Origin: a virus
Lineage: Duplodnaviria; Caudoviricetes
Reading direction: 5' to 3' (one strand)
IMG/VR virus record: IMGVR_UViG_3300031965_000015
Location: 6,530-70,529 of that record
DNA length: 64,000 nucleotides
In this document: positions 1 to 64,000 of the stretch, one piece after another
Position numbering within the stretch: the stretch's first letter is position 1
Layout: each line of letters starts with the position of its first letter
Translations under genes and position numbers: made by a program
Notes under the pieces: generated by a model
Told to the model about the DNA's origin: nothing
Databases searched by the model: none
Seen by the model: the letters and a program-made list of their open reading frames with translations, nothing else

Positions 1-132
1 TATCCTTACTGATTTGCTTTTGCAGATTGAGCATTCTATTTCAGGGGATGAGTTTATTCCTTTAAAATGTTCTTCCGGCGTTTTGTTGTTAGGGCATTCT
101 TTGTTTGTGCATCTGAATTCGTAAAACGGCAT
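1..132 (-). CDS. FmdB-like zinc-ribbon protein (runs off left edge)
   Basis: Manual translation MPFYEFRCTNKECP...ECSICKSKSVRI; MPxYE(Y/F)xC..C pattern. Confidence 0.7.
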   Translation of the reverse strand, partial: MPFYEFRCTNKECPNNKTPEEHFKGINSSPEIECSICKSKSVRI

Positions 133-181
133 TAGTCTATTACCTCCCGAACTCTGATTATTTTTACATTACCTTCATTGT

Positions 182-646
182 TCATTTTCTGAATACTCCA
201 TTTCTTATAGTTTGTGCTATCTTCTTATAGCCTAATTTGAATAAATATTTATCTACCGGTTTCTGCATAGGCAAATTATTTTCACATAAAATAAATTCAG
301 GCTCAAATGTCATAGTCTTTAAAATCTCTAACTCAATCCCATCTACATCAAGATCGAGTAAATCATAATCTCTGTACCCGCTTATATCAATTACCGTATC
401 TCTTATAAATTTATCTCTCGGCCTGATGTACTTGAATCTTCGGATTTCTCTTATATCTATACAAGTTCCACTCCATCCCATTAAGTAAAGCAAAAAAGTG
501 TTTGATGATTTTATTGGCGTTGAACATCCTATATCAAGATAAGTCCCCTTTGGGGGTAATACTTCTCTTAATATCCTGTCCTCTCCTTCCATACTCCCAA
601 TGTTAAGAAATAATTTAACGAGTTTATTGGTAAAGTATTCCAGCAA
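182..646 (-). CDS. FkbM-like SAM-dependent methyltransferase (compact)
   Basis: YLDIGC motif I; DLLDLDVDGIELEIL resembles the FkbM D-x-EG-E motif. Confidence 0.7.
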   Translation of the reverse strand: MLEYFTNKLVKLFLNIGSMEGEDRILREVLPPKGTYLDIGCSTPIKSSNTFLLYLMGWSGTCIDIREIRRFKYIRPRDKFIRDTVIDISGYRDYDLLDLDVDGIELEILKTMTFEPEFILCENNLPMQKPVDKYLFKLGYKKIAQTIRNGVFRK

Positions 647-665
647 CTTTTATTCCCTTCCTGTT

Positions 666-1649
666 TTAATATTCTTGTATCCCTTTTAGGTCTATTGAAA
701 GTCTTACTATCTCCCCATTTAATAATTTTTCTTTATTCTTTTTTATTATACGTTGTATCTCAATGGGAAAGATATCAAAGTGCCCTCCTCTTAATGCGTA
801 ATAATCTAATCCTAATTTTATTGTGTGCCCCTCTGCGATTGCATTTATAAAAGCATCAACAAATTTTGGTTTATATTCAAGTGCGTGTCCGTTTGAATAG
901 TAGTTGCTTACATGAGCATTTGTTGAAAAGTGGAATTCTCCGGCTTCCCTCCAATCAGAATATTGAACTTCGTTTGAATACCACTTACTATATTTGTTTG
1001 ATGGGAAAAATGATAAGCATATCCCGATAATTATCCAGTAAGCTATTCTTACCCAGTTATCGGAATATTTTTTTTCTGTTATCCACAATACCGCTGCCAA
1101 TGCCGGGATGTATAACATTCTTACACCGTAACTCATTGCTCCTAAATCTTCCCTGCTTAAATATATTACTGCACCAATAGCCAATAGCACTAATGAAATT
1201 TTCCATTTATCTTTTTTAAACTTAATCCCGATTACAGATAAAGGGTTTGTAAGAATTCCGGTTATATTAAAGTACCACCATCTCCATCCTAATACCATAA
1301 ACAATCCTATGAATGCGTATGGTCTTGCTATTCTACTCCAGAAAATAAATAGCGGGAATACTGCTGTAAATAAACTTGCCTGTAATTTGTAATTCTTTAC
1401 CGCTATATAAACTGCCGGGATTGTCAGTGTACCTGCAAGTGCAAATATAAATCTTAGCATAAATTCTGATTCATAAAGTCCGAACATATTAACTAAAAAT
1501 ACTGTGGGGTATTCCTGCTTCATTATATAATCTTCTGCAAGGTGAGCAAAGAAAGCCTCATCTATCCATAATGGTTTTTCTCCAAGATCATAGAATCTTA
1601 AAACTCCTGCAATGAGTGTTATTAAAATTATTAGAGCGTGCTTCTTCAT
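666..1649 (-). CDS. GT-C fold membrane glycosyltransferase (PMT/ArnT-like)
   Basis: N-terminal TM followed by LRFYDLGEKPLWIDEA, LRFIFALAGTLTIPAVY and SRIARPYA; multiple TM segments. Confidence 0.75.
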   Translation of the reverse strand: MKKHALIILITLIAGVLRFYDLGEKPLWIDEAFFAHLAEDYIMKQEYPTVFLVNMFGLYESEFMLRFIFALAGTLTIPAVYIAVKNYKLQASLFTAVFPLFIFWSRIARPYAFIGLFMVLGWRWWYFNITGILTNPLSVIGIKFKKDKWKISLVLLAIGAVIYLSREDLGAMSYGVRMLYIPALAAVLWITEKKYSDNWVRIAYWIIIGICLSFFPSNKYSKWYSNEVQYSDWREAGEFHFSTNAHVSNYYSNGHALEYKPKFVDAFINAIAEGHTIKLGLDYYALRGGHFDIFPIEIQRIIKKNKEKLLNGEIVRLSIDLKGIQEY

Positions 1650-2233
1650 TAATTAATACTGAATTTTATTTCTCTTCTTGCCTTTTCAATAGCTTCTCTA
1701 AGATTAGGACTGAAACATTTTTTACACCATAAGGTTTTCTTAATTACAAAGTCGTGCTTAATCATCTTTGCAAACTTCATTGATATGTCCCAGTTATTTT
1801 CTTTATCATCACTTAAATCTTTTGTTGCTATACTTATTAACATATCAAGAGGTCTTTTCATATTTAAAGGTAACTGCATCAGCTTTATTATTTCATCAGG
1901 GATTAATTCGGGTGTGTCGTCAATGTAAGAGTTTATTACTCCGGCTATTTGTTCTGTGGTTATTTCTGATTGAGTGATTATCTTCCCGGTGTTTCCCTTC
2001 CCGTAACACGCTTTACAATTAGTATCGGTTAGTTCCTGCAGCCATATTATTCCCGTCTCTCCTTTGCTTAATCTAAACTCTCTTAGTTTCTGCTCTGTTG
2101 GGAAGTACCATATCCCTTCAATGTTTGTTGGTGAGTTTGGAGGATTGCACATTGATGGTTCAACTAAACAGAATATTATTTTTTTATCTGTTTCATCTTG
2201 AAGGTTTAAAAGATTAGGAATGTTATTAATCAT
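1649..2233 (-). CDS. Hypothetical protein with CxxC pairs
   Basis: ORF track; CKACYGKG and WCKKC. Confidence 0.6.
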   Translation of the reverse strand: MINNIPNLLNLQDETDKKIIFCLVEPSMCNPPNSPTNIEGIWYFPTEQKLREFRLSKGETGIIWLQELTDTNCKACYGKGNTGKIITQSEITTEQIAGVINSYIDDTPELIPDEIIKLMQLPLNMKRPLDMLISIATKDLSDDKENNWDISMKFAKMIKHDFVIKKTLWCKKCFSPNLREAIEKARREIKFSIN

Positions 2234-2453
2234 TATTTTTCTTCCCGATAAACCCTGACCATATCGGTTGTTCAGTCCAATATGCTGTTGCCATCGCTTT
2301 GCCCAGTCTATATCTCCATATAATAATTTTTGCTTTTTCAGATTCGGGTTCTTCGATTAAAATCTTTATCTGATTTCGTAGTTTTTCATTCTCTTTTTTT
2401 AATGATTCATATTCTGGATAAAGAATATTTAATAACCGCCTGAAGAACTTCAT
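2226..2453 (-). CDS. Hypothetical protein
   Basis: ORF track; translationally coupled. Confidence 0.6.
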   Translation of the reverse strand: MKFFRRLLNILYPEYESLKKENEKLRNQIKILIEEPESEKAKIIIWRYRLGKAMATAYWTEQPIWSGFIGKKNND

Positions 2454-2492
2454 TTTATTCCCTCTTTTAAATCTATAAGGTTTGGGATGTTG

Positions 2493-3137
2493 TTAATCAT
2501 TGTTCTTAAAGTCTTTGGTTTTTAACTTAGTTATTATCCTTTCGCCTTTGCGATTAAATAAATCGACTGCTGGTCTGGCGACAATTCCTTCTGCGTTAAA
2601 ATCTCCCCAAGTTGATTTAAACCCCCCTTGAACTTTTTCTATCATTGTGGCGAGTGAACCAAAACCAATTACCGGAACCATTTCTATACCAAAATGTTTT
2701 GCAACATCTTCAACATTCTCCCTTTCAAGCCACCAGTCACCAACCTTCACATCAAATAAAACAAAGTCTTGGTCTTGTCTATAATTACCACCACCTTTTT
2801 GAATCTTAGCACCATAACCTTCCCCATATAAGCAAACCCGTGTTGGCTCAATACCAAATATTTCTGTGAACTTCCCTGCCTGTGTTAAAAACCTATCTTG
2901 TAATTTTTTGACTAACGGGGATGGTATTTGTGCATTATCTGTTTTGCCTCCAAATGTAATTGTGTTACCATCATACATCACCCGGATATTTGTCCCATCC
3001 ACTTTCTCTGTGTAAATCCAATCATTGTTTTGTAAGTAACCAAATTCAGGCAAGGAATATTCTCCCATCAAAAGAGTTTTCATATTTGTAGCGGGGTCTC
3101 TTTTGAAGATTGTTTGTATTTTATGGTATTCTTTCAT
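2493..3137 (-). CDS. RNA ligase (Rnl2-like nucleotidyltransferase domain)
   Basis: Motif I EKVDGTN, YGEGYG, FDV, EGIVARP, ITKLK. Confidence 0.85.
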   Translation of the reverse strand: MKEYHKIQTIFKRDPATNMKTLLMGEYSLPEFGYLQNNDWIYTEKVDGTNIRVMYDGNTITFGGKTDNAQIPSPLVKKLQDRFLTQAGKFTEIFGIEPTRVCLYGEGYGAKIQKGGGNYRQDQDFVLFDVKVGDWWLERENVEDVAKHFGIEMVPVIGFGSLATMIEKVQGGFKSTWGDFNAEGIVARPAVDLFNRKGERIITKLKTKDFKNND

Positions 3138-3322
3138 TTTTCCTCCTGTGTTATTATCTCATATAATTTATTGGCTTCTATTTTATTAAAGTACCAGGTG
3201 AAGTCTTTCTCTTTACCCGATAGGTTTATTTCAACTCCGCAGGTTATTTTACGCTTGTATGCCTTGTGTATCTTTTTTATCATATCAATAAATCTTTCAT
3301 CTGAATCAATGGTTAAGGTCAT
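3134..3322 (-). CDS. Hypothetical protein
   Basis: ORF track; ATGA overlap. Confidence 0.55.
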   Translation of the reverse strand: MTLTIDSDERFIDMIKKIHKAYKRKITCGVEINLSGKEKDFTWYFNKIEANKLYEIITQEEK

Positions 3323-3357
3323 AGTTTTTTCTGTTTATTATCAAGCAATTTGGTTGT

Positions 3358-3717
3358 TTAGTTGAAAATATTTTGTTTTGCTTCTTCAATAATCTTTTTC
3401 CTAATTTTCTCAGCTTCTCCCATTGCAAAGTTTGAGTTAATATAAAACAAAGAGGGAGAATGTCTTATAAACCGAATATAGCGTTGCACTATTTTATTAC
3501 TTTTAAGTTTTGCTTTTGTATTATATTCGTTTGCAAGTTGTTCGTTATCAAAGAAGATATGAAGCATTGCGTGACAAAACTTATGAACTTTTATTGTTTT
3601 ATTTACAACGCCAAATATCTTTACCCCATTATGTCTCAGTCTTTGTTGCCGAGGTATAAGATGATGCTTTGTTACCGTATTATTTATCATTGGGAGGTTG
3701 CAAATTTCACAGTTCAT
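3358..3717 (-). CDS. HNH endonuclease-like protein
   Basis: CEIC...TKHHLIP...VHKFCHAMLH. Confidence 0.75.
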   Translation of the reverse strand: MNCEICNLPMINNTVTKHHLIPRQQRLRHNGVKIFGVVNKTIKVHKFCHAMLHIFFDNEQLANEYNTKAKLKSNKIVQRYIRFIRHSPSLFYINSNFAMGEAEKIRKKIIEEAKQNIFN

Positions 3718-3729
3718 ACGTAGTTAGCC

Positions 3730-3930
3730 TTATTTTGAATATTGATTCTTTATTTTATCGTCAAACTTTTCTTTTATCTCCCTGTTCTTATAAGCATATT
3801 TTACTTTGTTGGTGAATGCTCTTATTCCTGTGAATATGTTTTTGAAACTTCCTTTTATTATCAGGATGATTAAAAGTGTCCCCAGGTAGTGATATAAATC
3901 CATAAAGATGAAGTGTAATATTTCTATCAT
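3730..3930 (-). CDS. Hypothetical membrane protein
   Basis: One hydrophobic segment. Confidence 0.55.
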   Translation of the reverse strand: MIEILHFIFMDLYHYLGTLLIILIIKGSFKNIFTGIRAFTNKVKYAYKNREIKEKFDDKIKNQYSK

Positions 3931-4148
3931 TCTATTCCCTCCTCTGCTGATACGTGGTTGTCTTCTTTTTCCTCATTCATTCCAAGTTCTATCAGAAGAT
4001 TATTAAAAGGTACAAATACCTTTTCGTTGTAATCTCCCAATAGCTTTACTGCATCAAGTGAATCTTTTTCTTTTAGATGAAGTTCAAAGTCCTCTATTTG
4101 CTTTTGTACTTCTGTGAGGTTCTGGGTGAGTAGTTTTAGTTTATCCAT
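3927..4148 (-). CDS. Hypothetical coiled-coil protein
   Basis: ORF track; ATGA overlap. Confidence 0.6.
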   Translation of the reverse strand: MDKLKLLTQNLTEVQKQIEDFELHLKEKDSLDAVKLLGDYNEKVFVPFNNLLIELGMNEEKEDNHVSAEEGIE

Positions 4149-4197
4149 CTTTCTCCTTCTTGTTTTGTTTTGGATTAAAAGATTCTTTGTTTAAATC

Positions 4198-4854
4198 TTA
4201 ATTTCTCATTGAACTCGGCACTACCGGGAATTCGTGCTTTCCGTGATGATCGTTAGCGTGCCTGATTTCGTTATGCCTCGTTATGTTGCCGAAGTGCTTA
4301 TCACATTTTTTACAATATCCGTGGTTTAATTCTGTTGTTTCTTCTTCGGCTGATTCATTTTGCTCTGGCTTAGGCATATACTGAGCTTTTATTCCTTCGC
4401 CATTGAACCATTCTTTTAATCCGTAATATTTTATTTCTTTAAGCACTATATCTTTTATTTCTTTTCTATATTTCAAATCTGCTATGGCTACATGGAAAGA
4501 GTTGTTGGTATATTTTTTTTGATGCTGTTCCTCAAACTGTTTCCTGATTTGTTCTTTTGTTAATACAGAATTTTCTTTGGTGAGAATATCAACTGTTAAT
4601 CTTACAAACTTCGGGGTTTTCTTTTCTTTACTTCTCCTTTCGGCAGTAACTTCTCCGGTTGAGCGTTCTTTCTTTTTTACTTTTTCTTTTACTATCGGCT
4701 TTTCAGAATAATAGTTTGTATTTAACTCCTTGGCTAACCTTGCTATCTCCTGCCATCTTTTCAGTTCGTATGTATGGTGTTGAATCTTTTCTTCTGCAAT
4801 TTTGAGGATTGAGGTAGTGGCTTCGTTCTCTGTCATATTAATCTTCTGTCTCAT
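4198..4854 (-). CDS. Putative DNA-binding protein (winged-helix-like core plus C-terminal C2H2 finger)
   Basis: LTKEQIRKQF...SFHVAIADL...YYGL; CKKCDKHFGNITRHNEIRH. Start may be ATG at 4836. Confidence 0.55.
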   Translation of the reverse strand: MRQKINMTENEATTSILKIAEEKIQHHTYELKRWQEIARLAKELNTNYYSEKPIVKEKVKKKERSTGEVTAERRSKEKKTPKFVRLTVDILTKENSVLTKEQIRKQFEEQHQKKYTNNSFHVAIADLKYRKEIKDIVLKEIKYYGLKEWFNGEGIKAQYMPKPEQNESAEEETTELNHGYCKKCDKHFGNITRHNEIRHANDHHGKHEFPVVPSSMRN

Positions 4855-5251
4855 AATCTTCCCTCTCTATTCCGAGATAGCGGGCTATTTCTTTTATACG
4901 GGACTCAATGCCTTTGAGATCATCATATCTTTCGGGAGAGATACTATTTGAATCTATTTTATGATTTATAAAAACATCCATGTCTATTATCATTGAAATT
5001 AAGTGGTCTTTTGCTTTGCTTATATCCGTTTTTTCTTTTCTTATGAAATAAGACTTTTTATTATCCCACGAAGCTCTTAAGTTTGATATACACTCAACAA
5101 GTTTATCCCTTTCATAACAGCTAAACCCCAATTGAATATCAATCTCTGCCAATTCCTTAAATAATGTCTTCCAGTCACAAGGCTTATTGTCTATGAGTTT
5201 TCCTATCAAGTTGCCATAATAGTTATATTTTTCCCAGTAATAATTTTTCAT
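4838..5251 (-). CDS. Hypothetical protein
   Basis: ORF track. Confidence 0.6.
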   Translation of the reverse strand: MKNYYWEKYNYYGNLIGKLIDNKPCDWKTLFKELAEIDIQLGFSCYERDKLVECISNLRASWDNKKSYFIRKEKTDISKAKDHLISMIIDMDVFINHKIDSNSISPERYDDLKGIESRIKEIARYLGIEREDYETED

Positions 5252-5252
5252 A

Positions 5253-7391
5253 TCAATTCAACTGAAATTGTTTTTTATCTTTCTTCCCATTGTTCCCGTT
5301 GTTCTTGAACTGTCCTAATACATTGTCCTTTGCCATCTGCTTAATCTCAAGCATTTTTTTCTGGTTGTCCAATACAATCCCTTCTACTTCTGCTTTTTTC
5401 TCAGCTATGCCAAGTTTTATCATTATTTGCTGTACCTGTTGCATTAGCTGTTCCAGTTTTTGTTGCTCAGGGCTTCCACCCTCTGCCTGTTGCCACGCTT
5501 CAAGTATCTTCTTAGCATAAGGGAAAGAACCTGCTTCAACTAATATCGGAAGCATTGCATCTGCTTTTTTAGGATTAATCTGTACTACTGCATCAAAGAG
5601 TTCTGCCATCTTTTGGAATTCTATTTCTTTTGCGTTACTTGTGTACGGGGTTTTATCGAAAACAAAATCAAACTCTCCTGCAGTAATGTCATTCTTAATC
5701 TTCATTACAATGGCTCCCTTTTCAGGATCATAAGCAAATACCTTCTGATTTACTGCCATATCAAAATCCGGCTCACCTGAAATATCTTCCGTTATCCTGA
5801 ATATCCTCTGGGTTGTTACATTATATTGAATTAAAGCCCAGCTGTATTCCGCTACTGCTATTTGTGAGTTGTCGCTGTTATCAAGTAAATGACCGAATGA
5901 TTTCTCCTGTTGATTCTCTCTTGCTATAAAATGCTTGGCTGATTTCTCCTGCGGGTCTGATCTTCCTTTTAATGCTGCACCTGCCTGACTCAAGTGTTCC
6001 ATAAGTAATGGCATTTCTGATATGGTCCTGATTAAATCCGGTGATACCTGCTGCAATTGTTCGGCTTTAATCTGATTCATATATCCGGGCCTGGTTCTTT
6101 TGTAAGTTGCTAATCTTCCTGACTGCCAGTCCTCTTCGTATCCGTCTATTGCGTTTGCGTCCATTATCCAGCCTGCATTGGCATATTTCCACATCAATTC
6201 AATGTTAAGGCTCATTGCTTTATTAAACTGAGATTGAGGATCAATTAAATCATCAATTACACTATGAGATTTGAATATGTCTGCATGGTAATCATAACAG
6301 TAATCCGGGATGTAACAGAATGTTTTGCTTTTGTAAGGATATGGCTGCTCGTTTACTTTTAATCTGAATGCCGGTATTACTGCGGTTACAAATCTTTTGG
6401 TTTCAAGTTCTTCTCTCGGCTCATCTGCGTCAATCGAATATCTTTCTTTAATCCCGGTTAAGATTTCATTATCGTAATTCATTCCATCGTGGGTTAATCC
6501 TGCTTTAGCTTTGTATTCCCACTGGTAAACATCTGTAACATCAATTCTCTTTTGTCTTTTACGATCATTGTAAATTAATCTCAGTTCAGTTCTCTTTTCG
6601 TGAAGTTCTAATACATCAAATTTTCCCGAAAATGGATCAAACCAGTTTAAGAATTTACTTTCTAATTGGCTCTGCTGATTTGTTGCTACTTCATAAACTG
6701 CCGATAACATACTTTTTAGTTTTCTTGTGAGCCACTTGCCTCTGTCCTTATCCTGTTCAAAGAATAAATTAGCTTCATTCATTATTGCGTTCCTCATCTC
6801 AGGGTCATTGGTAGCGTATTTATAAATTATATCTTCAACTGTCATCTTTGGTTTGTCGAAGATGTAATTTGCATACTGCCAGGTTGTGTCTGCATAGTTA
6901 GGCTCGAATCTTATTTCTCTGGGGTCACGGGTTGTTATCTCAAGCTCTCCCTGGTTATTATTTTCATAGTTCCACCTTATGTGATAAACTGAATACTTGG
7001 CTATGATTTTATTTATGAAGCTCTTTGATCTGTGCTTATCGAATTTTGTCTTGTCAAAGAAGTGCAACACAACTTGTGATACTACTTCTGCAAGTTCTGT
7101 GTCTGAACCTTTGCCGGTTGGTTTGGCTATTATTTTTTTACGGGTTCCAAGTTCAATGGCTGCTATTGCGTTTATTGCCTGAGTAATTAAATTGTAACTG
7201 CTGATGTTCCTTCCCTGTGCTTCCATTGCTCTTCTATGCTTTTCAAGCCATTGGGATCTGGCAACTGTAACATCAAATGCTCTTGTTTGTTCTTCGTTAA
7301 TATCATTGAAGATCGAGTCGAGGTTTGCGTACTTCCTCATCATATCAAAAAGCAAGTCGTCATCAATTAAATTCCAATTTCTGTTTTTCAT
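5253..7391 (-). CDS. Portal protein (P22/podovirus-like)
   Basis: 712 aa downstream of terL; DLIDPQSQFNKAMS, C-terminal Q-rich coiled coil. Confidence 0.85.
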   Translation of the reverse strand: MKNRNWNLIDDDLLFDMMRKYANLDSIFNDINEEQTRAFDVTVARSQWLEKHRRAMEAQGRNISSYNLITQAINAIAAIELGTRKKIIAKPTGKGSDTELAEVVSQVVLHFFDKTKFDKHRSKSFINKIIAKYSVYHIRWNYENNNQGELEITTRDPREIRFEPNYADTTWQYANYIFDKPKMTVEDIIYKYATNDPEMRNAIMNEANLFFEQDKDRGKWLTRKLKSMLSAVYEVATNQQSQLESKFLNWFDPFSGKFDVLELHEKRTELRLIYNDRKRQKRIDVTDVYQWEYKAKAGLTHDGMNYDNEILTGIKERYSIDADEPREELETKRFVTAVIPAFRLKVNEQPYPYKSKTFCYIPDYCYDYHADIFKSHSVIDDLIDPQSQFNKAMSLNIELMWKYANAGWIMDANAIDGYEEDWQSGRLATYKRTRPGYMNQIKAEQLQQVSPDLIRTISEMPLLMEHLSQAGAALKGRSDPQEKSAKHFIARENQQEKSFGHLLDNSDNSQIAVAEYSWALIQYNVTTQRIFRITEDISGEPDFDMAVNQKVFAYDPEKGAIVMKIKNDITAGEFDFVFDKTPYTSNAKEIEFQKMAELFDAVVQINPKKADAMLPILVEAGSFPYAKKILEAWQQAEGGSPEQQKLEQLMQQVQQIMIKLGIAEKKAEVEGIVLDNQKKMLEIKQMAKDNVLGQFKNNGNNGKKDKKQFQLN

Positions 7392-7645
7392 TTCATTGAC
7401 CTTTTTATAATTTCAAGTACAGACTCATAGTCTGCATCAATGTGATAAGTATTATCATATTGCATAAAATAAAGAGTGGTTCTCTTGCCAAAAGCATTTA
7501 TCCTGAATAGTGTATTGTCCGTAATGAAGAAAGTTGTCATTATTATATCTTCTTCTCTCTCAGGGTCAGGTAAGCCTTGCTCAAGTGCCTGGTTTACTTC
7601 CTTATAATTTTTAATGTAAACTACCGGGAGTTCAAATTGCTTCAT
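7388..7645 (-). CDS. Hypothetical protein
   Basis: ORF track; coupled to portal. Confidence 0.6.
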   Translation of the reverse strand: MKQFELPVVYIKNYKEVNQALEQGLPDPEREEDIIMTTFFITDNTLFRINAFGKRTTLYFMQYDNTYHIDADYESVLEIIKRSMK

Positions 7646-7854
7646 CTGTCAAAATTATAACTGGTTAATAATGCCTCAAGTTCTGATACCCTTCTTTCAT
7701 CTTTCTTGCTGAATCCGTGTCTTACTTTCCAGTCAATATCTTTTAACTCTTTCTCAGCTTCTTCCCTTGCTTTGGTTATTTTTCTTTCAGCTTTTATTTC
7801 AGCTAATCTTTTTTCTATTTCTTCAAGAGGAAGTTTTAGGTCATTCATTTCCAC
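7642..7854 (-). CDS. Hypothetical protein
   Basis: ORF track. Confidence 0.55.
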   Translation of the reverse strand: MEMNDLKLPLEEIEKRLAEIKAERKITKAREEAEKELKDIDWKVRHGFSKKDERRVSELEALLTSYNFDR

Positions 7855-8059
7855 ATCCTTCGGTATCGCAATTTGGATAGTTCGGGCAGCCGAGATGTTC
7901 TATGTCATATAAATCTTCATCACTATAAATGGGTGTTTCTTCGGTGTTTTCTTTCATTCTGGCACTTTTAAGCCTTTGTAAGCCCTTCAATGTCCCCATT
8001 TTTCCTTTTCGCTTTGACTTCTGAGTAGGACCGCTTTCGTTTTTAATCTGTTTTCGCAT
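7841..8059 (-). CDS. Hypothetical protein, Cys-rich tail
   Basis: LGCPNYPNCDTEGC. Confidence 0.5.
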   Translation of the reverse strand: MRKQIKNESGPTQKSKRKGKMGTLKGLQRLKSARMKENTEETPIYSDEDLYDIEHLGCPNYPNCDTEGCGNE

Positions 8060-8110
8060 ATTTGTTTTAATTGTTAAAGTGTTTTCTCGGTATTTCCTGA
8101 CACTTCCATA

Positions 8111-9952
8111 TCAGCTTTCCATAAATGATGGTGCTTTTTGTAACTCAGGATGAAGTTTCTTTAACCATTTGGGTGCGTTGTCAATTATTGGCGGTTTATA
8201 ATTAGGCATCCATAAATGAACTCTTATCATAATCATACTTGCAATAATCCTATCATCAAAGCACTTGGTTCCGGGATCGGTATCTTTATCCTGTGCCTGC
8301 ATCTTTCCTTTTGCATTTCTTACAAAGGTTAATGCTTCCTGCCAGTATTCTTTTTCATAATCAATGAAGGTTCCTTCTCTTATCCATTCTGATAATTCAT
8401 TTAATGCGGGTGTTCTTGTGGTCTGCGTGGTTTTGAATCCGAGCAAATCTCCCCCTGTTTCAACATAACCTTTTTTAAATTCCTGCGCCCAATAAAGATT
8501 AACTCCCAAATCCCTTGCTTTGTAAATGGTTGAAAGTCCGTGATTGTTCCTCTCTATTCCAAACCAACATAGTCCTTTCAAATATGTTTGTAATTTATGG
8601 TGTTCAATACCGAATAAATCTGGTGCTGTGTGACCGTGCCAGGTTATAGCCACTTTCATAGTTTTACGATCCAGAATCTTTATCGCATCATAATCGCCCT
8701 GTTCCAGTCCTTCGGCTACATCTGATCCTGCTGCAAATCTGTTTTTCTCTCCTGATGATATTTCGATTTTGTCATATATTTTTACATATCCGCCAACTTC
8801 CGAAACAAACTTTATTTCTTTCAAGTGTTTTAATAAATCATAATACCCGCTTTTACCTTCAGTAATGAGTGCTTTGTATGCTTCTGTTTCATCATAAACA
8901 GGATAAAGGTTTCCTATTGCTATTGGCTGCCTCCCTGCATTCTCTAATATTCTTGCGGTTGTTAAATTCTCATTGCATACTTTTGAATCAAATACTGGTC
9001 TGCCTGATGCTACAAATGCTTCAACATCATCTCTTGGATATTCTTGGTGGAATGTTTTTACATCTTTCTGGCAAGTGTTTACAATCGTAAATCTTCGCCA
9101 ATTTAATTGTTCAAGTGTCGCATTATATTTGTCTTTTAGTAATATTTCTTCATTTTCATATTCGTTAAAGAGATGATTTTTGCCGAGGTCTCTTAATAAA
9201 TTCTGTCTTTCTGTCTCGTTATTAAATGGTTTTGAATATTTAGGAAAGTCCAGCCATGATAAAAATATCGGTATATATTCTGATAATGAGTTCGGCTCTT
9301 TTGCTTCCCAGTACATATTATAAAACTCATCACCAATTCCATTCGCTGTTGACTCAATTACAATAATCTTTGCGTATTTGGCAGCCTGCAGAAGTGCCCC
9401 AAGTGTTTTTTTAGCATCAGGATAAAAAGCTACTTCTGTTAAATGGAGTAATTGGAGAGTGTCTGATCTTCCTACTTCCCCCTTCCCTGCTGTTGCAACC
9501 TTATTCTCACATTGATTTGCTAAATACTTTTTCTTTTTCTCATTGCTGAATTCAAGTGTTGGTTGTAAATATTTCGGCAGTTCCTTGTAATAGACATCGT
9601 ACATATTGAAAAGATTGTTCGAACTATCAAGTTCGTGCCCCATTGTTAATGCTCTTAGATTTGCACTTACATACAGGACAATAAAAAATATAGCTTGTAT
9701 AAGTGTGCTTATTCCCTGCTGCCTTGCTTTCAAAATTATTAACCTAATTGGTTTGTTTACTCTTAATAATGGTATTATTAACTCAAGAATTTTAATTTGT
9801 GATTCATTAGGAATTAACGGTATTATTTCTCCTGTTTCTGTCCGTATCCTTAAAAACTCCTTCAGCGTGGATATTATATCCCCAAAGTTTTGAAATTGAG
9901 AAATACATCGTTCCAATTCCTTTATTTTTAATTCTCTCTCTTTTTCTGTCAT
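8111..9952 (-). CDS. terL: Terminase large subunit
   Basis: ILKARQQGIST Walker A-like, LHLTEVAF Walker B, IESTANG, GSDVAEG and DDRIIA nuclease motifs. Confidence 0.93.
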   Translation of the reverse strand: MTEKERELKIKELERCISQFQNFGDIISTLKEFLRIRTETGEIIPLIPNESQIKILELIIPLLRVNKPIRLIILKARQQGISTLIQAIFFIVLYVSANLRALTMGHELDSSNNLFNMYDVYYKELPKYLQPTLEFSNEKKKKYLANQCENKVATAGKGEVGRSDTLQLLHLTEVAFYPDAKKTLGALLQAAKYAKIIVIESTANGIGDEFYNMYWEAKEPNSLSEYIPIFLSWLDFPKYSKPFNNETERQNLLRDLGKNHLFNEYENEEILLKDKYNATLEQLNWRRFTIVNTCQKDVKTFHQEYPRDDVEAFVASGRPVFDSKVCNENLTTARILENAGRQPIAIGNLYPVYDETEAYKALITEGKSGYYDLLKHLKEIKFVSEVGGYVKIYDKIEISSGEKNRFAAGSDVAEGLEQGDYDAIKILDRKTMKVAITWHGHTAPDLFGIEHHKLQTYLKGLCWFGIERNNHGLSTIYKARDLGVNLYWAQEFKKGYVETGGDLLGFKTTQTTRTPALNELSEWIREGTFIDYEKEYWQEALTFVRNAKGKMQAQDKDTDPGTKCFDDRIIASMIMIRVHLWMPNYKPPIIDNAPKWLKKLHPELQKAPSFMES

Positions 9953-10395
9953 CCATCCTTATTCCTGATCTTTGCAAGAAGCTCGTCTATGCCTTCGAAT
10001 GAATGTTCCTGCCTGTCTCTCCATTGTTCCGGTTTCCTGTTCTTTAACCAGAATATCATGCTTGTCGGGTCCGGTGGATATACTTTTATAATATCTGTTT
10101 CTTTTATACTTCCCTGATAGTTTGTAATGTGAACGTCTGGGTGTGAATATCCTGTGGCTCTTTCGAATAATGATCTTTCTACTTTTTCATCTGCAAATTC
10201 CTTCCATCCTTTTATGGAGTCGGAAAAATCTGGGTGTTTTTTCTTCCATTCATATATTGTGTCCTTATTAATTCCAAGTATCCCCGCTACTTGTTGGTCC
10301 GTTAATCCATTTTCATATAGCTTTTTTACGAGTTCAATATCTATCGAATCGAATTTGGTTGGTCTTCCTACCTTTTTATCTTCCTTATTTTCCAT
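9949..10395 (-). CDS. terS: Terminase small subunit
   Basis: GRPTKF plus HTH, VERSLFERATGY, FWLKNRKPEQWRD; directly upstream of terL. Confidence 0.88.
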   Translation of the reverse strand: MENKEDKKVGRPTKFDSIDIELVKKLYENGLTDQQVAGILGINKDTIYEWKKKHPDFSDSIKGWKEFADEKVERSLFERATGYSHPDVHITNYQGSIKETDIIKVYPPDPTSMIFWLKNRKPEQWRDRQEHSFEGIDELLAKIRNKDG

Positions 10396-10457
10396 CTTGG
10401 TTGTGAAAATAAGTGTTAGTTAGGTACTAAAACAGTGAAAAGATTTTCATATAAAAT

Positions 10458-10495
10458 AAAAAGCCGGGTTGATGTTATCTCTCCGGCTTTTTTTT
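10458..10495 (-). terminator. Intrinsic terminator hairpin (potentially bidirectional)
   Basis: AAAAAGCCGG-15 nt-CCGGCTTTTT, flanked by A and T tracts. Confidence 0.75.
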
Positions 10496-10539
10496 CTTTG
10501 GGTTTTTGTTGTTTGACTTATAGTAAATCTATAAGGGAG

Positions 10540-10704
10540 TTAAGAAAAATGTTTTTTCTTGTTTCTTTTGTAAGATTTTCTCCACTCCTTTTCAGAGGGG
10601 TTTTTGTATTTTGCGATATAGTTGCTCATAATATCTACAAAGGTTTCATAATCCCAGATACACGTACCTTCAGGCAATTTTGGTTTTGATACTTTCCTTT
10701 TCAT
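10540..10704 (-). CDS. Small basic hypothetical protein (54 aa, not in ORF track)
   Basis: Manual translation MKRKVSKPKLPEGTCIWDY...KKHFS*; upstream AGAGG. Confidence 0.5.
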   Translation of the reverse strand: MKRKVSKPKLPEGTCIWDYETFVDIMSNYIAKYKNPSEKEWRKSYKRNKKKHFS

Positions 10705-10781
10705 AACGAATAAAAACCTCTTATTAGTTTAAGAATGTTAAAGTTAGTTTTTAAAAGTGTTTGTAAAATAATTTCATTGAT

Positions 10782-10979
10782 TTACCATTTTTTTTCTTTT
10801 AGAACAACGGATTTTGAATTTGTTTCATTAGTGATTAATTGGAGCACCATCCCTTTCTTATCGTGTTCGTTAAGGCGATTAATAGAATTTACTGCGTTGT
10901 TAAAATCTTTTAACGCTTTTACTTTAGAAGTGAATTGATGCAATTCGTTGCCGTCTGTCACTGAATAAGTGGTTTTCAT
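10782..10979 (-). CDS. Hypothetical protein
   Basis: ORF track; RBS AAGGAG. Confidence 0.6.
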   Translation of the reverse strand: MKTTYSVTDGNELHQFTSKVKALKDFNNAVNSINRLNEHDKKGMVLQLITNETNSKSVVLKEKKW

Positions 10980-11009
10980 TTAGAACTCCTTTAATTTAGT
11001 TTAAGAATG

Positions 11010-11261
11010 TTATTTTAAGTCTGTTCTCTTCCCTGGCTGTGGTTTCCAATCTCTGGCTTTCTTGTTCATCTTTATGAGTTTTACTCTGCCTCCATATAAT
11101 AGGACCGTATCTAAGTTTTTATTCCTGATCTGGAACCTTACTGTTGGTTCTGATACTTTCTTTAGCTTGGCGTATTCTGATATTGTTAGACCTTTCATTT
11201 CAGCCCCATCCTTTTGAGTGCTTTGAATATTTCTATTTTCATTGTCAGCCCAACCTTCCAA
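11010..11261 (-). CDS. Excisionase/MerR-like HTH protein
   Basis: LTISEYAKLKKVSEPTVRFQI; start may be MKGLT at 11198. Confidence 0.7.
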   Translation of the reverse strand: MEGWADNENRNIQSTQKDGAEMKGLTISEYAKLKKVSEPTVRFQIRNKNLDTVLLYGGRVKLIKMNKKARDWKPQPGKRTDLK

Positions 11262-11507
11262 TTCCAGAGAATATCATAATTGCCATTCATAAATAAAGCT
11301 AATGGTAATGTTTGCCCCCTCATCGCCATTTTGATAAATCCCCTAACCTGTTTTGTTGCGGGTGGTATTTTCATTGTTTTATCCTTTCTGCTAATACCAA
11401 CTCTTTCCCTTTACCGTTGAATTCTCCGCATTCACGTTTGACTTGAATGTCATTGTTTTAATTGATTCCATTTTAGAACTCCTTTAATTTATTTTTGTTG
11501 CCTTTGC

Positions 11508-11536
11508 AATATACAACCTCTTTTGCCCTTTGTCAA
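11508..11536 (-). promoter_or_regulatory. Sigma70-type promoter
   Basis: TTGACA-17 nt-TATATT on the minus strand. Confidence 0.7.
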
Positions 11537-11554
11537 GAGGTTACTAAAATATAT

Positions 11555-11840
11555 TTTCATAGCAGTTCTTTATTATTTTCGATAGTTTCATATTCTTTCA
11601 ATCCTTCATTGGCACATTCGAGAAGTGATTTAATGGATTTCTGGTTTAGATTCCCTTGCTCAATAGTGATTTTAATTTCTTTCAAAACAGCTTGGATTTT
11701 TTCTGCTCCAGTCACCCCGAACCCTTTACACCTATTGCATTTTTTATATTGCCCCATATTTATTTTTGGTCTATCCCAGTCAATGTCAACATAAATATAT
11801 CCTTGCCCATTACATTTCTTACATTTCATAGCAGTTCTTT
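11555..11840. repeat. 17-bp direct repeat TTTCATAGCAGTTCTTT at 11555-11571 and 11824-11840
   Basis: Exact match; both copies encode KELL* overlapping the next ATG. Confidence 0.9.
11557..11829 (-). CDS. DnaJ-type zinc-finger protein
   Basis: CKKCNGQG and CNRCKGFG (CxxCxGxG twice). Confidence 0.7.
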   Translation of the reverse strand: MKCKKCNGQGYIYVDIDWDRPKINMGQYKKCNRCKGFGVTGAEKIQAVLKEIKITIEQGNLNQKSIKSLLECANEGLKEYETIENNKELL

Positions 11841-12125
11841 GATTAGAGGTTCTCTCATCTTTGCAATGTATCTTCCGTTTGATATTACATCGTATAATGT
11901 TTCTTCTGTTATGTAATGACCTGTGTTTAACTTTCTCTGCATCTCGTTAAAATTAGTTACTATGTCTTCTCTTATTTTGTATTTTTTCATTGCCGGGTTT
12001 TCTTTTACTCTCTTTCTGTACTCCCGGATTAAGTATATATCACGTAACCTGATCTCATTTATTAATCCGAGTTGTCTGAACTTCTCGAGATCTTTTTCTG
12101 TTATGGTGATTCTTTCATCACCCAT
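11826..12125 (-). CDS. Hypothetical protein (possible regulator)
   Basis: ORF track. Confidence 0.55.
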   Translation of the reverse strand: MGDERITITEKDLEKFRQLGLINEIRLRDIYLIREYRKRVKENPAMKKYKIREDIVTNFNEMQRKLNTGHYITEETLYDVISNGRYIAKMREPLIKELL

Positions 12126-12779
12126 TTAAAGTTTGATCCCTAATCTTTTTATTTCCTGTTTGGTTTTATCCATAAATCTCTCTTTCAGCTTTGTCATTTC
12201 AAGAATATTAAAGCCACGAGTTTCGTTCTTCCTGTTTTCAAGTAATTCAAATTCTTCTTTACCAATTTTCTTAACAAGGTTTATTTTATACAGCGCGAGG
12301 TTGCCGGATAAATACCTGTTGCAGTTATAGCAACTTAAATTTACGTTTGATTCATCGAACTCTACTGATGCGAACCTATCAGCAAGAAAATAGTGAGATG
12401 CACACCATAACTCAGGGTTCTTTATTGTTCCGTCATTCCAAAATTCTACTACCCATATTTTGTTACAAGCGATACATCTTCCTTTTATCTTGCCGTCAAC
12501 ATCAACAAATAAATCTCTGGCTTTAATATAAATGTGGAACCATTTCCTAAGATTGTTGTATGCTTTTCTTTTAGCTGAATCATCATTGAGTTTTTTATAT
12601 TCATCTGCCGTTATAACATCTGATGATATTTGATTTTTCTTTTTGTTGAGAGACTTAAAGTAATTTTCTTTTTTCTTCTGTTGAGAAGTTTTTCTTTTTT
12701 CTGCTTTTCGTTCCTGTTGCCTGAGTTGTTCTCTTAGAATTGAATTTTCAATATTCATTTGATAAATTGTTTTATCCAT
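12126..12779 (-). CDS. ninG: NinG/Rap-like recombination endonuclease
   Basis: YIKARD...CIAC...ASHY...FDESNVNLSCYNCNRYLSGNLALYKINLVKKIG. Confidence 0.85.
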   Translation of the reverse strand: MDKTIYQMNIENSILREQLRQQERKAEKRKTSQQKKKENYFKSLNKKKNQISSDVITADEYKKLNDDSAKRKAYNNLRKWFHIYIKARDLFVDVDGKIKGRCIACNKIWVVEFWNDGTIKNPELWCASHYFLADRFASVEFDESNVNLSCYNCNRYLSGNLALYKINLVKKIGKEEFELLENRKNETRGFNILEMTKLKERFMDKTKQEIKRLGIKL

Positions 12780-13231
12780 CGTTGTTTTTCTCCATCTGGG
12801 TATTTTTTTATTGTACCAAATAAATCTTCTTTAAAATTTTGCCTCCCTCTGTTTTTTGATTTTGAGAGCGTTTCCCCTTCACAATCAGCTTCAAAAACCC
12901 ATCCCGATGCTTTTAATGATATACCGGTTTCTGTTTTTAGAATATATGTCTGAACCGCTTCATATCCCAGTATATTAACTATCTTCGCACAAGCTGACAA
13001 TAGTTTCGACACAACATTCTTTTCCCCAAGACTGCATAGTCTGCTTACCTCTAATCGCTTGCTGTTGTATTCTCTTGCAATTGGATTCCCTACAATAGCA
13101 ATCCCCACAAGCTCATCATTTCTATAACAACCCAAAGAAAATCTATGTTGTACTACCTTCTTATGGTGCCGATGATTTTTCTCTACGAACAAATTGGCTT
13201 GTCTTAATTCTATTTGTTTTACTCTTAACAT
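12755..13231 (-). CDS. XF1762-like protein (GNAT/Mom-related fold suspected)
   Basis: ANLFVEKNHRHH, GIAIVGNPIAR, LEVSRLC, TYILKTETGISLKASGW. Confidence 0.7.
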   Translation of the reverse strand: MLRVKQIELRQANLFVEKNHRHHKKVVQHRFSLGCYRNDELVGIAIVGNPIAREYNSKRLEVSRLCSLGEKNVVSKLLSACAKIVNILGYEAVQTYILKTETGISLKASGWVFEADCEGETLSKSKNRGRQNFKEDLFGTIKKYPDGEKQRWIKQFIK

Positions 13232-13253
13232 TTCCCGTTACGGCTCTTTCTTA

Positions 13254-13403
13254 TCAGTCGCTATTTTTACTATAAAACAACCACCAAAATATTAACCCCG
13301 TTTGTGCCATGTGGTAAGCCCAATCTGGGTTAAATAAAAAAAATATTGCTGCTAATACCCAATTTGTTATTGCTACTATCATAAGTTTTTTGCTGTTAAA
13401 CAT
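13254..13403 (-). CDS. Small membrane protein (49 aa, not in ORF track)
   Basis: Manual translation MFNSKKLMIVAITNWVLAAIFFLF... Confidence 0.5.
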   Translation of the reverse strand: MFNSKKLMIVAITNWVLAAIFFLFNPDWAYHMAQTGLIFWWLFYSKNSD

Positions 13404-13414
13404 TTTCGCTCCTT

Positions 13415-13885
13415 CTAAAATCTTTCTTCTGGTTTTACATATTTAAGTTTAAGTAGTTTGAATAAATCTTCTTCCTCTTTACAAAGATATTTTTTGCCGT
13501 CTTTAGTCAAGATACCGCCCTCACTTTTATATCCTTGCTTTACCCATTCCTGTGCTACCTTGTGTGAGAAATTCCGACTTCCGGTTCTTATTAAAAATAT
13601 ATTTCCCCAATTATTCTCATCAGCAAAAAATAAATCCAACTTGAATCCTTCCGGCAATATCCTCTGGGTATATTTACCGGATGGTTCACCCTTTACTTTC
13701 TCCCATTGGTTTACTAAATCCATTAACCCAAATAATTTACTTGTATCTCTGATCACAACAAGTTCCAGATCATTAACAAACTGAGAATTTCTCCTTATGC
13801 TGCCTGCAATTTCTATTCTCTTACAGAAAGGTTTTAACGCTTCTCTGTATTTTTCTGCAATTATTTTGGCTTGTTCAAGTTTCAT
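13415..13885 (-). CDS. Minimal X-family DNA polymerase (Pol beta-like catalytic and thumb domains only)
   Basis: IAGSIRR...NDLELVV, KLDLF, RTGSRNFS, KEEEDLFKLLKLKYVKPEER. Confidence 0.85.
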   Translation of the reverse strand: MKLEQAKIIAEKYREALKPFCKRIEIAGSIRRNSQFVNDLELVVIRDTSKLFGLMDLVNQWEKVKGEPSGKYTQRILPEGFKLDLFFADENNWGNIFLIRTGSRNFSHKVAQEWVKQGYKSEGGILTKDGKKYLCKEEEDLFKLLKLKYVKPEERF

Positions 13886-14051
13886 TCTTCTTCAAATAAT
13901 TTTTCACTCATTTTTTTCTTCTTGGTTTATTTATTTTTATCCAAAGTTGTTCAAGTACATATTTATAAGGTTCTTTGTTTGTATCTCCTTTCATTATGTC
14001 CTGGATTATTAAGATACAGAGTTCAATCTCTTGGGTTTTTGTCATTTTAAT

Positions 14052-14148
14052 AGCAGACAATGGGTAGGGTTGCAGTCCCTATACACCATCAGCATTATAA
14101 GTGCTGATGTTGTGAATAGCGGGTTCACTCTGTAAACCCATTGCTGCT
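14052..14148 (-). ncRNA. tRNA-like four-way-junction structured RNA (not a canonical tRNA)
   Basis: Closing stem CAAUGGGU/ACCCAUUG; three internal hairpins, each with a 7-nt loop; intergenic. Confidence 0.6.
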
Positions 14149-14154
14149 TAATTC

Positions 14155-14337
14155 TCATCCTTGTTTTTTCTCCTCAATAGCTTGCTTTAGATATAAACAT
14201 AAATCCAGAGCTTCTTCATAGGCATCTTGCAACGGGTTCCTGCCATTATTTATTCTTAATCTTTCACCATAGATTTTTATACCTTGTTCAATTCTTTTTT
14301 CAATATCAACCTTTACGAGTTCGGCTATATCTTTCAT
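14155..14337 (-). CDS. Small all-alpha NTP pyrophosphatase-like (MazG-like) protein
   Basis: GIKIYG...LQDAYEEALDLCLYL (EExxD metal motif). Confidence 0.55.
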   Translation of the reverse strand: MKDIAELVKVDIEKRIEQGIKIYGERLRINNGRNPLQDAYEEALDLCLYLKQAIEEKKQG

Positions 14338-14347
14338 TTACACACTC

Positions 14348-14548
14348 CTAAATAATTATAAAATTTTTGTTTAAATAATATTCCGTAACAAAGTGTTCAC
14401 TACCTTCTTCGTCGGTTACCTTATATAAACTTTCTTTTTTATTCCAAACAAATTCATATGTCTTGCCCTTAAGGAAAAACACTCTCTTAATAACAAGATC
14501 ATCCCAATATATATCAGATTTACATTCTGCTTTTATTTTTCTTTTCAA
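14348..14548 (-). CDS. Hypothetical protein
   Basis: ORF track. Confidence 0.55.
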   Translation of the reverse strand: MKRKIKAECKSDIYWDDLVIKRVFFLKGKTYEFVWNKKESLYKVTDEEGSEHFVTEYYLNKNFIII

Positions 14549-14557
14549 TTGAGTTAG

Positions 14558-14782
14558 TTATTTATTCCATTTACGGTTAGGATCGGCCATCCACATCTCC
14601 CAAGCCAACTTGACTATCTCTTTATGAGTAGTACCGCTATCACATACCTCATATGCCCTGATACCATAATAAGCCCCAATATTAAATGCAGTTTCTATCA
14701 TTTCATCATGTATTGTTCTTGTGTTATTACAAGAGGGTGCTATAAATAAAAAGATAGTTAGTACCATACATATAAATTTCAT
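14558..14782 (-). CDS. Putative lipoprotein
   Basis: Hydrophobic N-terminus ending IAPSC. Confidence 0.5.
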   Translation of the reverse strand: MKFICMVLTIFLFIAPSCNNTRTIHDEMIETAFNIGAYYGIRAYEVCDSGTTHKEIVKLAWEMWMADPNRKWNK

Positions 14783-15294
14783 TCCTTCACTCCTTTTAAT
14801 TCTGATATTTTTACATTAAGTCTATATTTTCTGTATTCGGGATAAAAAACTTTATAAAGGTATCTTGTATAAAATTTGTCAATAATATCTTTATAAATTT
14901 TCTCACTTACTTTTTCTCTGTGTAACCATTTGGCATTTTTAACTAACATCACATCATCATCATCAACTTCAACAAGTCCAGCATATTCAGGAATTGTTGA
15001 GACGTCTACCAAGTTCTTTGGCGTAACAAAAAAAAATTTATTGGTTCTATGACCACGAGCAATTTTATCGTGCTTAGTTTCGCCATTACCCCATCTATAT
15101 TTTTTCTGGAAATCTTTCTTGAAGTCGGCTACGCTTATTTTAATCTCGTATTCAGTTAAAAAATTGTTCTTAGATAAAACCAAAACATCGCATTCCCAAT
15201 TGCTACGCAAATAATAATTTGTAATCGCATACCCTGTTGATCGGTCAATAATCCATTTCAAAAAGTTTATTCTTATTTTGTCCGCATCTCTCAT
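14779..15294 (-). CDS. PD-(D/E)XK nuclease-like protein (MmcB-like)
   Basis: ECDVLVL...EYEIKISVADFKKD, NKFFFVTP...IPEYAGLV. Confidence 0.75.
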   Translation of the reverse strand: MRDADKIRINFLKWIIDRSTGYAITNYYLRSNWECDVLVLSKNNFLTEYEIKISVADFKKDFQKKYRWGNGETKHDKIARGHRTNKFFFVTPKNLVDVSTIPEYAGLVEVDDDDVMLVKNAKWLHREKVSEKIYKDIIDKFYTRYLYKVFYPEYRKYRLNVKISELKGVKE

Positions 15295-15355
15295 TTACGC
15301 ATCCCCAACTTAGAATACCACATTGCACCCCAACGTATAACAGAGTTTTTATATT

Positions 15356-15556
15356 TCATTCGCCCTCTAAATCTTTTTTTAAATCCTCAACTGTTTTATA
15401 TGTTTTCTTTGGCTGAAATCTACTGCCCCTCCCTTCTGGTAAATAATAAAATTCACCACCACCATACATTTCTATTATCTCTCCAGTTTTCCTTCTCCCC
15501 AAATAAACACCAACGTTCCCATTTCTTAATTTTTTGTATCTAATTCCAATATCCAT
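15356..15556 (-). CDS. Hypothetical protein
   Basis: ORF track. Confidence 0.55.
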   Translation of the reverse strand: MDIGIRYKKLRNGNVGVYLGRRKTGEIIEMYGGGEFYYLPEGRGSRFQPKKTYKTVEDLKKDLEGE

Positions 15557-15658
15557 TTCTCTTTTCTCCTTGAGTAGTTATTATATGTTAATTATCATCT
15601 TCCTGATTCCGGCAATATGATGTAGTTATATGTTTATTTTATTAACTATTTCCTTGAA

Positions 15659-15862
15659 TCATATATTTATCAAATCAGAAAAATCTTCTAAGTTCCAAAG
15701 TTTGTTATAGTAATCATCGTGTCCTTGAGTAAATATTTTTTCTTCTTTAATGAGCCTGTCAAGAATTTTTATTCTCTCAACAGGATTTAAAGATTCAATT
15801 CTTTTTTGTTTACTGCTAAGGTGCTCTCTGTATTTTTCTCTGGCGATTTCATTTGCCGACAT
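15659..15862 (-). CDS. Hypothetical protein
   Basis: ORF track. Confidence 0.55.
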   Translation of the reverse strand: MSANEIAREKYREHLSSKQKRIESLNPVERIKILDRLIKEEKIFTQGHDDYYNKLWNLEDFSDLINI

Positions 15863-16652
15863 TAAATCTTGCCTCCCAAAATATCTTGTCTTTTTTACTA
15901 TTATTTTCTGCCGCCCAAAGAGGCTGCAAATTTGTATATAGGCACAATCCTCTTAATGTTTTTTCATCTTTAGCAGAAGCAAGTGGCATTATATGATCTA
16001 TCTGCCACTTGCCATAATTGCTCCAAGACATTCCTTTTTTAAATTGTTGTTCAATATGTACTTTAATGGAAACGTAGCTTCCCCCTAATAATTTTTCCGT
16101 AGAGGTTGGTTTCTTTTGTCCTATTTTTCTGAATATTTCATTTGTTCTTGATTTTAAACTATCCTTTAATCTGAATATTAAATCAGTTCGCCTTCTTTCT
16201 CTTATCTGTCGGTTTCTTCTTTGTTTGCTAGAGTTATGATATACTTTTATTTTTTCTTTATTTCTTAGGACATATATTTTTTTCTTGACAGAAAGGATTT
16301 CTTTATTTTTTAAATAATATCTTCTTTTATTAGCAAGAACCTTTTCTCTATTCTCTTTATAATAAAGCTCATCTCTTTTCTTAATTCTTTCAGGATTATA
16401 ATTTGCTTTCTTTCTTTCCTTGATTACATCTAAATTATTCAAATAATAAGTCTTTTTCATTTTTGAAATTTTATCTTTATTCAATACCCTATAAGTTTTT
16501 TGATATCCGATAAGTTCTTTAGAGTGTTCTAAATAATACTTTTTCCTATACTCTTTAGCTTTGTTGGAATCTTTATAAGGCATTATCATCCACCTTAAAC
16601 TTCTTTTCCCATATCTTTTTTCGTTCCGAAGCGTAACTTTCTCTGGCTTCAT
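15849..16652 (-). CDS. HNH-type endonuclease with K/Y-rich repeat region (likely start MPYKD at 16583)
   Basis: MSWSNYGKWQIDHIMPL...YTNLQPLWAAENNSKKDK. Confidence 0.8.
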   Translation of the reverse strand: MKPEKVTLRNEKRYGKRSLRWMIMPYKDSNKAKEYRKKYYLEHSKELIGYQKTYRVLNKDKISKMKKTYYLNNLDVIKERKKANYNPERIKKRDELYYKENREKVLANKRRYYLKNKEILSVKKKIYVLRNKEKIKVYHNSSKQRRNRQIRERRRTDLIFRLKDSLKSRTNEIFRKIGQKKPTSTEKLLGGSYVSIKVHIEQQFKKGMSWSNYGKWQIDHIMPLASAKDEKTLRGLCLYTNLQPLWAAENNSKKDKIFWEARFNVGK

Positions 16653-17184
16653 AGAACCCAGTTTTATATTTTAATTCTACTTCTTTAGCCATTGCAAGAT
16701 CAACAACTTTTTTATCTGCTTCACTTAATTCGGCTTTCTTATCTTTCAAATAATTCCCTCTCTGAATTTTAGCATCAACCGCCCTTTGTATTCCTACATT
16801 AAAATCTATTTCATTATACATCACTTCGGTGCTTAACCAGTTTTCTAAATCAATCCGGTTGTAGAGTGCAGCTCGTTTAATTGCTTCGAACTGTTTATCA
16901 AAATCTTTTTTCTTCCATCCCATCCTTAAAAATTCTCTATACCAAAATTCAACCTGTTGTAAGTTCACATCAATGCCTTTTAATGGCTTTAATGATTTAG
17001 CACATTCATAAACAAAGGTAAACTCTAAATCTGTTTGCTCGTAAAATCTTACAAGTTCAGAATCATTTACACAGTTAGGAATATTTACATCAAGTTTTTT
17101 TGGTAAAGGCTTCTGTAAGTTCTGAAGTGATTTCATCGGTGCTAACAAAGTCTTTACGGCGTTGTCTATTTGTTCCTGCTCCAT
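16573..17184 (-). CDS. Hypothetical replication-associated protein (possible helicase loader)
   Basis: Overlaps the 3' end of the replication initiator, as lambda P does with O. Confidence 0.5.
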   Translation of the reverse strand: MEQEQIDNAVKTLLAPMKSLQNLQKPLPKKLDVNIPNCVNDSELVRFYEQTDLEFTFVYECAKSLKPLKGIDVNLQQVEFWYREFLRMGWKKKDFDKQFEAIKRAALYNRIDLENWLSTEVMYNEIDFNVGIQRAVDAKIQRGNYLKDKKAELSEADKKVVDLAMAKEVELKYKTGFYEARESYASERKKIWEKKFKVDDNAL

Positions 17185-17893
17185 TATAATTTAAACCCTT
17201 CCAATTATTAGTAATAGCCTTTAGAATTATTTCAGGTTCATTGTTTTTAGATTCCATAAAAGCAAGTTGTTCTTTAGCCCCCATAGGTGTTATTCTTGTT
17301 TCTCTCTCATCATTAAATAAAATCCATTTTGACCAAGCTTTAAGAAACTTTTCATTTTCCATTTGTTTGGATGTCATTAGTTGAGAATAAGAACTTATAC
17401 AATCTTCAGGATAATCTTCAGATTCATTTCCAATTACATCTTCATTTCCAATTACATGATTTGCTTGGGTTTTTGCTATAGCAAAATCAGTAGCAAAATC
17501 CTTATCTTTTTTATTTTTTTTTATTCCTCCCTTACTACCTGCCTTAGCTCGTAACTCACTTATTTTATTATCCTTTACCATCCTTTTCTGGCAGAGATAA
17601 TCACCTTCGATATAGATAACTTCCTCAGTTAATAGTTCAGACAGTCCAGCTTCAATCTCTGTTGTTGTAAATGGCAAATATCTATCAAGCTTTAAAGCAA
17701 AATTTATAATTTGCTTGGAGTTTTGCTTGTCTTTTTGCTTTAGCAAAATCTTACCATAGGTTTGGGATTTGTGCATTACACACATAAGTTTTATATAAAC
17801 ACCATGAGCAAGTGCAGAACATTCATTTAATTTTTCATCAGTTAAAAAATCATCCACGAACAAGGGTAAGTAAGGTTGGTTTCTTAATGCCAT
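17090..17893 (-). CDS. Phage replication initiator (YdaU/DUF1376-like)
   Basis: PYLPLFVDDFLTD...AHGVYIKLMC, QKRMVKD, AGSKGG; C-terminal AITNNWKGL. Confidence 0.75.
   Translation of the reverse strand: MALRNQPYLPLFVDDFLTDEKLNECSALAHGVYIKLMCVMHKSQTYGKILLKQKDKQNSKQIINFALKLDRYLPFTTTEIEAGLSELLTEEVIYIEGDYLCQKRMVKDNKISELRAKAGSKGGIKKNKKDKDFATDFAIAKTQANHVIGNEDVIGNESEDYPEDCISSYSQLMTSKQMENEKFLKAWSKWILFNDERETRITPMGAKEQLAFMESKNNEPEIILKAITNNWKGLNYNGAGTNRQRRKDFVSTDEITSELTEAFTKKT
17400..17500. repeat. Iteron-like repeats / putative replication origin inside the initiator gene
   Basis: TTCATTTCCAATTACAT twice (17423, 17441); perfect palindrome TTTTGCTATAGCAAAA (17471-17486); TAGCAAAATC at 17479, 17491 and 17741. 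Confidence 0.55.
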
Positions 17894-18123
17894 CAGGTAG
17901 GTTCTCCAACAAAAATGCCCCGCAGAACAAGTGCTTGTAAACCAGAACCACGTATTAGGTGAGAACTGATTTTCTCATTCTTTGGGGCTTTATTTAGGGT
18001 TGTTAATTTATACATAGTCTGATTTACAAGCAAAGTGAATATAACGAATTGTATCCCATTTTTGCAACCTAATTCTTTCCAAAACATACATTTAACAATA
18101 TTCTTTCTCATTCTACATTTAAC

Positions 18124-18264
18124 TCATATAGCTAATTTTAATTGTGATCTGAACTGAGTTAATCTTTTGTTGGCAGCTTTGAAATAATCTTTGTCAATCT
18201 CGTAAGCCACGTAACTGAACCCCATATCCTCACAGGCGATTAAAGATGAAGCTAACCTTTGCAT
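18124..18264 (-). pseudogene. Orphan C-terminal fragment of a DNA methyltransferase
   Basis: Manual translation MQRLASSLIACEDMGFSYVAYEIDKDYFKAANKRL...; parallels SSRIACWDMGFDFTGYEIDEDYYCASEKRF of 18845..19519. Confidence 0.8.
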
Positions 18265-18848
18265 ATCCAATACCCGTATATTTTTAGAATATGCTCCTTA
18301 AATTCTTCTACATTGAATGAGTTTTTCATCCAGTTACAATGTTTACAGCAAGGGACTGAGTTATGTCTCGTATATCCATATTTATTATCCAACCTATCTA
18401 TCCCATTAAATTTTAATATAAAATCAGTTACTTTATAATGTTTACCATTGACAGTTCTTTCGTCTTTCACAGTATTACTTCCATCTACTCCACAATAAAA
18501 ACAGGGACTAAGTGATATAAGTTTAAATTCGGGGAGACTTAAAATTTTACCATAATATTTTTTCTTTTTATGCCTCGATTTCAATCTTCCGTATTCTCCC
18601 TCTAATAACTTTTCCTTCCTATCAAAGTTTCTATTCTTAACATATCTGGAATCTCTCAACAGGCAACCACAACTTTTAGATTTCCCGCTTCTTAAAGATT
18701 CCCCTGTCACTGTATGTTCCTTACCGCAATCGCAAACACATTCCCATTTCAACTGGTTCTTGTTCCCCCTTTTATCAGAGACGCCAACCACTTCAAGTTT
18801 ACCGAATTTCAATCCAACTAAATTTTTTACGTTTAAATGTAATTTCAT
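18252..18848 (-). CDS. Free-standing HNH homing endonuclease
   Basis: GLKFGKLEVV...WECVCDCG...KSCGC; CFYCG...NGIDRLDN...NSVPCCKHCNWMK. Confidence 0.82.
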   Translation of the reverse strand: MKLHLNVKNLVGLKFGKLEVVGVSDKRGNKNQLKWECVCDCGKEHTVTGESLRSGKSKSCGCLLRDSRYVKNRNFDRKEKLLEGEYGRLKSRHKKKKYYGKILSLPEFKLISLSPCFYCGVDGSNTVKDERTVNGKHYKVTDFILKFNGIDRLDNKYGYTRHNSVPCCKHCNWMKNSFNVEEFKEHILKIYGYWICKG

Positions 18849-19519
18849 AAGTACCCGTATTTTTGAGGCGGGAATAAAACCTCTTGTTTAATATACTGTT
18901 GGAATCTTTTTTCAGAGGCACAATAATAATCTTCGTCTATTTCATATCCAGTAAAATCAAAACCCATATCCCAGCACGCAATTCTTGAACTACCCGAACC
19001 TACGTGAGTGTCTAATATTTTATCATTTGGTTTTGCGTATTTGGTTAAGAGCCATTTGTAGAGGGCTACTGGTTTTTGAGTTGGATGGATATTAACACCT
19101 AAGAATCCTCTATCCTCATTTGTCATTCGTTCATATACCAAGACCCTACTGTTAAATGATGTCCAAGCTAATTCTGCTTGTGATAAAGTGAATTCATACG
19201 GGACTTTATACCAAATAACCCAACATCTACTTGAGGATAAAAATTCTGTGAAATAATTCCCTCCCCAGATAATTTGGTTTTTAGATACTCGTAACAATTC
19301 ATCAAAATATTCTTTATGAGGTATTTCCCTATCCCATTTTTTCTGTTCATATATCTGCCATCCATTTCTATCTTTTACTGTTGCCCCCTTTATTTTCTTA
19401 TCGGCATAATCTATCCCATAAGGCGGGTCAACTATAGCCAAATCGAAGTACTTATCAGGATAGCTCGGCATACCCTTTTCTTTATCCATACAATCTATGT
19501 TTAGGAATAGATTATCCAT
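18845..19519 (-). CDS. DNA methyltransferase (N4-C/N6-A, beta class)
   Basis: LAIVDPPYG, HPTQKP, LDTHVGSGSS, GYEID. Confidence 0.92.
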   Translation of the reverse strand: MDNLFLNIDCMDKEKGMPSYPDKYFDLAIVDPPYGIDYADKKIKGATVKDRNGWQIYEQKKWDREIPHKEYFDELLRVSKNQIIWGGNYFTEFLSSSRCWVIWYKVPYEFTLSQAELAWTSFNSRVLVYERMTNEDRGFLGVNIHPTQKPVALYKWLLTKYAKPNDKILDTHVGSGSSRIACWDMGFDFTGYEIDEDYYCASEKRFQQYIKQEVLFPPQKYGYL

Positions 19520-19520
19520 T

Positions 19521-19769
19521 TTACTCCTGAATTATAAAATCTTCCAACCGCTTTTCTTTGACAAGCCAATCAGCTATATAAAGTCTGTTGTCAAGTATGC
19601 GGGCTTGGCTCTTGGGAATCCACTCGATTATTCCTTCAGGAAAGAGTATCTGCCAAGCCTTCTCTCTTTCCTGTAGGATTTTATCAAAGTTTAATTCTGG
19701 TGCGTCTGCTACATTCATATCAGAACACCTATGATAAGACCAATAATAATTCCAAACAAAGTGAACCAA
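19521..19769 (-). CDS. Hypothetical protein (start probably MNVAD)
   Basis: ORF track. Confidence 0.5.
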   Translation of the reverse strand: MVHFVWNYYWSYHRCSDMNVADAPELNFDKILQEREKAWQILFPEGIIEWIPKSQARILDNRLYIADWLVKEKRLEDFIIQE

Positions 19770-19936
19770 GTAATTTCTCTATATAAGAAATCAATGGTTA
19801 CTACTTCTTTAATCTGATAATGGTCGTCTTTATTATATTCTTCTTTGTGCAATTCAGTTATTCTTTTTTCTTTGTGTCCATACCCCAATACTTCATTATG
19901 AATGTTCATTATAACAAACCAAGTTTTCATACTCAT
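19715..19936 (-). CDS. Hypothetical protein with C-terminal TM segment
   Basis: ORF track. Confidence 0.5.
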   Translation of the reverse strand: MSMKTWFVIMNIHNEVLGYGHKEKRITELHKEEYNKDDHYQIKEVVTIDFLYREITWFTLFGIIIGLIIGVLI

Positions 19937-20160
19937 CTCTTATTTATATAAAATTCTAAATGGCTCTCTGGAATATTCTTCATACACATTCTCCCAAACC
20001 TGATTTCATTCACTACCTTTATCATTACTTTGTAGAAAATTATTATTGATATAATGGCTGCCAACATTGTAATGCCATCTACCGGCTCAGTTAAGATATA
20101 ATACAAAGGTGCTATTGGGAGTAAAATGTTTTTCATAGACCAGCAACCTCTTTTTCCCAT
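19933..20160 (-). CDS. Hypothetical membrane protein
   Basis: ORF track. Confidence 0.45.
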   Translation of the reverse strand: MGKRGCWSMKNILLPIAPLYYILTEPVDGITMLAAIISIIIFYKVMIKVVNEIRFGRMCMKNIPESHLEFYINKR

Positions 20161-20375
20161 TCTATTTTATCACGATCAAGAAAGAAATTTTCAAGAATGT
20201 CCCTCGTAACCTTAGATTCTGTTTGCTTTAATTCTCTTGCTAAACTTTTTATTTTGTCTAAAAGTTCTTCCGACAACCGGATATTAAGAGAAGGATATTT
20301 TTGTCTCACATTATTTTGTTTCACAGAACTTTTATCTCTCTTAAATCTGCCGTAATAATGAAAATTTTCCATCAT
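20133..20375 (-). CDS. Arc/ribbon-helix-helix DNA-binding protein
   Basis: SLNIRLSEELLDKIKSLARE...SKVTRDILENFF. Confidence 0.75.
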   Translation of the reverse strand: MMENFHYYGRFKRDKSSVKQNNVRQKYPSLNIRLSEELLDKIKSLARELKQTESKVTRDILENFFLDRDKIEWEKEVAGL

Positions 20376-20400
20376 TTATTCCTTTCGGTATAAGTAGTAG

Positions 20401-21087
20401 TTAGCTTGACTGCATTGCCTCTCGTTTCAAGTCTCTCATTTTTTGTTGATAAGCAGTCCAGCTTCCAATCCTTCGCCAATTATAAATATGGTTTAATGCC
20501 CCGTGGTGCATCGCTCCTGAACAATCCTCAACCCCTTCCATCATTGCTTTTTCTAATTCTTTAGCATCTTTGTTTTCAGTGGTTGCAACTCCAAAAATTT
20601 TGGGGCTTGCTTTTACTTCGGGATGTACGTCTGGATGTTCACTCCACCATTTGCATCCTTGAGATACCATTTTCCGGCAAGCTCTTTCATAATCAGAGTG
20701 GAATCCGCTAATCTCTCTCATATCATCCGTCCATTCAAATCCTTCAATTTGCGGTTCTGGATTTATCGGTTCTAATAATCTTCGTGCTTCTTCAACTAAA
20801 TATTCTTCGTGTTGCTTCTCATCCTCTGCACGCTGCTCATCAATAGTCTTGTAATAAACTTCCGCACCATCCAAAAACAACCCTCTCACTGTATAACCAA
20901 TTCCCTTACCGTAAAATCTTGCTTCCATTCCAACTTTTGGTTTTATCGGTGAATCTTCTTTTACTCCGAAGCTCCAACCATCATCACACTTAAACCAACC
21001 GCCTTCGCTAACTTCTGTAATTGTTTTAATTTCAAATTCCAGATCATCTTTAGGAAACATTTTGCACCTTCCTTCTGTGCCCGGCAA
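20401..21087 (-). CDS. Hypothetical protein (cassette 1; start may be MFPKD at 21060)
   Basis: ORF track; stop lies in GTTAGC at 20400. Confidence 0.7.
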   Translation of the reverse strand: MPGTEGRCKMFPKDDLEFEIKTITEVSEGGWFKCDDGWSFGVKEDSPIKPKVGMEARFYGKGIGYTVRGLFLDGAEVYYKTIDEQRAEDEKQHEEYLVEEARRLLEPINPEPQIEGFEWTDDMREISGFHSDYERACRKMVSQGCKWWSEHPDVHPEVKASPKIFGVATTENKDAKELEKAMMEGVEDCSGAMHHGALNHIYNWRRIGSWTAYQQKMRDLKREAMQSS

Positions 21088-21094
21088 TGCAGCA

Positions 21095-21225
21095 AGCTAA
21101 CAAGCTACTGTAGCTGACTTGCTTAAAGTGTCGGGCAATTTTAATTTGTTAATATGTTTAGTTAATAAGTTCATTCTAAATTCGTTTTTAATAACGCAAG
21201 CAGCTAAGTAGCCACTCCGTTATGT
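21095..21225 (+). other. attC-like site A (131 bp)
   Basis: TAAC-AA-GCTACT[G]TAGCTG[A]CTTGC ... GCAAG-CAGCTA-AGTAGC-CACTCC-GTTAT. Confidence 0.85.
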
Positions 21226-21360
21226 AGAAACTTTGGCTCGCTTTTTCAACCAAACTACATTCTTAAATAGTGAAACCCATTCTCCAGTAACATCCTTAAT
21301 TTCACATCCAACATTTAGCGAATAGGCTATTCTCCAGAGCTTCCATTTATACCAAATCAT
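21220..21360 (-). CDS. Small cassette ORF (46 aa, not in ORF track)
   Basis: MIWYKWKLWRIAYSLNVGCEIKDVTGEW...KVST*; stop in the R' box of site A. Confidence 0.6.
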   Translation of the reverse strand: MIWYKWKLWRIAYSLNVGCEIKDVTGEWVSLFKNVVWLKKRAKVST

Positions 21361-21692
21361 TTTTCCTCCTTAAATTGTTCGTCTAAATCTCTCATCCTTG
21401 CGTGCGGGTTAAAATCTGTATTCCTACCGCCAAAGTTCTGCATAACACGTGCTTCAACCGGAAGGCTATTGATGTTCACCCACTTGTTCCCAACTTTAGT
21501 ATAAATTCTTATTCTAAATCCTTCTCCAAAAAAAGGTTCGGCTCCGGCATCCCAACTATGCGGTTCAAGCTGACTGCTAATAGCGTCCCGAATTATTTCT
21601 TCTAATTTTCCGAAAGTATTTATATCTGTTTTGATGGGGAAGCTATAATTACCCCCCTTCATATTTGTTATTGTTATACTGTAAACGTTCAT
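21357..21692 (-). CDS. Cassette ORF starting inside attC B
   Basis: Reads through the attC arm (SSQLEP). Confidence 0.7.
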   Translation of the reverse strand: MNVYSITITNMKGGNYSFPIKTDINTFGKLEEIIRDAISSQLEPHSWDAGAEPFFGEGFRIRIYTKVGNKWVNINSLPVEARVMQNFGGRNTDFNPHARMRDLDEQFKEEK

Positions 21693-21747
21693 AAATTTAT
21701 TTCCTTTCTATTTTTTCCGCAGCAGCTTAACCGCCACAGCGTTATAG
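21550..21747 (+). other. attC-like site B (198 bp)
   Basis: CAAC-TATG-CGGTT[C]AAGCTG[A]CTGC ... GCAG-CAGCTT-AACCG-CCACAGC-GTTAT. Confidence 0.85.
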
Positions 21748-22431
21748 GGACAACCGCATTTGGTTTTCATAATTTTTTAATCTTTGTTTGTAAATGTCAA
21801 TCTATGCCGGATTCAATTCTGCCCCGATGTAACTTCGTTCTAAATGTTTGCAAGCTATGGCAGTTGTTCCTGTCCCCATAAAACCGTCAAAGACAATTTG
21901 CCCTTTGCTTGTAAAGTAATTCAAAATCCTCTGCGTAAGTTTTAATGAAGTTAATCCTGGATGAGGAAATCTTTCTTCTCTAAAAAAATATCCTTCACCC
22001 GGCATTTTCACATCCCACCACAAATCATAAATTGTATTATTCGGTTTAGCTGTTACTAAAAATCCACAGTATTGCCGATAGTAATCTTTGAACGGTGTTC
22101 CGATTGCTCCTTTGCGGACCACAATAAGTTTTGCATCTGGCATCAAATCCCAATAACCTTTTATTAAATCTGCACCCACAAACATTCCAAAATTGTTATT
22201 ACTAATTCGTTTGTATTCTGCTATAAATTCTTTTACCCAATTCCAGTATTCATCGGCGGGCAAATTGTCTTTATACACGCCATAATCCTTCCCTTTATTG
22301 TAAGGTGGATCGCTGAACGCAAAATTAACAGAGCAATCCGGCATACATTTTAGCACTTCCATTAAATCAAAATTGTGCACAATGTCCTGCGGTTGCCCTA
22401 TAACTACGGTTCCAAGTTGACCGCCTTTCAT
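21742..22431 (-). pseudogene. DNA methyltransferase (DPPY, beta class) cassette with in-frame TAG at 21802-21804
   Basis: FSDPPYN, FPHP, FDGFMGTGTT; ...GAELNPA*IDIYKQRLKNYENQMRLSL* continues in frame to the TAA in the R' box of site B. Confidence 0.75.
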
Positions 22432-22631
22432 TTTCTTCCTTCTTGGAGTTTTTCCATTTCTTCAACACATTCCGTTACCATATTGGAAGTTCCACGATCT
22501 ACTTCACCCATATCAATATCATCTTTTATACTTAATAGAACCGATATGACTTTCTCAATAATTTCTTTTTCTTGTTTTTTAGTCATTGTAATTCCCTTTC
22601 CGGCGGCAACTTAAACCGCACAGCGTTATGC
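22398..22631 (+). other. attC-like site C (234 bp)
   Basis: TAAC-TA-CGGTTC[C]AAGTTG[A]CCGCC ... GGCGG-CAACTT-AAACCG-CACAGC-GTTAT. Confidence 0.85.
22428..22586 (-). CDS. 52-aa ORF lying entirely inside the loop of attC C
   Basis: MTKKQEKEIIEKVISVLL...QEGRK*; RBS AAAGGG; ATGA-coupled to the MTase. Confidence 0.6.
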   Translation of the reverse strand: MTKKQEKEIIEKVISVLLSIKDDIDMGEVDRGTSNMVTECVEEMEKLQEGRK

Positions 22632-22639
22632 CGCTTGTC

Positions 22640-22915
22640 TCATATATAGCAGTATCCAGGTTCACAAAGGTCATTGGGTGCGCCCTCATTAAATAATTCT
22701 CCTTGCTTTAATTTTTCTTCATACTTACCAGTGTGTATTCTAAGATTAAAGTTGTATGGCGGAGAAGTCACCACGCACCCGATAGACGGCAAGCTATCAA
22801 TCTTGGTTAGGCAGTCATCGTTGTATAGGGTTATTCCATCTATACTAAACGGCACATAACTCGCAACTCTACCCGAATTATTATCTTGGTCTGTCAATTT
22901 TATTTTTTCATCCAT
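22640..22915 (-). pseudogene. Internally deleted DNA methyltransferase (SPPY) cassette
   Basis: ITLYNDDCL...VVTSPPYN, then jumps to a C-tail-like KLKQGELF; motif I absent. Confidence 0.7.
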
Positions 22916-22984
22916 TAAAATTTATTCTCTAATTTTATTTTGTAAGCAACTACCATAATCGGGTAAGTTGCCATACTGTTATGC
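22854..22984 (+). other. attC-like site D (131 bp)
   Basis: CATAAC-TC-GCAACT[C]TACCCG[A]AT ... AT-CGGGTA-AGTTGC-CATACT-GTTATG. Confidence 0.85.
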
Positions 22985-23389
22985 CTCACGCTGGCTTGCT
23001 TCAATTATTTCAATCAAAGTTTTTGCTTTATTATCCCAATCCTTTTTGTTTAGCTGGTAATATTGTTCTGCGGTCATATTTCTTAGGGATGAATTTCCTA
23101 TACCAACCTCTGCCCCTGTCCACATTATGCTTATTAAATATTTTGCTAATTTCTCTTGTAAGTTCCCGCCAGCTACCACTTCGTTAGGCACAACTGGCGG
23201 TTCAAGCTGACTGCTAACAGCCTTCTGTATTTTTGCAAATTCACTCTTATGTAATTTTACAATTATCTGCCTAACAGCATCATCAATTTTTATGTTTATA
23301 AAATCTCCCTCGTTTTCATCCATTGATGTAACAAGATTTTTCCATACCTCCCAATTCTCAAACCTTCCCTTAAATGTTATTGTTGCCAT
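22979..23389 (-). CDS. Cassette ORF starting inside attC E
   Basis: SSQLEPPVV read-through; stop in the R' box of site D. Confidence 0.7.
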   Translation of the reverse strand: MATITFKGRFENWEVWKNLVTSMDENEGDFINIKIDDAVRQIIVKLHKSEFAKIQKAVSSQLEPPVVPNEVVAGGNLQEKLAKYLISIMWTGAEVGIGNSSLRNMTAEQYYQLNKKDWDNKAKTLIEIIEASQREA

Positions 23390-23444
23390 AATTTATTTTC
23401 CTTTCTTATAATTCCGCAGCAGCTTAACCGCCACAGCGTTATTT
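23188..23444 (+). other. attC-like site E (257 bp)
   Basis: CAAC-TGG-CGGTT[C]AAGCTG[A]CTGC ... GCAG-CAGCTT-AACCG-CCACAGC-GTTAT. Confidence 0.85.
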
Positions 23445-23750
23445 TGACTTACAATATTTTTCAAGTCCATAATCGCCTAACACAAATCTCAAACTTGACG
23501 CTAAAGAATCTTCCATTCTGCCATCATCTTCTGCTTCATCAATTTGGTCTATTGCTCCTTTTATAGCATTCTTCCAATACTCTAATTCACGCAAAATAAC
23601 CAACGGTTCAAGCTGACTGGCTTTGTATAGTCGCATAATTAGCCATTGTTCCAGAGGGCTTGTATCGGTAGTGCCCCTAACAATTTCTCCATTTTCGTCA
23701 GCATATTGTTTTAATATTTTAATAGCAAACTCTACTTTTTTATTCTCCAT
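23439..23750 (-). CDS. Cassette ORF starting inside attC F
   Basis: ASQLEPLVI read-through; stop in the R' box of site E. Confidence 0.7.
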   Translation of the reverse strand: MENKKVEFAIKILKQYADENGEIVRGTTDTSPLEQWLIMRLYKASQLEPLVILRELEYWKNAIKGAIDQIDEAEDDGRMEDSLASSLRFVLGDYGLEKYCKSK

Positions 23751-23807
23751 AAATTTAATCTCCTTTCTTAAAATGTCGCCAGCAGCTTAACCGCAACTGC
23801 GTTATAA
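23594..23807 (+). other. attC-like site F (214 bp)
   Basis: TAAC-CAA-CGGTT[C]AAGCTG[A]CTGGC ... GCCAG-CAGCTT-AACCG-CAACTGC-GTTAT; compensatory change relative to B and E. Confidence 0.85.
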
Positions 23808-24017
23808 TTGGTAGCCCTCTGGATATTTTGTTGATAATGGTCTGTAATTTTCATCAGCAGGTTTACCACATTGCTTGCACTTCATTCTTGGGATAACATT
23901 CTGGTGGAAGTTGGCATCATCATAACCAGTCCCTCTTTCTATATGCCCGCAATGTTCACATTCATAAATTGCCCAGAAATCTCTACGGCTTTGCGATTCA
24001 ATAGTTTTAATTTTCAT
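23802..24017 (-). CDS. Zinc-ribbon protein
   Basis: YECEHCG...KCKQCG; stop in the R' box of site F. Confidence 0.7.
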   Translation of the reverse strand: MKIKTIESQSRRDFWAIYECEHCGHIERGTGYDDANFHQNVIPRMKCKQCGKPADENYRPLSTKYPEGYQL

Positions 24018-24083
24018 ACTATAACTTTCTTAAATGTAATTTTTTCTTTCATTGCTTCTCCCAGGGTGGTTTTATATCTGTCT

Positions 24084-24452
24084 TCAATTATCACTCTGAT
24101 ATTTTAAGTAACTTAATTGAGATCGTAATCCATCCATTTGATGAACACAGGCAGCCTCAAGTCTTTCTGCATATCTCAGGGCTTTAATTTCTCTATGACA
24201 TTTATCTTCAATCTTTATTTTTAATAGAGTAGCGTTAATCTTCGGATTATCTTCCATCACTTCTTCAGAGGCTCTTGCTTTAGCATTTAAGAGTATTGAT
24301 TCGGCAGTAGCGACTATTTCAGGAAGTCTTGCATGGTAGCCATTTATAAATTTTATTCTTTCAGTCAGATTGACGCCTTCCATACCGTAATCAGATTTTA
24401 AGAAATCACTTATATCTGTAATCTCTTTGAATATGTTTATTAGTAAGTCCAT
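24084..24452 (-). CDS. Helical recombination-module protein (UvsY-like?)
   Basis: Coiled-coil ending DGLRSQLSYLK; adjacent to SSB-like and Gp157 genes. Confidence 0.45.
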   Translation of the reverse strand: MDLLINIFKEITDISDFLKSDYGMEGVNLTERIKFINGYHARLPEIVATAESILLNAKARASEEVMEDNPKINATLLKIKIEDKCHREIKALRYAERLEAACVHQMDGLRSQLSYLKYQSDN

Positions 24453-25084
24453 TAGAATGGCAAATCCTCATTATCTGCAACTTGCAAACTTTCTTTAGTA
24501 ACCTTATGAGAAGGGTCAACAGCTTCTCTATATTCTGCCGATGTTTTAATTTTATCTCTTAACCACTCAGGTAATTTTTCAAATTTGGATTGGTCAAAAG
24601 GCGTATAAGTAAATTCAAAATTATCATTGATCTGTGCAGGGCAATCTAAGCCTTTAGGTAACGCTGAGGCACTACTTATTTCAGCATAGGTTTTTCCCTG
24701 TTTGCTCGTTTTGTGTATCACTGAGAGCATACACGGCTTTCCTAATAGCTTTGTAATATCAAACAGCTTTGCTTCATCTTCAGAAAACCCCTTGCCTCTC
24801 CAGGATTCAAGAAATTTTCTTAGATTAGCTTTCTCATGCATTGAAAGAGTAAAATCTTTTGATACCGAAAAAGGTTGTTCACCATTTTCTTCTTTGAATA
24901 CCTTTAACTCAGTAGGTAACTCCCAAGAAATTCTTACTTTATTAACTTCCTTTTCCTCACCCATATAATCCTGTGAGATAGTTCCTATATGAACCATTGA
25001 ATAACATCTCGCCACATAAGTCCCTGCATTTACTATTTCAAAACTATTGCCAGATGAACTTGCATTTATCATTTTATTCTCCAT
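24452..25084 (-). CDS. Phage ssDNA-binding protein-like (OB fold, acidic DDLPF-type tail)
   Basis: GTYVARCYSMVHIGT, LRKFLESWRGK, LLGKPCMLSV, C-terminal EDLPF. Confidence 0.7.
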   Translation of the reverse strand: MENKMINASSSGNSFEIVNAGTYVARCYSMVHIGTISQDYMGEEKEVNKVRISWELPTELKVFKEENGEQPFSVSKDFTLSMHEKANLRKFLESWRGKGFSEDEAKLFDITKLLGKPCMLSVIHKTSKQGKTYAEISSASALPKGLDCPAQINDNFEFTYTPFDQSKFEKLPEWLRDKIKTSAEYREAVDPSHKVTKESLQVADNEDLPF

Positions 25085-25578
25085 TATTTTATTTGAATAT
25101 TATTCCTTTTAATTAACTTAAATCCTTCCGGTAAAGTTCCGGTAGATTTATAAATCTCTTTAGCTTTCTCTTTACTTGGCTCATATTTAATTCTTACCAA
25201 CTCAGGTCTTTTCAAAGCCAGCTCTTCAAGATCAATCAATTCATCAACTTCAATAGATTCTGATTTTCTAAATGAGATTGAATAATTAACACCTTCAATT
25301 TTTTCTTCCGGTATATTAGATTGTAAATATCTTTCTAACCAGTCAGCATTTCTTTCAACTGCTTTTTTCTTAGCCTGTAAAGTTTTAATCTCATCTGCTA
25401 TTGATCTTGAAAATGAATTAAGGTTTTTAACTTTCAATGCTATGTTGCCAACCTTTTCAACCTTATCCATTTCAAGCTTCTGTAAAGCCTCAGAAACACC
25501 TTCCGGTATCTCCCCTGTCTCAAAGTCAACTTCATCTAAGAGAATATCAATCTCTTTTTTTATTTCGTAAAGTTTCAT
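25084..25578 (-). CDS. Siphovirus Gp157-family protein
   Basis: MKLYEI...DFETGEI...KVGNIALKVKNL...ISFRKSESIEV. Confidence 0.85.
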   Translation of the reverse strand: MKLYEIKKEIDILLDEVDFETGEIPEGVSEALQKLEMDKVEKVGNIALKVKNLNSFSRSIADEIKTLQAKKKAVERNADWLERYLQSNIPEEKIEGVNYSISFRKSESIEVDELIDLEELALKRPELVRIKYEPSKEKAKEIYKSTGTLPEGFKLIKRNNIQIK

Positions 25579-25820
25579 ATACCTTCCTCATTTAATTCAA
25601 AAAACTTTTTACTATTCTCTGCTTTTAATAAAGCCTTAACATCATCAATATTTATTTCTCTGGTTATTAAACTTCCAAATGGTCTTTCTTCCAACGAAAT
25701 AAAGCAAGGCCTGTTGTCGTGCTTTTTGTCAGTCCGGTTAATCATCCGGTTTATCCTGCGATAAGCCTGGGCGTCATTCTCTGCTATTAGTTCAAAGGAT
25801 ATAGTGGCGGTGTATTTCAT
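25575..25820 (-). CDS. Hypothetical protein
   Basis: ORF track. Confidence 0.55.
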   Translation of the reverse strand: MKYTATISFELIAENDAQAYRRINRMINRTDKKHDNRPCFISLEERPFGSLITREINIDDVKALLKAENSKKFFELNEEGI

Positions 25821-26078
25821 TTATACACCATAACTTTCTGTAACTACATAATCACAATCGCAGCATATTTCGCTGAATGAAGTATGGTCTCTACAATCAG
25901 GGCAATACTGCATATCTAACATATCTCCAGTTGCTTCTCTGCCACACATATCGCAACAGATTACAGTTTCGTTGTGCATACAGAATTTCGAGTCAACATC
26001 TTCCAATAGTTCTTCCTGTAATTCTTTTTCGTTCTCCACGGTCTCATCTTTGTAGTTTTGTTTTTCTTCTTGCGTCAT
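25821..26078 (-). CDS. Cys-rich putative zinc-binding protein
   Basis: CCDMCG, YCPDC, CCDCD. Confidence 0.55.
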   Translation of the reverse strand: MTQEEKQNYKDETVENEKELQEELLEDVDSKFCMHNETVICCDMCGREATGDMLDMQYCPDCRDHTSFSEICCDCDYVVTESYGV

Positions 26079-26359
26079 TTCTTTTCTGCCTCCAGTCTTT
26101 CGTTTGCAAATTTCAGAAGTTCCCCGTGATAAATTTCATCATTAAGTTCAAGGTTTAATTTCTCTATCACCTTTTCTAATTCCTGTTTTTCCAATATTAT
26201 CCTGTTAAGTTTTACTACCAGCTTTCCGTAATCTGAATTTGTTTTGAATAAAGTATTTCTTAACGCCTCTATCTCTGCATCTTTCTCGTTTTTTATCGAA
26301 AAGAGATGATGAAGAATTATTATTATTAAGAGCCCGAGTATTGCTATGATGTATTCCAT
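26075..26359 (-). CDS. TM plus coiled-coil protein
   Basis: ORF track. Confidence 0.55.
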   Translation of the reverse strand: MEYIIAILGLLIIIILHHLFSIKNEKDAEIEALRNTLFKTNSDYGKLVVKLNRIILEKQELEKVIEKLNLELNDEIYHGELLKFANERLEAEKK

Positions 26360-26383
26360 TTTACAATGCCTCTATAAAAGATT

Positions 26384-26617
26384 TTATTTTAATGTGTCAC
26401 CTACCTCGTAAGTGTTACTAATGCTTTTTGCTACATAGTAGTTACTGTTAAAACTTAGATAAGTTGAATCTTTATCTCTTAATAGAATGTCACCTTCGCT
26501 TGATTTCGCAACTAATATAATGGGCGGTTTAAGGTCTTGTATGTTTGGTTCGCATCCAACTAAAAACAAAACAATAAGTAAAAAGAATAATTTTTTCATA
26601 ACACCCCCGCTATCCAA
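26384..26617 (-). CDS. Putative lipoprotein (start probably MKKLF)
   Basis: MKKLFFLLIVLFLVGC lipobox. Confidence 0.65.
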   Translation of the reverse strand: MDSGGVMKKLFFLLIVLFLVGCEPNIQDLKPPIILVAKSSEGDILLRDKDSTYLSFNSNYYVAKSISNTYEVGDTLK

Positions 26618-26665
26618 AGAACCAGAAATATTACTGAATAGATTATCAGTAATGCCGGTAAAGCG

Positions 26666-27058
26666 TCAAATGCTGTGTTTGTTTTCATTTATTATCTCCT
26701 GAGATTTTAGATTTGTCAAAACTTTAATAAAACCATCAAGATCATTTTTATGGCATATCATCATTAAGCAATGCTGTATATATCCATCATCTCGTTTGTG
26801 CCTGGCTCTTTTAAGTTCAACTTCCCAATCATTAGCTATTTCGGCTTTGAGTTGTTCTTGGAAGCTATCAATAGCTTTATCTATTTCAGTTGTTATCTGA
26901 GATATAATTTGTTTTGCATCTGAGAGTTTAACGTATTCACTAAAAACATCATCATCACATTCATATTTACTTCTTATTTCTCCTACTGAATCAAAATCAT
27001 AATCAAGAACTAAAATTCCAGTTTTACTTTTCTCTTCCATTTGCTTTATCAAATCCAT
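26666..27058 (-). CDS. Hypothetical protein
   Basis: ORF track. Confidence 0.55.
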   Translation of the reverse strand: MDLIKQMEEKSKTGILVLDYDFDSVGEIRSKYECDDDVFSEYVKLSDAKQIISQITTEIDKAIDSFQEQLKAEIANDWEVELKRARHKRDDGYIQHCLMMICHKNDLDGFIKVLTNLKSQEIINENKHSI

Positions 27059-27061
27059 TTT

Positions 27062-27574
27062 TTATTCCTTCTCAAGTAATAAAATATCAGGGTTAGCATA
27101 TTGCCCTTCGCTTGCAAGTAATTCTATGATATGGAAACGAAAACTACCATAACCATATCCTCTGAATGTATCTTTAGCCATTGTTTCTGCTTTTTCTATC
27201 CCACCAGCAATGACTAAAAACTTAAAATCTTTAGAATAGTCATATCCGTATTTCAATGTTACTTTGTATAAGTTCATTTTCCCATCCTCTGGTTTAACTT
27301 CTGTTAGTTGTTTGATGCGGTTCTGCAAATCAACAATAATTTTTCGTTGGCAACTGGCACTATAAAAATTTGTAGACACGGTTGACTTATATTTCTCAAG
27401 ATTTTCGAGCCATAAATCTAATTTCTCAGAATGCAAATCTCTCTTAATCATTACAGATTGGCGAGTATCGTTGGGTAATCCATCAGAAAAGGCTTGTAAT
27501 GCTTTGCCGTATTCTTCGGAAGTTTTAATAAGATTATTTTTTAATATCTCAAATTCTTTTTTTATATCTTCCAT
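27062..27574 (-). CDS. Hypothetical protein
   Basis: ORF track. Confidence 0.55.
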   Translation of the reverse strand: MEDIKKEFEILKNNLIKTSEEYGKALQAFSDGLPNDTRQSVMIKRDLHSEKLDLWLENLEKYKSTVSTNFYSASCQRKIIVDLQNRIKQLTEVKPEDGKMNLYKVTLKYGYDYSKDFKFLVIAGGIEKAETMAKDTFRGYGYGSFRFHIIELLASEGQYANPDILLLEKE

Positions 27575-27575
27575 T

Positions 27576-27740
27576 TTAAACCTCTAATTTTTTAACCATA
27601 TTATCTGGATACATCTTTTTATGAATACCACATAAATATTTTTTTCCCCCAACACCATTAATAAAAATATATTTTGCTTTGTTGCGACAATCCCATAAAA
27701 GAGATTTGCTTCTTAAAAAATCTTGACATTTTTTCTCCAT
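27576..27740 (-). CDS. Small Cys/His protein (54 aa, not in ORF track)
   Basis: MEKKCQ...WDCRNKAKY...YLCGIH. Confidence 0.5.
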   Translation of the reverse strand: MEKKCQDFLRSKSLLWDCRNKAKYIFINGVGGKKYLCGIHKKMYPDNMVKKLEV

Positions 27741-27741
27741 T

Positions 27742-28152
27742 CTATTTCCCCTCAATGTATTGTAGTATTGCGTTTAAGCGTGCTTCGTTTTTGGTTTTGC
27801 TAACACCTTTAGATATTCTTACTTGGTTTGTGTAAAGATTACCCGAATAATATTCAGCCCAAATTTCATCAATGAATATTGAGATTATAACGGTTTCGAT
27901 TTTAGCTTCTTTAATCATCTTTTCTTCTAATAATTCAAGTTGGTTGGAATTAATGTGAGGCTGCCAATCTTCTTCTTTACAAAACACTTTTCTATAAAGC
28001 GGATCAGTAATTTTCCTATCAACCTGATTTGCTAACATTCCTTGCTCATATAAATACCCCATAACCACATCAACTGTTAAATTCCCGGCATTTCCATATA
28101 ATTCTCTAAGTGCTGTTTCGTGTTTTTCCCAAGTAGTCATTTTCTTATCCAT
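27742..28152 (-). CDS. Phage ABA-sandwich-like protein
   Basis: DWQPHINSNQLELLEEKM ... NEARLNAILQYI. Confidence 0.5.
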   Translation of the reverse strand: MDKKMTTWEKHETALRELYGNAGNLTVDVVMGYLYEQGMLANQVDRKITDPLYRKVFCKEEDWQPHINSNQLELLEEKMIKEAKIETVIISIFIDEIWAEYYSGNLYTNQVRISKGVSKTKNEARLNAILQYIEGK

Positions 28153-28268
28153 TAATTATTACGTTTAAACAGTTTTCAACTTCGCCAGTCACATTTAATT
28201 TTAGAATATTTTAGAAACGAACTAAGATTATTATTGGTTATATGATAGCCAATCATTATCTCGTCTGT

Positions 28269-28571
28269 TTATACGGAAATTACCTTCTTATTTATTGTAG
28301 TGGTTTCTTCTACAACTCTCATCCCTGATTCGCATAACTTTATTGGCTTATCTACGTCATCATAACTCTCTACATTAGCCCAAAATATTTCATCAGAAAA
28401 GATTTCCTGTTTTTGTAGAATAAATTTCCGTATAACGAGTGGCTCAAGTTTACCGACTTGCCTTTTCTCGTTAATTTGTTTTTCTAATTCTCTGGTAAAT
28501 TCATCCATCTCTAAATCTTTATAATCATCATAGTTTAATTCTCTTGGTTCTCCATCAGTAATCCACTCCAT
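28269..28571 (-). CDS. Solo-cassette ORF starting inside degenerate attC G
   Basis: GKLEPLVIRK read-through of the arm. Confidence 0.65.
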   Translation of the reverse strand: MEWITDGEPRELNYDDYKDLEMDEFTRELEKQINEKRQVGKLEPLVIRKFILQKQEIFSDEIFWANVESYDDVDKPIKLCESGMRVVEETTTINKKVISV

Positions 28572-28700
28572 TGTTCTCTCCTTAGTTTAATGATATTGGT
28601 TCAATTATTATGTTACCTTCAAGCGTATAAATATTTAACCACACTATGCTTTCTAAATACATTTTATTTTCCTTTCCGGCAGCTTAGCCATAACATATTT
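28430..28700 (+). other. Degenerate attC-like site G
   Basis: TATAAC-GAGT-GGCT[C]AAGTTT[A]CCG ... CGG-CAGCTT-AGCC; R' box decayed. Confidence 0.6.
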
Positions 28701-28714
28701 TAAATATTGATCTT

Positions 28715-28939
28715 TCATATCTGAAGCCTCAATTGTTTATTAGCCTTTATAAAAATCTTATAAGGCTTGCCTGTATTCTCTAATTCTTCTAAGCCAACTT
28801 TCTCTTTGAGAATCATTAAAAATTTGTGTGGACTTACTGTATTGCATACGTGAGCTACGTCTCCAGATGATATCTTTCCGTTCTTCTCAAGGAAGTCAGC
28901 AGCTATTCTCCATTTTGGTGTCTTTCTAATTTTTATCAC
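28715..28939 (-). CDS. Winged-HTH-like protein
   Basis: FLEKNGKISSGDVAHVCNTVSPHKFLMILK. Confidence 0.55.
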   Translation of the reverse strand: MIKIRKTPKWRIAADFLEKNGKISSGDVAHVCNTVSPHKFLMILKEKVGLEELENTGKPYKIFIKANKQLRLQI

Positions 28940-29148
28940 TGAGTTCTTCCATTACTGCAAGCTGACAAAATCTCATTAGCCATCTTCTTTAATGCTCCCT
29001 CGATAGCGTCTGATTCGTTTACTTTCAGTTCTCTGAGATGATACATTTTGTTGTATAGGGTATCGTAATTTATTTTAGTCTCCATACAAAGTTGTTTGAG
29101 TACGAATCTCTTTGTGTCGTGCAAGCTTTTCAAAGTTGCTATGTTCAT
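28936..29148 (-). CDS. HTH DNA-binding protein
   Basis: LKQLCMETKINYDTLYNKM. Confidence 0.65.
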   Translation of the reverse strand: MNIATLKSLHDTKRFVLKQLCMETKINYDTLYNKMYHLRELKVNESDAIEGALKKMANEILSACSNGRTQ

Positions 29149-29441
29149 TTCTTTATACCGCTTTTTAATTCTTCATAAATCAAATCGGCAAGTTCAATTT
29201 TGCCGGTTATTTCTATAATCTTTTGAACGTCTATTAAGCCTATTTTACTTGAATCACGATTTGCAATTAATCTGTATAAATAATTCTTTGATTTATAACC
29301 AAGTCTATCAGCGAAATACCAATACGGATTCCCTATGTGATTTTTATGTTCTCTCCCATATTCCAGTATAATGTCCTCTACTGCATTAAGAACTCTAATT
29401 GTCAACTTCCCTGACTCCTTTATTTGTATTTCTGTTTCCAC
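29145..29441 (-). CDS. HTH regulator (CII-like)
   Basis: YFADRLGYKSKNYLYRLI. Confidence 0.6.
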   Translation of the reverse strand: METEIQIKESGKLTIRVLNAVEDIILEYGREHKNHIGNPYWYFADRLGYKSKNYLYRLIANRDSSKIGLIDVQKIIEITGKIELADLIYEELKSGIKK

Positions 29442-29532
29442 TTACTTTGTTATTTGTTTCTAATTGCTTTCTTGGTGACTCCGGCATATTCATTTTCTAT
29501 TTTGTTGTGTATGAGAAAATCATTAACATATT

Positions 29533-29811
29533 TTATGAGGCTAATTTTTGTTTCTTGCCCTGTTTCCTTGTGTAGCTCTCAACAGAACGGGCAATGTTTT
29601 TTAATAACTGGATTGTTTTCCTATTCTGTCGTGTGTTGTTTATTGCGAATGATATTGCACTGTCAGTCCCTACTCTATGCCTTGCCCTTAATCTCTCATA
29701 AGAGAATCTTCCGCCAAGTTTCTGGAGGGTATATTTCCTATCTATAGGTGACATGTTGATAAAGTCATTTGCCGTGATTATATTTTGTCCTGTATGTAAA
29801 GTACTTTGCAT
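29533..29811 (-). CDS. Cro-like/early regulatory protein (ATG at 29811)
   Basis: First gene of the leftward operon, divergent from the repressor-like genes. Confidence 0.5.
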   Translation of the reverse strand: MQSTLHTGQNIITANDFINMSPIDRKYTLQKLGGRFSYERLRARHRVGTDSAISFAINNTRQNRKTIQLLKNIARSVESYTRKQGKKQKLAS

Positions 29812-29902
29812 TTTGTAAACCTTTTTACTTCTTGAGTGTAAACCTCGTAAAAATAAATGTAAATAGCAATAGATAATTAAAATAAATTTTAGGTGTCTAT
29901 AA
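29812..29902. promoter_or_regulatory. Divergent immunity control region with TGTAAACC repeats (29814, 29837)
   Basis: Between divergent HTH genes; related GTAAAC/GTTTAC motifs cluster at 30920-31020. Confidence 0.45.
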
Positions 29903-30358
29903 ATGTCTATAAATAAAGAACTTAACCTTGATAAAAAGGTAATCACTTACAAAAAGTTGATGGAGATTATCTTGGAAATGAATTCGGGTAAAACAATCAA
30001 GGAGATTTGTAAGGTCTTGGATATAGCCCAAAAGACATACTATAATATTATAGATGAAGAACCAGTCGGCAGGGCTGTAAGAAGAAAATTAAAATCTTAT
30101 CTACTGACAAATCTTGATTTGACATTCAATGAATTACAGGGAGATAAAATAGAAATTAAAAAAAGTATTGCAATGGATATAGGGGGTAATCAGAAAATTA
30201 AAGGTTCTATAGTCGGCAGGGATCAGAACATTAACGATAGCGTTCCTTTGCTTAAAGAAATAATCCAGTCTAAGGATGAACTATTAGAATCATACCGTGA
30301 AAAAATAAAAGAACTAAAAAATATTATTGAAGGGGGGACACAGAAAAAAAGCGGATAA
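29903..30358 (+). CDS. CI-like repressor (HTH plus C-terminal coiled coil)
   Basis: GKTIKEICKVLDIAQKTYYNI; LLKEIIQSKDELL. Confidence 0.7.
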   Translation: MSINKELNLDKKVITYKKLMEIILEMNSGKTIKEICKVLDIAQKTYYNIIDEEPVGRAVRRKLKSYLLTNLDLTFNELQGDKIEIKKSIAMDIGGNQKIKGSIVGRDQNINDSVPLLKEIIQSKDELLESYREKIKELKNIIEGGTQKKSG

Positions 30359-30389
30359 ACATTTATAGAGAGGTGTCACCATCAGTAAA

Positions 30390-30563
30390 TTGATTGTGGT
30401 TGTCAAGGGCAACCAAATCGTTAATGGAGATATTATAGGCAGGGATCAAATTATTGATAAAAAACGTAACCAGCTAATAAGAAAACTGATTTGTATTATA
30501 AGAGAAAAAAACGAATATATATCTGTATTAAATGAAATCATCCGAGAGCAGAGAAGAAGTTAA
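30390..30563 (+). CDS. HTH-less paralogue of the repressor C-terminal region (57 aa; not in ORF track)
   Basis: GNQIVNGDIIGRDQ..IIREKNE parallels GNQKIKGSIVGRDQ and LLREKNE of the neighbouring genes; TTG/GTG start. Confidence 0.5.
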   Translation: MIVVVKGNQIVNGDIIGRDQIIDKKRNQLIRKLICIIREKNEYISVLNEIIREQRRS

Positions 30564-30909
30564 AAAAAAGTTCGGGCTTCCTGTTAAAAGGTTTCTTATC
30601 AGTAAATATGGAACCATTAAAGAAGCGTGCCTGAAACTTAACCTTAACCCCTCTTTGGTTTCCCAGTACGTCTCAGGTGGTAAAAAACCAAATGCTCATT
30701 TCCATCATGTAATGCAACAGCTTGGTTTTGATATGAGCCTTTTTACTTTTGTGGAAGGCACGTTTGAGATTGAACAGGATAATGGTGTACTTACATATAA
30801 CGAGATGAAATTCCTTTACCTTGAACTGAAGGAACTACTTAGAGAGAAGAATGAAGTGATCAAGATATATGAACGTAGAATCAATGAATATAGAGGCAGA
30901 TCAGGATGA
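30532..30909 (+). CDS. XRE-family HTH regulator
   Basis: YGTIKEACLKLNLNPSLVSQYVSGGKKP. Confidence 0.75.
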   Translation: MKSSESREEVKKKFGLPVKRFLISKYGTIKEACLKLNLNPSLVSQYVSGGKKPNAHFHHVMQQLGFDMSLFTFVEGTFEIEQDNGVLTYNEMKFLYLELKELLREKNEVIKIYERRINEYRGRSG

Positions 30910-31195
30910 AGTTTATTCCGGTAATTTACACAAATGTTCTGTTTGTGTATGTAAACAAGTGTAAGTGGTTTACTTATATAAGATTAGTTTACAGCTATTT
31001 ACATTTTTAGTTTACGTCTTATATATTATGAGACAAGAAAAAACTTTTGAGGTTTTAACAATCTTAATAACTAAATAAATAATAATAACTTAACTATTTA
31101 CCATTTATTACTATCAGTAAATTTAATTAAATATGTAAGAACTATTTACTCTAAGTAAAGCATTCTTTAACTTTCACAAAAATGTTGGAGGCAAT

Positions 31196-31624
31196 ATGCG
31201 TAATCAGAAACAAACATCAGAATTTCTTACCTATCTATTATTATTGTTGGTTGTTGTAATTCTTTTTATGTTCTTTGGTTGTGAAGAAGATAATCCCGCA
31301 GAACCTGTTAAAACTCTATCCGGGAGATATGCCATTACTTTGAATGGTACTACTACTTTATCAGGGGTTCTTAATCTTACAGAAGTTTCGGGAACTCTTT
31401 CGGGTTCTTTGACTATTACGGGGTTTGGGCAAGCAGCTGTTAATGGTAACTCAACTAATTCAACAGTAAACTTTTATTTTTATTCTCAGGAACAGGGCTT
31501 TAGAGCTAAATGGATTCTTTCAGGATCACACGACTATACTAATATGTCAGGCTCAGGTAAGGTATTTAATGATGATACAGGCTCCCAGGTAGCTACTTTA
31601 TCTTGGAGTGCGAGGAAGGATTAA
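31196..31624 (+). CDS. Lipoprotein, beta-barrel-like (lysogenic conversion candidate)
   Basis: LFMFFGC lipobox; beta-strand-rich mature part. Confidence 0.7.
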   Translation: MRNQKQTSEFLTYLLLLLVVVILFMFFGCEEDNPAEPVKTLSGRYAITLNGTTTLSGVLNLTEVSGTLSGSLTITGFGQAAVNGNSTNSTVNFYFYSQEQGFRAKWILSGSHDYTNMSGSGKVFNDDTGSQVATLSWSARKD

Positions 31625-31633
31625 ATATGTTCT

Positions 31634-31837
31634 TCATTTCTTCTCATCTTTCATTACTAAATATCCTGCTAATGAACCAAATATTATTGATATAGGGAGT
31701 ACCAATTCAATATACATTTGCGAATTTTGTTTTAGTAACCAGTCACTCTCAGATATTGATACAGCTATTTTATCTAAGTACCATATTGCGTGGGTAAAGA
31801 AGGCTACCAATAAAAAGCTGATAATAAAATCCTTCAT
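31634..31837 (-). CDS. Small 2-TM protein
   Basis: Hydrophobicity. Confidence 0.55.
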   Translation of the reverse strand: MKDFIISFLLVAFFTHAIWYLDKIAVSISESDWLLKQNSQMYIELVLPISIIFGSLAGYLVMKDEKK

Positions 31838-32079
31838 TTCTTATTCTCTACTATTTCAGATGGTTGAGATTTTTCTTCTTCGTATTCTTTTATGGCTTGT
31901 TTAATTTGCTCTCTCAGGGATTGTTTGATAGAATCAATAATCTTCATTATACTGCCGGCAACCATAAGAACAAACCCAACTATCAATAAAGCATCTGATT
32001 CGAATGCTAAAGCCAAAAGAAAAAAGATGCCTCCTGTTATTATACCTATTGTTGGTATATGAGATTCTTTAAGCTTCAT
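31834..32079 (-). CDS. 2-TM protein with coiled-coil tail
   Basis: Hydrophobicity. Confidence 0.6.
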   Translation of the reverse strand: MKLKESHIPTIGIITGGIFFLLALAFESDALLIVGFVLMVAGSIMKIIDSIKQSLREQIKQAIKEYEEEKSQPSEIVENKK

Positions 32080-32158
32080 TTCCCATACCTCTTATTAAGT
32101 TTATTTATTCCGCTTTTCAGATGTACTACCATAAGTTTATAGTTAGCGTGAATTTGCC

Positions 32159-32437
32159 TCACAGTTCTACTTCTTCTGATTTTGGGGTAGGCGTGGCTTT
32201 CGCATATTCCCTGATTTTATCTAATAAGCTTTCTTTGGCATCTTCATAAGATAGATGTGAGCAGCCCCAAAATCTTATACTGTCGTATTCGGCATAGGCT
32301 CTGTATGTATATACAAGTTTTTCATTATAATAATATGTTACATTTACCTTTTCAATTTCTTTGTCTTTATTACACCCGGCGAATCCCGCTAACAAGCAGA
32401 ATGCGAGAACGATAAGGGTTAATTTATTTCGTTTCAT
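32159..32437 (-). CDS. Lipoprotein
   Basis: MKRNKLTLIVLAFCLLAGFAGC. Confidence 0.7.
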   Translation of the reverse strand: MKRNKLTLIVLAFCLLAGFAGCNKDKEIEKVNVTYYYNEKLVYTYRAYAEYDSIRFWGCSHLSYEDAKESLLDKIREYAKATPTPKSEEVEL

Positions 32438-32488
32438 TTCTTCTCTCCCAAGTATCTCTTAATTAAATCTTCAAGAACTTCTTTTCTA

Positions 32489-32746
32489 CTATTTCAGATG
32501 GTTCGGAATTGCAATATCACTATTATTAGGGAATAAGTCTTTGATGTACTCGCCAGCTTTGTCTAATGCTCTTTGCTTGCTTGCTTTGTCCTTAATATTA
32601 AACCGAAATTGTTTTAATTTCACATACCCAAGATTACTCATATCATCAATCACTTGTATGGTAGAAGTTTTATTAAATTTCTTTCCAGCTTTTCCGCCAG
32701 TAGGTCTTGCTTCAACAATCTTAACGTTATTTTTATAAACCGTCAT
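32489..32746 (-). CDS. Hypothetical protein
   Basis: ORF track. Confidence 0.6.
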   Translation of the reverse strand: MTVYKNNVKIVEARPTGGKAGKKFNKTSTIQVIDDMSNLGYVKLKQFRFNIKDKASKQRALDKAGEYIKDLFPNNSDIAIPNHLK

Positions 32747-32925
32747 TTCCCATACCTCTTATTAAGTTTATTTATTCCGCTTTTTAGATTTCTTTTTGTA
32801 AGATGCCCGCTAATATCTTCAATAATTTCTTTTTTTATTTTATCAATATTGCTTTGTAGTTTGTTCCATCTTAGTTCAAAGTTCATAAGCCATATAGTAT
32901 CTTCTTGTTTCATTTTATCCTCCAA
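32743..32925 (-). CDS. Hypothetical protein ending in the repeated module
   Basis: C-terminal LKSGINKLNKRYGK. Confidence 0.55.
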   Translation of the reverse strand: MEDKMKQEDTIWLMNFELRWNKLQSNIDKIKKEIIEDISGHLTKRNLKSGINKLNKRYGK

Positions 32926-33235
32926 ATTGAAATTGTTCCACTTTCAGATAATATTTATTATTCTCTATTTCCACATAAGGGAATAATCTTACCATATCTA
33001 CTTTGCTAAGTGAAAACATCTGATTATAATCTTCTTCTGTTAAATCTTCCGGTAGTTCATCTTCATTTCGCCATTTAACAAAAGCGGTATAGCCAAGCGG
33101 TTCAAGCTGACTGCTAATAGTAAATTCAGATTTAGGGTACACCAAACTAATCTCATCAGTTAATACCAATTCAACTTGTAACGTTTTGTCCATTTCCGAT
33201 TGTGGCTGATAATTATTTATTTTTATTATTATCAT
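32915..33235 (-). CDS. Hypothetical protein containing an attC half-site
   Basis: SSQLEPLGY. Confidence 0.6.
   Translation of the reverse strand: MIIIKINNYQPQSEMDKTLQVELVLTDEISLVYPKSEFTISSQLEPLGYTAFVKWRNEDELPEDLTEEDYNQMFSLSKVDMVRLFPYVEIENNKYYLKVEQFQFGG
33087..33120 (+). other. Orphan attC left arm (R''/L'')
   Basis: GCGGTTCAAGCTGACTGCTAATAG, identical to site B; R'' is TAGC; no right arm found. Confidence 0.6.
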
Positions 33236-33304
33236 ATTTTTTTCTTTCTTTTATACCTATTCTCTAATTTCTTAATACCTGATTTTAGATACACTACCAT
33301 AAGT

Positions 33305-33580
33305 TTAATCCACCTTTTTTAGTTTATCCATTATCTTTTTTGCTTTATCATATTCGGCAGATTTTATACTATCTATGTTATCTCCTTCTTTTATAACTAC
33401 AGTATTTTTATAATGCCTGTCAATCCAAACACCTCCGTCTCTTGTCCATACCTCTGTAATCAACATAGTTTCTTCTGTATGTTGGTTATAGTCCGCCTCT
33501 TGGACAACCACATATCTCTTACACCCTCCCGCTAACAAGCAGAATGCGAGAACGATAAGGGTTAATTTATTTCGTTTCAT
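33305..33580 (-). CDS. Lipoprotein
   Basis: MKRNKLTLIVLAFCLLAGGC. Confidence 0.7.
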   Translation of the reverse strand: MKRNKLTLIVLAFCLLAGGCKRYVVVQEADYNQHTEETMLITEVWTRDGGVWIDRHYKNTVVIKEGDNIDSIKSAEYDKAKKIMDKLKKVD

Positions 33581-33771
33581 TTCTTGTACCTATTCTCTAA
33601 TTTCTTTATTCCGCTTTTTAGATATACTACCATAAGTTTATTATCTTTTACTACTCGTTTCCAGTCCTTGCCTTCAGTTAATATACCTTCTCTGTCATTA
33701 CGCATACCTCTTAAAGAGTGCATTGTGGCTTTGGAAAGATTAAACTTTTTTCTTACTTCGGTTTCGGTCAT
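33577..33771 (-). CDS. Small HTH-like DNA-binding protein
   Basis: MTETEVRKKFNLSKATMHSL. Confidence 0.6.
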   Translation of the reverse strand: MTETEVRKKFNLSKATMHSLRGMRNDREGILTEGKDWKRVVKDNKLMVVYLKSGIKKLENRYKK

Positions 33772-33990
33772 ACTTAATTATAGTTGTAAATCTTTTTGGC
33801 TAATATTTTCTCCCAAGTATTCTTCATCTTCCATTACATCATATAACGGGTTATCAGGTGGGTTTTCTTCAGAATAAATATGCACCCATAAAAAAAGGCT
33901 CACCAAAACAATGGCCATAATAAAATAAAACATTCTCTAACTCCTTCCGCCAAAAAAATTATGACTTTCTTGTTTTTGTCTCTCAATACA

Positions 33991-34032
33991 AACATACAAA
34001 ATTATTCCGCCATTGTCAACTCGCCTTGACAA
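33991..34032 (-). promoter_or_regulatory. Sigma70-type leftward promoter with overlapping palindrome TTGTCAA-N6-TTGACAA
   Basis: TTGACA-17 nt-TATGTT (33991-34019); inverted repeat at 34013-34032. Confidence 0.65.
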
Positions 34033-34094
34033 GAAATATACAATAATGTTTTGGATATAATTAAGATTGTAAAGAAAAAAATATTTTTTTGAAT

Positions 34095-34122
34095 AAAAAA
34101 GCCGGTTGTCTAATCCGGCTTT
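34095..34122 (-). terminator. Intrinsic terminator ending the late operon
   Basis: AAAGCCGG-9 nt-CCGGCTTT with a U6 tract on the minus strand. Confidence 0.75.
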
Positions 34123-34174
34123 CTGGAGTCAATATGAAAGAGTTATGTGTCATTTCCCCCAATAAGGCGCCCCC

Positions 34175-34633
34175 CTATTTTTTCTCTGTTACTACCCCGA
34201 AATAAACTACCCTATCATTTAATGTGTCCCAGTCATTAAAAAGAATTACTTCTATAATCTGGAATTTGTTTTTGAATATCATATAGTCCTTGCCGGTTGT
34301 GTTGTTCACTGCAACCTGTACTGTTGTGTATGAGCTATCTTTGAGTGGTCCGTAATCCCCCCAGACTGTATCTATTAGTGTGCCGTTTGCATTATACTCA
34401 AGTCTTCCAGTTCTATACATTACGCTGTCTGCGGGGCTGTTGGCGTTCCCTACAAGGAATAATTGGGGAAGTGATTCATATCCTATCCATAGAATGTAAT
34501 CTGAACTATCTCCTCCTGCATCTGAGTAGTATAATGAATCTATGATAGTAACTTCTTTCCCCTTGATGGTTGTCTGCTGTGCTTCTACCTGGATAACGAA
34601 TATCAAAAGTATAAATAAAATTAGGTTTTTCAT
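34175..34633 (-). CDS. Secreted protein (SPI signal, Gln at +1)
   Basis: MKNLILFILLIFVIQVEA|QQ. Confidence 0.7.
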   Translation of the reverse strand: MKNLILFILLIFVIQVEAQQTTIKGKEVTIIDSLYYSDAGGDSSDYILWIGYESLPQLFLVGNANSPADSVMYRTGRLEYNANGTLIDTVWGDYGPLKDSSYTTVQVAVNNTTGKDYMIFKNKFQIIEVILFNDWDTLNDRVVYFGVVTEKK

Positions 34634-34661
34634 TTTTAGGTTCTCCTGTGTTTTAGTTTTT

Positions 34662-37600
34662 TTAATTTCTTTCTCTTACTGATCTTTCTCTTGTTTGGCG
34701 TATTCTGTTTTCACGGGTTCTGCCTGTGCCGGTTCTCCCAGTTGATGATTCATTTTTAACATTTGCTTTCTCATAAGCCATACTTACTTTCTCCGGTGTG
34801 AAGGATAAAGCCTTCAATAATAATTCATAGCTTGTTAAATCTTTATCAGAAATAATTTGCTTGCCTCTGAACTCAATTCCATCTTTCTGGTAGGTCATTG
34901 AGTTAAGAATGTTCTTCAGGAAGTCAGGAGTGAATCTTCTTAAATTCTTTAGTGCTGTTTCTCTTTGTCTGTCCGTTAATGTTTCTTCATCTTTAATTTT
35001 TTCTTCCAGTAACTTATAACTTCCGCCTGTTGCTTTGAAGAAATCATCTGCGGTTCCGTATGGTGCTCCAAATGCACCTTCAACTATTCTTGCTGACCAC
35101 GCAGAGAAATCATTCCCATATACTTTAGAATACTTAGCTGATTCTGTCGGGATTGGTGCTTGTTCTCCCATCAGATCAGATATATCTACATTGGCATAGG
35201 TTCCTATTCCTCTGTTGAGTAAACTTCCTAATCTCCCTCCAACCTTATCATTAATCTCATTCTCAAGTTTCTGTGCTTCGTAATCCAGTTCTTGGTCATC
35301 ATCATCAAAGAATAATCCTGCAAGTAAAAACAATGTTGAATAAAATGGGAATTTCCTTATACCGTGTAATCCTACCCCTACTGCAAACTTTGTAAATAAA
35401 GGTCCGTAATTCTTATTCCTGATTAGCATTCTCCATAATCCTAAGTTATGTGTGGCAAAAGTTTTGAATACTATATATGATTTAGCTACTGCCCTTCTAA
35501 AGTGTCCGGTGTTCAGATTTTCTTTCTTGGATGGGTTAAATATCACTATCCTTCCGCCCTTGCCGTATTCGCCCATTGCTTTATCAAGATTATCAATTAC
35601 ATATTTTTCAAGTTTCTCTCCGCTAAACTCTTTTTGCTTCCCTATCTTAAAGAACATTACTGCTGAATGTAACCTTGTCAATATCTCTATTCCTGATGAT
35701 AATGCTCTTGCCACAAAAGAAATCCTGTTGAATAGTTTTTTAACTGGTCCTGAATAATAGATTGATGGATCGCTTGCACCAAAGAATTCCTGAGTCCCTA
35801 TTGCTGATATCTTTCTCATTAACCTTGCTTCTTTAACGAGATTCAAAAGTTCTGGGTTAATCTTTAAGGAGTCGTGTTTATTTATCTTCTCAAGAGCAAA
35901 ATGTAATCCTAACTTTGTAGTATCTTCCATTGCGTTAATAAATATTCCGTTTGCCTGGTTAAATCCTACCTCTGCCTGTGCCAATGGTAAAGCCATCTGA
36001 AAGTTCTGTAGTGCCTGCTGAGTTAAGAATGATGCCTTTGCAAACCCTAATCTCCATATAGCGGTTATTCCCCTTACTGTGTCCATTACGGTTCTGTCTG
36101 AGGATCTCATACCTGCAAGATATTTCTGTAACCATTTAGCCTGAGTTTTTAATTCTTCTTTCTGGGCTGTTGATACATTCGGGCTTTTAATCTTTTCGTT
36201 TACTCCTTCAAACCAGTTTTCATAAAGTTCGTCTGCTTTTATTATTCCTAAGAATTTATTTTTAGCTGTTGATGCTTCGTGCAGATAATTCTTTAGATTG
36301 GTTTCAAGTTCCTCTGTAGTCCATTTTAATCCGGGTGTATAGTTTCTCTGGATTGTATGTTTGCTCCATCCCCTTGCTTTAATTGATTTGAATAATTCTT
36401 CTATATCTGAACTGGGTAATTCAATAGCAGAATCTTCAAGCAATCTTATCAGCTCCATCATTCCAAGTTCTTTTCTTACATTAGCATCATTTATGACATC
36501 TTTAACTCTTCCTTCCATAGTTACAGTCCAACCCAGATCAATTGCTGCTTTCTTATACTTCTTAGCATCAATCTCCGAATTAAAGTAAGTGAATCTTTTA
36601 TCGGTATATGTTTCTCCGTAACTGTCCTTTGCTTCTTTCTTAGCACCGATTATTATTGAATCCTGCGTTAATGGTCTTGAGAGATTAATATATAGATACT
36701 GTCCGTAATCGTGGTATTTTTCTTCTACAAGAAAATTGCCGAGTTCGGTTCTTAATTTTTTATTCTGGTTCCATATTACGTCCAAGCTATCTTCGTTTAC
36801 TTCTGCCGATACTTCATCCAATGCTTTTTTAATCTCTTTATAAATTGCCGGGAGTTCTTTTTTGAATTTAGCAACACTTATATATTTACTTCCTTCTGAT
36901 GTTCTTGCTGTGAATATATCTTTAACGTGATCTCTTAAAAAGATTTTTTCCCCATCTTTAATTAGTTCAAGTCCTTTATCATAAGCACCTGACATTTTCT
37001 TGAGTGCATTCGTTTGATCTGGATTAAGTTTATAATCGCTTATAAATTCCATAATGGTTTCTGCGTGTCCTTCAAGTTCCCAATTCTCTGAAGGATTATA
37101 CAATACTTTCTCATGGTAATCTCTTAAAGCATCAAGCAAACCTTCCTGATCTTCCGAACTTAGTTTCCTGAAATCATTAAATTTGTTCAGTCCTTGTTTA
37201 TCTTCAAGGATTTTATTGTAATCCCGTGTGAAGTCTCTTACGTAGTATTTTTCTGTAACATCATATATGGCTCTGTAAATAGGTGATTTGTCTGCCATAT
37301 AAACTGGTGGCTGAGTTCCCTGATCGAAGTATCTTTTAGCCCATTTCTTAAATCTTGTGAATTTGTCTCTTCCGACTCCAAGAGCAATTTCAGTAACTTC
37401 CCTGTTGGTAATGTTTTTCATTGCAGCATTAATATTATCGGGCATATCTTCTGATGATAAGAACAAATCACTTGCGTTTGTATCTTCAATATTACCTTCA
37501 AATTCTTCATTGCCGTTTGAACGTGCTTTCTCACTTCCTGTTTGATTCGTATTATTAGAAGGTATCTTTGAATCTCCCGGTATGTTTATTTCTCCACCGC

Positions 37601-40600
37601 CTATTGAAGCAAGAACATTCTGATTAAGTATTGGCTTCTCACCTGATAAAATAAGTTTTGCTTCTCTCCATATACTTCTTAAAAATCTTCTTATCCCATT
37701 CCCAAAATCCTTCACCATTGCTTTTATCCAGGGTAGATAAACATCGGCTTTCTCTCCTGCTTTCTTAAATAGTCTTTCAAGATGATATGCCCCAATCACC
37801 GCATAATCTTTTATTAATGTAGGATCAAAGTTAGCTGTGAGGTTTCCTAAGCTGTCAGCAATATTATCTTGGCTTTGTTTATAAAGTCTATCAGATATAA
37901 AACTTTCATCTTCGGAAGGTGTGACTGTTTGTGTTTCACCACTTCCGCCTTCTTTCGTTGCGGGGTATCTCTTTAATAAGTTAGTTAATGTCTCTATCCC
38001 TGTGTCTGGATCAGAAGGCACGAAGAATCTTTGCTTATAAGATATTCTCTCATTTAATAATCCAAGTTCTCTGAACTCATCAAATCTATTTGAGTCTAAT
38101 CCAAGATCACCCTTACCTACAAGTTCAATAGCATCATCTCCATAAAGGGTTGTCTGCTTTAGTTGTAATCCCTGAACTAAATCAATTTTATCTCCTTGTT
38201 CTAATACTGCATTGAATATTTCTTCCGATGTTCTTAAATCTCTTTGAACATTTAAAGCTCTTAAAACTTTCCCTACTTCCGATTGCGGTATTTGAATTCC
38301 AACTACTCTTTGTTTGCTGTCGGTCAATGCTCTTACTACTCTTAGCTTTTCATTCCCGGTTGCTTGTTTCAAATCTTTCCACAAAGGAAGGATAGCACCG
38401 CTTATAATGTGCATCTCATCTTTTTTAATCTTGGGAACTTTATCAAATCTTTCTTCCCAGATTGGTCTTGCTTCAGATTCGTTTATCCGTTCATACTTTT
38501 CTTCAAATTCATCATGCGTTACATAATTACGATTGTTAGCAGGATTTAAAGTAATTACTGTTCTTTCAACTGCTCCAGTAATTCTATCAGTTTTTACTTT
38601 CTCATCCATTTTCAGAATAACATTACCGGAATTTATTTGTTTAAAAAATCCTCTCTTATCGTTGATGTTTCTCATTTGTTTGGCAACATTCCAATTCAAT
38701 GGATCAGTTTTTCTTTCAACTTCTAATTGGAAGTGTTTCGTTTCAGCTTTGGTCAATGGCTCGGTGGCTACTATTTTAGGCTTACCGACTATCTTAATTG
38801 ATTCGGCTTTAATATCGGTTACCCCCTCATCGTAAGTGCCTGATTCTTTAGCATTGATAACTACATTTTCAAATTGTTCGGTAAAGAAATCAAATAAAGC
38901 ATTCTGTTTTCCTAACTCTAATCCTAAAATCCTATTTAGGAACATAGTAATGCTTTTCATATCCTCATCTTTTACTCCCTCACCACCAGTCGGGTCATTC
39001 TTTAGAACTCCCATATCTCTTAAAACCTGTTTCGGATTCTCAATACCTTCGATAGCTGCTTCATTGAGCATAGCTTCATATACTTTAACTAATGCAGTTT
39101 CGCCATATTCATTTTCAAAATCATACTTTGCTAACTGCCCCCCCCCTGCACCCCCTCTTTCTCCTTTGGTCAATGCACCAAGTGAAGCAAGTCTTTTTGC
39201 TATTGTTGATGAAAATCTTTTTTCTCCACCCACTTCTGAACTTAATAAAATATAAATAGGTGGAATTTCCTGATTAGACCTATGCGTTCTTCCAAAGGTC
39301 TGCATTTGGGTATCAGCACTCCAACTTAATTCAAGTGCTATCTGGGTTCTTCTCTGACTATTGGGAGTATTCTTGTCAGCGTGTAAACTTATTCCTGTTG
39401 ATGCTGCCTGAGAGATTAAAGCAATTCTTTTCTTACCTGTCTGGAATTGCTGCATCTCATAAATATTTGTGTCCTTTGCCCTGATGTCTTTCGGCACTCG
39501 TTTATCATATCTGGTCTTACCACCAAAAATATATTTATCTTTAGCATTCGGATCAGGATTTTTAATTACTTCTTTAACTAATCTTTTCTTTCTACCTGTT
39601 AATTCCGCAACTCTTAAAGCACGGTCATTTCTATTATGAGATTCTAATTCAAAGTAATTTATTATCTGGTCTAAAGGATTTTCAGGAAGATTAATATCTG
39701 ATAATTTTTCAAGTAATTTATCCTTTAGCTTTTGAGCTTCAGGGTTAGTAACTGAATTACCGTTCTTATCTTTTTTCGGTCTGGATTTTAAATTACCGTT
39801 ATCATCGGTGTATTGTTCGTAATCAATTATCGGGAATGCTCTGTCAACAAGATTGGCTAATACTTCTCTTGGTGATAAGTCCAGGTCGTCTAAATCTCCA
39901 CCCTCTGCAAGTTTTTCTGTAACTGCTCTTGAGGTACTCGCTTCGTGTGTACCTATCATTGAGATTACGACTGATTTATTACCTGCAAGGTTTTTCTCAA
40001 CTTCTTTGATAAGCGTAGGGACTTTTAGTGCTGTAATAAATTGTTTGAAGAATCTCTGATGCGATCCCCAGAATGCAGAGTAAGCCCATCTCTTTGCATT
40101 ATTATCATTTCCGGTCATATCTAATGCCTGATCAATATTTTGCATAACCACTTGCCATGCTTTGGCTGCGGTATCATACATTCTTCTTTGTTCGTTGGTT
40201 AAAATATGTTCGGATTCTTCATATTCAATTCCATCAAAACTGATGCTTCTTGATGAATACATACCCAATGCTTTAAGATCTCTTGCAACCATTTCCATTG
40301 CACCGATTCCGCCTCTTTCAATTTCAGTCATAAAATCAAGGAATGCTGAGAAAGGAGCACCTTCTCCCCACAATCCTAATCTTGTCATATATCCCATGTG
40401 TTTTACATCGGTAGCTCCTGTTGCTGAAGCATAAACTACTCTTGCTTTAGGTAGATGGGTTTCCTGTAAATCAACAACTGCCTCGGCTGTTTTTGTAGGT
40501 TTTCCACTTCTTCCGGCGGCTAAAATATTTTTAGCTTTATGTGCTTCATCAAACACTATAACCCCATCTTTTCCCAACCATTCTACAATCTGTTTTATTC

Positions 40601-43600
40601 TTGTAGCCTCATCTTTACCCGATATTAAAGATGAGTAAGTTGAAAAGACTACCCCGTTATAATCTTTAGGAATTGATTCGCCAAGTTTATAATCATTAAT
40701 TAATATGGATTTTATTTCTTCGGCTCCTACACCATCCAAATCCCTTCTCGCATCTTTCTGAAGATCGGTTGAAACACTAACCCATAATGCTTTCTTTCTT
40801 CCTTGCCTGAAATTATCATGTAGAATTCCTGCTATGATTCTTCCTTTACCTACACCAGTTCCATCACCAACAAAGAACCCGGCTCTTGAACCATTAGATA
40901 ACATTAACTTATGTCGTTGTCCTGCGTAAGCAATGGTTTCTAATTGAGCATCGGATATTTTACCTTCTGTTATTGATTCTTCCGGTAGGTCCGGTTTATA
41001 AATAATTGTAGGAGCTTCAACTGCTGCCATTGAAGCTGATTCAACTAATTTAGCGGGATGAGATTGCGAGCCTTTGGGTTTTTGTTTTGGTTTGTATTCT
41101 ATGAATCCGCTTTTTTCTTCTTCTCGTTCAGAGATGTCGGATTCTTCATACTCTACAAGATTTCGAGTACGTTCAGTATCACTTCTTCCACTTTCTTCTG
41201 TTCCTCCGGATTCAATCCGTTGTCCCCCAACCTGTCGTTCAATTGATGATACATTTCTTCCAGTTCTTCCTGATTGTAATTCAGTTTCTTCAATATCTCC
41301 TTGCCGTCCAGGTTTTGTAAATCCTGGAGAAATAGATTCTGATCCTCGTTCAACTTTCCCGCCCCTTCCAGTTGTTCCCTGAGTTCCTGTTCCTTGTGAT
41401 CGTTCTGCCAAAGAAACATTTTCACTATCATCTGCCAGAGTTCCTGGGGCTGAACTAATGATGTTGTCGGCTGCATTTAATGCCTCTTCTATTGTTTTAT
41501 AATTACCTTGAAGTTCCGGTCTCCTTATACCATTTATTTCAGGAGTGGCTCCGGTTTTATCTATTACAATTATCCGGTTTCCAAAACTCGTTCCATACTT
41601 GCCGTAATCGGTATTCTCAACTCCAATATCTGCTTTTACTGTATAATTGTCAACAACCTTATCCCAGAATAGCTTGCTTGATTCCGGTCTGCCAAATTCA
41701 GCACCTTCGCCTAAAATAGCTACTAACCTACCACCATCCTTTAATCTTTGCAATGCTGATGTTAAATGCTTATATCCGAACTTATTGGAGTTTTGTTTAA
41801 CCCTTCCGCCTGTTGCTGAAAATGGCGGGTTCATAATAATCTTAGTAGGAATGATTTCTTTAGGTAACATTGAATTTAGGAATTCAGCATCTATATCGTT
41901 GGTTTCATATCCCTCTGCTTCGAGTAATTCTTTTCTCTTAGGATCAATTTCATTAACATAAATCTTTTTAACTCTATTCTTTTGAAATGCTATTAAATTT
42001 CCTGTGCCTGCACTTGGTTCGAGAAGAATATCATTCTCATTAGCATTAAGTAATTTATTAGCAAAGTATGATAATGTTGGCGGTGTGCTGAATTGCTGAA
42101 GTAAATCTTTATCCTGAGTTCTTGATGTTTGGGTAGGAATATTCTTTATCAAATCTCTTAAATCCTTCAATGCTTCTTTAACATCAACATCAAGTATATC
42201 TGAATATTTTTCTGATATTAATCTATTTACTGCGGTTTCAAGTGCATTGTAAGCATCTTGAGAAGTGTACTTGCCTTGTGCTTTTGAGCCACCATAAACT
42301 TCATCGGCAATTCTGTTGAGTTCCGGGTTATCTTTAATTCCTCTTTCTTCAATTCTCTTGTAAATAGCATCAACTAATTTTAATTGAAGATTTTCAGATT
42401 CTTCCTTTGGTTTAATTGATCCATAAGTTATTCCTCTCGTAGAACTATCCATTTTCTCATAAATATCATCACCTGCAGTTTCTCTGTATGCTGAATATGC
42501 TTGTTTTAAGGCATCAAATATTTCTTCAAGTTTATCTCCTATTTTTGAATAAAGGTCAGTAGTTATATCAGCGAATTTATAAGTTCCGAGTTTTACATAT
42601 ACTGAGATTACTTTAACTCCTTTAGCAAGTTGGATGGGGTCTATTCCGCTTTTCAAATCGAATGAAGTTAGGAAATCATCAAGAGCATCTTTTAATTCAT
42701 TATTCTCAATGGATTTTATTTTTTGTTTTATTTTGGATTCGGGTTTTGTTCCAAAGTTCTCATTAAATTCTTCACTTCCCCATTTACCGTAATCTTTTGA
42801 ATGAAGTTCATTATATTCTTTTTCGGTAATCTTATTTTCTTTAATTGCCTCCCCAACTAATTTCTGATGTTCTCTTGCTTTATCACCATCGAATGTCATT
42901 GGTACTGTGCCAAAGTTAGCTTCTATTGCGGGATATTTGCCAGGTGATGGCTTGGTTGCATATTGGCTTTGAGTTTGAAGATATGCAACAGGTTTTAGTT
43001 TTTCCTTTGGTCGTTGATGTTCAATATCTTCCTTAACCTTAGAGGCATTTTCAAGTCTTACTTTCTCAATCTTCCCTACTCTGCTTCCTTCAGGATAACT
43101 GACAACATCTAATATCCCTTTATCAAGTTTGTGGCTGTAATCGTTTCTTACTTTACCTTCAATAATTTCATTATTCTTATCTCTCCAATAAATAGTTTCG
43201 CCTTGTTTGTAAGAGAATTTTTCTCCTTCAGGAGTTGTCATAACTTCTTTATAATGTCCGCCAAGTTTTACGGCTTTTCGGGTAGCTTCATTTACATCTG
43301 TTTCTTGCGATCTGATATTCCCAAACATATCATAAACTAAGTATTTCCCAGTTTCTTCTTTCTTTTCTTCAACTGGCTTTACTTCTTTCTTCTGTAGGTC
43401 AGGATAATTGATTTTTGCAGAATTACCATTCCCTACTTGCCCTTCCCAGAATTTTTTGGCTGATTCCAAATCATCAAATTTTTCAACGTGTGTTTTTTTG
43501 TCACCAAATTTATCGTAGTATTCTACTTCATACGGTTTTTTCACTCCTTCAGATACTTCAACTGTTTCGCTATCCGGTGTTTTTTGTTCGAGCTTTTCGA

Positions 43601-46079
43601 TAGATGATACTTCCTGTATATTCTCTTTTCCGGCTTCGATTGGTTTTTCTTGCACATTTTTGACCTCTGGGGTTATTTGTGTTTCAGCAATTTCTTCTTC
43701 ATTCTTTCCTTCGGTGATTCCTTCTCCCCTTCCGGTTTCCAACCTGTTTTGCGGAGGGTTCCGTAGATATATTTGTTCTTCTTCTTTTTGTTCCACTTCT
43801 TTTTGCTTGCGTATTTCTTCAGCTTGTTCTCTAATTCTGTTGGCATTTGTTACCTCTTGGGTTTTAATAATTGGTTTTATGGTTTCAATATCTTTAAAGG
43901 TTTTTATCCCCTGTGCCTTCATTGAATTGTATTCGTTGATAAGTTGCTGTTGTTTATCCGGCTCTAAACTATTAATATTCTGTGTGCCGAATTTCTTTTG
44001 TGATAAATTCTCAAGTGTGAATTCATTCCTTTTAATAAGTCTTTCGTTGTTTGATATCGCTTCTTTTAATAATTCATTTGCTTTTGTTTTTATCTCAGTG
44101 GTTGAAATATTATTAACTGTTTCAAGCATAGCATCTGTATCAAATGCGTTTCTTTTTCTTCTTGCTGATTTGAATTGGCGTGAAAGTTCTGAATAGGTAT
44201 CGGTATCAACTTTTAATCTTTGTTTCTGTAATTGGCGTTGCTCTCTTTTAATCTCCCTTTCGGATTTAAAAGAATTTAGTTCTTCTTCTAATTGAGTTTT
44301 GAAGTTAGATTGTAATTGAAGATCCTCAGTTGTGAATTTACTTTGTCCTTCTGCTATTCTTGAAGCAAGGTTTTTAATCTGGTTTAATTCATCAAGGGAA
44401 GGTAGGTTCGCTGTTTCTTCCGGTGCTGATGTTAAAATCTTTTTAAGATAATCCTGCGGAGAGATTCTTTCACCTGGAATTTCCGGTTTCTTAATTTCTC
44501 CTTCTGTTTCTTTTTGCTTAAAGTAATCTTTAGCAATTTTATTTCCGGGAGTTAAACTTTCTCTTACTAATTCATCAACTTTATTTCTTTGTTTGTTAAT
44601 CTCATCAAGTGATTTAGTTAATAGTTTTGATTCTTCATTTGGAATACCTTCATTAAGTTGTCTTGCTGCTACGTTCCCGAGTCCCGATAAGAACATACCT
44701 GTAATGAATCCTGCTAATCCGCCCTCGTTAGTCCCTTCTGAAAGCTCTCTCTGAGCATCATAAATCTGTTGTGCGGTTAGATTAGCTCCAAACTGCTGTA
44801 TTTGCTCTTGTACTCCTTCTACTGAACCCTGAGAGAGCATCTCAATAATAAGCTCTTTGCCTTTTAACCCGCCAAACTTCTCAAGCCTTCTGAATAATCT
44901 TTCAAATGGTAATACTTCTGTTGCAGCAAAAGGAAGGTTACCTATGAATACTTGATATGCTTTGTCTCTATCTCCTGTTTGCTGTAAAGCTACATTATAT
45001 TCTTCTGCAGCTTGTGAGGTTGATAATAATAATGTTGAAACGAATGTAGGAACTTTAGCAAGTTTCCCAACTGAACCGCCAATTAGAAATCCAAGTCCTG
45101 AACCTATTGCTGATGGGAGTGTTGATTCTACAAATCCCTTTCTCTTTTCATCAATTGGTAATTTGGTTTCAATGGTTTCTCTTAAACCTTTACCTACTTT
45201 GGAAGTTAATTTGCTTATCGTTTCGGATGGTGGCAATAAACTTGCTCCCGGTGTTTCGCCTGTAATCCCGCTTCTTAATAGCTCATCTCCGATTAATCCT
45301 AATGCTTCAATAGTTCCGGGAATGGTTCTTAATCCTGAACTTACAACTGTGTTGATTGCATTTACAAACGGATCGCTTCTTGGTACTCCTTCAAGATTTA
45401 CCATGCTCTCAGGTAATCCGGTTAAAGGATTTAATTCAGTGTCACGCCTTTCTTTCTCTGTAGCTAATCCCTGTAAAAGTTTCTGTTTGCCTTCTTCTTC
45501 CTGTTCGGGAGTTAATGGTTTTAATCCAAGTTCCTTTTTGATGGGTTGTTTTGTAGATTCAGATATAGCGGTAGTATCTTCAATTTTAAAAGGTTGTTTT
45601 TTAAGTAAGGGTGTGCCTAAAACATTCTGTTGCTTTAATGAGTCTTCTTCAGCTTCAATCTGTTCCGGTGTCCATAAATCTTTATACTTTGTTGGATGAT
45701 CTTCTGTTTTGAAATCGCTGAATAAATGTGCGTCTGGATTTTCTGCTAATCTGTTCTCTGCATCTTTAAGCCATTCTGATTCTCTGCCCTTTGCATATTT
45801 ATCATAGTATTTTCTGTAATCAAATTTATGGAGAGGATTGTCGGGGTTCTTGTCTATCCCGGTTCTGGTTGCAATGGTGTTATACCAATTATCAAAGTTA
45901 CCATTGCCGTTTTTGGTTTGCCTTAATACATTCCCGTTGGTAGGTCGTTCTTCTTCTAATACGTCTGAGTAATTACTTATCTCCGGTGTTACGGTTTTCT
46001 TGCCAAAATTCCCTATCTGCTTCTGGAGACTTTGGAGGAATAATTGTTTCTGTTGTTTCCTCTTTTCATCATCGGGCAT
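34662..46079 (-). CDS. Giant internal virion/ejection polyvalent protein with DarB-like N6-MTase and Strawberry-notch SF2 helicase
   Basis: 3805 aa; LEPSAGTGNL, IMNPPFS, GFFVGDGTGVGKGR, DEAHKAKN, YASATG, QTFGRTHRSNQ; located in the ejection gene cluster. Confidence 0.88.
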   Translation of the reverse strand: MPDDEKRKQQKQLFLQSLQKQIGNFGKKTVTPEISNYSDVLEEERPTNGNVLRQTKNGNGNFDNWYNTIATRTGIDKNPDNPLHKFDYRKYYDKYAKGRESEWLKDAENRLAENPDAHLFSDFKTEDHPTKYKDLWTPEQIEAEEDSLKQQNVLGTPLLKKQPFKIEDTTAISESTKQPIKKELGLKPLTPEQEEEGKQKLLQGLATEKERRDTELNPLTGLPESMVNLEGVPRSDPFVNAINTVVSSGLRTIPGTIEALGLIGDELLRSGITGETPGASLLPPSETISKLTSKVGKGLRETIETKLPIDEKRKGFVESTLPSAIGSGLGFLIGGSVGKLAKVPTFVSTLLLSTSQAAEEYNVALQQTGDRDKAYQVFIGNLPFAATEVLPFERLFRRLEKFGGLKGKELIIEMLSQGSVEGVQEQIQQFGANLTAQQIYDAQRELSEGTNEGGLAGFITGMFLSGLGNVAARQLNEGIPNEESKLLTKSLDEINKQRNKVDELVRESLTPGNKIAKDYFKQKETEGEIKKPEIPGERISPQDYLKKILTSAPEETANLPSLDELNQIKNLASRIAEGQSKFTTEDLQLQSNFKTQLEEELNSFKSEREIKREQRQLQKQRLKVDTDTYSELSRQFKSARRKRNAFDTDAMLETVNNISTTEIKTKANELLKEAISNNERLIKRNEFTLENLSQKKFGTQNINSLEPDKQQQLINEYNSMKAQGIKTFKDIETIKPIIKTQEVTNANRIREQAEEIRKQKEVEQKEEEQIYLRNPPQNRLETGRGEGITEGKNEEEIAETQITPEVKNVQEKPIEAGKENIQEVSSIEKLEQKTPDSETVEVSEGVKKPYEVEYYDKFGDKKTHVEKFDDLESAKKFWEGQVGNGNSAKINYPDLQKKEVKPVEEKKEETGKYLVYDMFGNIRSQETDVNEATRKAVKLGGHYKEVMTTPEGEKFSYKQGETIYWRDKNNEIIEGKVRNDYSHKLDKGILDVVSYPEGSRVGKIEKVRLENASKVKEDIEHQRPKEKLKPVAYLQTQSQYATKPSPGKYPAIEANFGTVPMTFDGDKAREHQKLVGEAIKENKITEKEYNELHSKDYGKWGSEEFNENFGTKPESKIKQKIKSIENNELKDALDDFLTSFDLKSGIDPIQLAKGVKVISVYVKLGTYKFADITTDLYSKIGDKLEEIFDALKQAYSAYRETAGDDIYEKMDSSTRGITYGSIKPKEESENLQLKLVDAIYKRIEERGIKDNPELNRIADEVYGGSKAQGKYTSQDAYNALETAVNRLISEKYSDILDVDVKEALKDLRDLIKNIPTQTSRTQDKDLLQQFSTPPTLSYFANKLLNANENDILLEPSAGTGNLIAFQKNRVKKIYVNEIDPKRKELLEAEGYETNDIDAEFLNSMLPKEIIPTKIIMNPPFSATGGRVKQNSNKFGYKHLTSALQRLKDGGRLVAILGEGAEFGRPESSKLFWDKVVDNYTVKADIGVENTDYGKYGTSFGNRIIVIDKTGATPEINGIRRPELQGNYKTIEEALNAADNIISSAPGTLADDSENVSLAERSQGTGTQGTTGRGGKVERGSESISPGFTKPGRQGDIEETELQSGRTGRNVSSIERQVGGQRIESGGTEESGRSDTERTRNLVEYEESDISEREEEKSGFIEYKPKQKPKGSQSHPAKLVESASMAAVEAPTIIYKPDLPEESITEGKISDAQLETIAYAGQRHKLMLSNGSRAGFFVGDGTGVGKGRIIAGILHDNFRQGRKKALWVSVSTDLQKDARRDLDGVGAEEIKSILINDYKLGESIPKDYNGVVFSTYSSLISGKDEATRIKQIVEWLGKDGVIVFDEAHKAKNILAAGRSGKPTKTAEAVVDLQETHLPKARVVYASATGATDVKHMGYMTRLGLWGEGAPFSAFLDFMTEIERGGIGAMEMVARDLKALGMYSSRSISFDGIEYEESEHILTNEQRRMYDTAAKAWQVVMQNIDQALDMTGNDNNAKRWAYSAFWGSHQRFFKQFITALKVPTLIKEVEKNLAGNKSVVISMIGTHEASTSRAVTEKLAEGGDLDDLDLSPREVLANLVDRAFPIIDYEQYTDDNGNLKSRPKKDKNGNSVTNPEAQKLKDKLLEKLSDINLPENPLDQIINYFELESHNRNDRALRVAELTGRKKRLVKEVIKNPDPNAKDKYIFGGKTRYDKRVPKDIRAKDTNIYEMQQFQTGKKRIALISQAASTGISLHADKNTPNSQRRTQIALELSWSADTQMQTFGRTHRSNQEIPPIYILLSSEVGGEKRFSSTIAKRLASLGALTKGERGGAGGGQLAKYDFENEYGETALVKVYEAMLNEAAIEGIENPKQVLRDMGVLKNDPTGGEGVKDEDMKSITMFLNRILGLELGKQNALFDFFTEQFENVVINAKESGTYDEGVTDIKAESIKIVGKPKIVATEPLTKAETKHFQLEVERKTDPLNWNVAKQMRNINDKRGFFKQINSGNVILKMDEKVKTDRITGAVERTVITLNPANNRNYVTHDEFEEKYERINESEARPIWEERFDKVPKIKKDEMHIISGAILPLWKDLKQATGNEKLRVVRALTDSKQRVVGIQIPQSEVGKVLRALNVQRDLRTSEEIFNAVLEQGDKIDLVQGLQLKQTTLYGDDAIELVGKGDLGLDSNRFDEFRELGLLNERISYKQRFFVPSDPDTGIETLTNLLKRYPATKEGGSGETQTVTPSEDESFISDRLYKQSQDNIADSLGNLTANFDPTLIKDYAVIGAYHLERLFKKAGEKADVYLPWIKAMVKDFGNGIRRFLRSIWREAKLILSGEKPILNQNVLASIGGGEINIPGDSKIPSNNTNQTGSEKARSNGNEEFEGNIEDTNASDLFLSSEDMPDNINAAMKNITNREVTEIALGVGRDKFTRFKKWAKRYFDQGTQPPVYMADKSPIYRAIYDVTEKYYVRDFTRDYNKILEDKQGLNKFNDFRKLSSEDQEGLLDALRDYHEKVLYNPSENWELEGHAETIMEFISDYKLNPDQTNALKKMSGAYDKGLELIKDGEKIFLRDHVKDIFTARTSEGSKYISVAKFKKELPAIYKEIKKALDEVSAEVNEDSLDVIWNQNKKLRTELGNFLVEEKYHDYGQYLYINLSRPLTQDSIIIGAKKEAKDSYGETYTDKRFTYFNSEIDAKKYKKAAIDLGWTVTMEGRVKDVINDANVRKELGMMELIRLLEDSAIELPSSDIEELFKSIKARGWSKHTIQRNYTPGLKWTTEELETNLKNYLHEASTAKNKFLGIIKADELYENWFEGVNEKIKSPNVSTAQKEELKTQAKWLQKYLAGMRSSDRTVMDTVRGITAIWRLGFAKASFLTQQALQNFQMALPLAQAEVGFNQANGIFINAMEDTTKLGLHFALEKINKHDSLKINPELLNLVKEARLMRKISAIGTQEFFGASDPSIYYSGPVKKLFNRISFVARALSSGIEILTRLHSAVMFFKIGKQKEFSGEKLEKYVIDNLDKAMGEYGKGGRIVIFNPSKKENLNTGHFRRAVAKSYIVFKTFATHNLGLWRMLIRNKNYGPLFTKFAVGVGLHGIRKFPFYSTLFLLAGLFFDDDDQELDYEAQKLENEINDKVGGRLGSLLNRGIGTYANVDISDLMGEQAPIPTESAKYSKVYGNDFSAWSARIVEGAFGAPYGTADDFFKATGGSYKLLEEKIKDEETLTDRQRETALKNLRRFTPDFLKNILNSMTYQKDGIEFRGKQIISDKDLTSYELLLKALSFTPEKVSMAYEKANVKNESSTGRTGTGRTRENRIRQTRERSVRERN

Positions 46080-47150
46080 TTATTTCTTTACCTTTGGATT
46101 GGTGAAAATAGTATTCTTCTCCCCGTACAAATCACCTCTGTAAGCATTGGCATCTACTAAGTCCTGCCCTTCTTCTATTGTTATTTCATCTTTGCTTACC
46201 GCATCATATACTTTCTGTAAGTAGGTTTGGTCGGATATTTGTTCGTGTCCTTTAATATTATCTTCAAACCATATTTTAGCATTTGGAAGAAGCGTAGATA
46301 AGAATTGATTTTTTGCTCTATCAAAATCTTGGTTTATCTCTGATTCAGATTTCGGGTCTTTATATCTTCCTTCGCTGTCTATACCAAAGATATATTTTGC
46401 TTTGGCATCTGATATTACTTTACCGAATTCTTTCCACTTTTCGGGTTTGGGCATATCAATTTTTACTGTTGTCTTCCCTTCATTCGGATCGTAAGCAATC
46501 TTTGTATCTTCCCATTGACCGTTTTGTTTGTTGTAAGTCCAGTAAGTTTTAGTTGCTGAGTTTTTTACGCTTCCTTCAATATCAAAAGGTTTTGTTTTTT
46601 CTCCCGCTTCCTGGATTACTTTTTCATTTCCTAAATCATCACGTTCTACATATCTCTTGAGTGGATCACGTTCTGATACTGTTGTTTTAGGTGGCTTTAA
46701 TCTATTAGCATTACTCTGAAGTTGATTCCCTAATACGTTAATTCTCCCTGCATCAATATGCTCTGATGGATTCATTATCTGGTCTATTGTGAAATCATTC
46801 CCTATATCTTCTGACTTGTTTAATCTTTCCTGCCGGGGAATATAATCTCCTAATACTTCATCGGTTATTCCCTGTGTGCTTTCTATATCTGGAGGAGTAA
46901 ATTCATTCTTAGGACCCATCATCGTTGATAGAACGTTTCCCTGCCCTTCTTGAAATGTAGATGGCTCAAGCTGGGTGTTGGCTATTGTGTTCTGTTTGTT
47001 CTTTGCAGATTTATAAGCGGAATATAATGAGTTAAAGTATTCCTTCTGCTCTTCCTTCCTTTGCTTTTCTTTTAACAATTCAAAGATTGGAGAGAGTGAC
47101 CCCGATAGTCCGCCAGTTCTTTGCTTCGCTCTATAATATTCACCTGCCAT
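46080..47150 (-). CDS. Putative ejection/internal virion protein
   Basis: Position between pilot-like and giant proteins; low-complexity, helical. Confidence 0.6.
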   Translation of the reverse strand: MAGEYYRAKQRTGGLSGSLSPIFELLKEKQRKEEQKEYFNSLYSAYKSAKNKQNTIANTQLEPSTFQEGQGNVLSTMMGPKNEFTPPDIESTQGITDEVLGDYIPRQERLNKSEDIGNDFTIDQIMNPSEHIDAGRINVLGNQLQSNANRLKPPKTTVSERDPLKRYVERDDLGNEKVIQEAGEKTKPFDIEGSVKNSATKTYWTYNKQNGQWEDTKIAYDPNEGKTTVKIDMPKPEKWKEFGKVISDAKAKYIFGIDSEGRYKDPKSESEINQDFDRAKNQFLSTLLPNAKIWFEDNIKGHEQISDQTYLQKVYDAVSKDEITIEEGQDLVDANAYRGDLYGEKNTIFTNPKVKK

Positions 47151-47152
47151 AA

Positions 47153-47989
47153 TTAAACCTCTTTGAATTCAATCCCTGTTAAAGAGTAATCAACATATTT
47201 AACCCCCCCAAATTCTATTACTGCGTTAGGTATAATCTTTTCTACTTCCTGTGCGACTACACCTCTATATCTTTTTGGTGAACCGATATAATTAAATTCA
47301 TAAATATTAAATCCGTTTTCAGTTCCTACCTTATTAATATTTTCTTTAAGTCTGATATCCGACCCTATGGCCGCTCCCGCAAGTTTTGATCCACCGCCTA
47401 TAAGTGTGCCTATCCCTGGTATAAGCCCCGCTATATCTCCGATACCACTAAAGAGGTCTTCCAAAAACCCCGGGGCCTGATCCTTCTGCATCTGGAGATA
47501 TTGGTTTTTGAAATCTATATCTGAAAGCAATCCAAGTTGTTTCAGTTCGTTAAAGAAGTTCTGCATATCAACGTTGCTTGCTGCTCCTGTTGTAGCGAAT
47601 TTTCTATCATTCGCATTTCCCATCAAACCAAGTTTGCCTTTTGCTTTGCTTGTCTTGAGTTGTCCAAGTGCATTCAGTTTATTTTTATTTATTTCGGTTG
47701 TCCCGCCTGATATTATTTCGTTTAAAGGCGATCCGCCTGTTATGCCCTGACTCGCTAATCGAGAGGTTGTACCTTTCCCAAAATCCGCAATGTCCTCTTT
47801 TGCACTTCTGTTTATTTCTCCTTCGTAATTCCCGAATATTTCATCAAGGAAAGATGATTGATCTTCATAAGAAAATTCATCTTCGTAATTATCAAAGCGG
47901 TTCTCTATTGTGGGATCGAGGTTTGATACTTTGTTATAGGGACTATTTTTAGTCGCTTCTTTTATCCATTCTCCCAGATTTAATGCCAT
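47153..47989 (-). CDS. Pilot/ejection-like protein with C-terminal peptidase S74 (intramolecular chaperone) domain
   Basis: G/A-rich helix followed by SDIRLKENI...YEFNY...RGVVAQEVEKIIPNAV...VDYS. Confidence 0.8.
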   Translation of the reverse strand: MALNLGEWIKEATKNSPYNKVSNLDPTIENRFDNYEDEFSYEDQSSFLDEIFGNYEGEINRSAKEDIADFGKGTTSRLASQGITGGSPLNEIISGGTTEINKNKLNALGQLKTSKAKGKLGLMGNANDRKFATTGAASNVDMQNFFNELKQLGLLSDIDFKNQYLQMQKDQAPGFLEDLFSGIGDIAGLIPGIGTLIGGGSKLAGAAIGSDIRLKENINKVGTENGFNIYEFNYIGSPKRYRGVVAQEVEKIIPNAVIEFGGVKYVDYSLTGIEFKEV

Positions 47990-48005
47990 CTTAATTTCTC
48001 CTTAT

Positions 48006-48254
48006 TTAAATTTCTTCCCAATAGATAATATCGTCTATTGCGTTTTTTTTCTGTATCATATACACACCGTTAATCTTTTCTGTCAATGTAAATGTTCCGT
48101 CTGCTTGTCTTATCTTAAACTTTGCTCCTTCTGGAACTGTGCTAATCTGTGGAAGCTGTGTTACTATTTTTCCTGTTAATGATTCAATAACTTTATATAG
48201 TTCATCTATTTCTTGTTCAAGTCCCGAAAGTTGATATTTTCCTTTTCGTGCCAT
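48006..48254 (-). CDS. Hypothetical virion protein
   Basis: ORF track. Confidence 0.55.
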   Translation of the reverse strand: MARKGKYQLSGLEQEIDELYKVIESLTGKIVTQLPQISTVPEGAKFKIRQADGTFTLTEKINGVYMIQKKNAIDDIIYWEEI

Positions 48255-48602
48255 TTAATTGTGTTTGCCTAATATTACTGGTTTCGTTAAAATCCTAAAA
48301 AGAGAAATTTCACAAGTATCATTTACACTTCCTGATAGTTGGGGATAGAAGTCAATGCAGGTAATTCCGTTTGGTAATTTTCTGAATATCCTTCTTTTAT
48401 TTTTATCCAATGTTATTGCCGGTGTTTGTTCCCATTCCATTTCATTAGTTCTTTTGTAAAATATTATTACTGATAAATTAGTATCTATGTTATATACGCA
48501 TTCTAAAAATCCTAAGTTTATCCTTTCTAACTTTTGAAATTCTTCCCTGCTTTGAAATTCAGCAAAGTTAATTTGTATAGAAATCGGGTTACCATTATCC
48601 AT
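48255..48602 (-). CDS. Hypothetical virion protein
   Basis: ORF track. Confidence 0.55.
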   Translation of the reverse strand: MDNGNPISIQINFAEFQSREEFQKLERINLGFLECVYNIDTNLSVIIFYKRTNEMEWEQTPAITLDKNKRRIFRKLPNGITCIDFYPQLSGSVNDTCEISLFRILTKPVILGKHN

Positions 48603-49134
48603 TCTTTTCTTCTATCTCGGTATAAGGCTTATCTCTTTTAGGAATATCTTTTGTTTCTTCAAGATGAACGTGAAGATTGTTTTCTAAATTATAACCACCA
48701 AACTTTTTTATGTATTCACTTATTTGTGTCCCAAAAGCATCTGAATTATCCTTGCCTGCAAGAAACTGGTTCACCCCCCCAAAACCTTTCAAGTGTGCCC
48801 CTGCAACTAAACCTGATTCTGTTATTAAAATATTATTAACGGTTGTGCCAATATATTTACCGTAATTTTGTTTTGCTCTTTTTAATAAGTCTGCAATGTG
48901 ATTCTTAAATATCTCGTCTTGTAACTCAGGGCTTTTAAGAAACGTTGTTTCGGCAATCATCTTTTTGGCTTCCCTATTCTTAGGTTTCCATCCATTTATA
49001 GAATATCCCAAATCCCATAAACGTGGTTTGCCAAATTGCCACCTACCAAGAAAACCAAGAGTATTTTTTATATTATATTTATTCCCTGATTCTCTTGCAC
49101 CCAAATCATTTGCGAAATCATTAAAATTTTTCAT
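48595..49134 (-). CDS. Lysozyme-fold muralytic enzyme (endolysin / lytic transglycosylase)
   Basis: LGARESG...LGRWQFG...AGAHLKGFGGV. Confidence 0.75.
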   Translation of the reverse strand: MKNFNDFANDLGARESGNKYNIKNTLGFLGRWQFGKPRLWDLGYSINGWKPKNREAKKMIAETTFLKSPELQDEIFKNHIADLLKRAKQNYGKYIGTTVNNILITESGLVAGAHLKGFGGVNQFLAGKDNSDAFGTQISEYIKKFGGYNLENNLHVHLEETKDIPKRDKPYTEIEEKNG

Positions 49135-49135
49135 T

Positions 49136-49978
49136 CTATGCTACCTTATTACTTTTCTTAAAATTATCTACTCCCCATAACGGTTGTAGGTTAGTATAAT
49201 GGAACGCTTTCTTTTGTTCTTCAAGATTAAATAAATTAAAATAATCTAATGGCAAGATATGGTCTATTGTCCATTTGTCTTTACCGAATCCATAATTGCT
49301 CCAATTCATACCTTCGGTAAATTGTAATTCAAGATGTATTTTTAATTGGTCTATAGAACAGCCAACCAAGTTTATTACGTTTGTATATTTTATTCCCTTT
49401 TTTAATCTCACAATAATTTTGTAGAACCTATGCCTTAAAGAATTTTTTAGTTTTGATTTTGTGGGCATATTCTTTCTCCATCGTTTTCTCGTCTTTCTTA
49501 TTTTGTCTATATTACTGACTCTCCACAAAGCATTCTTTGTTTTCCATTCCTCAGTAGAACGTTTCTTTTTATTATGGGCGGCTATTTTCCCTTTATTCGC
49601 TTCATAATATTTTGCCCATTTTTCTTTAATCTTATCTGGATGTCTCAGGGCATATTTCTTTGTGTCTCTGAGCCCAATTTCTTTAGACTTTTTACGTTTT
49701 TTACATACTTTACATCCCCCAGTTCTCCCAGACCCAGTTGTTACCTTAAAAAACTCGTCTAAAGGCTTAACCTTTCCACAAATCTTACAAATTTTATGAC
49801 TATCATCAACAAAGTAACATTTCCCACAAGATTTGACTATCCCCCTTTTAAGATTATTCAGCATTACCACCTTCTCCCCTCCGCAATCACATTTACACAA
49901 AACTTTCTTAGATGTTTGCCCACAGGGTGACTTATGCCCCTTTACTTCTTTAAGTATGGTTAATTTATAATATTTCAT
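49136..49978 (-). CDS. HNH-type endonuclease (mosaic)
   Basis: CKCDCG..KSCG; KICKICGKVKPLDEF; MNWSNYG..WTIDHILPL..HYTNLQPLW. Confidence 0.8.
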   Translation of the reverse strand: MKYYKLTILKEVKGHKSPCGQTSKKVLCKCDCGGEKVVMLNNLKRGIVKSCGKCYFVDDSHKICKICGKVKPLDEFFKVTTGSGRTGGCKVCKKRKKSKEIGLRDTKKYALRHPDKIKEKWAKYYEANKGKIAAHNKKKRSTEEWKTKNALWRVSNIDKIRKTRKRWRKNMPTKSKLKNSLRHRFYKIIVRLKKGIKYTNVINLVGCSIDQLKIHLELQFTEGMNWSNYGFGKDKWTIDHILPLDYFNLFNLEEQKKAFHYTNLQPLWGVDNFKKSNKVA

Positions 49979-50050
49979 AATCTGATCTTAAAAGGAAAAT
50001 TACTTAGAAAATATTTACGGTCTATTTTCATTTAATTTTATCTCTTAAAA

Positions 50051-50233
50051 TTATCCACTATCCTCAGAAGGAAATCCAATTAAAGAAAAATTATTTTTAT
50101 TACCTTTTAGTGTCACACTACCCACAATCTCAAATGGTATCCCTTGTATGTTTACCATAAGTTTATGTATGCTTATTACTTCTCTTGTTACTGTACCCTC
50201 ATCATATACCAGTTTTTCTTTTTTTTTCTTCAT
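50051..50233 (-). CDS. Hypothetical protein
   Basis: ORF track. Confidence 0.5.
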   Translation of the reverse strand: MKKKKEKLVYDEGTVTREVISIHKLMVNIQGIPFEIVGSVTLKGNKNNFSLIGFPSEDSG

Positions 50234-50242
50234 TATATACCT

Positions 50243-50611
50243 TCACTTCACCAATATGAATATTATAGTTGACACAATTAACCCCGATATAAAACCAAAA
50301 TAGAATGTATCATAAAATGGCTTTACTAAGGATTCTATTCTTTGCTCCTGCAAAGTCTTTAGCCTATTCCATTCTAATTCTTTTCTTTCATAATCAGAGA
50401 TTATATCATCGTTGAGTCTTACTTCCTCACTAAGAAGTTTAACGCCTTCCCTCTTATATTTCAGTTCTGTTAATAGTGTACTAATTAGATATAGTTCTAA
50501 CCGGTTGAACGAATCTTGATGTATCTGCCCGTCCCAACTCATTGAGTCTTGCCCGGATAATTGTATAGTAAACACTATCATCAGAAGTACTGTCAATTTT
50601 AGATAGTTCAT
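50243..50611 (-). CDS. Spanin-like partner (signal peptide, coiled coil, C-terminal TM)
   Basis: ATG at 50611; overlaps the upstream ORF by 131 nt in a different frame. Confidence 0.5.
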   Translation of the reverse strand: MNYLKLTVLLMIVFTIQLSGQDSMSWDGQIHQDSFNRLELYLISTLLTELKYKREGVKLLSEEVRLNDDIISDYERKELEWNRLKTLQEQRIESLVKPFYDTFYFGFISGLIVSTIIFILVK

Positions 50612-50834
50612 AAATGTAATTGTTATAGTTTTTTTCTTGTAGTTCACGGATAATTTTTACCGTGTCTGCTTTTAATTTCTGGAAGTTAGTTATGCTGTCA
50701 AGTTTAGAGATTATTTCTTTTTTGCTCTTATCATATTCTGATTTAGTCAACGATTCTTCGGACTTAAAGAATGAATTGTAAATCAATAAAACCAGTATAA
50801 TTAAGCATATAATAAAAAGAAAATTGTCTTTCAC
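50481..50834 (-). CDS. i-spanin (Rz)-like protein
   Basis: GTG start at 50834; N-terminal TM plus coiled coil. Confidence 0.5.
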   Translation of the reverse strand: MKDNFLFIICLIILVLLIYNSFFKSEESLTKSEYDKSKKEIISKLDSITNFQKLKADTVKIIRELQEKNYNNYIYELSKIDSTSDDSVYYTIIRARLNELGRADTSRFVQPVRTISN

Positions 50835-51163
50835 ACAACCACCGATAAAATTATGACTATATAAGTTACCCAACTTAGTATCTCGATCGGATAGTATAGG
50901 TCATTCATTCCGCCTTCTTTTTTATGTACCAGTTTGTCCATTAAAAAGTGAAGGTTCATAAAAGGAATTAATAAAACCCAGTATGAATAATGAGCAAATA
51001 AATAAAACTTTGTGTAGTCTCTTTCTTTTTTTGTTATTGTCTGATACCAGATTTCAATATCAGGTGACCAACTTAGAATGAAAGCCGTAGCAATAAATAT
51101 CCAGTTAGGATATATTAAGTATGCCACGATTGAACCTGCTGCAGAATGATTCAAACTTGTCAT
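50831..51163 (-). CDS. Membrane metal-dependent hydrolase (YdjM/DUF457-like)
   Basis: H...G, SPD, H, HFLMD pattern within TM helices. Confidence 0.55.
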   Translation of the reverse strand: MTSLNHSAAGSIVAYLIYPNWIFIATAFILSWSPDIEIWYQTITKKERDYTKFYLFAHYSYWVLLIPFMNLHFLMDKLVHKKEGGMNDLYYPIEILSWVTYIVIILSVVV

Positions 51164-51378
51164 TGTTCTTTCTTCGTGAGCATCTCTGTTTTCTTATCAG
51201 AACCACGACTTGAACCAAAGAAATAACCCACTACTGTAGCGAATGAACCGATTAAAGCCCCCACTTCTAACTGTACATCTTGACCCTTTGTAATTTTATA
51301 AATGATAACTGCAAAGAATCCCGATACGACTATACCGGCAAGGATATACATATAGATTTCTTTTGTTTTATCCTGCAT
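51160..51378 (-). CDS. Holin-like 2-TM protein
   Basis: VGYFFGSSRGSDKK. Confidence 0.65.
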   Translation of the reverse strand: MQDKTKEIYMYILAGIVVSGFFAVIIYKITKGQDVQLEVGALIGSFATVVGYFFGSSRGSDKKTEMLTKKEQ

Positions 51379-51470
51379 TTTTTTCTCCTGTTAAATAAAT
51401 AATAAAATTGCCAGTAAGGCAATTAGTAATAAAGTATAAATTTCATTAACTGTATTTTGTTTCTTGGCGG

Positions 51471-51695
51471 TCATTGACTGCCTCCTGCTTTTACTACTTC
51501 AGTATCTATCTTCTTATTTTCTTTCCATTCTTTTAACCATTCGGCATTGTCAGGAACGGCTTCACGATAATCTAAGTACCTGTCAAAAAAGAAATATCCT
51601 GCTACTATAAACAGGACACAAAAAACAAAGATTGTCTTTGCTCTTAACGAAAGGTCTGCTACAATCTGCCATATACCTGAAAGAAATTTCATCAA
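51471..51695 (-). CDS. Membrane protein
   Basis: One TM segment. Confidence 0.55.
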   Translation of the reverse strand: MMKFLSGIWQIVADLSLRAKTIFVFCVLFIVAGYFFFDRYLDYREAVPDNAEWLKEWKENKKIDTEVVKAGGSQ

Positions 51696-51865
51696 TCACC
51701 ATTCTTAATTTTAGTACCGACCTTTCCAAAGTAGAATGATAAAACACTGACAAAGCAAATCTTAAAGACTTCTTCCTTTGTCACTACATACAATACTCCT
51801 GTTAATACTATCGAGATTATGTAGAGTATGTGTATGGGTTCGAGTTTGTCTCTGAGATTTCCCAA
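51692..51865 (-). CDS. Holin-like 2-TM peptide (57 aa, TTG start; not in ORF track)
   Basis: IHILYIISIVLTGVLYVV...CFVSVLSFYFGK. Confidence 0.5.
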   Translation of the reverse strand: MGNLRDKLEPIHILYIISIVLTGVLYVVTKEEVFKICFVSVLSFYFGKVGTKIKNGD

Positions 51866-51867
51866 TA

Positions 51868-52308
51868 CTATTTATCATTAAGTTTACTGAATTTATCTTC
51901 ATATTTTTTATCGAGCTTATCTATTTTATCATCTATAAGCAATACCATAAAAAAGAAGACTATACCGCCAATAATAAGTGCTAATGAAGTACCAAGTGCA
52001 ATCCCTACATCATTGCCGAGCCAGTCATATCTGTACATTCCTTCTTGCTTCGTCCAATGTCCTAAGAGTGCAGTAGCACCAATTATCAGCATCAGTACAC
52101 CACCTAACTGGCATAACTGATAAACAAATGCACCGTATCTGTTTTTGAATACGCCCCTTAAAAGGGGAACAATATATTTAACTATCATTTTATATCTTCC
52201 TTTAATACTTGATATTCCAAACATACCTGCTCCTATCATTATTCCTTGATGTTGGAATAAAAGATAAAGAGCATAGGCTAATAAAAATGTGCTTAGTGTT
52301 GATATCAA
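51868..52308 (-). CDS. 3-TM membrane protein with coiled-coil tail
   Basis: Hydrophobicity. Confidence 0.6.
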   Translation of the reverse strand: MISTLSTFLLAYALYLLFQHQGIMIGAGMFGISSIKGRYKMIVKYIVPLLRGVFKNRYGAFVYQLCQLGGVLMLIIGATALLGHWTKQEGMYRYDWLGNDVGIALGTSLALIIGGIVFFFMVLLIDDKIDKLDKKYEDKFSKLNDK

Positions 52309-52661
52309 ACCTTATCCTTTAACAAATATTTTATTGTAGGATGTAAAACAGCCAGGATTAATAATCCTATTTGTCCATAAGAAAGAATCATTGCATTGTC
52401 GTGATCGGCTTCTGTTCCTTTATAATTAATATAAATAGCAATTAACCCTACAATACGATATATAATTAAATAAAAAGATATAACTTTTATATAAGGACTA
52501 TCAGTTAGTTTCCAAACTAATATTGCAATCAATAAACCTTGAAGCATTAACGACAAATCGCTTACTAACCATCCCGTGTTTTCTGGTACTAAAGCAACAA
52601 ACCAAGTTGGAATAAATATGACAATGCTAAGTATGAAAATATTTCTAATTGTACTTTGCAT
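52305..52661 (-). CDS. 4-TM membrane protein
   Basis: Hydrophobicity. Confidence 0.6.
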   Translation of the reverse strand: MQSTIRNIFILSIVIFIPTWFVALVPENTGWLVSDLSLMLQGLLIAILVWKLTDSPYIKVISFYLIIYRIVGLIAIYINYKGTEADHDNAMILSYGQIGLLILAVLHPTIKYLLKDKV

Positions 52662-52846
52662 TATACGTGAGGTATTGGTTTAGGTCTTTTTACCATCTTC
52701 TCTGTAATGTACTCAAGCCAATCCCCGGCTTCTGATTCTGATAAATCTTCAATATCATTATTAGCTTCTTCGGGATTGTCTAAGCTCTCGTTGAGTATCT
52801 CCTCAATAGAGACTTTTATTGCTAATGCTTTTTCACAGTTTGTCAT
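52661..52846 (-). CDS. Acidic hypothetical protein
   Basis: ORF track. Confidence 0.55.
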   Translation of the reverse strand: MTNCEKALAIKVSIEEILNESLDNPEEANNDIEDLSESEAGDWLEYITEKMVKRPKPIPHV

Positions 52847-52851
52847 TTTAA

Positions 52852-53247
52852 CTATCCTTTCTTTAATAATTTATAAATTGTCGGCAATGGCATAGGTAAA
52901 AAATAATAATATTCATGGTTAGCTACTCTAAAAATTACGTGCAAAAACCAATTCCTTATATACCAAAATACATAAATTGATAAAGCCCCATCAAGTAAGA
53001 TATTATTAAAAGGAGTTAATAAGAATAAAAATTCGGCTCTTGCGATAAACATTCCGTAAATCAGTACGACTACAAAAGCATTGTAGATAACGTGAAAGGA
53101 GTCACCTACTTTTGTTAGAATATTATTCTGATCAGTTTGCCAGAACATAAACTTCCTGAACCATTCAGCTTGCCAGTCTCCCCTGTTAATAAGTAGTTCA
53201 CAATGATTCCAAGCTGATAGAATTGCAGCTAAAATTATTAGTATCAT
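52852..53247 (-). CDS. Membrane protein
   Basis: Hydrophobicity. Confidence 0.55.
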   Translation of the reverse strand: MILIILAAILSAWNHCELLINRGDWQAEWFRKFMFWQTDQNNILTKVGDSFHVIYNAFVVVLIYGMFIARAEFLFLLTPFNNILLDGALSIYVFWYIRNWFLHVIFRVANHEYYYFLPMPLPTIYKLLKKG

Positions 53248-53432
53248 TGACTTTCTAATTCCTCTATTTCTTTGTGAATTTTATTTATTGCCTTCATTAG
53301 TTCATTAAGTAAATCAGTATCAAAATTACCATTAACCTTTTTACCAACTTCCGGGTTATAACCAATCCGTGATGCGGTCTTTTCAAGATCGTTTAACAAG
53401 TCACGTAAATACTCTTTATATCTTAAAGTCAT
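53244..53432 (-). CDS. Hypothetical protein
   Basis: ORF track. Confidence 0.55.
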   Translation of the reverse strand: MTLRYKEYLRDLLNDLEKTASRIGYNPEVGKKVNGNFDTDLLNELMKAINKIHKEIEELESQ

Positions 53433-53613
53433 TTATACTCCTTATTTGAACCAAAAAATGTTTTTTATCACGAAATAAGCAATTATACCCAAGATAATTA
53501 CTATAACTATTGCTATGATTAAATATTTCATTCTTTATCCTTACTTACTCTGTACTGGTATATCATTACAGATAGACCAGCGAATAAGAATAAAATTATT
53601 TGCACGGTTAAGC

Positions 53614-53847
53614 TCATTTCTTTTTCAGTTCCTTTATCCTTTTTCCTTTCTCCTCTCTCATAGCATAAAGCAGTTTTAACCTTTGTTCAATCTCATATCC
53701 TGCTGATTGAAGTTTAGTTATGTCGGCTTCATTTTGCTGATACTCTTTAATCTCTTTTTGGTAGAGACTATCTCTGCTTAAAAGGCTGTCCTGTGCATTA
53801 ACAGTTATAAATAAAAATGGTATTATGAATAAAAGTTTTTTAATCAT
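53614..53847 (-). CDS. Secreted coiled-coil protein (SPI, Gln at +1); position resembles a fibre chaperone
   Basis: MIKKLLFIIPFLFITVNA|QD. Confidence 0.6.
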   Translation of the reverse strand: MIKKLLFIIPFLFITVNAQDSLLSRDSLYQKEIKEYQQNEADITKLQSAGYEIEQRLKLLYAMREEKGKRIKELKKK

Positions 53848-55171
53848 TTGTGGCTTTCGCTTGTACGTAATAAACTGTTCCGTTTACTCTCACTGCAATG
53901 GTTACATCAGGTAAAGTTAAAGTTGTACTGCTAACAATCCCTGTCCCTTCTGTATAAAAACTTGGGATAGTATTACCTGCGGATAAATCGGTTGAATAAT
54001 ATACTACCGTATTAGCCCCCCCTGTACGGGATGCATTAACGGCATCAAAGCCAGAACCAATAATACGATAAATCCCGAATGAACCCCCGCTTCCTAAATT
54101 AACATAATCAACCCCAACATCGAGTATTACATTGTTGTCATTAGCCAATCCTACTCCTCCGCCACCCGCTATAAAATAGTTGTTGCCATAACTAAGTTTT
54201 GACCCGGAAGCATTGCTTAAGGTTAAAGACTCATTATCTGTATCACCATAAATGAGATCAAAATATCCTCTATCCCATCTGAATGTTGAAGAACCCACTT
54301 CATTATCAGCAACTTGAGCCGTATCTGGGACAACACTCCCTGTAAAAAAAACATTTTTTAATCTTGCATTCAATCCACTGCTGGAACCAAAATGGATTTC
54401 GTCTTGGGCATTTATTCTAAGTATCTCCTGACCCGAACCTGCGACACTCCAACCATATATATAACCTGTATTGTTAGTATTGAAACCAAGTGCTGTCGTA
54501 TCGTCAATGTTTATGCTATTTATCCCATATTGGGGTGCAGTAAATCTAATCCAGGTACTATTGTCTCTCTTTTGGATGTTAAAATTATCAGCCGATATAT
54601 TAACAGTAACGTCAGACGTATCTCTGTAAACAAGCCACGAAATTGGTCTAATACCCACTGCTCCGGTTGAGTCAATAAACTCAACATACCCCTCAATAAG
54701 TGTTTTCTCCTGGAAGTAATTATTCTCCATTGAAATATAATGTTTAACCTCATCCCCATTCGAGTCGTCTATATTATATCCCCACTTGGTAATAAAATTT
54801 CTTGAACCATCTACCGAATTATCAAACTCCTGCGTTCTCATAAGTATATTAGCCGTACCTGTTGTATGCTTTGGGGATACTTTCCATATATCAACAGCAT
54901 CCCCTATAGTCCCCGTAGAATAATATATGCCATCAAATGGAGATGAGGCACTTGCATCTCCCAAGTCAAGGTTCTCATCATCTGCAAGAGACTGACTTAC
55001 CCTGTTAAGATAATCATTAGTGTTAAGTATTGAAGGAGTAAGCGAATCTACTTTAGCTAAAAGAGAATCTATCTGCCCGCTTCTGTAATTTAGTGTGTCT
55101 GAACTCTGAGCCAATAAATAAAACGGCATCAGAATTATAAACAAAATAAGTTTCTTCATTTTTATCCTCAT
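53840..55171 (-). CDS. Tail fibre/spike-like beta-rich protein with signal peptide
   Basis: MKKLILFIILMPFYLLA|QS; G/S/N-rich; C-terminal IAVRVNGTVYYV. Confidence 0.65.
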   Translation of the reverse strand: MRIKMKKLILFIILMPFYLLAQSSDTLNYRSGQIDSLLAKVDSLTPSILNTNDYLNRVSQSLADDENLDLGDASASSPFDGIYYSTGTIGDAVDIWKVSPKHTTGTANILMRTQEFDNSVDGSRNFITKWGYNIDDSNGDEVKHYISMENNYFQEKTLIEGYVEFIDSTGAVGIRPISWLVYRDTSDVTVNISADNFNIQKRDNSTWIRFTAPQYGINSINIDDTTALGFNTNNTGYIYGWSVAGSGQEILRINAQDEIHFGSSSGLNARLKNVFFTGSVVPDTAQVADNEVGSSTFRWDRGYFDLIYGDTDNESLTLSNASGSKLSYGNNYFIAGGGGVGLANDNNVILDVGVDYVNLGSGGSFGIYRIIGSGFDAVNASRTGGANTVVYYSTDLSAGNTIPSFYTEGTGIVSSTTLTLPDVTIAVRVNGTVYYVQAKATND

Positions 55172-55379
55172 TAAAAGAAATTGGTACTAATAAAATTTTA
55201 CCTTCTAAATCGTAAAGAGTATCATAATCAGGTGCTGTTTCTAAAAGAGTATTGAAACCGTCAGGTGGAGTAAAATGATACGGTTCATCCCAAAACCACC
55301 CAGGCAAGAAAGGATTATCTTTATCCTGTGCAAATGATATAGACGTTAAACAAATGAATATTAAAAGTATTTTTTTCAT
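55053..55379 (-). CDS. Secreted protein (SPI, Gln at +1)
   Basis: MKKILLIFICLTSISFA|QD. Confidence 0.6.
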   Translation of the reverse strand: MKKILLIFICLTSISFAQDKDNPFLPGWFWDEPYHFTPPDGFNTLLETAPDYDTLYDLEGKILLVPISFNEDKNEETYFVYNSDAVLFIGSEFRHTKLQKRADRFSFS

Positions 55380-58300
55380 TATGGTGTTGTATAATAAATT
55401 CTTAACGTTGTTATTTGTGATACTGAGGCAAATGCGAAATCATAAGGTCGTCTCTGGATATTAGAAGCTGAACCATTGTCGTCTATTCTAAATCCTATTG
55501 CTTCATTACTAAACCCAGCGTAACTGTCAAGAACTTCCTGTACTATATCCTTTAAATCAATAGGTATTCTGTATCCCGTATTACTTGACCACGTCTCGGT
55601 TATTGTTCCTGTCTCTACAGCCGTTGTTAATGCTCTGCCTTCTGCTTGTGAATATCCTGCCGTTCCTGAAGAAAATGTTAAAACATTAGCGGTATCTAAT
55701 CCTTGTATTGATAGAGGCACATTACCGGAACGGGTATTATAGCTTGTCATATCAACCCACGCACCAGTAATCGTTGCTCCTGCGGGTATAGTTATTCCCG
55801 TAAATCTTAAAAATAAAGTTGTAGCAACAGAAAGACTTGTAGCATTTCCAAGATAGACGTGTTCCAATGTTCCTGTATACATAGACGTACCATTATGCCA
55901 CGCATCGTCAGAACCTTGGCTGATAGAAACTACTACAGAGTCACTTCCCGATACCTGTCCTAATGTTTCAGATACCTCTGCACTTCTTACATAGGCTGTA
56001 TCGTTATTTAACGATACTCTGAAGTAATGCGTATCTTCCGTCAAAGGATTGAATGTAATAGTAAACGCTACATTACTGGAGTCACTTAATGGGCTTACAT
56101 CTGCTGCTACAGAATCAGTATAAGTATCAGGCGAAGTACCATGTAAACCATAAATAGTGGTTGTTATACCTTTAACATTTACTGTACCCGATAGTTCAAT
56201 TGTAGCAATATCTAAAGCAGTTATAGTAACGTCACTTGTATCATCAATAAATACAGGAGTATAATTAGGGTTTGCACTCAATGAACTAAATGCTCCTATT
56301 GTTGGGTTACCTGAGCTTCTTACATTACCGTTGAAATCAGCTAAGTGTCCATTGCCTAATAAAGTTACAGATGTTCCTGCATTTATTGCAGGAGAGGTTG
56401 GTAGTATATTCAATCCCAATCCTGTTGTTGTTGATGAGTCTTGAAATAAAGGATTCGCTACAATATCATTAACCCCTGTTGTATAGCTCTGAGAATTATA
56501 ATTAGTATTACCAAAGGTTAAGTTATAATTATAAGCAGAACCATCATCGGCTCCTCCCTGATATAAACCAATTACTCCAAAAGCTACTATATTATTTTTA
56601 ACAACAACATTATTCTGTCCGGATGGTCTTATTCCCGCTCCACAATTAAAAATAGTATTAAAAACAATTTTATTATCAATGCTTCTTGAACCGATAGGTG
56701 CATAAATTCCAACTTGGGAATCAAAAATAATATTGTTATATATTTCACACCGTTTGGCTGCGTAAATATTTATCCCGGCTGCTGCATCAATAGTGTTATC
56801 CAAAGCATTATAAATAATATTATTCCTCACAATTACACTATCGCACTCCCATTCAGTAACAACACCCGGAGGAGTAATCGTTCCGTTTTCAATGGGTATA
56901 TCTAAAATAATTCCGTGTCCATCTCCGGTCTTACCGGTTCCAAAATTACTGATAATATTGTTCTCAATAATTACATTATCCCATCCGTGAGTCTGTATTA
57001 CATTAACACCGTTCAAGCTTGATGTAGGTATTGTTGAGGTTGTAAATTGTCCGTTCTGAAGAAATCCAACCGAATCTATGATGTTACCGGATATTATACT
57101 TTTATCTGCAAGTCCGTATCTCCAACTCATAGCAGTTATACCTATTGCCTCTGCTTCAATATTATCGAAAGCATTATCTGATATGGTAAAATTGTAAAAA
57201 CCTACTTTTGCCGGATGAAGGAAGTCAGGGTCACGATAAGCATTTACACCAAAGGTCATCCCATCAAACCTGTTATCTGTAATAGTTACATCTCTTGCAA
57301 CACCTTCCTGCCCAAAAGTTGTTCCTGCTGTACCCGTACCAAGTTGATGAATGGCTGCATCTGAAGACCTCCAAAAGAAGAAATCAATAGCTCTCGCTGC
57401 ACCCCATCCATCTGTAGTTGGGGCTCCGTCTAAATCATAGAAATAGTTATTTGTAAAAGTTAAATTATGTGCATCATTATGACTGTTATTATAATTAAGA
57501 ACAACCATTATTTGTATTCTGTTATTGCCCGTAAAATTACAACTGTCCACAGTCAAATAAGCGGGGTCAAGTGCAAGTATAGTACCTCCTCTTAAATTAT
57601 AGGTTTGTAGATTTGTACCATAAGTATCAAAGTCACAATTATTTATTTCAATGTTCTGGCATCTTTGCCCCAACCAGATTGTCCCTGTATTATAATTACC
57701 GGATGTATTCCAGACTAAATCCTGTAAATTAAGATTCTCAAAAGTTACGTATTCTACCCCGGCAGAAACATTTATAATTTTATTTAAAAGATTATTCGCT
57801 GTTAAAATTGGTTTGTTACCCGTACCATAAGAAGTAACCACTAAAGACTGGGTGGGTATTCCTCCCTGAGTGATGTTCAGTTGTTCTCCTGTCCACGTTC
57901 CGCCTCTTGCAAAAGCAATGTAAGGCACTCCTAACGTACTTCTGTTTGCCTGAGCAATAGCCCAAGCTCTTGCCATTGTCTCTACGGCACTTGAAGGTGA
58001 ATCACCCAAAAAATTATCATTCCCGTTTGGTGAAACATAAATAACGTTATTATATGCTATAGCAGGGTCTTGAGTAAATGCACCTGCTATATTGGAATAA
58101 ACTGAAGCCACACTATCCGGTGACCAGTTTCTTATCCTATAATTATATAATGTTGAAGCTGTCAATCCCGAATCATTATAGCTTGTCTCACTTGCAGAGA
58201 TCACATCTATTGCACTAAAAGCACCCGTACTTCCTGTTCTTCGTTCAATCTCAACCCATTGTAATGGCGTTTCACTTATTTGTGACCACGCTAAGCCTAT

Positions 58301-59335
58301 TTCCAAAGGGTCTGTTGAAGTAGTTGCTACTAAATTAGAAGGAGGATTAGGAATTATTATATCATCAGTTGTATCTGCTGTTGTGAAAAATACGGGAGGA
58401 GTAAAAGGAGAAAAATTACTATCACTTAATGAACGGAACACAAACGAATAAGTTGTGTTGCCTATTAAGCCAGAAAATATAAATGTAATCCTCGGAGGGT
58501 CATTAGTAGTAACCTGAGTGTCTATGGCAGTATACTCGGTTGCACTTATCTGACTTTCAACTCTTTGGTAGCTTATGACACTATCAGCATATTGATTTGC
58601 CTGTATGGTAATGGAAACATACGGTGTATCATTATCGGCAAAACCGGAAATATAGTCTGGTGCGATTAAAACAGAGTCCTCGCCTGATGTCTGAATAATA
58701 AGCTCATCTACAATCAATCTTAATGTATCTACCCTTAAATTAACTTGTTCAATTAACCAGTAAACAGAATCTAAATCCGTGCTGCCAGGGTCTACTTGTC
58801 CCGTAAGATTTACTATAGCAATTTTCCGCCAATATACTTCATCTCCGCCTCCCGGTGGTGAATTAGTATTCGTACCAAGACATATCCAGGTACTATTATT
58901 ATATTCTATTACATCGTGAATAAGATATGTAGAATCAGCACTCCACGTACCTCTGCCTCTGGTACGTGTATTTATATCTGCAAGATGAATTTCAAGAGAA
59001 TCTTCAACTCTTACAAGTGAATCACCTATCATTGTAGGAGTATTTCTTATAGTCCAATTCCCGGATATTGATAATAAACCATCGCCATCTACTAAAGGTG
59101 GTTCATATTCGTTTATTTCTTGTAACCTGTCAAAAGGTAGAATAAAAGCAGTGAGTGAATCGCTTACTATATCACCCACTTCAGACGAATCTAAGCCGGA
59201 ACCAACAGCACCAAAAGCTCCCGTTCTTGTACTGTCCTGAAAATCTACCATCCCTCTTATTTGATCTGATCTTATATTCTGTGAATAAGAATATCCAGTT
59301 AATAATATTAATGCAAGAAGTATTTTATTTATCAT
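55379..59335 (-). CDS. Tailspike/depolymerase-like protein: signal peptide, CBM5/12-like, FN3, right-handed beta-helix, C-terminal beta-sandwich
   Basis: RGTWSADSTY..DVIEYN; PNPPSNLVA..YNDSGLTASTLYNYRI; IYVSPNGND; repeated NNI(I)YN; LRFTGITIPAGATI. Confidence 0.78.
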   Translation of the reverse strand: MINKILLALILLTGYSYSQNIRSDQIRGMVDFQDSTRTGAFGAVGSGLDSSEVGDIVSDSLTAFILPFDRLQEINEYEPPLVDGDGLLSISGNWTIRNTPTMIGDSLVRVEDSLEIHLADINTRTRGRGTWSADSTYLIHDVIEYNNSTWICLGTNTNSPPGGGDEVYWRKIAIVNLTGQVDPGSTDLDSVYWLIEQVNLRVDTLRLIVDELIIQTSGEDSVLIAPDYISGFADNDTPYVSITIQANQYADSVISYQRVESQISATEYTAIDTQVTTNDPPRITFIFSGLIGNTTYSFVFRSLSDSNFSPFTPPVFFTTADTTDDIIIPNPPSNLVATTSTDPLEIGLAWSQISETPLQWVEIERRTGSTGAFSAIDVISASETSYNDSGLTASTLYNYRIRNWSPDSVASVYSNIAGAFTQDPAIAYNNVIYVSPNGNDNFLGDSPSSAVETMARAWAIAQANRSTLGVPYIAFARGGTWTGEQLNITQGGIPTQSLVVTSYGTGNKPILTANNLLNKIINVSAGVEYVTFENLNLQDLVWNTSGNYNTGTIWLGQRCQNIEINNCDFDTYGTNLQTYNLRGGTILALDPAYLTVDSCNFTGNNRIQIMVVLNYNNSHNDAHNLTFTNNYFYDLDGAPTTDGWGAARAIDFFFWRSSDAAIHQLGTGTAGTTFGQEGVARDVTITDNRFDGMTFGVNAYRDPDFLHPAKVGFYNFTISDNAFDNIEAEAIGITAMSWRYGLADKSIISGNIIDSVGFLQNGQFTTSTIPTSSLNGVNVIQTHGWDNVIIENNIISNFGTGKTGDGHGIILDIPIENGTITPPGVVTEWECDSVIVRNNIIYNALDNTIDAAAGINIYAAKRCEIYNNIIFDSQVGIYAPIGSRSIDNKIVFNTIFNCGAGIRPSGQNNVVVKNNIVAFGVIGLYQGGADDGSAYNYNLTFGNTNYNSQSYTTGVNDIVANPLFQDSSTTTGLGLNILPTSPAINAGTSVTLLGNGHLADFNGNVRSSGNPTIGAFSSLSANPNYTPVFIDDTSDVTITALDIATIELSGTVNVKGITTTIYGLHGTSPDTYTDSVAADVSPLSDSSNVAFTITFNPLTEDTHYFRVSLNNDTAYVRSAEVSETLGQVSGSDSVVVSISQGSDDAWHNGTSMYTGTLEHVYLGNATSLSVATTLFLRFTGITIPAGATITGAWVDMTSYNTRSGNVPLSIQGLDTANVLTFSSGTAGYSQAEGRALTTAVETGTITETWSSNTGYRIPIDLKDIVQEVLDSYAGFSNEAIGFRIDDNGSASNIQRRPYDFAFASVSQITTLRIYYTTP

Positions 59336-60198
59336 CGTGCCGACCTCGCCAGTTCATACCATAAATCGTCTGATGAATCATAATAAAGTGTTATTGAATC
59401 TCCATTACCCATTGCGAAGTCTATGCTCCCTTCTAATAATATTTCTGTGTTATGCTTAATTGTAAACACATCTTGGACATCATTTGCAATAATCAGTGTT
59501 ATTGTCTGCCCGTCTGCAGCACTTGTAAAATCTGTTACCTCCGGTGTCTCTACTCCATTATCAATTATACTTACTTTCCTGTATGCACTTACATCTACTG
59601 TCTGGCTTCCTGATGCCCAGGGAGAGATTTCTAAGGCGGGATATTTAACTGTATAAAAAGAATTATCCCCTGTAAATGAATTATCTCCGGTAATTGTATT
59701 GTTCCCTGCTGTGCTTACTTTTGAATCAATAGAATCTTTTATTAGTGAATGAGTAATCCCGTCAATTGTTTGCCCTGAACTAAAAGTAATATCTCCCGTC
59801 ATTGTCCCGCCATACTTGGCTAATTTTGTATCAATAGAATCTTTTACAAGTGTATGGACTATCCCGTCAATGGTTAAAGCTGGAGAGAATTTTGTCTGCA
59901 GCAAGGTTTCGTTCTGAATATCTGTCCCTGATATGCCTAAATTTTTAACATCGTTACTGTCAATGGTTTCATCAAGGATTTCTATTGTGGTTATGATTCC
60001 AGTTCCGAGTGTTGCGAATAAAGAATCCTGGAGTAGTTGCATCGTAGCTTTATGAGAGTGCCAAGCTCCTGCATAATATTGTGATACTAAAAATAAAGTT
60101 GTGGATGGTAAAGAATCTGTTGCCGTCTGATTGCTTATCTGTGCTTTCGTCTGGGACGAAATAATTAAGAGAATAAAAAATAAAATTACTTTTTTCAT
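59332..60198 (-). CDS. Proximal tail fibre-like protein with signal peptide
   Basis: MKKVILFFILLIISSQTKA|QI; KYGGTMTGDITF; IDGIxHxLxKDSID repeats. Confidence 0.65.
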   Translation of the reverse strand: MKKVILFFILLIISSQTKAQISNQTATDSLPSTTLFLVSQYYAGAWHSHKATMQLLQDSLFATLGTGIITTIEILDETIDSNDVKNLGISGTDIQNETLLQTKFSPALTIDGIVHTLVKDSIDTKLAKYGGTMTGDITFSSGQTIDGITHSLIKDSIDSKVSTAGNNTITGDNSFTGDNSFYTVKYPALEISPWASGSQTVDVSAYRKVSIIDNGVETPEVTDFTSAADGQTITLIIANDVQDVFTIKHNTEILLEGSIDFAMGNGDSITLYYDSSDDLWYELARSAR

Positions 60199-62685
60199 TT
60201 ATGTGCCTTCATATGGGATTTTGGTTGTTCCGCCTTCTTCATATATGTAATCGCTCCAGTCTTCATTGGTTAAATATTTATTGTAATCAATCTCTGCATC
60301 TATCGAATAAATATTCCCCAGTGTGTCCATAAAGAATAATCTTGCACTATAGCCTATCCTGTAAATAAGAGGAAAGATATATTTTGCTTCTTCGATTGGT
60401 TCTTTTCCTACAAATAAAAATTCCTGTTTTGTTGTCTCGTTGTAAATTCTTAACCTGTAAGTGTTGTATTTGTCTCTTACTGCGTGAAGGTCTGATTTCC
60501 CTACAATGGCTAAATATAAATCCCTGATTGTATCTTTGAGTATTCCTACTGCCCTGAATCCGTTCAGGTCCAGATAATAAATATCATCACTCCCGCACCA
60601 TCTTATAAATCCGCCTGTGTTTACTATGCTCTCTCTTGATAAACAATTAACCCCGAATATTGGTTCTCTTGTAAATGCGTTTGTATGAGGGTCAATGCTC
60701 TCTACTGATTTATCTTTTAATACAAGAAGATCTCCGTTAGGCAGGAATTCCATTCCTACTGCTTTTGAATTATCAAACCTTTCTAATTCCCTGTAATTAC
60801 TGAAAGTTGATATATCGTACATAAAAGCACCTGCCCCGCTTAAATGAGAAACAAGTATATAGTTCTCATATCTTTTATCTACATAAGGGTTTAAATAGTA
60901 TGCCCTGCCTCTGTAAGTTTTCGCCTGATCCCATCCTTTGACAACATTAAACGAAGGTTGGTAACCCATATTGTCTTTCATTTCTGCACCATCAACCGTG
61001 TCGGGTGTAAATGCAAATCTTGTTTTTATTGATACGAGATCAGCCCAGAAATATGCTCCCCCAGTATGAACGTGCCTTATCTCAAGACTTAATGGATCAT
61101 CACCACTATTTAATTGCATGGTATATTTTGTGAAAGTGCCACTAATAGTAAATACTTTTATTTCTCCATATGTGGTAGCCCCCCTGAAATTAACATAGAT
61201 TAACCCACCACCCTTCAAATAAACATCAACTGTATAAAGCGTGTTGCTTCTCAGCCCAGTAATAGGATATTTTATACCCGATACTGTCCCCGAATAAGAT
61301 GTTACAGATGCTTCGCCATACTTTAATGAGTAAGTCCCGCCTGCTGCAAATGTATTGTCTGATGATAATGCACCATGTATAGAATGAGTTACTTCCCATC
61401 CTGTTGTTGCATTGGCTTCACTTGCTATGCTTGCTGCATTTGAATCTGTATGCAGTTCAATAGACGAATCAAAATATAATCTTCCGTTTTCATCAATCTT
61501 CCATTGGTTTTTACTCCCTGATTCGTTCAGGTAAACATCGTATTCATTAATCTTATAGAACACACTATTATCTTCTGATTTATATAAAATCAGTTTTGTA
61601 ATTCTTGGGTTAATCTTGGCAAGGTTTATATATGGATATGCTTCAACATCCTGACTGCCGTCAACCTGAATTAAGTTCTCTGCTACTAATTGCTCTGCAT
61701 AACCGTCTATCAAACCTGTCAGCCTGAAATAATAAGTCCCTGCGGTTAGTGTGCCTGTTACCGGGAGTAAATCTATTCCATAAGCACCGGATGTTCTTAG
61801 AAAACTTAAATCAAGTATTATACCGTCTGTCTCTGAAAATGCCGTTATTGCTGCTGCATCTAAATCAGCATGGACACTTGCAAAATCAATATTATCCAAT
61901 AGTAAAAATCTATTCCTGTACCCAACTGCCAGTCCCGGTCTGTTATCCTCTCCTCCAAATCCAATTCTTAAATCTTTAATTATTTTATGGAATACTACAT
62001 CGTTCCATTCTGCATTATAAAGCTCAGCCATATATGCAGTCTCAATCCAGTTTTTTGTGATGATCACTACATCGTTTATGCTCCATAAACTATTATAATA
62101 AGTGTGATTGATTCTTAGTTCTCCTGCATCAACCTTGCACGTAATTATTTTGGCATACTGATCTTTAGTTTTGTTATAAATTGTATATCCTATTAAGGAA
62201 TCATCCCCCAGTCCATGTGCAGAATCTCCGAATATTTTAATTACATTTGTATATGGTGCTGAAGCACTACCAGTAAGTTTTGTAATGATTGTTTTGTTTA
62301 TCCATTCCCACTGTCCGACATAAGGTCTAACCCAAACCTGAATCATTTTTTGTGTATCGGCTACGCTTGATCCGCTTAATGCTGATAATGTTCCTTTACC
62401 TATTAAGCAGAACATTTCTCCATCTACATTTGCATTTGTATCGAAGAATAAATCAAAGTTTAAATATGATGGGCTTCCTATTGTTGAAAATAAAACATCA
62501 TCATCTGCATCTGGTGTAGCATATCTTAAAGTATATCCGGGACGAAGTACCATCTTGCCCGGCTTTTCGTGAGCATGTAAGTTCAGTATTCTCCTTGCGG
62601 TTTTTCTACCGGGGTTCTTTACGTTACTCGACATTCCGAGGGCTTCGCTAAAATCTATTCCTATCCAGTCCTGTTTGGGTGGCAT
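60199..62685 (-). CDS. Tail nozzle/stabilisation protein (P22 gp10-like) with inserted beta-sandwich
   Basis: 828 aa following the adaptor; N-terminal NLHAHEKPGKMVLRPGY; C-terminal beta-propeller-like repeats. Confidence 0.65.
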   Translation of the reverse strand: MPPKQDWIGIDFSEALGMSSNVKNPGRKTARRILNLHAHEKPGKMVLRPGYTLRYATPDADDDVLFSTIGSPSYLNFDLFFDTNANVDGEMFCLIGKGTLSALSGSSVADTQKMIQVWVRPYVGQWEWINKTIITKLTGSASAPYTNVIKIFGDSAHGLGDDSLIGYTIYNKTKDQYAKIITCKVDAGELRINHTYYNSLWSINDVVIITKNWIETAYMAELYNAEWNDVVFHKIIKDLRIGFGGEDNRPGLAVGYRNRFLLLDNIDFASVHADLDAAAITAFSETDGIILDLSFLRTSGAYGIDLLPVTGTLTAGTYYFRLTGLIDGYAEQLVAENLIQVDGSQDVEAYPYINLAKINPRITKLILYKSEDNSVFYKINEYDVYLNESGSKNQWKIDENGRLYFDSSIELHTDSNAASIASEANATTGWEVTHSIHGALSSDNTFAAGGTYSLKYGEASVTSYSGTVSGIKYPITGLRSNTLYTVDVYLKGGGLIYVNFRGATTYGEIKVFTISGTFTKYTMQLNSGDDPLSLEIRHVHTGGAYFWADLVSIKTRFAFTPDTVDGAEMKDNMGYQPSFNVVKGWDQAKTYRGRAYYLNPYVDKRYENYILVSHLSGAGAFMYDISTFSNYRELERFDNSKAVGMEFLPNGDLLVLKDKSVESIDPHTNAFTREPIFGVNCLSRESIVNTGGFIRWCGSDDIYYLDLNGFRAVGILKDTIRDLYLAIVGKSDLHAVRDKYNTYRLRIYNETTKQEFLFVGKEPIEEAKYIFPLIYRIGYSARLFFMDTLGNIYSIDAEIDYNKYLTNEDWSDYIYEEGGTTKIPYEGT

Positions 62686-63593
62686 CAGGTTCCTTTAACT
62701 CCTTGATTCTTCCCTTCAATTATTGCTCTCTCTGCAAGTATTTTATCTCTTACATCTTTTGATTTTGAAGTGATAAGGTTTGTTAATGCTTCTGGGGCTG
62801 TCTTGCCTAAATGTTCTAAACAATAATTCTTTGCCATTGCTATATATAGATCAGCATAATTGTCTCTCATATCCAGATATTCATCATCGTTAGCACTCCC
62901 CACAACTCTTTGTGGGTAACTATTATAAAACATTGTAAGTGTCCCTGCGTTGGTTACATCTGTGCCTATATAAATAAATAAATATTGTCCGTGCTTGAAA
63001 AAATAAATCTTATTCTGTTTCTCAACATACCTGTGGAGATTATCAAAATTCTTGTCTCCTACTTTTACTATTTCATTCACTGTTGAAGATTTTAGCTTTG
63101 TAATGTTTGCAATTTTATAAGTAGATAAATCTATTGTTGTTGATGTGTGTGCGGGTAATACTGCAAAGGTAATGGATGCGTTTGCACCAAATGATTGTTT
63201 GGTTACAAAATTATCTACATCTGTTATTGATTCAATCCAGGATACCCCTGCCCTCGATGCCGACCACATTGGGATTCTTTTGCCTATGTCTGCACTTGTA
63301 TATCCGTGTGCTGTTTTGTTTACGGTTCTTGTTGCATGGATGTAAGTCGCCCCAGTTATTAAAGTGGTTGACGTACTCCCTCCTGCATCTGTAACATCTG
63401 CTGATTTCCCGTAATCGTCACTCCCAGCGCCTGAAAGAATTTCTGCTACTGCAAGTATGGCAAGGTTGATGAACCCATCAAGTAAATCAGGATCAAGTTC
63501 CTGCTGATTCTCTGCTTTTAACCATTGAGAAATTAATCCCCTTACCATTTTAAGGGTGTATATTTTACCTAAAGGTTGTGTCGGTGCTGGCAT
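62685..63593 (-). CDS. Head-tail adaptor / tail tubular protein
   Basis: N-terminal helix LDGFINLAI, C-terminal YADLYIAMAKNYCL; position. Confidence 0.6.
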   Translation of the reverse strand: MPAPTQPLGKIYTLKMVRGLISQWLKAENQQELDPDLLDGFINLAILAVAEILSGAGSDDYGKSADVTDAGGSTSTTLITGATYIHATRTVNKTAHGYTSADIGKRIPMWSASRAGVSWIESITDVDNFVTKQSFGANASITFAVLPAHTSTTIDLSTYKIANITKLKSSTVNEIVKVGDKNFDNLHRYVEKQNKIYFFKHGQYLFIYIGTDVTNAGTLTMFYNSYPQRVVGSANDDEYLDMRDNYADLYIAMAKNYCLEHLGKTAPEALTNLITSKSKDVRDKILAERAIIEGKNQGVKGT

Positions 63594-63609
63594 AATTAAA
63601 TTCCTTCTT

Positions 63610-64000
63610 TTAAGAAGTCATATTGGCTTCTTGTAAATAAATGTTATATCCAATGTCTGATATGGTTTCATTCCATTGATCCGTAAAGGGCGAATCATAA
63701 CTTCCATTCTGCGTGAGGAACGCCCCTGTTTCGGGGTCAAGTGGAAGCCTTATATACTGGAGTGTTGCACCATAAGTCTGCGTAGCAGGAAACATATAAA
63801 GCCTGTCGTTCATCTGAATAATTGCGGGCTTTGCTGATGTCGGGGTATATTCATCGTAAGTCTCCCCCCTGTATAAAGCATATTTGCTTTCATCTTTTAA
63901 TTTTATAAATCCATTGCCGGAAGAAAGGTTTCCACTATATATCTTAAAAAAATCTTTATATGGCGAAGAAATTACATAGCCTCCTGTATCAATATTTATT
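63610..64000 (-). CDS. Adaptor-like virion protein (partial; frame open to the right edge)
   Basis: Manual translation shows no stop upstream of 63813; QYIRLP...WNETISDI. Confidence 0.55.
   Translation of the reverse strand, partial: INIDTGGYVISSPYKDFFKIYSGNLSSGNGFIKLKDESKYALYRGETYDEYTPTSAKPAIIQMNDRLYMFPATQTYGATLQYIRLPLDPETGAFLTQNGSYDSPFTDQWNETISDIGYNIYLQEANMTS

Follow-up and report, generated by a model that had tools for sequence, protein, structure and literature searches.

A soil phage carries six integron-type attC sites (A to F), all on the plus strand and within 3.4 kb of each other. Coordinates below are those of the window, the 64,000-nt stretch analysed from its 70.5-kb genome, which is rated 100% complete. 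A search for tyrosine recombinases (PF00589) found no match in that genome, as the earlier note on this DNA had claimed, and the array is therefore a CALIN: six attC sites with no integrase anywhere in the genome. It very probably goes back to an integron integrase (IntI) from a clade associated with phages, with intI lost since then, so that the cassettes are now mobile only in trans or frozen.

The sites were located with a scanner written from the attC grammar and run over both strands of the whole 70.5-kb genome. It returned sites A to F and a single weak match with three mismatches on the opposite strand, while 20 shuffled genomes gave 0–1 matches each. Together with the folding and the class 1 control described below, this bears out the earlier claim of six plus-strand sites with attC grammar; the R'' positions given there need correction by as much as 2 nt. 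With R'' and R' listed as 9-mers, site A consists of R'' 21093-21101, L'' 21104-21122, a loop of 73 nt, L' 21196-21212, and R' 21219-21227. The corresponding elements are R'' 21548-21556, L'' 21560-21578, loop of 139 nt, L' 21718-21734, and R' 21741-21749 in site B; R'' 22396-22404, L'' 22407-22425, loop of 176 nt, L' 22602-22618, and R' 22625-22633 in site C; R'' 22852-22860, L'' 22863-22881, loop of 73 nt, L' 22955-22971, and R' 22978-22986 in site D; R'' 23186-23194, L'' 23197-23215, loop of 199 nt, L' 23415-23431, and R' 23438-23446 in site E; and R'' 23592-23600, L'' 23603-23621, loop of 156 nt, L' 23778-23794, and R' 23801-23809 in site F.

The outer boxes, ...AAC in R'' and GTT... in R', are present in all six sites. 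Five of these read ATAAC, CTAAC, or ACAAC ... GTTAT with an R'' spacer of 2 nt; the R'' spacer of site B is 3 nt. The unpaired spacer is asymmetric (2 nt versus 6 nt). Each L'' arm contains two extrahelical bases, C or G and then A on the plus strand (G or C and then T on the minus strand), with 6 nt in between, at positions 16 and 23 counted from the outer end of R''. The L box has at most one arm mismatch in each site, and every R' box is intact. The arms of A, C, and D are wholly unlike those of B, E, and F, with pairing retained through compensatory changes, in agreement with what had been noted from the sequence earlier.

Folding of the bottom strand as DNA, a check proposed in the earlier note, left the L box and its two single-base bulges in place in 6/6 sites, and the minimum free energy was lower for the bottom than for the top strand in five of them. 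The class 1 control, the aadA5 attC from plasmid NZ_CP024721 (L273; TAAC-5nt-GTT[C]AAGCGG[A]CGGGC), has the same T[C]AA...G[A] motif and the same bulge positions, 16 and 23, as the window sites, but its spacers are 5/5 nt versus 2/6 nt. The window bulges also match the extrahelical G16 and T23 of attCaadA7 (PMC5027507). Sites A and D are ~131 bp long, and B, C, E, and F reach 198–257 bp because of their loops of 139–199 nt. The loops of B, C, E, and F by themselves exceed the sizes quoted for whole characterised attC sites, 57–133 bp (PMC5027507). The upper size limit usually given for attC sites is ~141 bp.

Over the window, Rfam gave no family at gathering score and a tRNA search gave no tRNA. 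A local terminator-like hairpin at 21080-21137 was considered and rejected, the long-range pairing in site A being preferred. Sites B and E have a 31-nt exact repeat in common. One soil-metagenome run, the probable source and the only public run in which the region occurs, was available as contigs and yielded one 1726-nt unitig on 21716-23441, whose ends are this B/E repeat, i.e. an assembly break. It gave no joints and bears on neither circles nor deletions. A degenerate solo site that has lost its R' lies at 28267-28700.

The leftmost junction, GGTATAAGTAGTA|GTTAGCTTG (20387..20408, plus strand, G at 20400), marks the start of cassette A. Of the 14 nt to the left of its G|TTA, 10 agree with the attI of L266, a contig that has intI, and with the junction of L259, and the stretch differs from the C-rich attC spacer consensus; this short resemblance (~13–14 nt) suggests an attI-like remnant. 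Cassette A (20400..21219, plus strand) contains a 219-aa gene, 20401..21060 (minus), and attC A (21093-21223), with no gene start in the loop. The protein gave no lead from Pfam, PHROG, or Protein Atlas. Cassette B (21220..21741, plus) holds genes 21220..21360 (minus, 46 aa) and 21357..21692 (minus, 111 aa) and attC B (21548-21745). Cassette C (21742..22625, plus) carries an N6/N4 DNA methyltransferase gene, 21802..22431 (minus; PF01555, E 1e-23), and attC C (22396-22629), whose 176-nt loop includes a whole 52-aa ORF, 22428..22586 (minus). The methyltransferase gene has a premature amber codon at 21800-21802, where the homologue in contig L255 has TAC. The 91-aa gene of cassette D (22626..22978, plus; gene 22640..22915, minus; attC D 22852-22982) is an N-terminal methyltransferase fragment, with a phrog_67 match limited to residues 18–55. 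Cassette E (22979..23438, plus) has a 136-aa gene, 22979..23389 (minus), and attC E (23186-23442), the 199-nt loop of which contains the ribosome-binding site, the start codon, and 57 codons. Cassette F (23439..23801, plus) has a 103-aa gene, 23439..23750 (minus), and attC F (23592-23805). Site F is the last of the array: phage backbone begins at 23802, and no additional attC was found to its right. A blastn search of a cultured-phage database gave a sole match, the backbone gene 23802..24017. Three 'SQLEP' proteins were considered as tandem duplicates or a paralogue family; this was rejected, as the peptide encoded by L'' is the only part they share. The RHH-like gene to the left of the array is unrelated to the gene at the equivalent position in L259.

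The start of an integron cassette is expected to be complementary to its own R'', and the earlier note had reported that this test works here. It does so at 9/9 positions for A, where GTTAGCTTG is the reverse complement of CAAGCTAAC, and for C and F, and at 8/9 positions for E; D passes only with a 2-nt insertion, and B fails. The interval from A to B had rightly been singled out as exceptional. Two cassettes may have fused to give cassette B, since its R'' spacer has an additional base and its R'' does not pair with the cassette start. All cassette genes in the window lie on the minus (bottom) strand, antisense to attC as described before. The TAA supplied by R' (standard code) is the stop of a real gene at 20400 and at A, D, E, and F, and C is the exception, also as described; the stop claimed at B requires readthrough of the amber codon at 21800-21802.

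Contigs with a common flanking gene bear arrays of like kind. We collected 51 unique sites, distributed over 11 arrays on phage contigs that are unrelated or distantly related. These sites have 49 distinct arms, and all four Watson–Crick pair types occur at most L-box positions. Arm mismatches in family sites give G:T on the bottom strand in 19 cases versus 6 on the top strand, a preference for the bottom strand that is shared with known attC sites (PMC5027507). A 4-nt extension of the pairing between R'' and own cassette start holds without mismatch in 25 of 43 neighbouring pairs, as opposed to 3.3% of random pairs. An exact 10-mer search for own starts proved too strict and was abandoned, since a bulge interrupts the longer R-box pairings.

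The search for IntI proposed in the earlier note was negative in the phage itself but succeeded in its relatives. Contig L250 encodes an integron integrase at the array end (15581-16573; TIGR02249, 330 bits, cut-off 265). Its best relative of solved structure is VchIntIA (2a3v; E 1.5e-66), and the alignment spans the IntI-specific insert that is absent from XerA. The phage IntI clade comprises 20 integrases (support 1.0), 17 of which have invariant catalytic R, K, H, R, H, and Y. All four members examined come from phage contigs, and in three cases terminase and portal genes are adjacent. A conserved attI of ~62 nt extends from the intI start codon to G|TTA, and intI plus attI lie next to the array in L250, L264, L266, and L268; the arrays of L255 and L256 end at a 57-residue IntI stump. 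The earlier proposal of a host or unlinked tyrosine recombinase is thereby narrowed to a likely enzyme, the phage-clade IntI found at the attI end of related arrays. Contig G001 has an ordinary phage-type tyrosine integrase elsewhere on the contig.

The reversed gene orientation is a property of the whole family. Among 54 scorable phage sites, the ORF next to R'' is encoded by the bottom strand in 51 and by the top strand in 3, as against 4 and 19, respectively, in bacterial controls (23 sites in 81 IntI loci). The classical arrangement, a promoterless top-strand gene that is read from Pc at the attI end, is not that of the window cassettes. Loops in the family measure 66–335 nt, usually with a gene start inside, and stems of ~22 bp bracket the ribosome-binding site and the start codon. 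R' overlaps a stop codon in 26/54 family sites, compared with 5.5% for background TAA triplets; cassettes are thus 'in phase' with the leftward operon, as had been suggested, at only about half of the R' boxes.

Breakpoints were compared among relatives, none of them close to the window phage itself. Contigs L250 and L251 share 3980 bp at 99.7% identity, and their divergence sets in at CC|GTTAGCCAG, a G|TTA box. L259 and L260 have one cassette in common in differing contexts, with both ends at GTTA. Breakpoints at G|TT, the cassette-precise variation that the earlier note had asked for, were also seen in L251/L264, G001/L253, and window/L255; a 370-bp indel between L252 and L250, which does not end at an R' box, is a counter-example. 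Over 21741-22408, its body, cassette C shares 88% identity with a cassette of L255, and 100% in the first ~60 nt. Homology between the two begins at CGTTATAGGG and stops at CCCTATAACTAC, while the flanking protein of L255 is only 63% identical to that of the window phage. Recent exchange is therefore indicated.

We propose that the six cassettes, each with a terminal attC, were placed by an IntI of the phage-associated clade. This enzyme would cut the folded bottom (minus) strand in the AAC of R', which corresponds to G|TT on the plus strand, and would join cassettes at the attI beside its own gene. In place of the intI and attI that adjoin a complete array, the window phage has no PF00589 match and only the remnant of ~13–14 nt, and intI and most of attI appear to have been lost. 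Any further cassette movement would therefore depend on an IntI acting in trans, from the host or from a related phage in the same cell, and without one the array would be frozen. Movement solely in trans is probable, unless the array is now static. The bottom-strand genes would be read by upstream phage transcription towards the integrase end. Their start codon and ribosome-binding site usually come from the attC loop, and in many cases the TTA of R' provides their TAA stop. The identifiable cargo, mostly orphan DNA methyltransferases, fits a store of anti-restriction genes. A bolder reading, which we consider rather doubtful, is that a phage-specific integron lineage uses the arrays as a working system of gene exchange, in which IntI co-transcribed with the phage operon would move backwards cassettes between co-infecting phages as a reshufflable store of anti-restriction methyltransferases and counter-defence genes. 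Both AAC triplets would then be used, and gene bodies (R' to R'') and attC heads (R'' to R', with the ribosome-binding site and N-terminal leader) would be swapped independently, often in frame.

A tentative alternative, with an appreciable but minority chance, is that the array is an inert relic: the sites derive from attC but have not recombined here since the loss of intI, and the array is kept for its useful genes and perhaps its hairpins. The missing integrase in a complete genome, the gene fragment in D, the amber codon in the methyltransferase gene, the degenerate R'' of B, and the solo site without R' at 28267-28700 all agree with decay. The near-perfect L boxes and intact R' boxes of all six sites do not, and neither does the similarity of cassette C to its L255 counterpart. 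Moreover, the near-identical L250 and L251 differ in long-loop cassettes, and long-loop sites therefore recombine in the family.

It is very improbable that the likeness to attC is coincidental and that the long stems act in the leftward polycistronic mRNA as RNase III sites or translational gates. The mRNA does have the sequence of the folding bottom strand, its stems enclose ribosome-binding sites and start codons, and R' coincides with stops well above background, but a true IntI and a conserved attI at array ends, genome homology that breaks exactly at GTTA, and a bulge motif and positions identical to those of a class 1 attC would be left unexplained. As the sole explanation, an RNA role is already refuted by the breakpoints; it could exist on top of recombination. 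Hardly any weight falls on mobilization by an enzyme other than IntI, such as the nearby HNH/endonuclease VII-like proteins or a host Xer recombinase. Two such nuclease genes (15849..16652 and 18252..18848) lie 1.5–4.5 kb from the array, and G001 has its separate tyrosine integrase; yet arrays in relatives adjoin IntI and attI rather than HNH genes, the sites have the geometry that IntI recognises, and arrays also occur in contigs without those nucleases.

Integrons are seen as bacterial devices, in which promoterless genes lie downstream of one promoter and the strand choice of the integrase keeps them in sense. The phage lineage shares with classical integrons (class 1 intI1/attI1/attC; Vibrio cholerae VchIntIA, PDB 2a3v) the AAC/GTT R box, spacer, L box, two bulges, and variable loop, the crossover at G|TT, and the complementarity of the cassette start to its own R''. 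The position and orientation of intI and attI with respect to attC in the relatives are those of class 1. By contrast, phage cassette genes are on the bottom strand, co-directional with intI, where a classical Pc-type promoter at attI cannot drive them; the loops are longer and usually hold a gene start; attI is ~62 nt long and abuts the intI start codon; and the window phage lacks intI. In integrons with an inverted integrase (Treponema denticola type), intI and cassette genes are likewise described as pointing the same way. There, the integrase is said to be flipped and cassettes to keep their sense relation to attC, whereas here intI, attI, and attC are arranged classically and the genes within cassettes are flipped. 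PeSL (promoter-stem-loop) cassettes of T4-type phages (Arbiol et al. 2010) are reportedly small accessory genes flanked by repeated stem-loops and shuffled between related phages; these promoter and hairpin units are thought to recombine by homology and are said to lack an integrase, AAC/GTT boxes, and the bulge grammar.

Clusters of attC sites without an integrase have been reported from phages, virulent ones included (Qi, Rajabal, Ghaly, Tetu, Gillings 2023; PMC9892861). Those clusters were small and were detected with standard tools, methyltransferases were among their cargo, and phage attC sites were recombined by IntI1 in an assay. That study reports no phage-specific IntI clade, conserved phage attI, reversed genes, or oversized loops with gene starts. 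New relative to published integrons are genes on the recombining (bottom) strand, loops of 66–335 nt that contain gene starts, and module junctions at R'' as well. The phage IntI clade combines classical integrase/attI/attC geometry with reversed genes that start in the recombination site, and strand selectivity is therefore uncoupled from expression from Pc. This bears on how cassettes are made, because attC here is at the 5' end of the gene. The richness in orphan DNA methyltransferases suggests that phages practise counter-defence by the cassette logic that serves bacteria in defence and drug resistance. Sites of 200–300 bp have probably been overlooked by integron finders at the usual attC size limits.

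An exact-motif scan of IMG/VR with common arm sequences gave ~240 loci, nearly all of them chance matches, with real sites only in G001 and L089. Locus searches with single proteins (Gam, cassette protein A, and IntI) gave no close relatives, and the IntI-clade alignment had one close match in IMG/VR, which was truncated. An IntI locus was present in a Melioribacteraceae MAG, where the contig ended. In JGI metagenomes, the IntI-clade alignment retrieved bacterial-type IntIs only (37–45% identity), which served as controls.

The source virus record is 70,529 bp long, carries direct terminal repeats and is rated 100% complete; the window covers most of it. This AT-rich genome encodes a portal protein and a terminase, and nearly all of its genes are located on the minus strand. 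The earlier note had described six sites of attC grammar in a phage lacking an integrase. Both parts of this description held. The scanner, derived from these six sites after their decoding, required GTTA, a spacer of 5-7 nt and an L' arm of 17 nt, together with a partner arm of 6+1+6+1+5 nt with no more than three mismatches, AAC located 1-4 nt upstream and a loop of at most 450 nt. It recovered exactly the six sites A-F (window 21093-23809) from the whole genome, all on the plus strand and with one mismatch at most in each, as well as one weak extra match on the opposite strand, versus 0 or 1 match in each of 20 shuffled genomes. No tyrosine recombinase gene was found anywhere in the 70,529 bp.

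The arms of sites A, C and D show no sequence relationship to those of B, E and F and pair equally well, so that the reported conservation of pairing despite differing arms was borne out. The R'' 9-mer is the reverse complement of the first nine bases of its own cassette in A, C and F (9/9) and nearly so in E (8/9); read directly from the sequence, some of these pairings reach 13-17 bp with one bulge. When folded with DNA parameters, as had been proposed, the bottom (minus) strand of all six sites formed an L box with two single-base bulges, and in five of the six it was more stable than the top strand. An exact 31-nt repeat (window 21715-21745 and 23412-23442) comprises the L' arm, spacer and R' box of sites B and E; it is sufficient to break k=31 unitigs, and the sole Logan contig on this region ends at both copies. 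No excision junctions were seen in that contig set. A degenerate solo site occurs at window 28267-28700. Here, AATTTCCGTATAA (28423-28435) is an exact inverted copy of TTATACGGAAATT, the stop region of ORF 28269..28571, and is followed by an L''-like arm, GTGGCT[C]AAGTTT[A]CCGAC; four positions of the L' arm are mismatched, and the R' GTTAT has been lost.

The array cargo includes one N6/N4 methyltransferase, one methyltransferase fragment, and four or five small proteins without a family. The only element common to the proteins of cassettes B, E and F is the peptide SQLEP, encoded by the L'' arm. The cassette methyltransferase gene contains an in-frame TAG at window 21800-21802, versus TAC (Tyr) in the 88%-identical gene of the related contig L255. 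With readthrough, the frame would extend over 19 codons (IDIYKQRLKNYENQMRLSL) and end at the TAA supplied by the R' box of site B; the TAG represents a recent nonsense mutation or, alternatively, a suppressed codon. The fragment gene (window 22640-22915) encodes 91 aa with an SPPY motif, and its similarity to DNA methyltransferases is confined to their N-terminal ~40 residues. It stops 15 nt before the R' box, i.e. the gene is truncated in a cassette that is otherwise intact.

Homologs of the flanking gene 24452..25084 are numerous in metagenomes (about 2,400). Contigs with these homologs carry arrays of the same site type just downstream, with sites and genes invariably on opposite strands; five such sites were also present in G001, an unrelated IMG/VR phage. 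The array of contig L250 ends at a gene for a 330-residue protein, which scored 330 bits against the integron integrase model TIGR02249 (cut-off 265). Among solved structures, its closest match is VchIntIA (E 1.5e-66), and the alignment with the latter is unbroken across residues 176-227, the IntI-specific insert, while the XerA alignment skips this insert. Twenty IntI proteins of this type form one clade (support 1.0), with mutual identities of 49-62%, as compared to no more than 45% with bacterial IntIs; the catalytic residues are invariant in all 17 aligned members. All four clade members examined for genomic context are located on phage contigs, each after an array, and three of these intI genes adjoin terminase and portal genes. 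A conserved stretch of about 62 nt from the intI start codon to the first G|TTA (...AGAATCAATTCTGTATAATATATA|GTTAT) is attI. In L255 and L256, an IntI stump of 57 residues takes the place of the full integrase at the array end. Methyltransferases are the main recognizable cargo in the arrays of relatives as well. In two contigs (L266:2940-3050 and L268:9890-10000, strand -), the first unit after attI is a perfect 16-bp hairpin, e.g. GTTATTTAGCCGCGCC-CAGG-GGCGCGGCTAAATAAC; R'' follows immediately as the pairing partner of the cassette start, so that the gene-body part is empty. The L250 integrase (P0121, L250:15581-16573) is labelled 'MAG: integron integrase [Thermoplasmata archaeon]' in NCBI, and MAGs of Ignavibacteriales and candidate division WS6 are named as the source of homologs of the flanking gene. 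Such records are probably phage contigs binned into MAGs, so the labels are uninformative with regard to the host.

A second, looser scanner fitting both kinds of sites was applied to the phage set and to 81 bacterial IntI loci plus a class 1 control, where it found 55 and 23 sites, respectively. All sites of the phage set are opposite to the genes, and 21 of the bacterial and control sites are oriented to intI as in phages. The larger ORF beside R'' was on the bottom strand in 51 cases and on the top strand in 3 cases in the phage set, versus 4 and 19 in the bacterial and control set. Accordingly, the arrangement of intI, attI and attC in the phage lineage is that of classical integrons, and only the cassette genes are reversed, in agreement with the antisense orientation claimed initially. 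Loops measured 66-250 nt in all but one of the phage sites and 3-78 nt in the others; the 3' gap was 8-9 nt versus mostly 5 nt. At 43 of 51 unique sites, an ORF on the bottom strand has its start within the loop and extends across L'' and R''. The claim that the R' box supplies the TAA stop applied family-wide to 26 of 54 sites (genes of at least 40 residues), compared to 5.5% for any TAA, but not to the remaining sites.

The control, attC of aadA5 from the class 1 integron on plasmid NZ_CP024721, reads TAAC-5 nt-GTT[C]AAGCGG[A]CGGGC ... GCCCGCCGCTCAAC-5 nt-GTTA on the gene sense strand. The consensus of 51 phage sites, nnnnnT[C]AAnnnG[A]nnnnn, displays the same motif, with its bulges at positions 16 and 23 when counted from the outer end of R''; the bulges of attCaadA7 bear the same numbers, G16/T23 (PMC5027507). 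According to PMC5027507, the arm that carries the bulges in the recombining bottom strand is the one facing AAC, which identifies the minus strand of the window as the bottom strand. Most mismatches between the arms are A:C in the top strand and hence G:T in the bottom strand (19 versus 6), which matches the published bias. Since both scanners select for pairing, the pairing percentages result in part from this selection, which has no bearing on strand bias, clustering, breakpoints and the integrase.

Breakpoints in related phages largely agree with the proposed cassette-precise variation. Contigs L250 and L251 share 99.7% identity over 3,980 bp and are then unrelated, with the break at CC|GTTAGCCAG. 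L259 and L260 have one common 370-bp cassette in different surroundings, with homology extending from |GTTAGTTTG to CGTTA|, and homology likewise ends at GTTA in further contig pairs. An exception is a 370-bp indel (L250:11192-11561) between L250 and the otherwise identical L252, which ends in or near L''-like boxes (GCGCGT[C]AAC / TGCAAC[C]AAG) and not at an R' box. The methyltransferase cassette of the window is 88% identical to one of L255, while the flanking proteins are only 63% identical. This homology starts at CGTTATAGGG and stops at CCCTATAACTAC at R''; beyond it, the L'' arm, loop and L' arm differ, and the arms of each still pair together. G001, L253 and L270 share one attC core, to which each adds R'' and R' extensions of its own, and the core common to L259 and L268 begins at CTAAC. 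Junctions thus occur at both AAC triplets, which bottom-strand recombination by itself does not explain. Top-strand recombination at R'', known at low rates from the laboratory (PMC5027507), is one candidate source of the R'' junctions.

An RNA-only role of the repeats, as RNase III sites or translational gates, would fit the fact that the mRNA is identical in sequence to the strand that folds. For this very reason, such a role may coexist with recombination, but alone it cannot explain the integrase, attI and the breakpoints. The idea that the sites are worked by some enzyme other than IntI found no support. That the array is an inert relic is a serious possibility for the window genome alone. 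The search for relatives yielded none that is close to this phage. At the left end of the array, the junction GGTATAAGTAGTA|GTTAG is similar to the attI end of the relatives and not to an attC spacer, and because of this likeness, which concerns 14 nt, the array may be read as a formerly complete integron that has since lost intI.

Integron parts and small CALINs (attC clusters without integrase) were noted in phages, together with methyltransferase cargo, by Qi et al. (2023; PMC9892861). In a literature coverage that was not exhaustive, no account of reversed cassettes, of gene starts within attC or of a phage IntI clade was found.

Just left of the array, a second methyltransferase gene (18845..19519) is flanked by two HNH / endonuclease VII-like genes (window 15849-16652 and 18252-18848), which probably encode homing endonucleases with no relation to the cassette system. 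The backbone gene at window 23802-24017 encodes a 71-aa protein of phrog_14808 with four Cys in CxxC pairs. It shares DNA identities of 68-74% with genes of Streptococcus phages and about 70% with those of Yersinia and Acinetobacter phages, a breadth of matches unusual for a gene of this AT-rich soil phage.

Follow-up and report, generated by a model that had tools for sequence, protein, structure and literature searches.

A cluster of six attC-type sites in the early/accessory region of a complete 70.5-kb phage genome is best explained as an integrase-less CALIN whose sites are of the Ignavibacteriota type, and on which an integron integrase (IntI) of the host would act, shuffling accessory genes of the phage; we put the probability of this reading at roughly two in three. 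The four sites that appear oversized are ordinary members of a lineage in which attC loops (the variable terminal structure) naturally measure about 100-170 nt.

Architecture of the six sites

The sites are all co-oriented on the + strand and occupy no more than 2.7 kb (positions 21095-23807 of the window, the whole stretch of 64,000 nucleotides that was analysed), with the attC orientation calibrated on aadA1 in R100 and on Ignavibacteriota arrays. Site length is measured here from the R'' 7-mer to the R' 7-mer.

21095..21225, + strand: site A, 131 bp with a loop of 73 nt, wholly within the 5' untranslated region of the minus-strand gene starting at 21060
21550..21747, + strand: site B, 198 bp with a loop of 140 nt that contains a ribosome site, an ATG (21692) and the first 38 codons of a 111-aa gene
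22398..22631, + strand: site C, 234 bp with degenerate arms and a loop of 176 nt that contains a whole 52-aa ORF and the ATG of a methyltransferase gene
22854..22984, + strand: site D, 131 bp with an arm sequence unlike the others and a loop of 73 nt that contains the ATG (22915) of a 91-aa methyltransferase fragment
23188..23444, + strand: site E, 257 bp with a loop of 199 nt that contains a ribosome site, an ATG (23389) and 58 codons of a 136-aa gene
23594..23807, + strand: site F, 214 bp with a loop of 156 nt that contains a ribosome site, an ATG (23750) and 43 codons of a 103-aa gene

These re-measured lengths agree exactly with the original prediction (131-257 bp overall, and 198, 234, 257 and 214 bp for B, C, E and F), which had also described the sites as oversized relative to the known attC range of 57-141 bp; the same four sites do lie beyond that range, with A and D inside it (PMC5371416). 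Moreover, B, C, E and F are longer than any attC length that has been assayed for recombination, a fact that counts against the recombination reading.

All six sites are built on a common plan: AAC, 2-3 nt, 6 bp, a bulge, 6 bp, a bulged A, 5 bp, the loop, the mirror arm, 6 nt and GTTAT. The L''/L' stems form 16-17 of 17 possible pairs in every case. The arm sequences of sites A (AGCTAAC-AA-GCTACT-G-TAGCTG-A-CTTGC ... GCAAG-CAGCTA-AGTAGC-cactcc-GTTATGT) and D (GCAACT-C-TACCCG-A-ATTAT / ATAAT-CGGGTA-AGTTGC-catact-GTTATGC) are unrelated, and yet both reach 17/17 pairs in the same fold; a short site of another phage contig (L160) aligns with site A at 73% identity over 134 nt. The arms of site B read GCGGTT-C-AAGCTG-A-CTGCT / CGCAG-CAGCTT-AACCGC-cacagc-GTTATAG, and the distal stem CTGGC/GCCAG of site F, in place of CTGCT/AGCAG in B and E, represents a compensatory change. 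Two extrahelical single bases, separated by 6 bp, protrude from the R''/L'' arm; on the top strand the first is C, or G in site A, and the second is A, corresponding to G and T on the bottom strand. The unpaired central spacer is asymmetric in every site, with 2-3 nt on the 5' side and 6 nt on the 3' side.

These structures stand well above the background of the window. GTTAT occurs 107 times on the + strand of the window, and among these occurrences sites A-F form the six strongest arm-to-arm duplexes, with energies from -21 to -30 kcal/mol (-30.4 kcal/mol for site E, the best in the window, and -24.3 kcal/mol for site C with its 16/17 stem pairs), compared to -17.1 for the runner-up. A strict search for the architecture recovered the six sites on the + strand (7 matches, one of which is a register shift of D), none on the - strand and 4 low-score matches in a reversed control. 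Folding with DNA parameters places the arm-to-arm structure in the minimum free energy (MFE) fold of all six sites, the bottom strand being the more stable one in 5 of them. The AAC and GTT triplets occur at fixed spacing in 6/6 sites. The full 7-mers fit RYYYAAC / GTTRRRY only loosely, R' being GTTAT(A/G/T)N, and this departure from the full GTTRRRY consensus counts against the explanation of the sites as integron attC; in bacterial sites of the same lineage, both GTTAGGC and GTTATAC are found as R'. Several other kinds of element were considered as well, namely MITE or transposon ends, RNase III sites, IS200/IS605-type hairpins and PeSL, none of which explains why the sites have these bulges and AAC/GTT boxes and match those of bacterial integrons. 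The earlier identification of the elements as attC sites is borne out by the shared architecture, the arm duplexes and the match of the arms to the attC site of aadA1.

Genes running antisense through the sites

In a conventional cassette, attC is found at the 3' end of a promoterless gene of the same orientation; here, all genes of the array lie on the minus strand, antisense to the attC top strand, with the site at the 5' end of the gene.

20401..21060, - strand: leftmost cassette gene, without a family match, its stop codon TAA lying within GTTAGCT (20400-20406)
21357..21692, - strand: 111-aa orphan cassette gene, arm peptide SSQLEPHSW
21742..22431, - strand: N6/N4 DNA methyltransferase with one in-frame TAG (21802-21804) and a conserved C-terminus that reaches the TAA in R' of site B
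22428..22586, - strand: complete 52-aa ORF wholly within the loop of site C, with its own ribosome site and no family match
22640..22915, - strand: 91-aa N-terminal fragment of a second methyltransferase (phrog_67, 2.3e-8, residues 18-55), cut off 9 nt from R' of site C
22979..23389, - strand: 136-aa orphan cassette gene, arm peptide SSQLEPPVV
23439..23750, - strand: 103-aa orphan cassette gene, arm peptide ASQLEPLVI

The original prediction that the variable loops house ribosome-binding sites and ATG codons holds for the start codons of minus-strand genes in five of the six sites (B-F) and, with respect to a clear ribosome site, for B, C, E and F (AAAGGA-like in B, E and F). The start codon is located 25-39 nt within the loop in B, D, E and F, and translation then continues through the L''/R'' arm, which is read as SSQLEP in B and E, NNSGRV in D and ASQLEP in F, whereas in site C the arm encodes codons 3-9 of the methyltransferase (GGQLGTV); the recurrent peptides SSQLEP, ASQLEP and GGQLGT reported earlier are thereby reproduced in the array genes. 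At the other end of the genes, the preceding reading frame stops on a TAA within the R' box at four sites. Examples are the 103-aa gene (TAA at 23439-23441, in R' of site E), a 71-aa gene (23802-23804, in R' of site F) and the methyltransferase, whose frame, read through the TAG, ends on the TAA at 21742-21744 in R' of site B. Read in this manner, the methyltransferase matches Pfam PF01555 (7.6e-25) up to residue 215 and phrog_67 (2.2e-30) over residues 18-227 of 229, both matches crossing the TAG at codon 210. No attC site was found to the left of the gene at 20401..21060, the array ending on this side with GTTAGCT alone.

The complete 52-aa ORF noted earlier in site C is indeed coupled to the methyltransferase, with its own ribosome site and an ATGA overlap at the methyltransferase start (22431), and it occupies the position where a fused N-terminal 'head' is found in sites B, E and F. 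For the 136-aa protein, no homologue but itself was detected among 5.8 billion proteins, and the homologue searches with the 136-aa and 106-aa proteins, together with a viral locus search, returned only the query itself and one relative; given these nearly empty searches, the cassette genes are considered orphans. A blastn comparison of the region with GenBank phages yielded a single match, the 71-aa gene, which lies outside the array.

Since the stem is present on the mRNA-sense strand, a function at the level of RNA, close to the control of translation by mRNA arms that the original prediction offered as its alternative, has to be weighed. Base pairing between the 5' leader and codons ~36-58 of one and the same mRNA would enclose the start region in a large loop, the likeness to attC being historical. 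Such a structure could tune translation, serve as an RNase III-type processing mark or stabilise the transcript; attC hairpins in mRNA are reported to affect translation of cassettes, and the stem appears in the RNA MFE folds of 5/5 sites tested, with 21-26 arm-arm pairs. However, the segment from the Shine-Dalgarno sequence to the AUG is predicted to be mostly unpaired (mean P(unpaired) 0.47-0.75), so that simple occlusion of the ribosome site is not indicated. Furthermore, a role in RNA has no need of AAC/GTT boxes at stop codons, and these arms also belong to non-coding sites that follow sense genes in bacteria, a setting in which the mRNA would correspond to the other strand. Nor did promoter and terminator scans show any enrichment (6 promoter-like sites against 13 expected) or reveal per-cassette promoters or terminators. 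We therefore consider it improbable that RNA is the level at which these sites primarily act.

An array without an integrase

A CALIN, as defined in IntegronFinder, consists of at least 2 attC sites within 4 kb, with no integron integrase nearby. The present array has six sites within 2.7 kb, and no match to the tyrosine recombinase family PF00589 was detected at E<=1 in the complete 70.5-kb genome, or at E<=0.01 in a second complete relative. A complete integron would have intI and attI beside the array, and no tyrosine recombinase is present here; given the absence of an integrase from the phage, the array is classified as a CALIN. The tyrosine recombinases of two related contigs were examined as candidate integron integrases and set aside as generic Xer-like phage integrases, given scores of only 58-66 bits against a cut-off of 265 bits for integron integrases.

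Sites of the same type in Ignavibacteriota integrons

A search with the two-arm pattern retrieved 29 genome contigs, about half of them from Ignavibacteriota, including the cultured Rosettibacter primus, and the site finder detected at least one site, and up to five, in 17 of these 29 loci, with lengths of 154-228 bp. Most of these bacterial sites are ~185 bp long, and their arms match those of B/E at 19/19 and 16/17 letters. They are non-coding and located behind sense-strand genes, the ~185-bp class being conserved from end to end, and none of the 28 bacterial sites (with the phage-like contig L183 excluded) has a credible antisense ORF of the phage kind. The existence of non-coding sites of 154-228 bp with nearly identical arms indicates that long loops are typical of this lineage, for which the published range of 57-141 bp appears too narrow.

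An integron integrase scoring 390-453 bits is encoded in 5/5 such genomes tested (controls 0/14), and in 3 of the 5 a site of the same architecture follows intI, no more than ~1.5 kb downstream. One complete Ignavibacteriota chromosome had no sites downstream of intI, its array being located elsewhere in the genome. It is the attC type alone that ties the phage to Ignavibacteriota as presumed hosts, and a search by portal protein detected no prophage relative in five candidate-host Ignavibacteriota genomes.

Recurrence and covariation in other phages

The backwards layout, with the gene in the loop and compensatory changes in the arms, recurs in 8 other phage contigs and one phage-like MAG contig, where the long coding form is in the majority and the proteins shared with the present phage are only 23-65% identical. 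The ~28 further sites in other phage contigs have the same architecture and many different arm sequences. In the long phage sites, an ORF of 94-209 aa begins 9-36 nt into the loop in ~18 sites, and a QLEP-type frame runs through ~19 of 22 phage sites. When 15 sites, all in one orientation, were collected by anchoring on invariant letters only, 11.67 of the 13 free stem positions were paired, compared to 7.93 +/- 0.45 when the partners were shuffled (1000 shuffles, with a maximum of 9.73). The original prediction would have been undermined by arms that neither co-occur nor covary in homologues, and the arms do both, although this covariation could stem from the attC pool of the host and need not imply selection in the phage. 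In a viral scan with the left arm alone, only four of the 84 matches extend to the full arm, most of the matches being due to chance or to an unrelated conserved gene.

The recurrence of the antisense layout with compensatory changes points to a maintained design as opposed to a transient state. This bears on the earlier proposal that the sites are intermediates of cassette genesis, in which phage DNA was recently captured in the loop of an attC site of normal size. That proposal could account for the unrelated interiors of the loops of B and E, both ends of which are shared, and for the presence of 131-bp and long sites in one array. Nevertheless, bacterial sites that are non-coding and nearly identical in their arms already measure 154-228 bp, the long coding form prevails across contigs whose proteins have diverged so far, and the content of the loop is always the in-frame 5' end of the adjacent gene and not a random insert. 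Thus, with long loops native to the lineage, genesis intermediates are disfavoured to the point of being very improbable.

All-against-all blastn of the phage arrays revealed only two short attC sites common to different contigs, with no shared cassette, no identical cassette in two contexts and no presence/absence polymorphism at the G/TT junction; accordingly, this comparison provides no direct evidence of recent mobility.

A mirror-image cassette and its possible exchange

In bacterial arrays the loop is non-coding filler behind a sense gene, and in the phage every cassette gene is on the opposite strand. The L' arm and the spacer form the short 5' leader of the phage gene, the ribosome site and the ATG come from the loop, as do the first 2-58 codons, and the L''/R'' arm is translated, usually in one frame, as x-Q-L-E-P-x-V, with V corresponding to the R'' triplet; usually the gene then ends on a TAA supplied by the next R' box, as the complement of its TTA. 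Given that genes end on this TAA, the canonical crossover point (G/TT on the top strand, AA/C on the bottom strand) falls directly after the stop codon at 4/6 sites, and a cassette accordingly comprises a complete gene, or two, together with the signals for translation. We hypothesize that the host IntI acts on the bottom strand (the strand that also has the sense of the mRNA), folding and recombining it when single-stranded DNA is exposed during phage replication, and that phages thereby acquire, shed and rearrange accessory genes, methyltransferases among them. A point against this scheme is that phage genes moved into a bacterial integron would be antisense to the cassette promoter.

The fixed frame through the arms might additionally allow recombination in the conserved arm to exchange N-terminal 'heads', which the loop encodes, and C-terminal 'bodies' without a shift of frame. 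Given one constant frame through the arms, a single set of sites would serve two levels of exchange, that of whole genes and that of heads and bodies. We tentatively suggest, as an extension that is rather doubtful at present, a dedicated two-level mirror-image format kept by Ignavibacteriota phages, in which the host integrase moves genes at R' after the stop codon and recombination in the arm joins heads to bodies in frame. One isolated arm in the window is relevant in this context.

33093..33117, + strand: solo L'' arm inside gene 32915-33235 (TISSQLEPLGY), with a decayed R'' (AAC to AGC) and no partner arm

The product of this gene and that of ORF 1145-1438 of contig L183 are 74% identical from SSQLEP to the C-terminus and unrelated in their loop-encoded N-termini, that is, they share the body and not the head, and at the nucleotide level the match between them breaks off where the arm meets the loop, not at R'. 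Similarly, the likeness of B and E is confined to the leader, the ribosome site and the final 11 residues of the head, with none between those shared loop ends and none in the bodies, and one gene of contig L162 contains two L'' arms. Such mosaics would be expected if the sites were former attC sites, no longer active with an integrase, whose nearly identical arms provide portable homology for homologous recombination by phage or host, combining leaders and heads with different bodies into mosaic accessory genes. In-frame exchange of this kind would need the shared reading frame through the arms, and the phage encodes a NinG/Rap-type endonuclease and Gp157. On the other hand, just one clear head/body pair was found, arm pairs of wholly different sequence keep the fold (sites A and D), and identity alone leaves the two bulges, the AAC/GTT triplets and the asymmetric spacer unexplained. 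Homologous recombination between arms is, moreover, compatible with integrase action and does not exclude it; as a full account of the array we consider it unlikely, and favour sites on which a host integrase can act.

Significance

These observations imply that attC sites can far exceed the textbook 57-141 bp and that the loop can accommodate as many as 58 codons together with a start codon and a ribosome site; attC finders with a size cap would accordingly miss most of such an array. The identity of the arms links the accessory-gene region of a phage to the chromosomal integron of a specific host phylum, which amounts to a concrete route for gene traffic between phages and integrons. In principle, a host integrase could move whole phage genes, and, with the crossover placed after the stop codon at most sites, could swap them without breaking reading frames; the cargo open to such exchange here comprises methyltransferases and orphan genes that may serve counter-defence. 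If the two-level format proves true, it would constitute a natural system of protein-module shuffling built on integron sites and, possibly, a route for phage genes into the bacterial cassette pool.

Comparison with known systems

The PeSL elements of T4-type phages combine an early promoter with a compact stem-loop 5' of small early genes and are associated with modular gene exchange between phages. Compared by description, the present sites are likewise repeated structured elements at the 5' ends of genes, putatively tied to modular exchange; unlike PeSL, they show no promoter enrichment, their stems span 130-260 nt, and they possess attC bulges and AAC/GTT boxes.

The resemblance to class 1 attC sites (aadA1/aadA7, R100) extends to the letters of the arms. 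The aadA1 attC site, a proven recombination site whose sequence was verified at 58/58 positions in plasmid R100, where it directly follows aadA1 in the sense orientation, reads CTAAC-5 nt-GTT-C-AAGCCG-A-C...GCGGCTTAAC-6 nt-GTTAGAT, and the phage sites read AAC-5 nt-GTT-C-AAGCTG-A-C...GCAGCTTAAC-9 nt-GTTAT. Common to both are L'' (GTT-C-AAGCyG-A-C), L' (CrGCTTAAC), the AAC/GTT triplets, the 5 nt from AAC to GTTC and the same two extrahelical bases, 6 bp apart on the same strand. In contrast, the class 1 site is 60 bp long with a loop of few nucleotides, as opposed to phage loops of 73-199 nt, its R' is GTTAGAT instead of GTTAT, and the distance from the L' core to R' is 6 nt instead of 9 nt.

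Integrons have been noted in Ignavibacteriae (PMC9024848), and the sedentary chromosomal integrons of Ignavibacteriota share with the phage nearly identical arms, the same bulges, spacers and R boxes, and long loops, with a true IntI encoded in those genomes; the phage sites differ in keeping the arms only, the loop being recoded as the start of a gene on the other strand.

Phage CALINs as such have already been published, with IntI1 recombining 5/6 phage attC sites tested and methyltransferases as a common cargo of phage cassettes (Qi et al., 2023, Front Microbiol, PMC9892861), the sites in that study having been found with default IntegronFinder/HattCI settings. The present array resembles them in its co-oriented attC sites, in a phage without intI, in the DNA methyltransferase cargo and in the host IntI as the presumed actor. 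It is unlike them in its antisense genes, in the length of 4/6 sites (198-257 bp) and in the coding character of the loop and of one arm; a term search of PMC9892861 found no mention of antisense or opposite gene orientation, and oversized, coding, antisense attC sites were not encountered in the literature searched.

Finally, the layout can be seen as a natural counterpart of engineered attC sites within coding sequences, where synthetic sites have been found to function (Nivina et al., 2020, PMC7439510). In both cases attC structure and reading frame are maintained together, the arm giving rise to a linker-like peptide that is tolerated. Unlike the engineered sites, in which the loops are 3-21 nt long and the whole site is contained in one ORF, the phage sites are natural, have loops of 140-199 nt and span the leader, the start codon and the N-terminus of the encoded protein.

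An attC array in the phage genome

The source record is a complete virus of 70,529 bp with direct terminal repeats. The long ORFs of the window all lie on the minus strand and include those for a P22-type portal, NinG/Rap, a Mom-like protein, Gp157 and several DNA methyltransferases; no tRNA genes were found in the window. The plus strand, between positions 21095 and 23807, carries six sites of one shared plan:

21095-21225 (+): site A, 131 bp
21550-21747 (+): site B, 198 bp
22398-22631 (+): site C, 234 bp
22854-22984 (+): site D, 131 bp
23188-23444 (+): site E, 257 bp
23594-23807 (+): site F, 214 bp

The 5′ side of each site starts with a 7-mer whose last letters are AAC, then runs through 2-3 nt, a 6-bp stem, a bulge (C, but G in site A), a second 6-bp stem, a bulged A and a 4-5-bp stem; after the loop come the three stem segments in mirror order, free of bulges, and then 6 nt and GTTAT. 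The oversized lengths originally noted for B, C, E and F were reproduced exactly. The arm-to-arm duplexes of the six sites (-21 to -30 kcal/mol) are the strongest among the 107 plus-strand GTTAT positions (next best, -17.1), and a strict architecture search of the opposite strand returned 0 sites. In the minimum-energy structures (DNA parameters), the arms pair in all six sites though the loops span 73-199 nt, and the minus (bottom) strand is more stable than the top strand in five of the six. The arm letters of A and D are quite unlike those of the other sites, with the fold unchanged; the same fold despite differing arm sequence is a hallmark of attC sites.

Comparison with the aadA1 attC, whose reference sequence is identical at 58/58 bases in plasmid R100 and present in ~2,500 plasmids, fixes the plus strand as the attC top strand. 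In R100 this site lies directly behind aadA1, in sense orientation and next to intI1. Its arms read GTT-C-AAGCCG-A-C ... GCGGCTTAAC, then 6 nt and GTTAGAT, and those of the phage GTT-C-AAGCTG-A-C ... GCAGCTTAAC, then 9 nt and GTTAT; both thus have the same two extra bases on the same arm, 6 bp apart, and the same 5-nt spacing from the AAC triplet to GTTC. Given that a search of the whole phage genome found no tyrosine recombinase, the array is by definition a CALIN, a cluster of attC sites without an integron integrase.

Two further features lie outside the array:

23802-24017 (-): 71-aa Cys-rich protein (phrog_14808, 6e-35), just beyond the array edge
28436-28691: weak attC-like pair, TGGCT-C-AAGTTT-A-CCGAC / CAGCTTAGCCA

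Phages of Streptococcus, Yersinia and Acinetobacter carry genes with 68-74% nucleotide identity to the Cys-rich gene; for a gene this small, so wide a spread is unusual. The weak pair, earlier listed as the degenerate site G, has a duplex of -15.1 kcal/mol and an R′ without GTTAT, and falls under the architecture threshold.

Genes that start inside the loops

Every array gene is antisense to the attC sites. As originally proposed, the loops house ribosome-binding sites and gene starts, and the arm is translated: sites B, E and F each have a Shine-Dalgarno sequence and ATG 25-27 nt into the loop, the next 38-58 codons fill it, and the L″/R″ (left) arm is translated as SSQLEP or ASQLEP. In site D the ATG is inside the loop and the arm begins 11 codons later, and site A is located entirely within a 5′ leader. 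The loop of site C does enclose a whole ORF, of 52 aa and with its own ribosome site, whose stop overlaps the methyltransferase start (ATGA); the site C arm encodes methyltransferase codons 3-9. A promoter-like TTAACT-16-TAAAAT (21138-21165, -), a weak consensus match in the loop of A upstream of the gene starting at 21060, is the only such match placed sensibly.

At sites A, B, E and F the preceding frame stops on TAA, the complement of the R′ TTA (at B this is the methyltransferase frame with its in-frame TAG read through), and the ORFs that precede C and D end 1-9 nt outside R′. Thus, at most sites the canonical crossover G|TT falls directly behind a stop codon. One cassette therefore amounts to one or two whole genes that carry their own translation start. 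Two methyltransferase genes of the array stand out:

21742-22431 (-): cassette methyltransferase, in-frame TAG at 21802-21804 (codon 210)
22640-22915 (-): another N6/N4 methyltransferase, reduced to a 91-aa N-terminal fragment that has the SPPY motif

When the TAG is translated, codon 210 falls inside both family matches (Pfam, to residue 215; phrog_67, residues 18-227 of 229); the TAG could be a nonsense mutation or a read-through codon. The 91-aa fragment is truncated 9 nt from the site C R′ box, perhaps as the scar that a deletion or an insertion left at a cassette junction. This fragment and the GTTAGCT junction that stands bare at the left array end both fit past recombination at the sites.

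The original prediction offered, as an alternative, control of translation by folded mRNA arms. The stems do form in predicted RNA folds, but the ribosome site is mostly unpaired there, and no per-cassette promoters or terminators were found; an RNA-level role of the stems is a possible, less likely reading.

Recurrence and covariation in other phages

When IMG/VR was scanned with either arm, eight further contigs were found to carry the partner arm 143-233 nt away, against a chance expectation of ~1e-4 for an 11-letter partner within 400 nt. An architecture search yielded ~28 sites across these contigs and L183 (JBBABA010000014.1, a contig from the scan of prokaryotic genomes described below), with nearly uniform orientation, many different arm sequences and bimodal lengths (about 117-127 bp and 182-270 bp). 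Among 15 sites, all in the same orientation and anchored on invariant letters only to avoid circularity, 11.67 of 13 free stem positions are paired, versus 7.93 ± 0.45 with shuffled partners, and several pair types occur at each position; the arms thus covary. In ~18 cases an ORF of 94-209 aa begins 9-36 nt into the loop of a long site, and ~19 of 22 such ORFs use the same arm reading frame, though a second frame is open. The carrier contigs have few proteins in common with the window (23-65% identity), so that the arms are far better conserved than the carrier genomes.

L183, binned into a Thermoplasmata archaeon metagenome-assembled genome, carries five sites of the phage type at positions 1-3100, in whose loops antisense genes begin, and is probably a mis-binned phage contig. 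Two sites of phage type are also found on a Woesearchaeota contig (L196). In another phage contig (L162, G003), a 166-aa gene contains two in-frame L″-type arms (GQLEPLVKQ ... RQLEPPVSK; oriented positions ~9830 and ~10010), a sequence that suggests duplication or fusion at the arms.

Long loops in Ignavibacteriota integrons

In a two-arm pattern scan that covered each prokaryotic species with one genome, 29 matches were obtained versus ~8 expected by chance. Ignavibacteriota, among them the cultured Rosettibacter primus, account for about half of the 29; the site finder reported at least one site in 17 of the 29 loci, with a maximum of five. The bacterial arms (GCGGTT-C-AAGCTG-A-CTGCT / GGCAG-CAGCTT-AACCGC) agree with phage sites B/E at 19/19 and 16/17 letters. 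An integron integrase (390-453 bits; curated cut-off, 265) is encoded in all five genomes tested, no control genome passing the cut-off, and in three of the five a site of the same architecture lies within ~1.5 kb downstream of intI. In Rosettibacter primus, ~8.5 kb of other genes separate intI from the first detected site. The attC type, the sole basis for a host assignment, would place the phage host in this phylum.

The ~185-bp bacterial sites are non-coding, conserved over their whole length and each located behind a sense-strand gene; no credible antisense ORF starts in the loop in any of 28 bacterial sites (the phage-like L183 being left out). The suggestion that phage DNA was captured inside a normal attC is not borne out, since non-coding bacterial sites are already 154-228 bp long (mostly 184-190 bp) and a long loop is thus no sign of such capture. 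Sites of this attC lineage characteristically have a long loop, and the phage-specific feature is the conversion of that loop into the 5′ end of an opposite-strand gene.

The best-supported mechanism is that host IntI would act on the folded bottom strand while the phage DNA is single-stranded, which would let phages acquire, shed and rearrange accessory genes; no product of such recombination was observed at the sites. Exchange within the conserved arm, joining loop-encoded heads to different C-terminal bodies, is suggested by one gene 9 kb from the array:

32915-33235 (-): gene with a solo L″ arm (SSQLEP) at 33093-33117

Its R″ is decayed (AAC to AGC) and the partner arm absent, whereas its L183 homolog retains a complete site. 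The two proteins are 74% identical from SSQLEP to the end but have unrelated loop-encoded N-termini; in the nucleotide alignment, identity is lost abruptly at the arm's inner end. Arm exchange would account for this pair as well as for the common reading frame, but, being based on one pair, it is kept as a rival or additional mechanism alongside IntI action.

Relation to known integrons

In the literature searched, we found no report of attC sites of 180-270 bp, of a natural attC with a coding loop and arm, or of a consistent antisense phage cassette format sharing its arms with the integron of a host phylum; in homolog searches, the cassette proteins are orphans. Integrons in Ignavibacteriae (PMC9024848), attC structures built by design into coding sequence (PMC7439510), and CALINs of virulent phages, often with methyltransferase cargo (PMC9892861), were already known. 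The ~185-bp Ignavibacteriota sites follow the sense-gene-then-site order of classical cassette arrays. In four Ignavibacteriota loci (L199, L200, L201 and L206), intI lies upstream of the attC sites and co-directional with their top strands; in class 1 integrons the arrangement differs, being divergent.

Follow-up and report, generated by a model that had tools for sequence, protein, structure and literature searches.

Predicted Sec export of tail fiber- and spike-type proteins in a 70-kb podophage linked to Ignavibacteria-type bacteria

The window (the whole 64,000-nucleotide stretch that we analyzed) is most of the complete 70.5-kb genome of a podophage. Directly behind its nozzle-like tail gene lie five consecutive genes whose products, judging from their sequences, carry host-adapted Sec signals for signal peptidase I (SPI) with Gln at +1. 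We think it very probable that the export of these five proteins is real and selected. Our best explanation is that the genes form a module of the late operon that encodes a short fiber, a beta-helix spike of glycanase type, a third fiber-like protein, and two small partners. Our main reading is that these proteins would be exported, would assemble in the periplasm, and would dock on virions at lysis, and we give this whole chain a probability of roughly 45%. We know of no textbook scheme of tailed-phage assembly that covers the export of tail-fiber or spike-like proteins, and our literature search on this topic found no case of a tailed phage that sends virion proteins through Sec.

The nozzle-like protein (828 aa; 60199..62685; coordinates of genes in the window, here and below, are on the minus strand) has no signal peptide, and its gene follows an adaptor-like 302-aa gene, which we take to fit the gene order of T7 and P22. 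Next comes a 288-aa preprotein (59332..60198; TKA/QISNQ, with a slash at the predicted cleavage site) whose start codon abuts the nozzle stop codon. It is followed by preproteins of 1318 aa (55379..59335; SYS/QNIRSDQ), 108 aa (55053..55379; SFA/QD), 443 aa (53840..55171; LLA/QSSD), and 77 aa (53614..53847; VNA/QD, with a mature part that is charged and looks helical). The five genes follow the nozzle gene without spacers (the junctions are TAA/ATG, ATGA, TAATG, and an 8-nt overlap), and the 108-aa gene shares about 107 nt with the 443-aa gene. The 443-aa gene probably starts at its second ATG, at 55159. In all five genes, translation is coupled to that of the late nozzle gene.

This arrangement bears on an alternative raised by the first-pass annotation, that these are lysogen surface adhesins, which would be products of lysogenic conversion that the prophage makes regardless of lytic growth. 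In favor of this, a relative lies within a bacterial contig of 2.17 Mb, which means that the family can be temperate. But given the coupling, a prophage would probably not express these genes on their own: the genes leave no gap in which a promoter of their own could lie, and the G+C content of the tail-locus genes matches that of the adjoining structural genes. Nor did we find an outer-membrane sorting signal in the five proteins, as the script described below finds no lipobox (Cys at +1, SPII) and searches of Pfam (E up to 0.01) and NCBIfam (E up to 0.1) gave no T9SS CTD (Por_Secre_tail or type B). We consider lysogen adhesins highly improbable.

Our signal-peptide calls come from a home-made heuristic script that uses the n-, h-, and c-regions and the -3/-1 rule, and the cleavage sites are predicted. 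Among 116 minus-strand ORFs of at least 45 aa, it flagged an SPI signal followed by Gln in seven, five of which form the unbroken run in the tail locus; a run of five arose in 0 of 100,000 permutations of the labels. Gln is at the predicted +1 in all seven flagged proteins, and in one more that we identified by eye. By the script and by direct reading, all five tail-locus genes encode the tripartite structure with small residues at -3 and -1. The first-pass annotation had named seven such N-termini, and all of them are present at their coordinates on the minus strand. It had also claimed that nozzle, adaptor, and ejection proteins lack signals, and the same scan agrees: it flags none on the nozzle-like protein, on the adaptor-like 302-aa and 209-aa proteins, or on the needle-like 278-aa, the 356-aa, and the giant 3805-aa proteins.

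The two other flagged proteins are a 152-aa preprotein (34175..34633; VEA/QQ), directly downstream of the giant gene, and a protein of about 122 aa (50243..50611, in an ORF that runs to 50647; LSG/QD if read from an inner Met), which has a C-terminal transmembrane segment and may be spanin-like by its position. The protein found by eye has 178 aa (IKS/QT) and lies near the head genes, just outside the window at genome positions 5226-5762. Because the 178-aa and 152-aa proteins are outside the tail module, export is not specific to the tail. Also, the window has five more small genes with lipoprotein-like products, three of them flagged by the script and two by eye (one of these two is on the plus strand).

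The first-pass annotation linked Gln at +1 to Bacteroidota-related hosts, and what we found about the host fits this well. Using the nozzle-like gene as an anchor, we found 24 relatives of its product at 31-48% identity. Of seven genome loci that hold relatives, four come from MAGs with Ignavibacteriales or Ignavibacteriaceae in their titles, and one of these four lies within the 2.17-Mb contig. Through these phage relatives, the host appears to be an Ignavibacteria-type bacterium (Bacteroidota sensu GTDB). In a 400-kb sample of the genome with the 2.17-Mb contig, Gln follows a strict site in 22 of 60 SPI-like ORFs (the background for Gln is 2.9%), and PQ is seen at the site in many more. The Ignavibacteriales as a lineage follow the Bacteroidetes Q-rule; in the excerpted text of one study, the Q-value of Ignavibacterium album is 77% (PMC5837995). 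The phage family has no cultured member.

Bacteroidota have an O-glycosylation sequon, D-(S/T)-(A/I/L/V/M/T), in proteins that are exposed to the periplasm (PMC8550257, as excerpted). As a measure of enrichment alone, with expected counts from shuffles, the eight signal-peptide proteins of this phage contain 38 sequons against 15.1 expected (2.5-fold), with 4 against 0.72 in the 152-aa protein, while the remaining phage ORFs contain 43 against 39.3. The relatives show the same pattern (105 against 42.2 in proteins with a signal and Gln, and 217 against 215.2 in other proteins), and so do the signal-plus-Gln proteins of the host (97 against 44.2). This is independent support for the view that the signal-peptide proteins see the periplasm.

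Could the N-termini stay on the proteins, as membrane anchors or docking helices on the cytoplasmic side? Cleavage is, after all, predicted by a heuristic script. But without cleavage there is no rationale for Gln at the predicted +1 in every flagged case or for a sequon enrichment that is common to the flagged proteins and the exported proteins of the host. Furthermore, the positively charged n-region and the short h-region of the flagged proteins are typical of cleaved signals, and homologues from three relatives (L014, L059, and L070) have a twin-arginine-like n-region instead (by eye), which also points to export. We find uncleaved N-termini very hard to believe. It is also very unlikely that each gene makes two isoforms, with internal starts giving signal-less copies for the virion and full-length copies being exported. 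In the 1318-aa gene, codon 29 is an in-frame ATG, and in the 443-aa gene, codon 20 is a TTG; a public gene call begins the 443-aa protein at residue 20. But the first 45 codons of the 288-aa and 77-aa genes include no alternative in-frame ATG, GTG, or TTG, and in the 108-aa gene a TTG at codon 25 is the sole candidate. Also, the mature N-terminus from the exact Gln is conserved across phages (QNIRSDQ, QNIRIDQ, and QNVNISQ).

Are these proteins really tail appendages? The 1318-aa protein has a fiber-like N-terminal part (with a 45-aa fiber repeat at residues 127-173), an fn3-like stretch at about 330-400, a glycanase-like beta-helix at about 430-950, and C-terminal domains. Structure prediction, which the first-pass annotation had proposed as a check, gave a right-handed beta-helix for the central domain (pTM 0.74), and a structure search matched it to the tailspikes of HK620, Sf6, and CBA120 and to GH136 and PL6 enzymes. 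The 108-aa protein may be its assembly partner. The 288-aa protein has a weak match to Pfam Phage_depo_C (residues 214-277, E = 5e-5, below the curated cutoff) and its ESM-Atlas neighbors are all viral; we found no homologues of similar length. The neighbors of the 443-aa protein are viral as well, with weak fiber-type families. Among the window's own proteins there is a weak match to phrog_5073 (6.8e-5). The case is clearer for the relatives, whose signal-peptide proteins include clear fiber or spike homologues: those of L015 (737 aa) and L016 (762 aa) match phrog_5240 ("tail fiber", 1e-31) and phrog_19519 (5e-28), and by tblastn the L015 protein matches tail-fiber genes in 224 phage records. 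These homologues, together with the retained N-terminal domain described below, favor the original assignment of the five proteins to the tail-appendage type. We count it against our best explanation that the first 19 related loci (L002-L020) contain no full-length homologues of the five proteins.

The first-pass annotation had also suggested a survey of related phages. Large proteins with a signal and Gln recur in the same place behind the nozzle gene in about half of 21 related phages. Residues 25-95 of the L009 protein, directly behind the cleavage site, align to residues 3-73 of an L005 protein that has no signal (34% identity, E = 1e-9). One fiber N-terminal domain thus occurs in both forms, behind a signal and without one, at a single position after the nozzle gene. 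The 1318-aa protein joins a shaft and a beta-helix that L008 encodes in two genes (227 aa and 690 aa), and both L008 products begin with a signal-like N-terminus (one has a canonical site and then Gln, the other SYP/Q).

The signal-peptide proteins and the full-length signal-less fibers also complement each other across these phages. Our phage has two stubs: a 115-aa protein (48255..48602) that corresponds to the N-terminal domain of signal-less tail proteins of about 310 aa in relatives, and an 82-aa protein (48006..48254) that corresponds to the N-terminal domain of signal-less fibers of 248-485 aa. Next to them is a signal-less needle or ejection-type protein (278 aa; 47153..47989) with a C-terminal S74 intramolecular-chaperone domain. 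Six relatives (L002, L003, L005, L017, L020, and L050) have full-length signal-less fibers (about 310, 481, or 248-485 aa), and none of the six has a signal-plus-Gln protein of at least 200 aa. All five phages with only stubs of 115-116 aa and 70-84 aa have such proteins (our phage, L015, L016, L018, whose contig displays only the 115-aa stub, and L067). By a quick tree, this contrast represents only about two or three independent clades. L008 and L012 have short fiber versions too, with large signal-peptide-like proteins elsewhere or identified by eye. Two observations count against docking: the stubs stop directly behind the conserved domain and have no obvious docking surface, and hhalign found no similarity between the N-termini of the signal-peptide proteins and the distal part of the long fibers (probability 0.05).

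An alternative that we consider nearly as likely as docking on virions is that the proteins are exported but are not virion parts. They would be periplasmic or released enzymes or binders, derived from tail-spike genes, that act on host envelope glycans late in infection (by destroying receptors, by blocking superinfection or re-adsorption to debris, or by loosening capsule or biofilm for the release of progeny). The particles would adsorb via an insert in the nozzle-like protein itself: by eye, there is a CBM-like insert at about residues 410-545, and because it could be a receptor binder, it counts against docking. The signals and the sequon enrichment point to the periplasm, further signal-plus-Gln proteins are encoded elsewhere in the genome, and free enzymes avoid any topological problem. 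The beta-helix of the 1318-aa protein is nearest to cellular-type secreted proteins in which a signal and Gln are followed straight away by the beta-helix (54% identity to P0176, a protein type with matches in 40 of 101 genomes from the order of the host), and this fits a free enzyme equally well. Also, the Q-rule proteins of Porphyromonas gingivalis phages are read as envelope modifiers in the excerpted text of PMC10367356. On the other hand, free enzymes leave three things unexplained: the loss of distal signal-less fiber parts in phages with signal-peptide proteins, the retention of a fiber N-terminal domain directly behind the cleavage site, and the translational coupling to the nozzle gene.

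If the proteins do dock, then the Sec type-I preproteins would be translocated to the periplasm late in infection. Signal peptidase I would cleave before the Gln, which may cyclize to pyroglutamate, and the host's periplasmic O-glycosylation system would probably glycosylate the mature proteins. The appendages would fold and assemble in the periplasm until holin lesions join it to the cytoplasm, when they would dock on fiber-less cytoplasmic particles. A lysis region is close by. Between 50831 and 53613 is a block of small membrane proteins (131, 118, 146, 57, 74, 72, and 110 aa, by hydropathy windows) with two 29-aa transmembrane mini-ORFs (at 53433-53613) and two small soluble proteins interspersed; we found no family matches for the block, which is presumably an unusually large holin/lysis region. 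A lysozyme or endolysin-like protein (179 aa; 48595..49134; phrog_27932, 8.8e-13; phrog_26675 endolysin, 4e-5) has no signal peptide, which we take to fit a large-hole holin. The first-pass annotation had proposed that appendages are exported and attached only at or after lysis. The signals and the appendage-type homology favor the export of appendages, and the sequons support periplasmic exposure; we hold the docking far less firmly.

How does this compare with known systems? The 1318-aa protein resembles the beta-helix tailspike depolymerases of HK620, Sf6, and CBA120 (TSP3) in its right-handed beta-helix (Foldseek E of 2e-6 to 1e-4, TM 0.3-0.45) and in that its gene adjoins tail hub genes, but they lack signal peptides and assemble onto virions in the cytoplasm, and sequence identity is just 10-13%. 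It also resembles Ignavibacteriales-type secreted beta-helix proteins (P0176 and P0178-P0180), with 36-54% identity over the beta-helix and the same signal-plus-Gln N-termini. Those lack the fiber-like N-terminal part of about 430 aa and the fn3 stretch, and they have dockerin-like C-terminal repeats that the phage protein lacks. The coat proteins pIII and pVIII of filamentous phages are virion proteins with Sec signal peptides that are assembled outside the cytoplasm, but these phages have a wholly different type of virion, which is extruded through the envelope. In podophages such as SP6, K1-5 (gp37), and the KP32 type, a short tail-bound adaptor holds exchangeable spikes with short conserved N-termini, and all partners are cytoplasmic. 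Our stubs and variable signal-peptide proteins match this adaptor/anchor-branch pattern, at the level of genes alone. WceF, an exported glycan-modifying enzyme from Pantoea stewartii, has a fold of tailspike type and acts on its producer's own polysaccharide outside the cytoplasm, but it is chromosomal and outside any phage tail operon (PMC7949094, as excerpted). Finally, in phages of P. gingivalis, five genes of unknown function have SPI signals that expose Gln, which the excerpted text reads as an adaptation to the Sec/QC system of the Bacteroidota (Matrishin et al. 2023, PMC10367356). In that text, those products are not described as tail-fiber or spike-type, whereas here the signals would belong to large proteins of appendage type, encoded in the tail locus, and they recur across a phage family. 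We found no such signals on the large proteins of three isolated Bacteroidota phages, crAss001 (gp22-gp26), B40-8, and Flavobacterium phage 11b.

A bolder reading, to which we give somewhat less than even odds, is that this phage family builds its receptor-binding appendages in another compartment of the cell than the rest of the virion. Export would go via Sec (perhaps via Tat in one clade), and docking would have to occur in the seconds between the triggering of the holin and the rupture of the envelope. If this is true, it would add a new assembly pathway to those of the Caudoviricetes, and it would supply phage receptor-binding proteins in glycosylated form.

The five genes that follow the nozzle-like gene (window 53614..60198, minus strand; preproteins of 288, 1318, 108, 443, and 77 amino acids) appear to encode exported proteins. 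The first-pass annotation had reported that they begin with Sec signal peptides cleaved before glutamine, and all of the N-termini that it quoted are present in the sequence. To score signals, we used our own script, which looks for a charged n-region, a hydrophobic core, small residues at -3 and -1, and a hydrophilic continuation. By this heuristic, 7 of 116 minus-strand ORFs have a Sec type I (SPI) signal followed by Gln (SP+Gln). All five tail-locus genes are among these, one directly after the other, and a run of five arose in none of 100,000 permutations. The script detected no signal on the nozzle-, adaptor-, needle-, and ejection-type proteins; the annotation had stated the same of the nozzle, adaptor, and ejection proteins.

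No spacers separate the nozzle gene from the five genes or the coupled five genes from one another (the junctions are TAA followed directly by ATG, ATGA, TAATG, and an overlap of 8 nt). The 108-aa and 443-aa genes share about 107 nt, which are read in different frames (window 55053-55171), and the signal peptides of both are intact. We found neither a T9SS C-terminal domain nor a lipobox in the five proteins, so their default destination would be the periplasm. The first 45 codons of the 288-aa and 77-aa genes offer no second start codon, so dual isoforms cannot be general. Another SP-like protein, of 178 amino acids (..IKS, then QT), is encoded outside the window at genome 5226-5762 (minus), between the portal region and the scaffold and capsid genes; it has a homologue in the related phage locus L004, and L006 and L013 have similar SP+Gln proteins in the corresponding position. 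An apparently exported protein is conserved within the head module. We also noticed five small lipoprotein-like genes with lipoboxes (window 32159-32437 and 33305-33580 on the minus strand; also 26384-26617, 14558-14782, and 31196-31624, the last on the plus strand). The 18 N-terminal residues of two of these are identical, which points to a duplication.

The window covers bases 6530-70529 of a single 70,529-bp contig in which 127 bp are repeated at both ends, so the phage genome is closed. A greedy ORF call gave 121 ORFs, with 100 on the minus strand. PHROG and Pfam scans identified the small and large terminases, the portal (phrog_156 at 1e-59), the major capsid protein (genome 2228-3529), a lysozyme-like protein (window 48595-49134), and a protein with a C-terminal S74 chaperone domain (window 47153-47989). 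The portal shares just 22-25% identity with the portals of Bcep22-like and AP1 podophages, and the 828-aa nozzle-like protein, which is encoded after adaptor-like genes, had no tblastn match in isolated phages. Along the direction of transcription, the head genes are followed by 321-, 209-, and 302-aa genes, the nozzle gene, the five signal-peptide genes, a block of small membrane proteins, a spanin-like gene, an HNH gene, an endolysin-like gene, 115-, 82-, 278-, and 356-aa genes, and a 3805-aa gene. Between 47 and 64 kb, a scan for sigma-70 promoters and terminators gave counts at or near the shuffled level, with a consensus that is unsuited to this host.

Some other features of this genome deserve mention. 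The nozzle-like protein (window 60199-62685, minus) has a variable central insert that looks CBM-like by eye at about 410-545; in relatives' nozzles of 1096-1147 aa, a stretch of about 300 aa with PF15902 (Sortilin-Vps10) and PF25852 takes the place of the insert. There are three HNH/endonuclease VII-like genes (window 49136-49978, 15849-16652, and 18252-18848, minus), of which one is within the lysis and tail region and two are paralogues (31% identity). The 3805-aa protein (window 34662-46079, minus) matches AAA_34 (4.9e-118) and Helicase_C_4 (4.1e-78) and combines a Strawberry-notch-type helicase with a methyltransferase-like stretch (1278-1512). Its neighbours are ejection-type genes, and we presume that it resembles the injected anti-restriction proteins of the DarB kind. 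A 327-aa protein with multiple transmembrane segments (window 666-1649, minus) has a weak Agl23/flippase-associated match (2.8e-5, far under the cutoff), and it adjoins a gene for a weakly FkbM-methyltransferase-like protein (182-646, minus); these may be a pair that modifies surface glycans. A Pfam search with the 327-aa protein and the transmembrane block gave nothing useful.

The signals appear to be adapted to the host. When viral contigs were scanned with the single nozzle protein, no relatives were found; scans with an alignment of 23 nozzle relatives did find them (12 viral, 36 metagenome, and 7 genome loci). Four of the seven genome loci come from MAGs titled Ignavibacteriales or Ignavibacteriaceae, one of them within a 2.17-Mb contig; the remaining three carry the titles Sphingobacteriaceae, Pacearchaeota, and Dehalococcoidaceae. 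A 400-kb sample of the Ignavibacteriales genome with this contig has 301 ORFs, of which 60 were SPI-like. A strict cleavage site was followed by Gln in 22 of these 60, and many more have ..PQ, as compared to a Gln background of 2.9%. Bochtler et al. (PMC5837995) report a Q-value of 77% for Ignavibacterium album. Thus, the phage signals copy the export grammar of the host. The host MAG has no match to PF05096, the plant-type glutaminyl cyclase; the Bacteroidetes enzyme is of a different type, so this negative carries no weight.

Another sign of export comes from the Bacteroidota O-glycosylation sequon, D-(S/T)-(A/I/L/V/M/T), as it is given in PMC8550257. With expectations from composition shuffles, the mature parts of eight SP proteins of this phage contain 38 sequons (15.1 expected), as compared to 43 in all of its other ORFs (39.3 expected). 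Host SP+Gln proteins have 97 (44.2 expected) and unflagged host proteins have 213 (176.3 expected), while relatives' SP+Gln proteins have 105 (42.2 expected) and their other proteins have 217 (215.2 expected). This enrichment would be an independent sign of periplasmic life.

The signals are shared by some of the related phages. We considered 21 distinct loci in which 2.5 kb or more of sequence follows the nozzle gene and examined proteins of at least 200 aa between the nozzle and the needle (window 47153..47989 in this phage). Large SP+Gln proteins occur again in this position, but nine loci have only signal-less large proteins there (L002, L003, L005, L008, L013, L017, L020, L050, and L075). 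In L004, L015, L016, L067, and L073, every such protein has a signal, and in this phage the sole exception is the HNH endonuclease. L009 encodes a 1174-aa SP protein alongside one unknown protein, and L012, L014, and L070 have SP-like N-termini that we saw by eye and that the script missed. L064 and L074 have no proteins of this size in the interval, and L008 has three SP-like proteins upstream of the nozzle gene. The mature N-termini are conserved from the Gln onwards: QNIRSDQ in this phage, QNIRIDQ in L004, and QNVNISQ in L008 form one group, and QT.YI.LSSLPSSS in L014, L015, and L016 forms a second. L014:13707-16547 and its homologues in L059 and L070, which are related to the SP fibres of L015 and L016, have a longer n-region with an SRRLI motif that by eye resembles a twin-arginine (Tat) signal.

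Across loci, the signals alternate with long signal-less fibres. Six loci (L002, L003, L005, L017, L020, and L050) encode proteins of about 310 and 481 aa and a fibre of 248-485 aa, all signal-less, and none of the six has an SP+Gln protein of at least 200 aa. In this phage, L015, L016, L018, and L067, only the N-terminal domains of the 310-aa protein and of the fibre are kept, as separate stub genes of 115-116 aa and 70-84 aa (48255..48602 and 48006..48254 in the window; the L018 contig shows only the 115-aa stub). All five of these loci have large SP+Gln proteins, and L008 and L012 are intermediate. In a quick nozzle tree, the SP state occurs in several clades, including deep ones (L073 and L009), and the long-fibre state in two or three, so the number of independent contrasts is small.

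Are the exported proteins appendages? The 1318-aa protein has a widespread 45-aa fibre repeat at 127-173 and then an fn3-like stretch. A HMMER search of 1.84 billion representatives with residues 1-330 gave 311 matches, nearly all to the repeat only, so they are uninformative about the first 120 residues; among PDB sequences, the 1318-aa protein had only weak fn3 matches. Its central domain is predicted to be a right-handed beta-helix (mean pLDDT 65.8 and pTM 0.74, from a 6-sequence alignment). The model matches GH136 enzymes, the HK620, Sf6, and CBA120 tailspikes, and PL6 lyases with TM-scores of only 0.3-0.46, which give the fold class and not the enzyme family. P0177 (1325 aa, SP+Gln) is a full-length homologue at 48% identity. 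The beta-helix is 54% identical to P0176 and 36-38% identical to three P0176-like proteins of 806-831 aa, which have an SP+Gln start, the beta-helix straight after it, and dockerin-like repeats at the end. Of 101 genomes in the order of the host, 40 contain matches to P0176, most of them to the C-terminal domain. The five proteins could instead be free envelope enzymes, which we regard as only a little less likely than their mounting on virions.

In the ESM Atlas, all neighbours of the 288-aa and 443-aa proteins are viral; they give weak hints of fibre-type families, which are leads only. A search at similar lengths found no homologues of the 288-aa protein, and its AlphaFold2 model, built with no alignment, was unusable (pLDDT 32.5). 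Appendage identity seems clearer for the SP proteins of relatives. Those in L015 and L016 match phrog_11541 (1e-50), phrog_5240 "tail fiber" (1e-31), and phrog_19519 (5e-28); for the L015 protein, 224 phage records have matching tail-fibre or SGNH-hydrolase genes, and the L009 protein matches a tailspike PHROG (4.5e-11). The most telling case is the SP protein of L009: its residues 25-95, which start right after the cleavage site, align to residues 3-73 of a signal-less L005 protein encoded next after the nozzle gene (34% identity, E = 1e-9). One and the same N-terminal domain is therefore found at this locus both behind a signal and without one. The SP proteins in L014, L015, and L016 have mature N-termini that by eye looked like the unit after the Gly linker of the long signal-less fibres; we rejected this "split fibre" idea (hhalign probability 0.05, A3 against A2).

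The feature is not general to Bacteroidota phages, as three control phages lack large SP+Gln proteins. Among 157 ORFs of crAss001 (first 50 kb), B40-8, and Flavobacterium phage 11b, the script found no SP+Gln protein of at least 250 aa and flagged only small lysis-type membrane proteins and lipoproteins. The tail fibres and spikes of Bacteroides phage crAss001 (gp22-gp26) have no signals. Full-text searches of openly accessible papers gave no description of Sec signals on tailed-phage fibres or spikes. The nearest parallel is a set of five Q-rule genes in P. gingivalis phages, which PMC10367356 describes as genes of unknown function.

Given the host-adapted signals, the conserved Gln at the mature start, the sequon enrichment, the L008 protein that is split with a signal on each piece, and the twin-arginine-like n-region (by eye, in one clade), we infer that the five proteins are exported and consider this well supported. 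The first-pass annotation had proposed that exported appendages are attached at or after lysis. We put the odds somewhat below even (roughly 0.45) that the proteins are mounted on virions in this way: appendages would join the particles once holin lesions have connected the cytoplasm and periplasm. The endolysin-like protein of this phage has no signal, and an endolysin without a signal fits a large-hole holin. Those of L015 and L008 are also signal-less; in L005 and L017, which have signal-less fibres and 1115-aa nozzles, the endolysin (L005:15609-16151 and L017:15698-16207) has an SP/SAR-like N-terminus. The type of lysis may be linked to the site of fibre production. We also note at least nine small membrane proteins in a row at window 50831-53613 (minus), including two 29-aa transmembrane mini-ORFs (53433-53613). 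No member of this block has a family match, and together with an SP-plus-TM protein (50243-50611) it far exceeds the usual holin and spanin set.

The assembly of tailed phages is taught as purely cytoplasmic. Conserved appendage-type proteins with host-adapted export signals either break this rule or show a new use of spike genes. If the proteins are mounted on virions, then there would be periplasmic maturation and a holin-gated final assembly, possibly with glycosylated, pyroGlu-capped fibres. If they are free enzymes, then tail-spike genes would have been repeatedly converted to exported envelope enzymes that replace virion fibres. When phages of Bacteroidota-type hosts are annotated, proteins with a signal peptide are normally assumed not to act in the virion. 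Either outcome would change how receptor-binding proteins are annotated and how host range is predicted in these phages, and this phage and its relatives offer a concrete, testable system.
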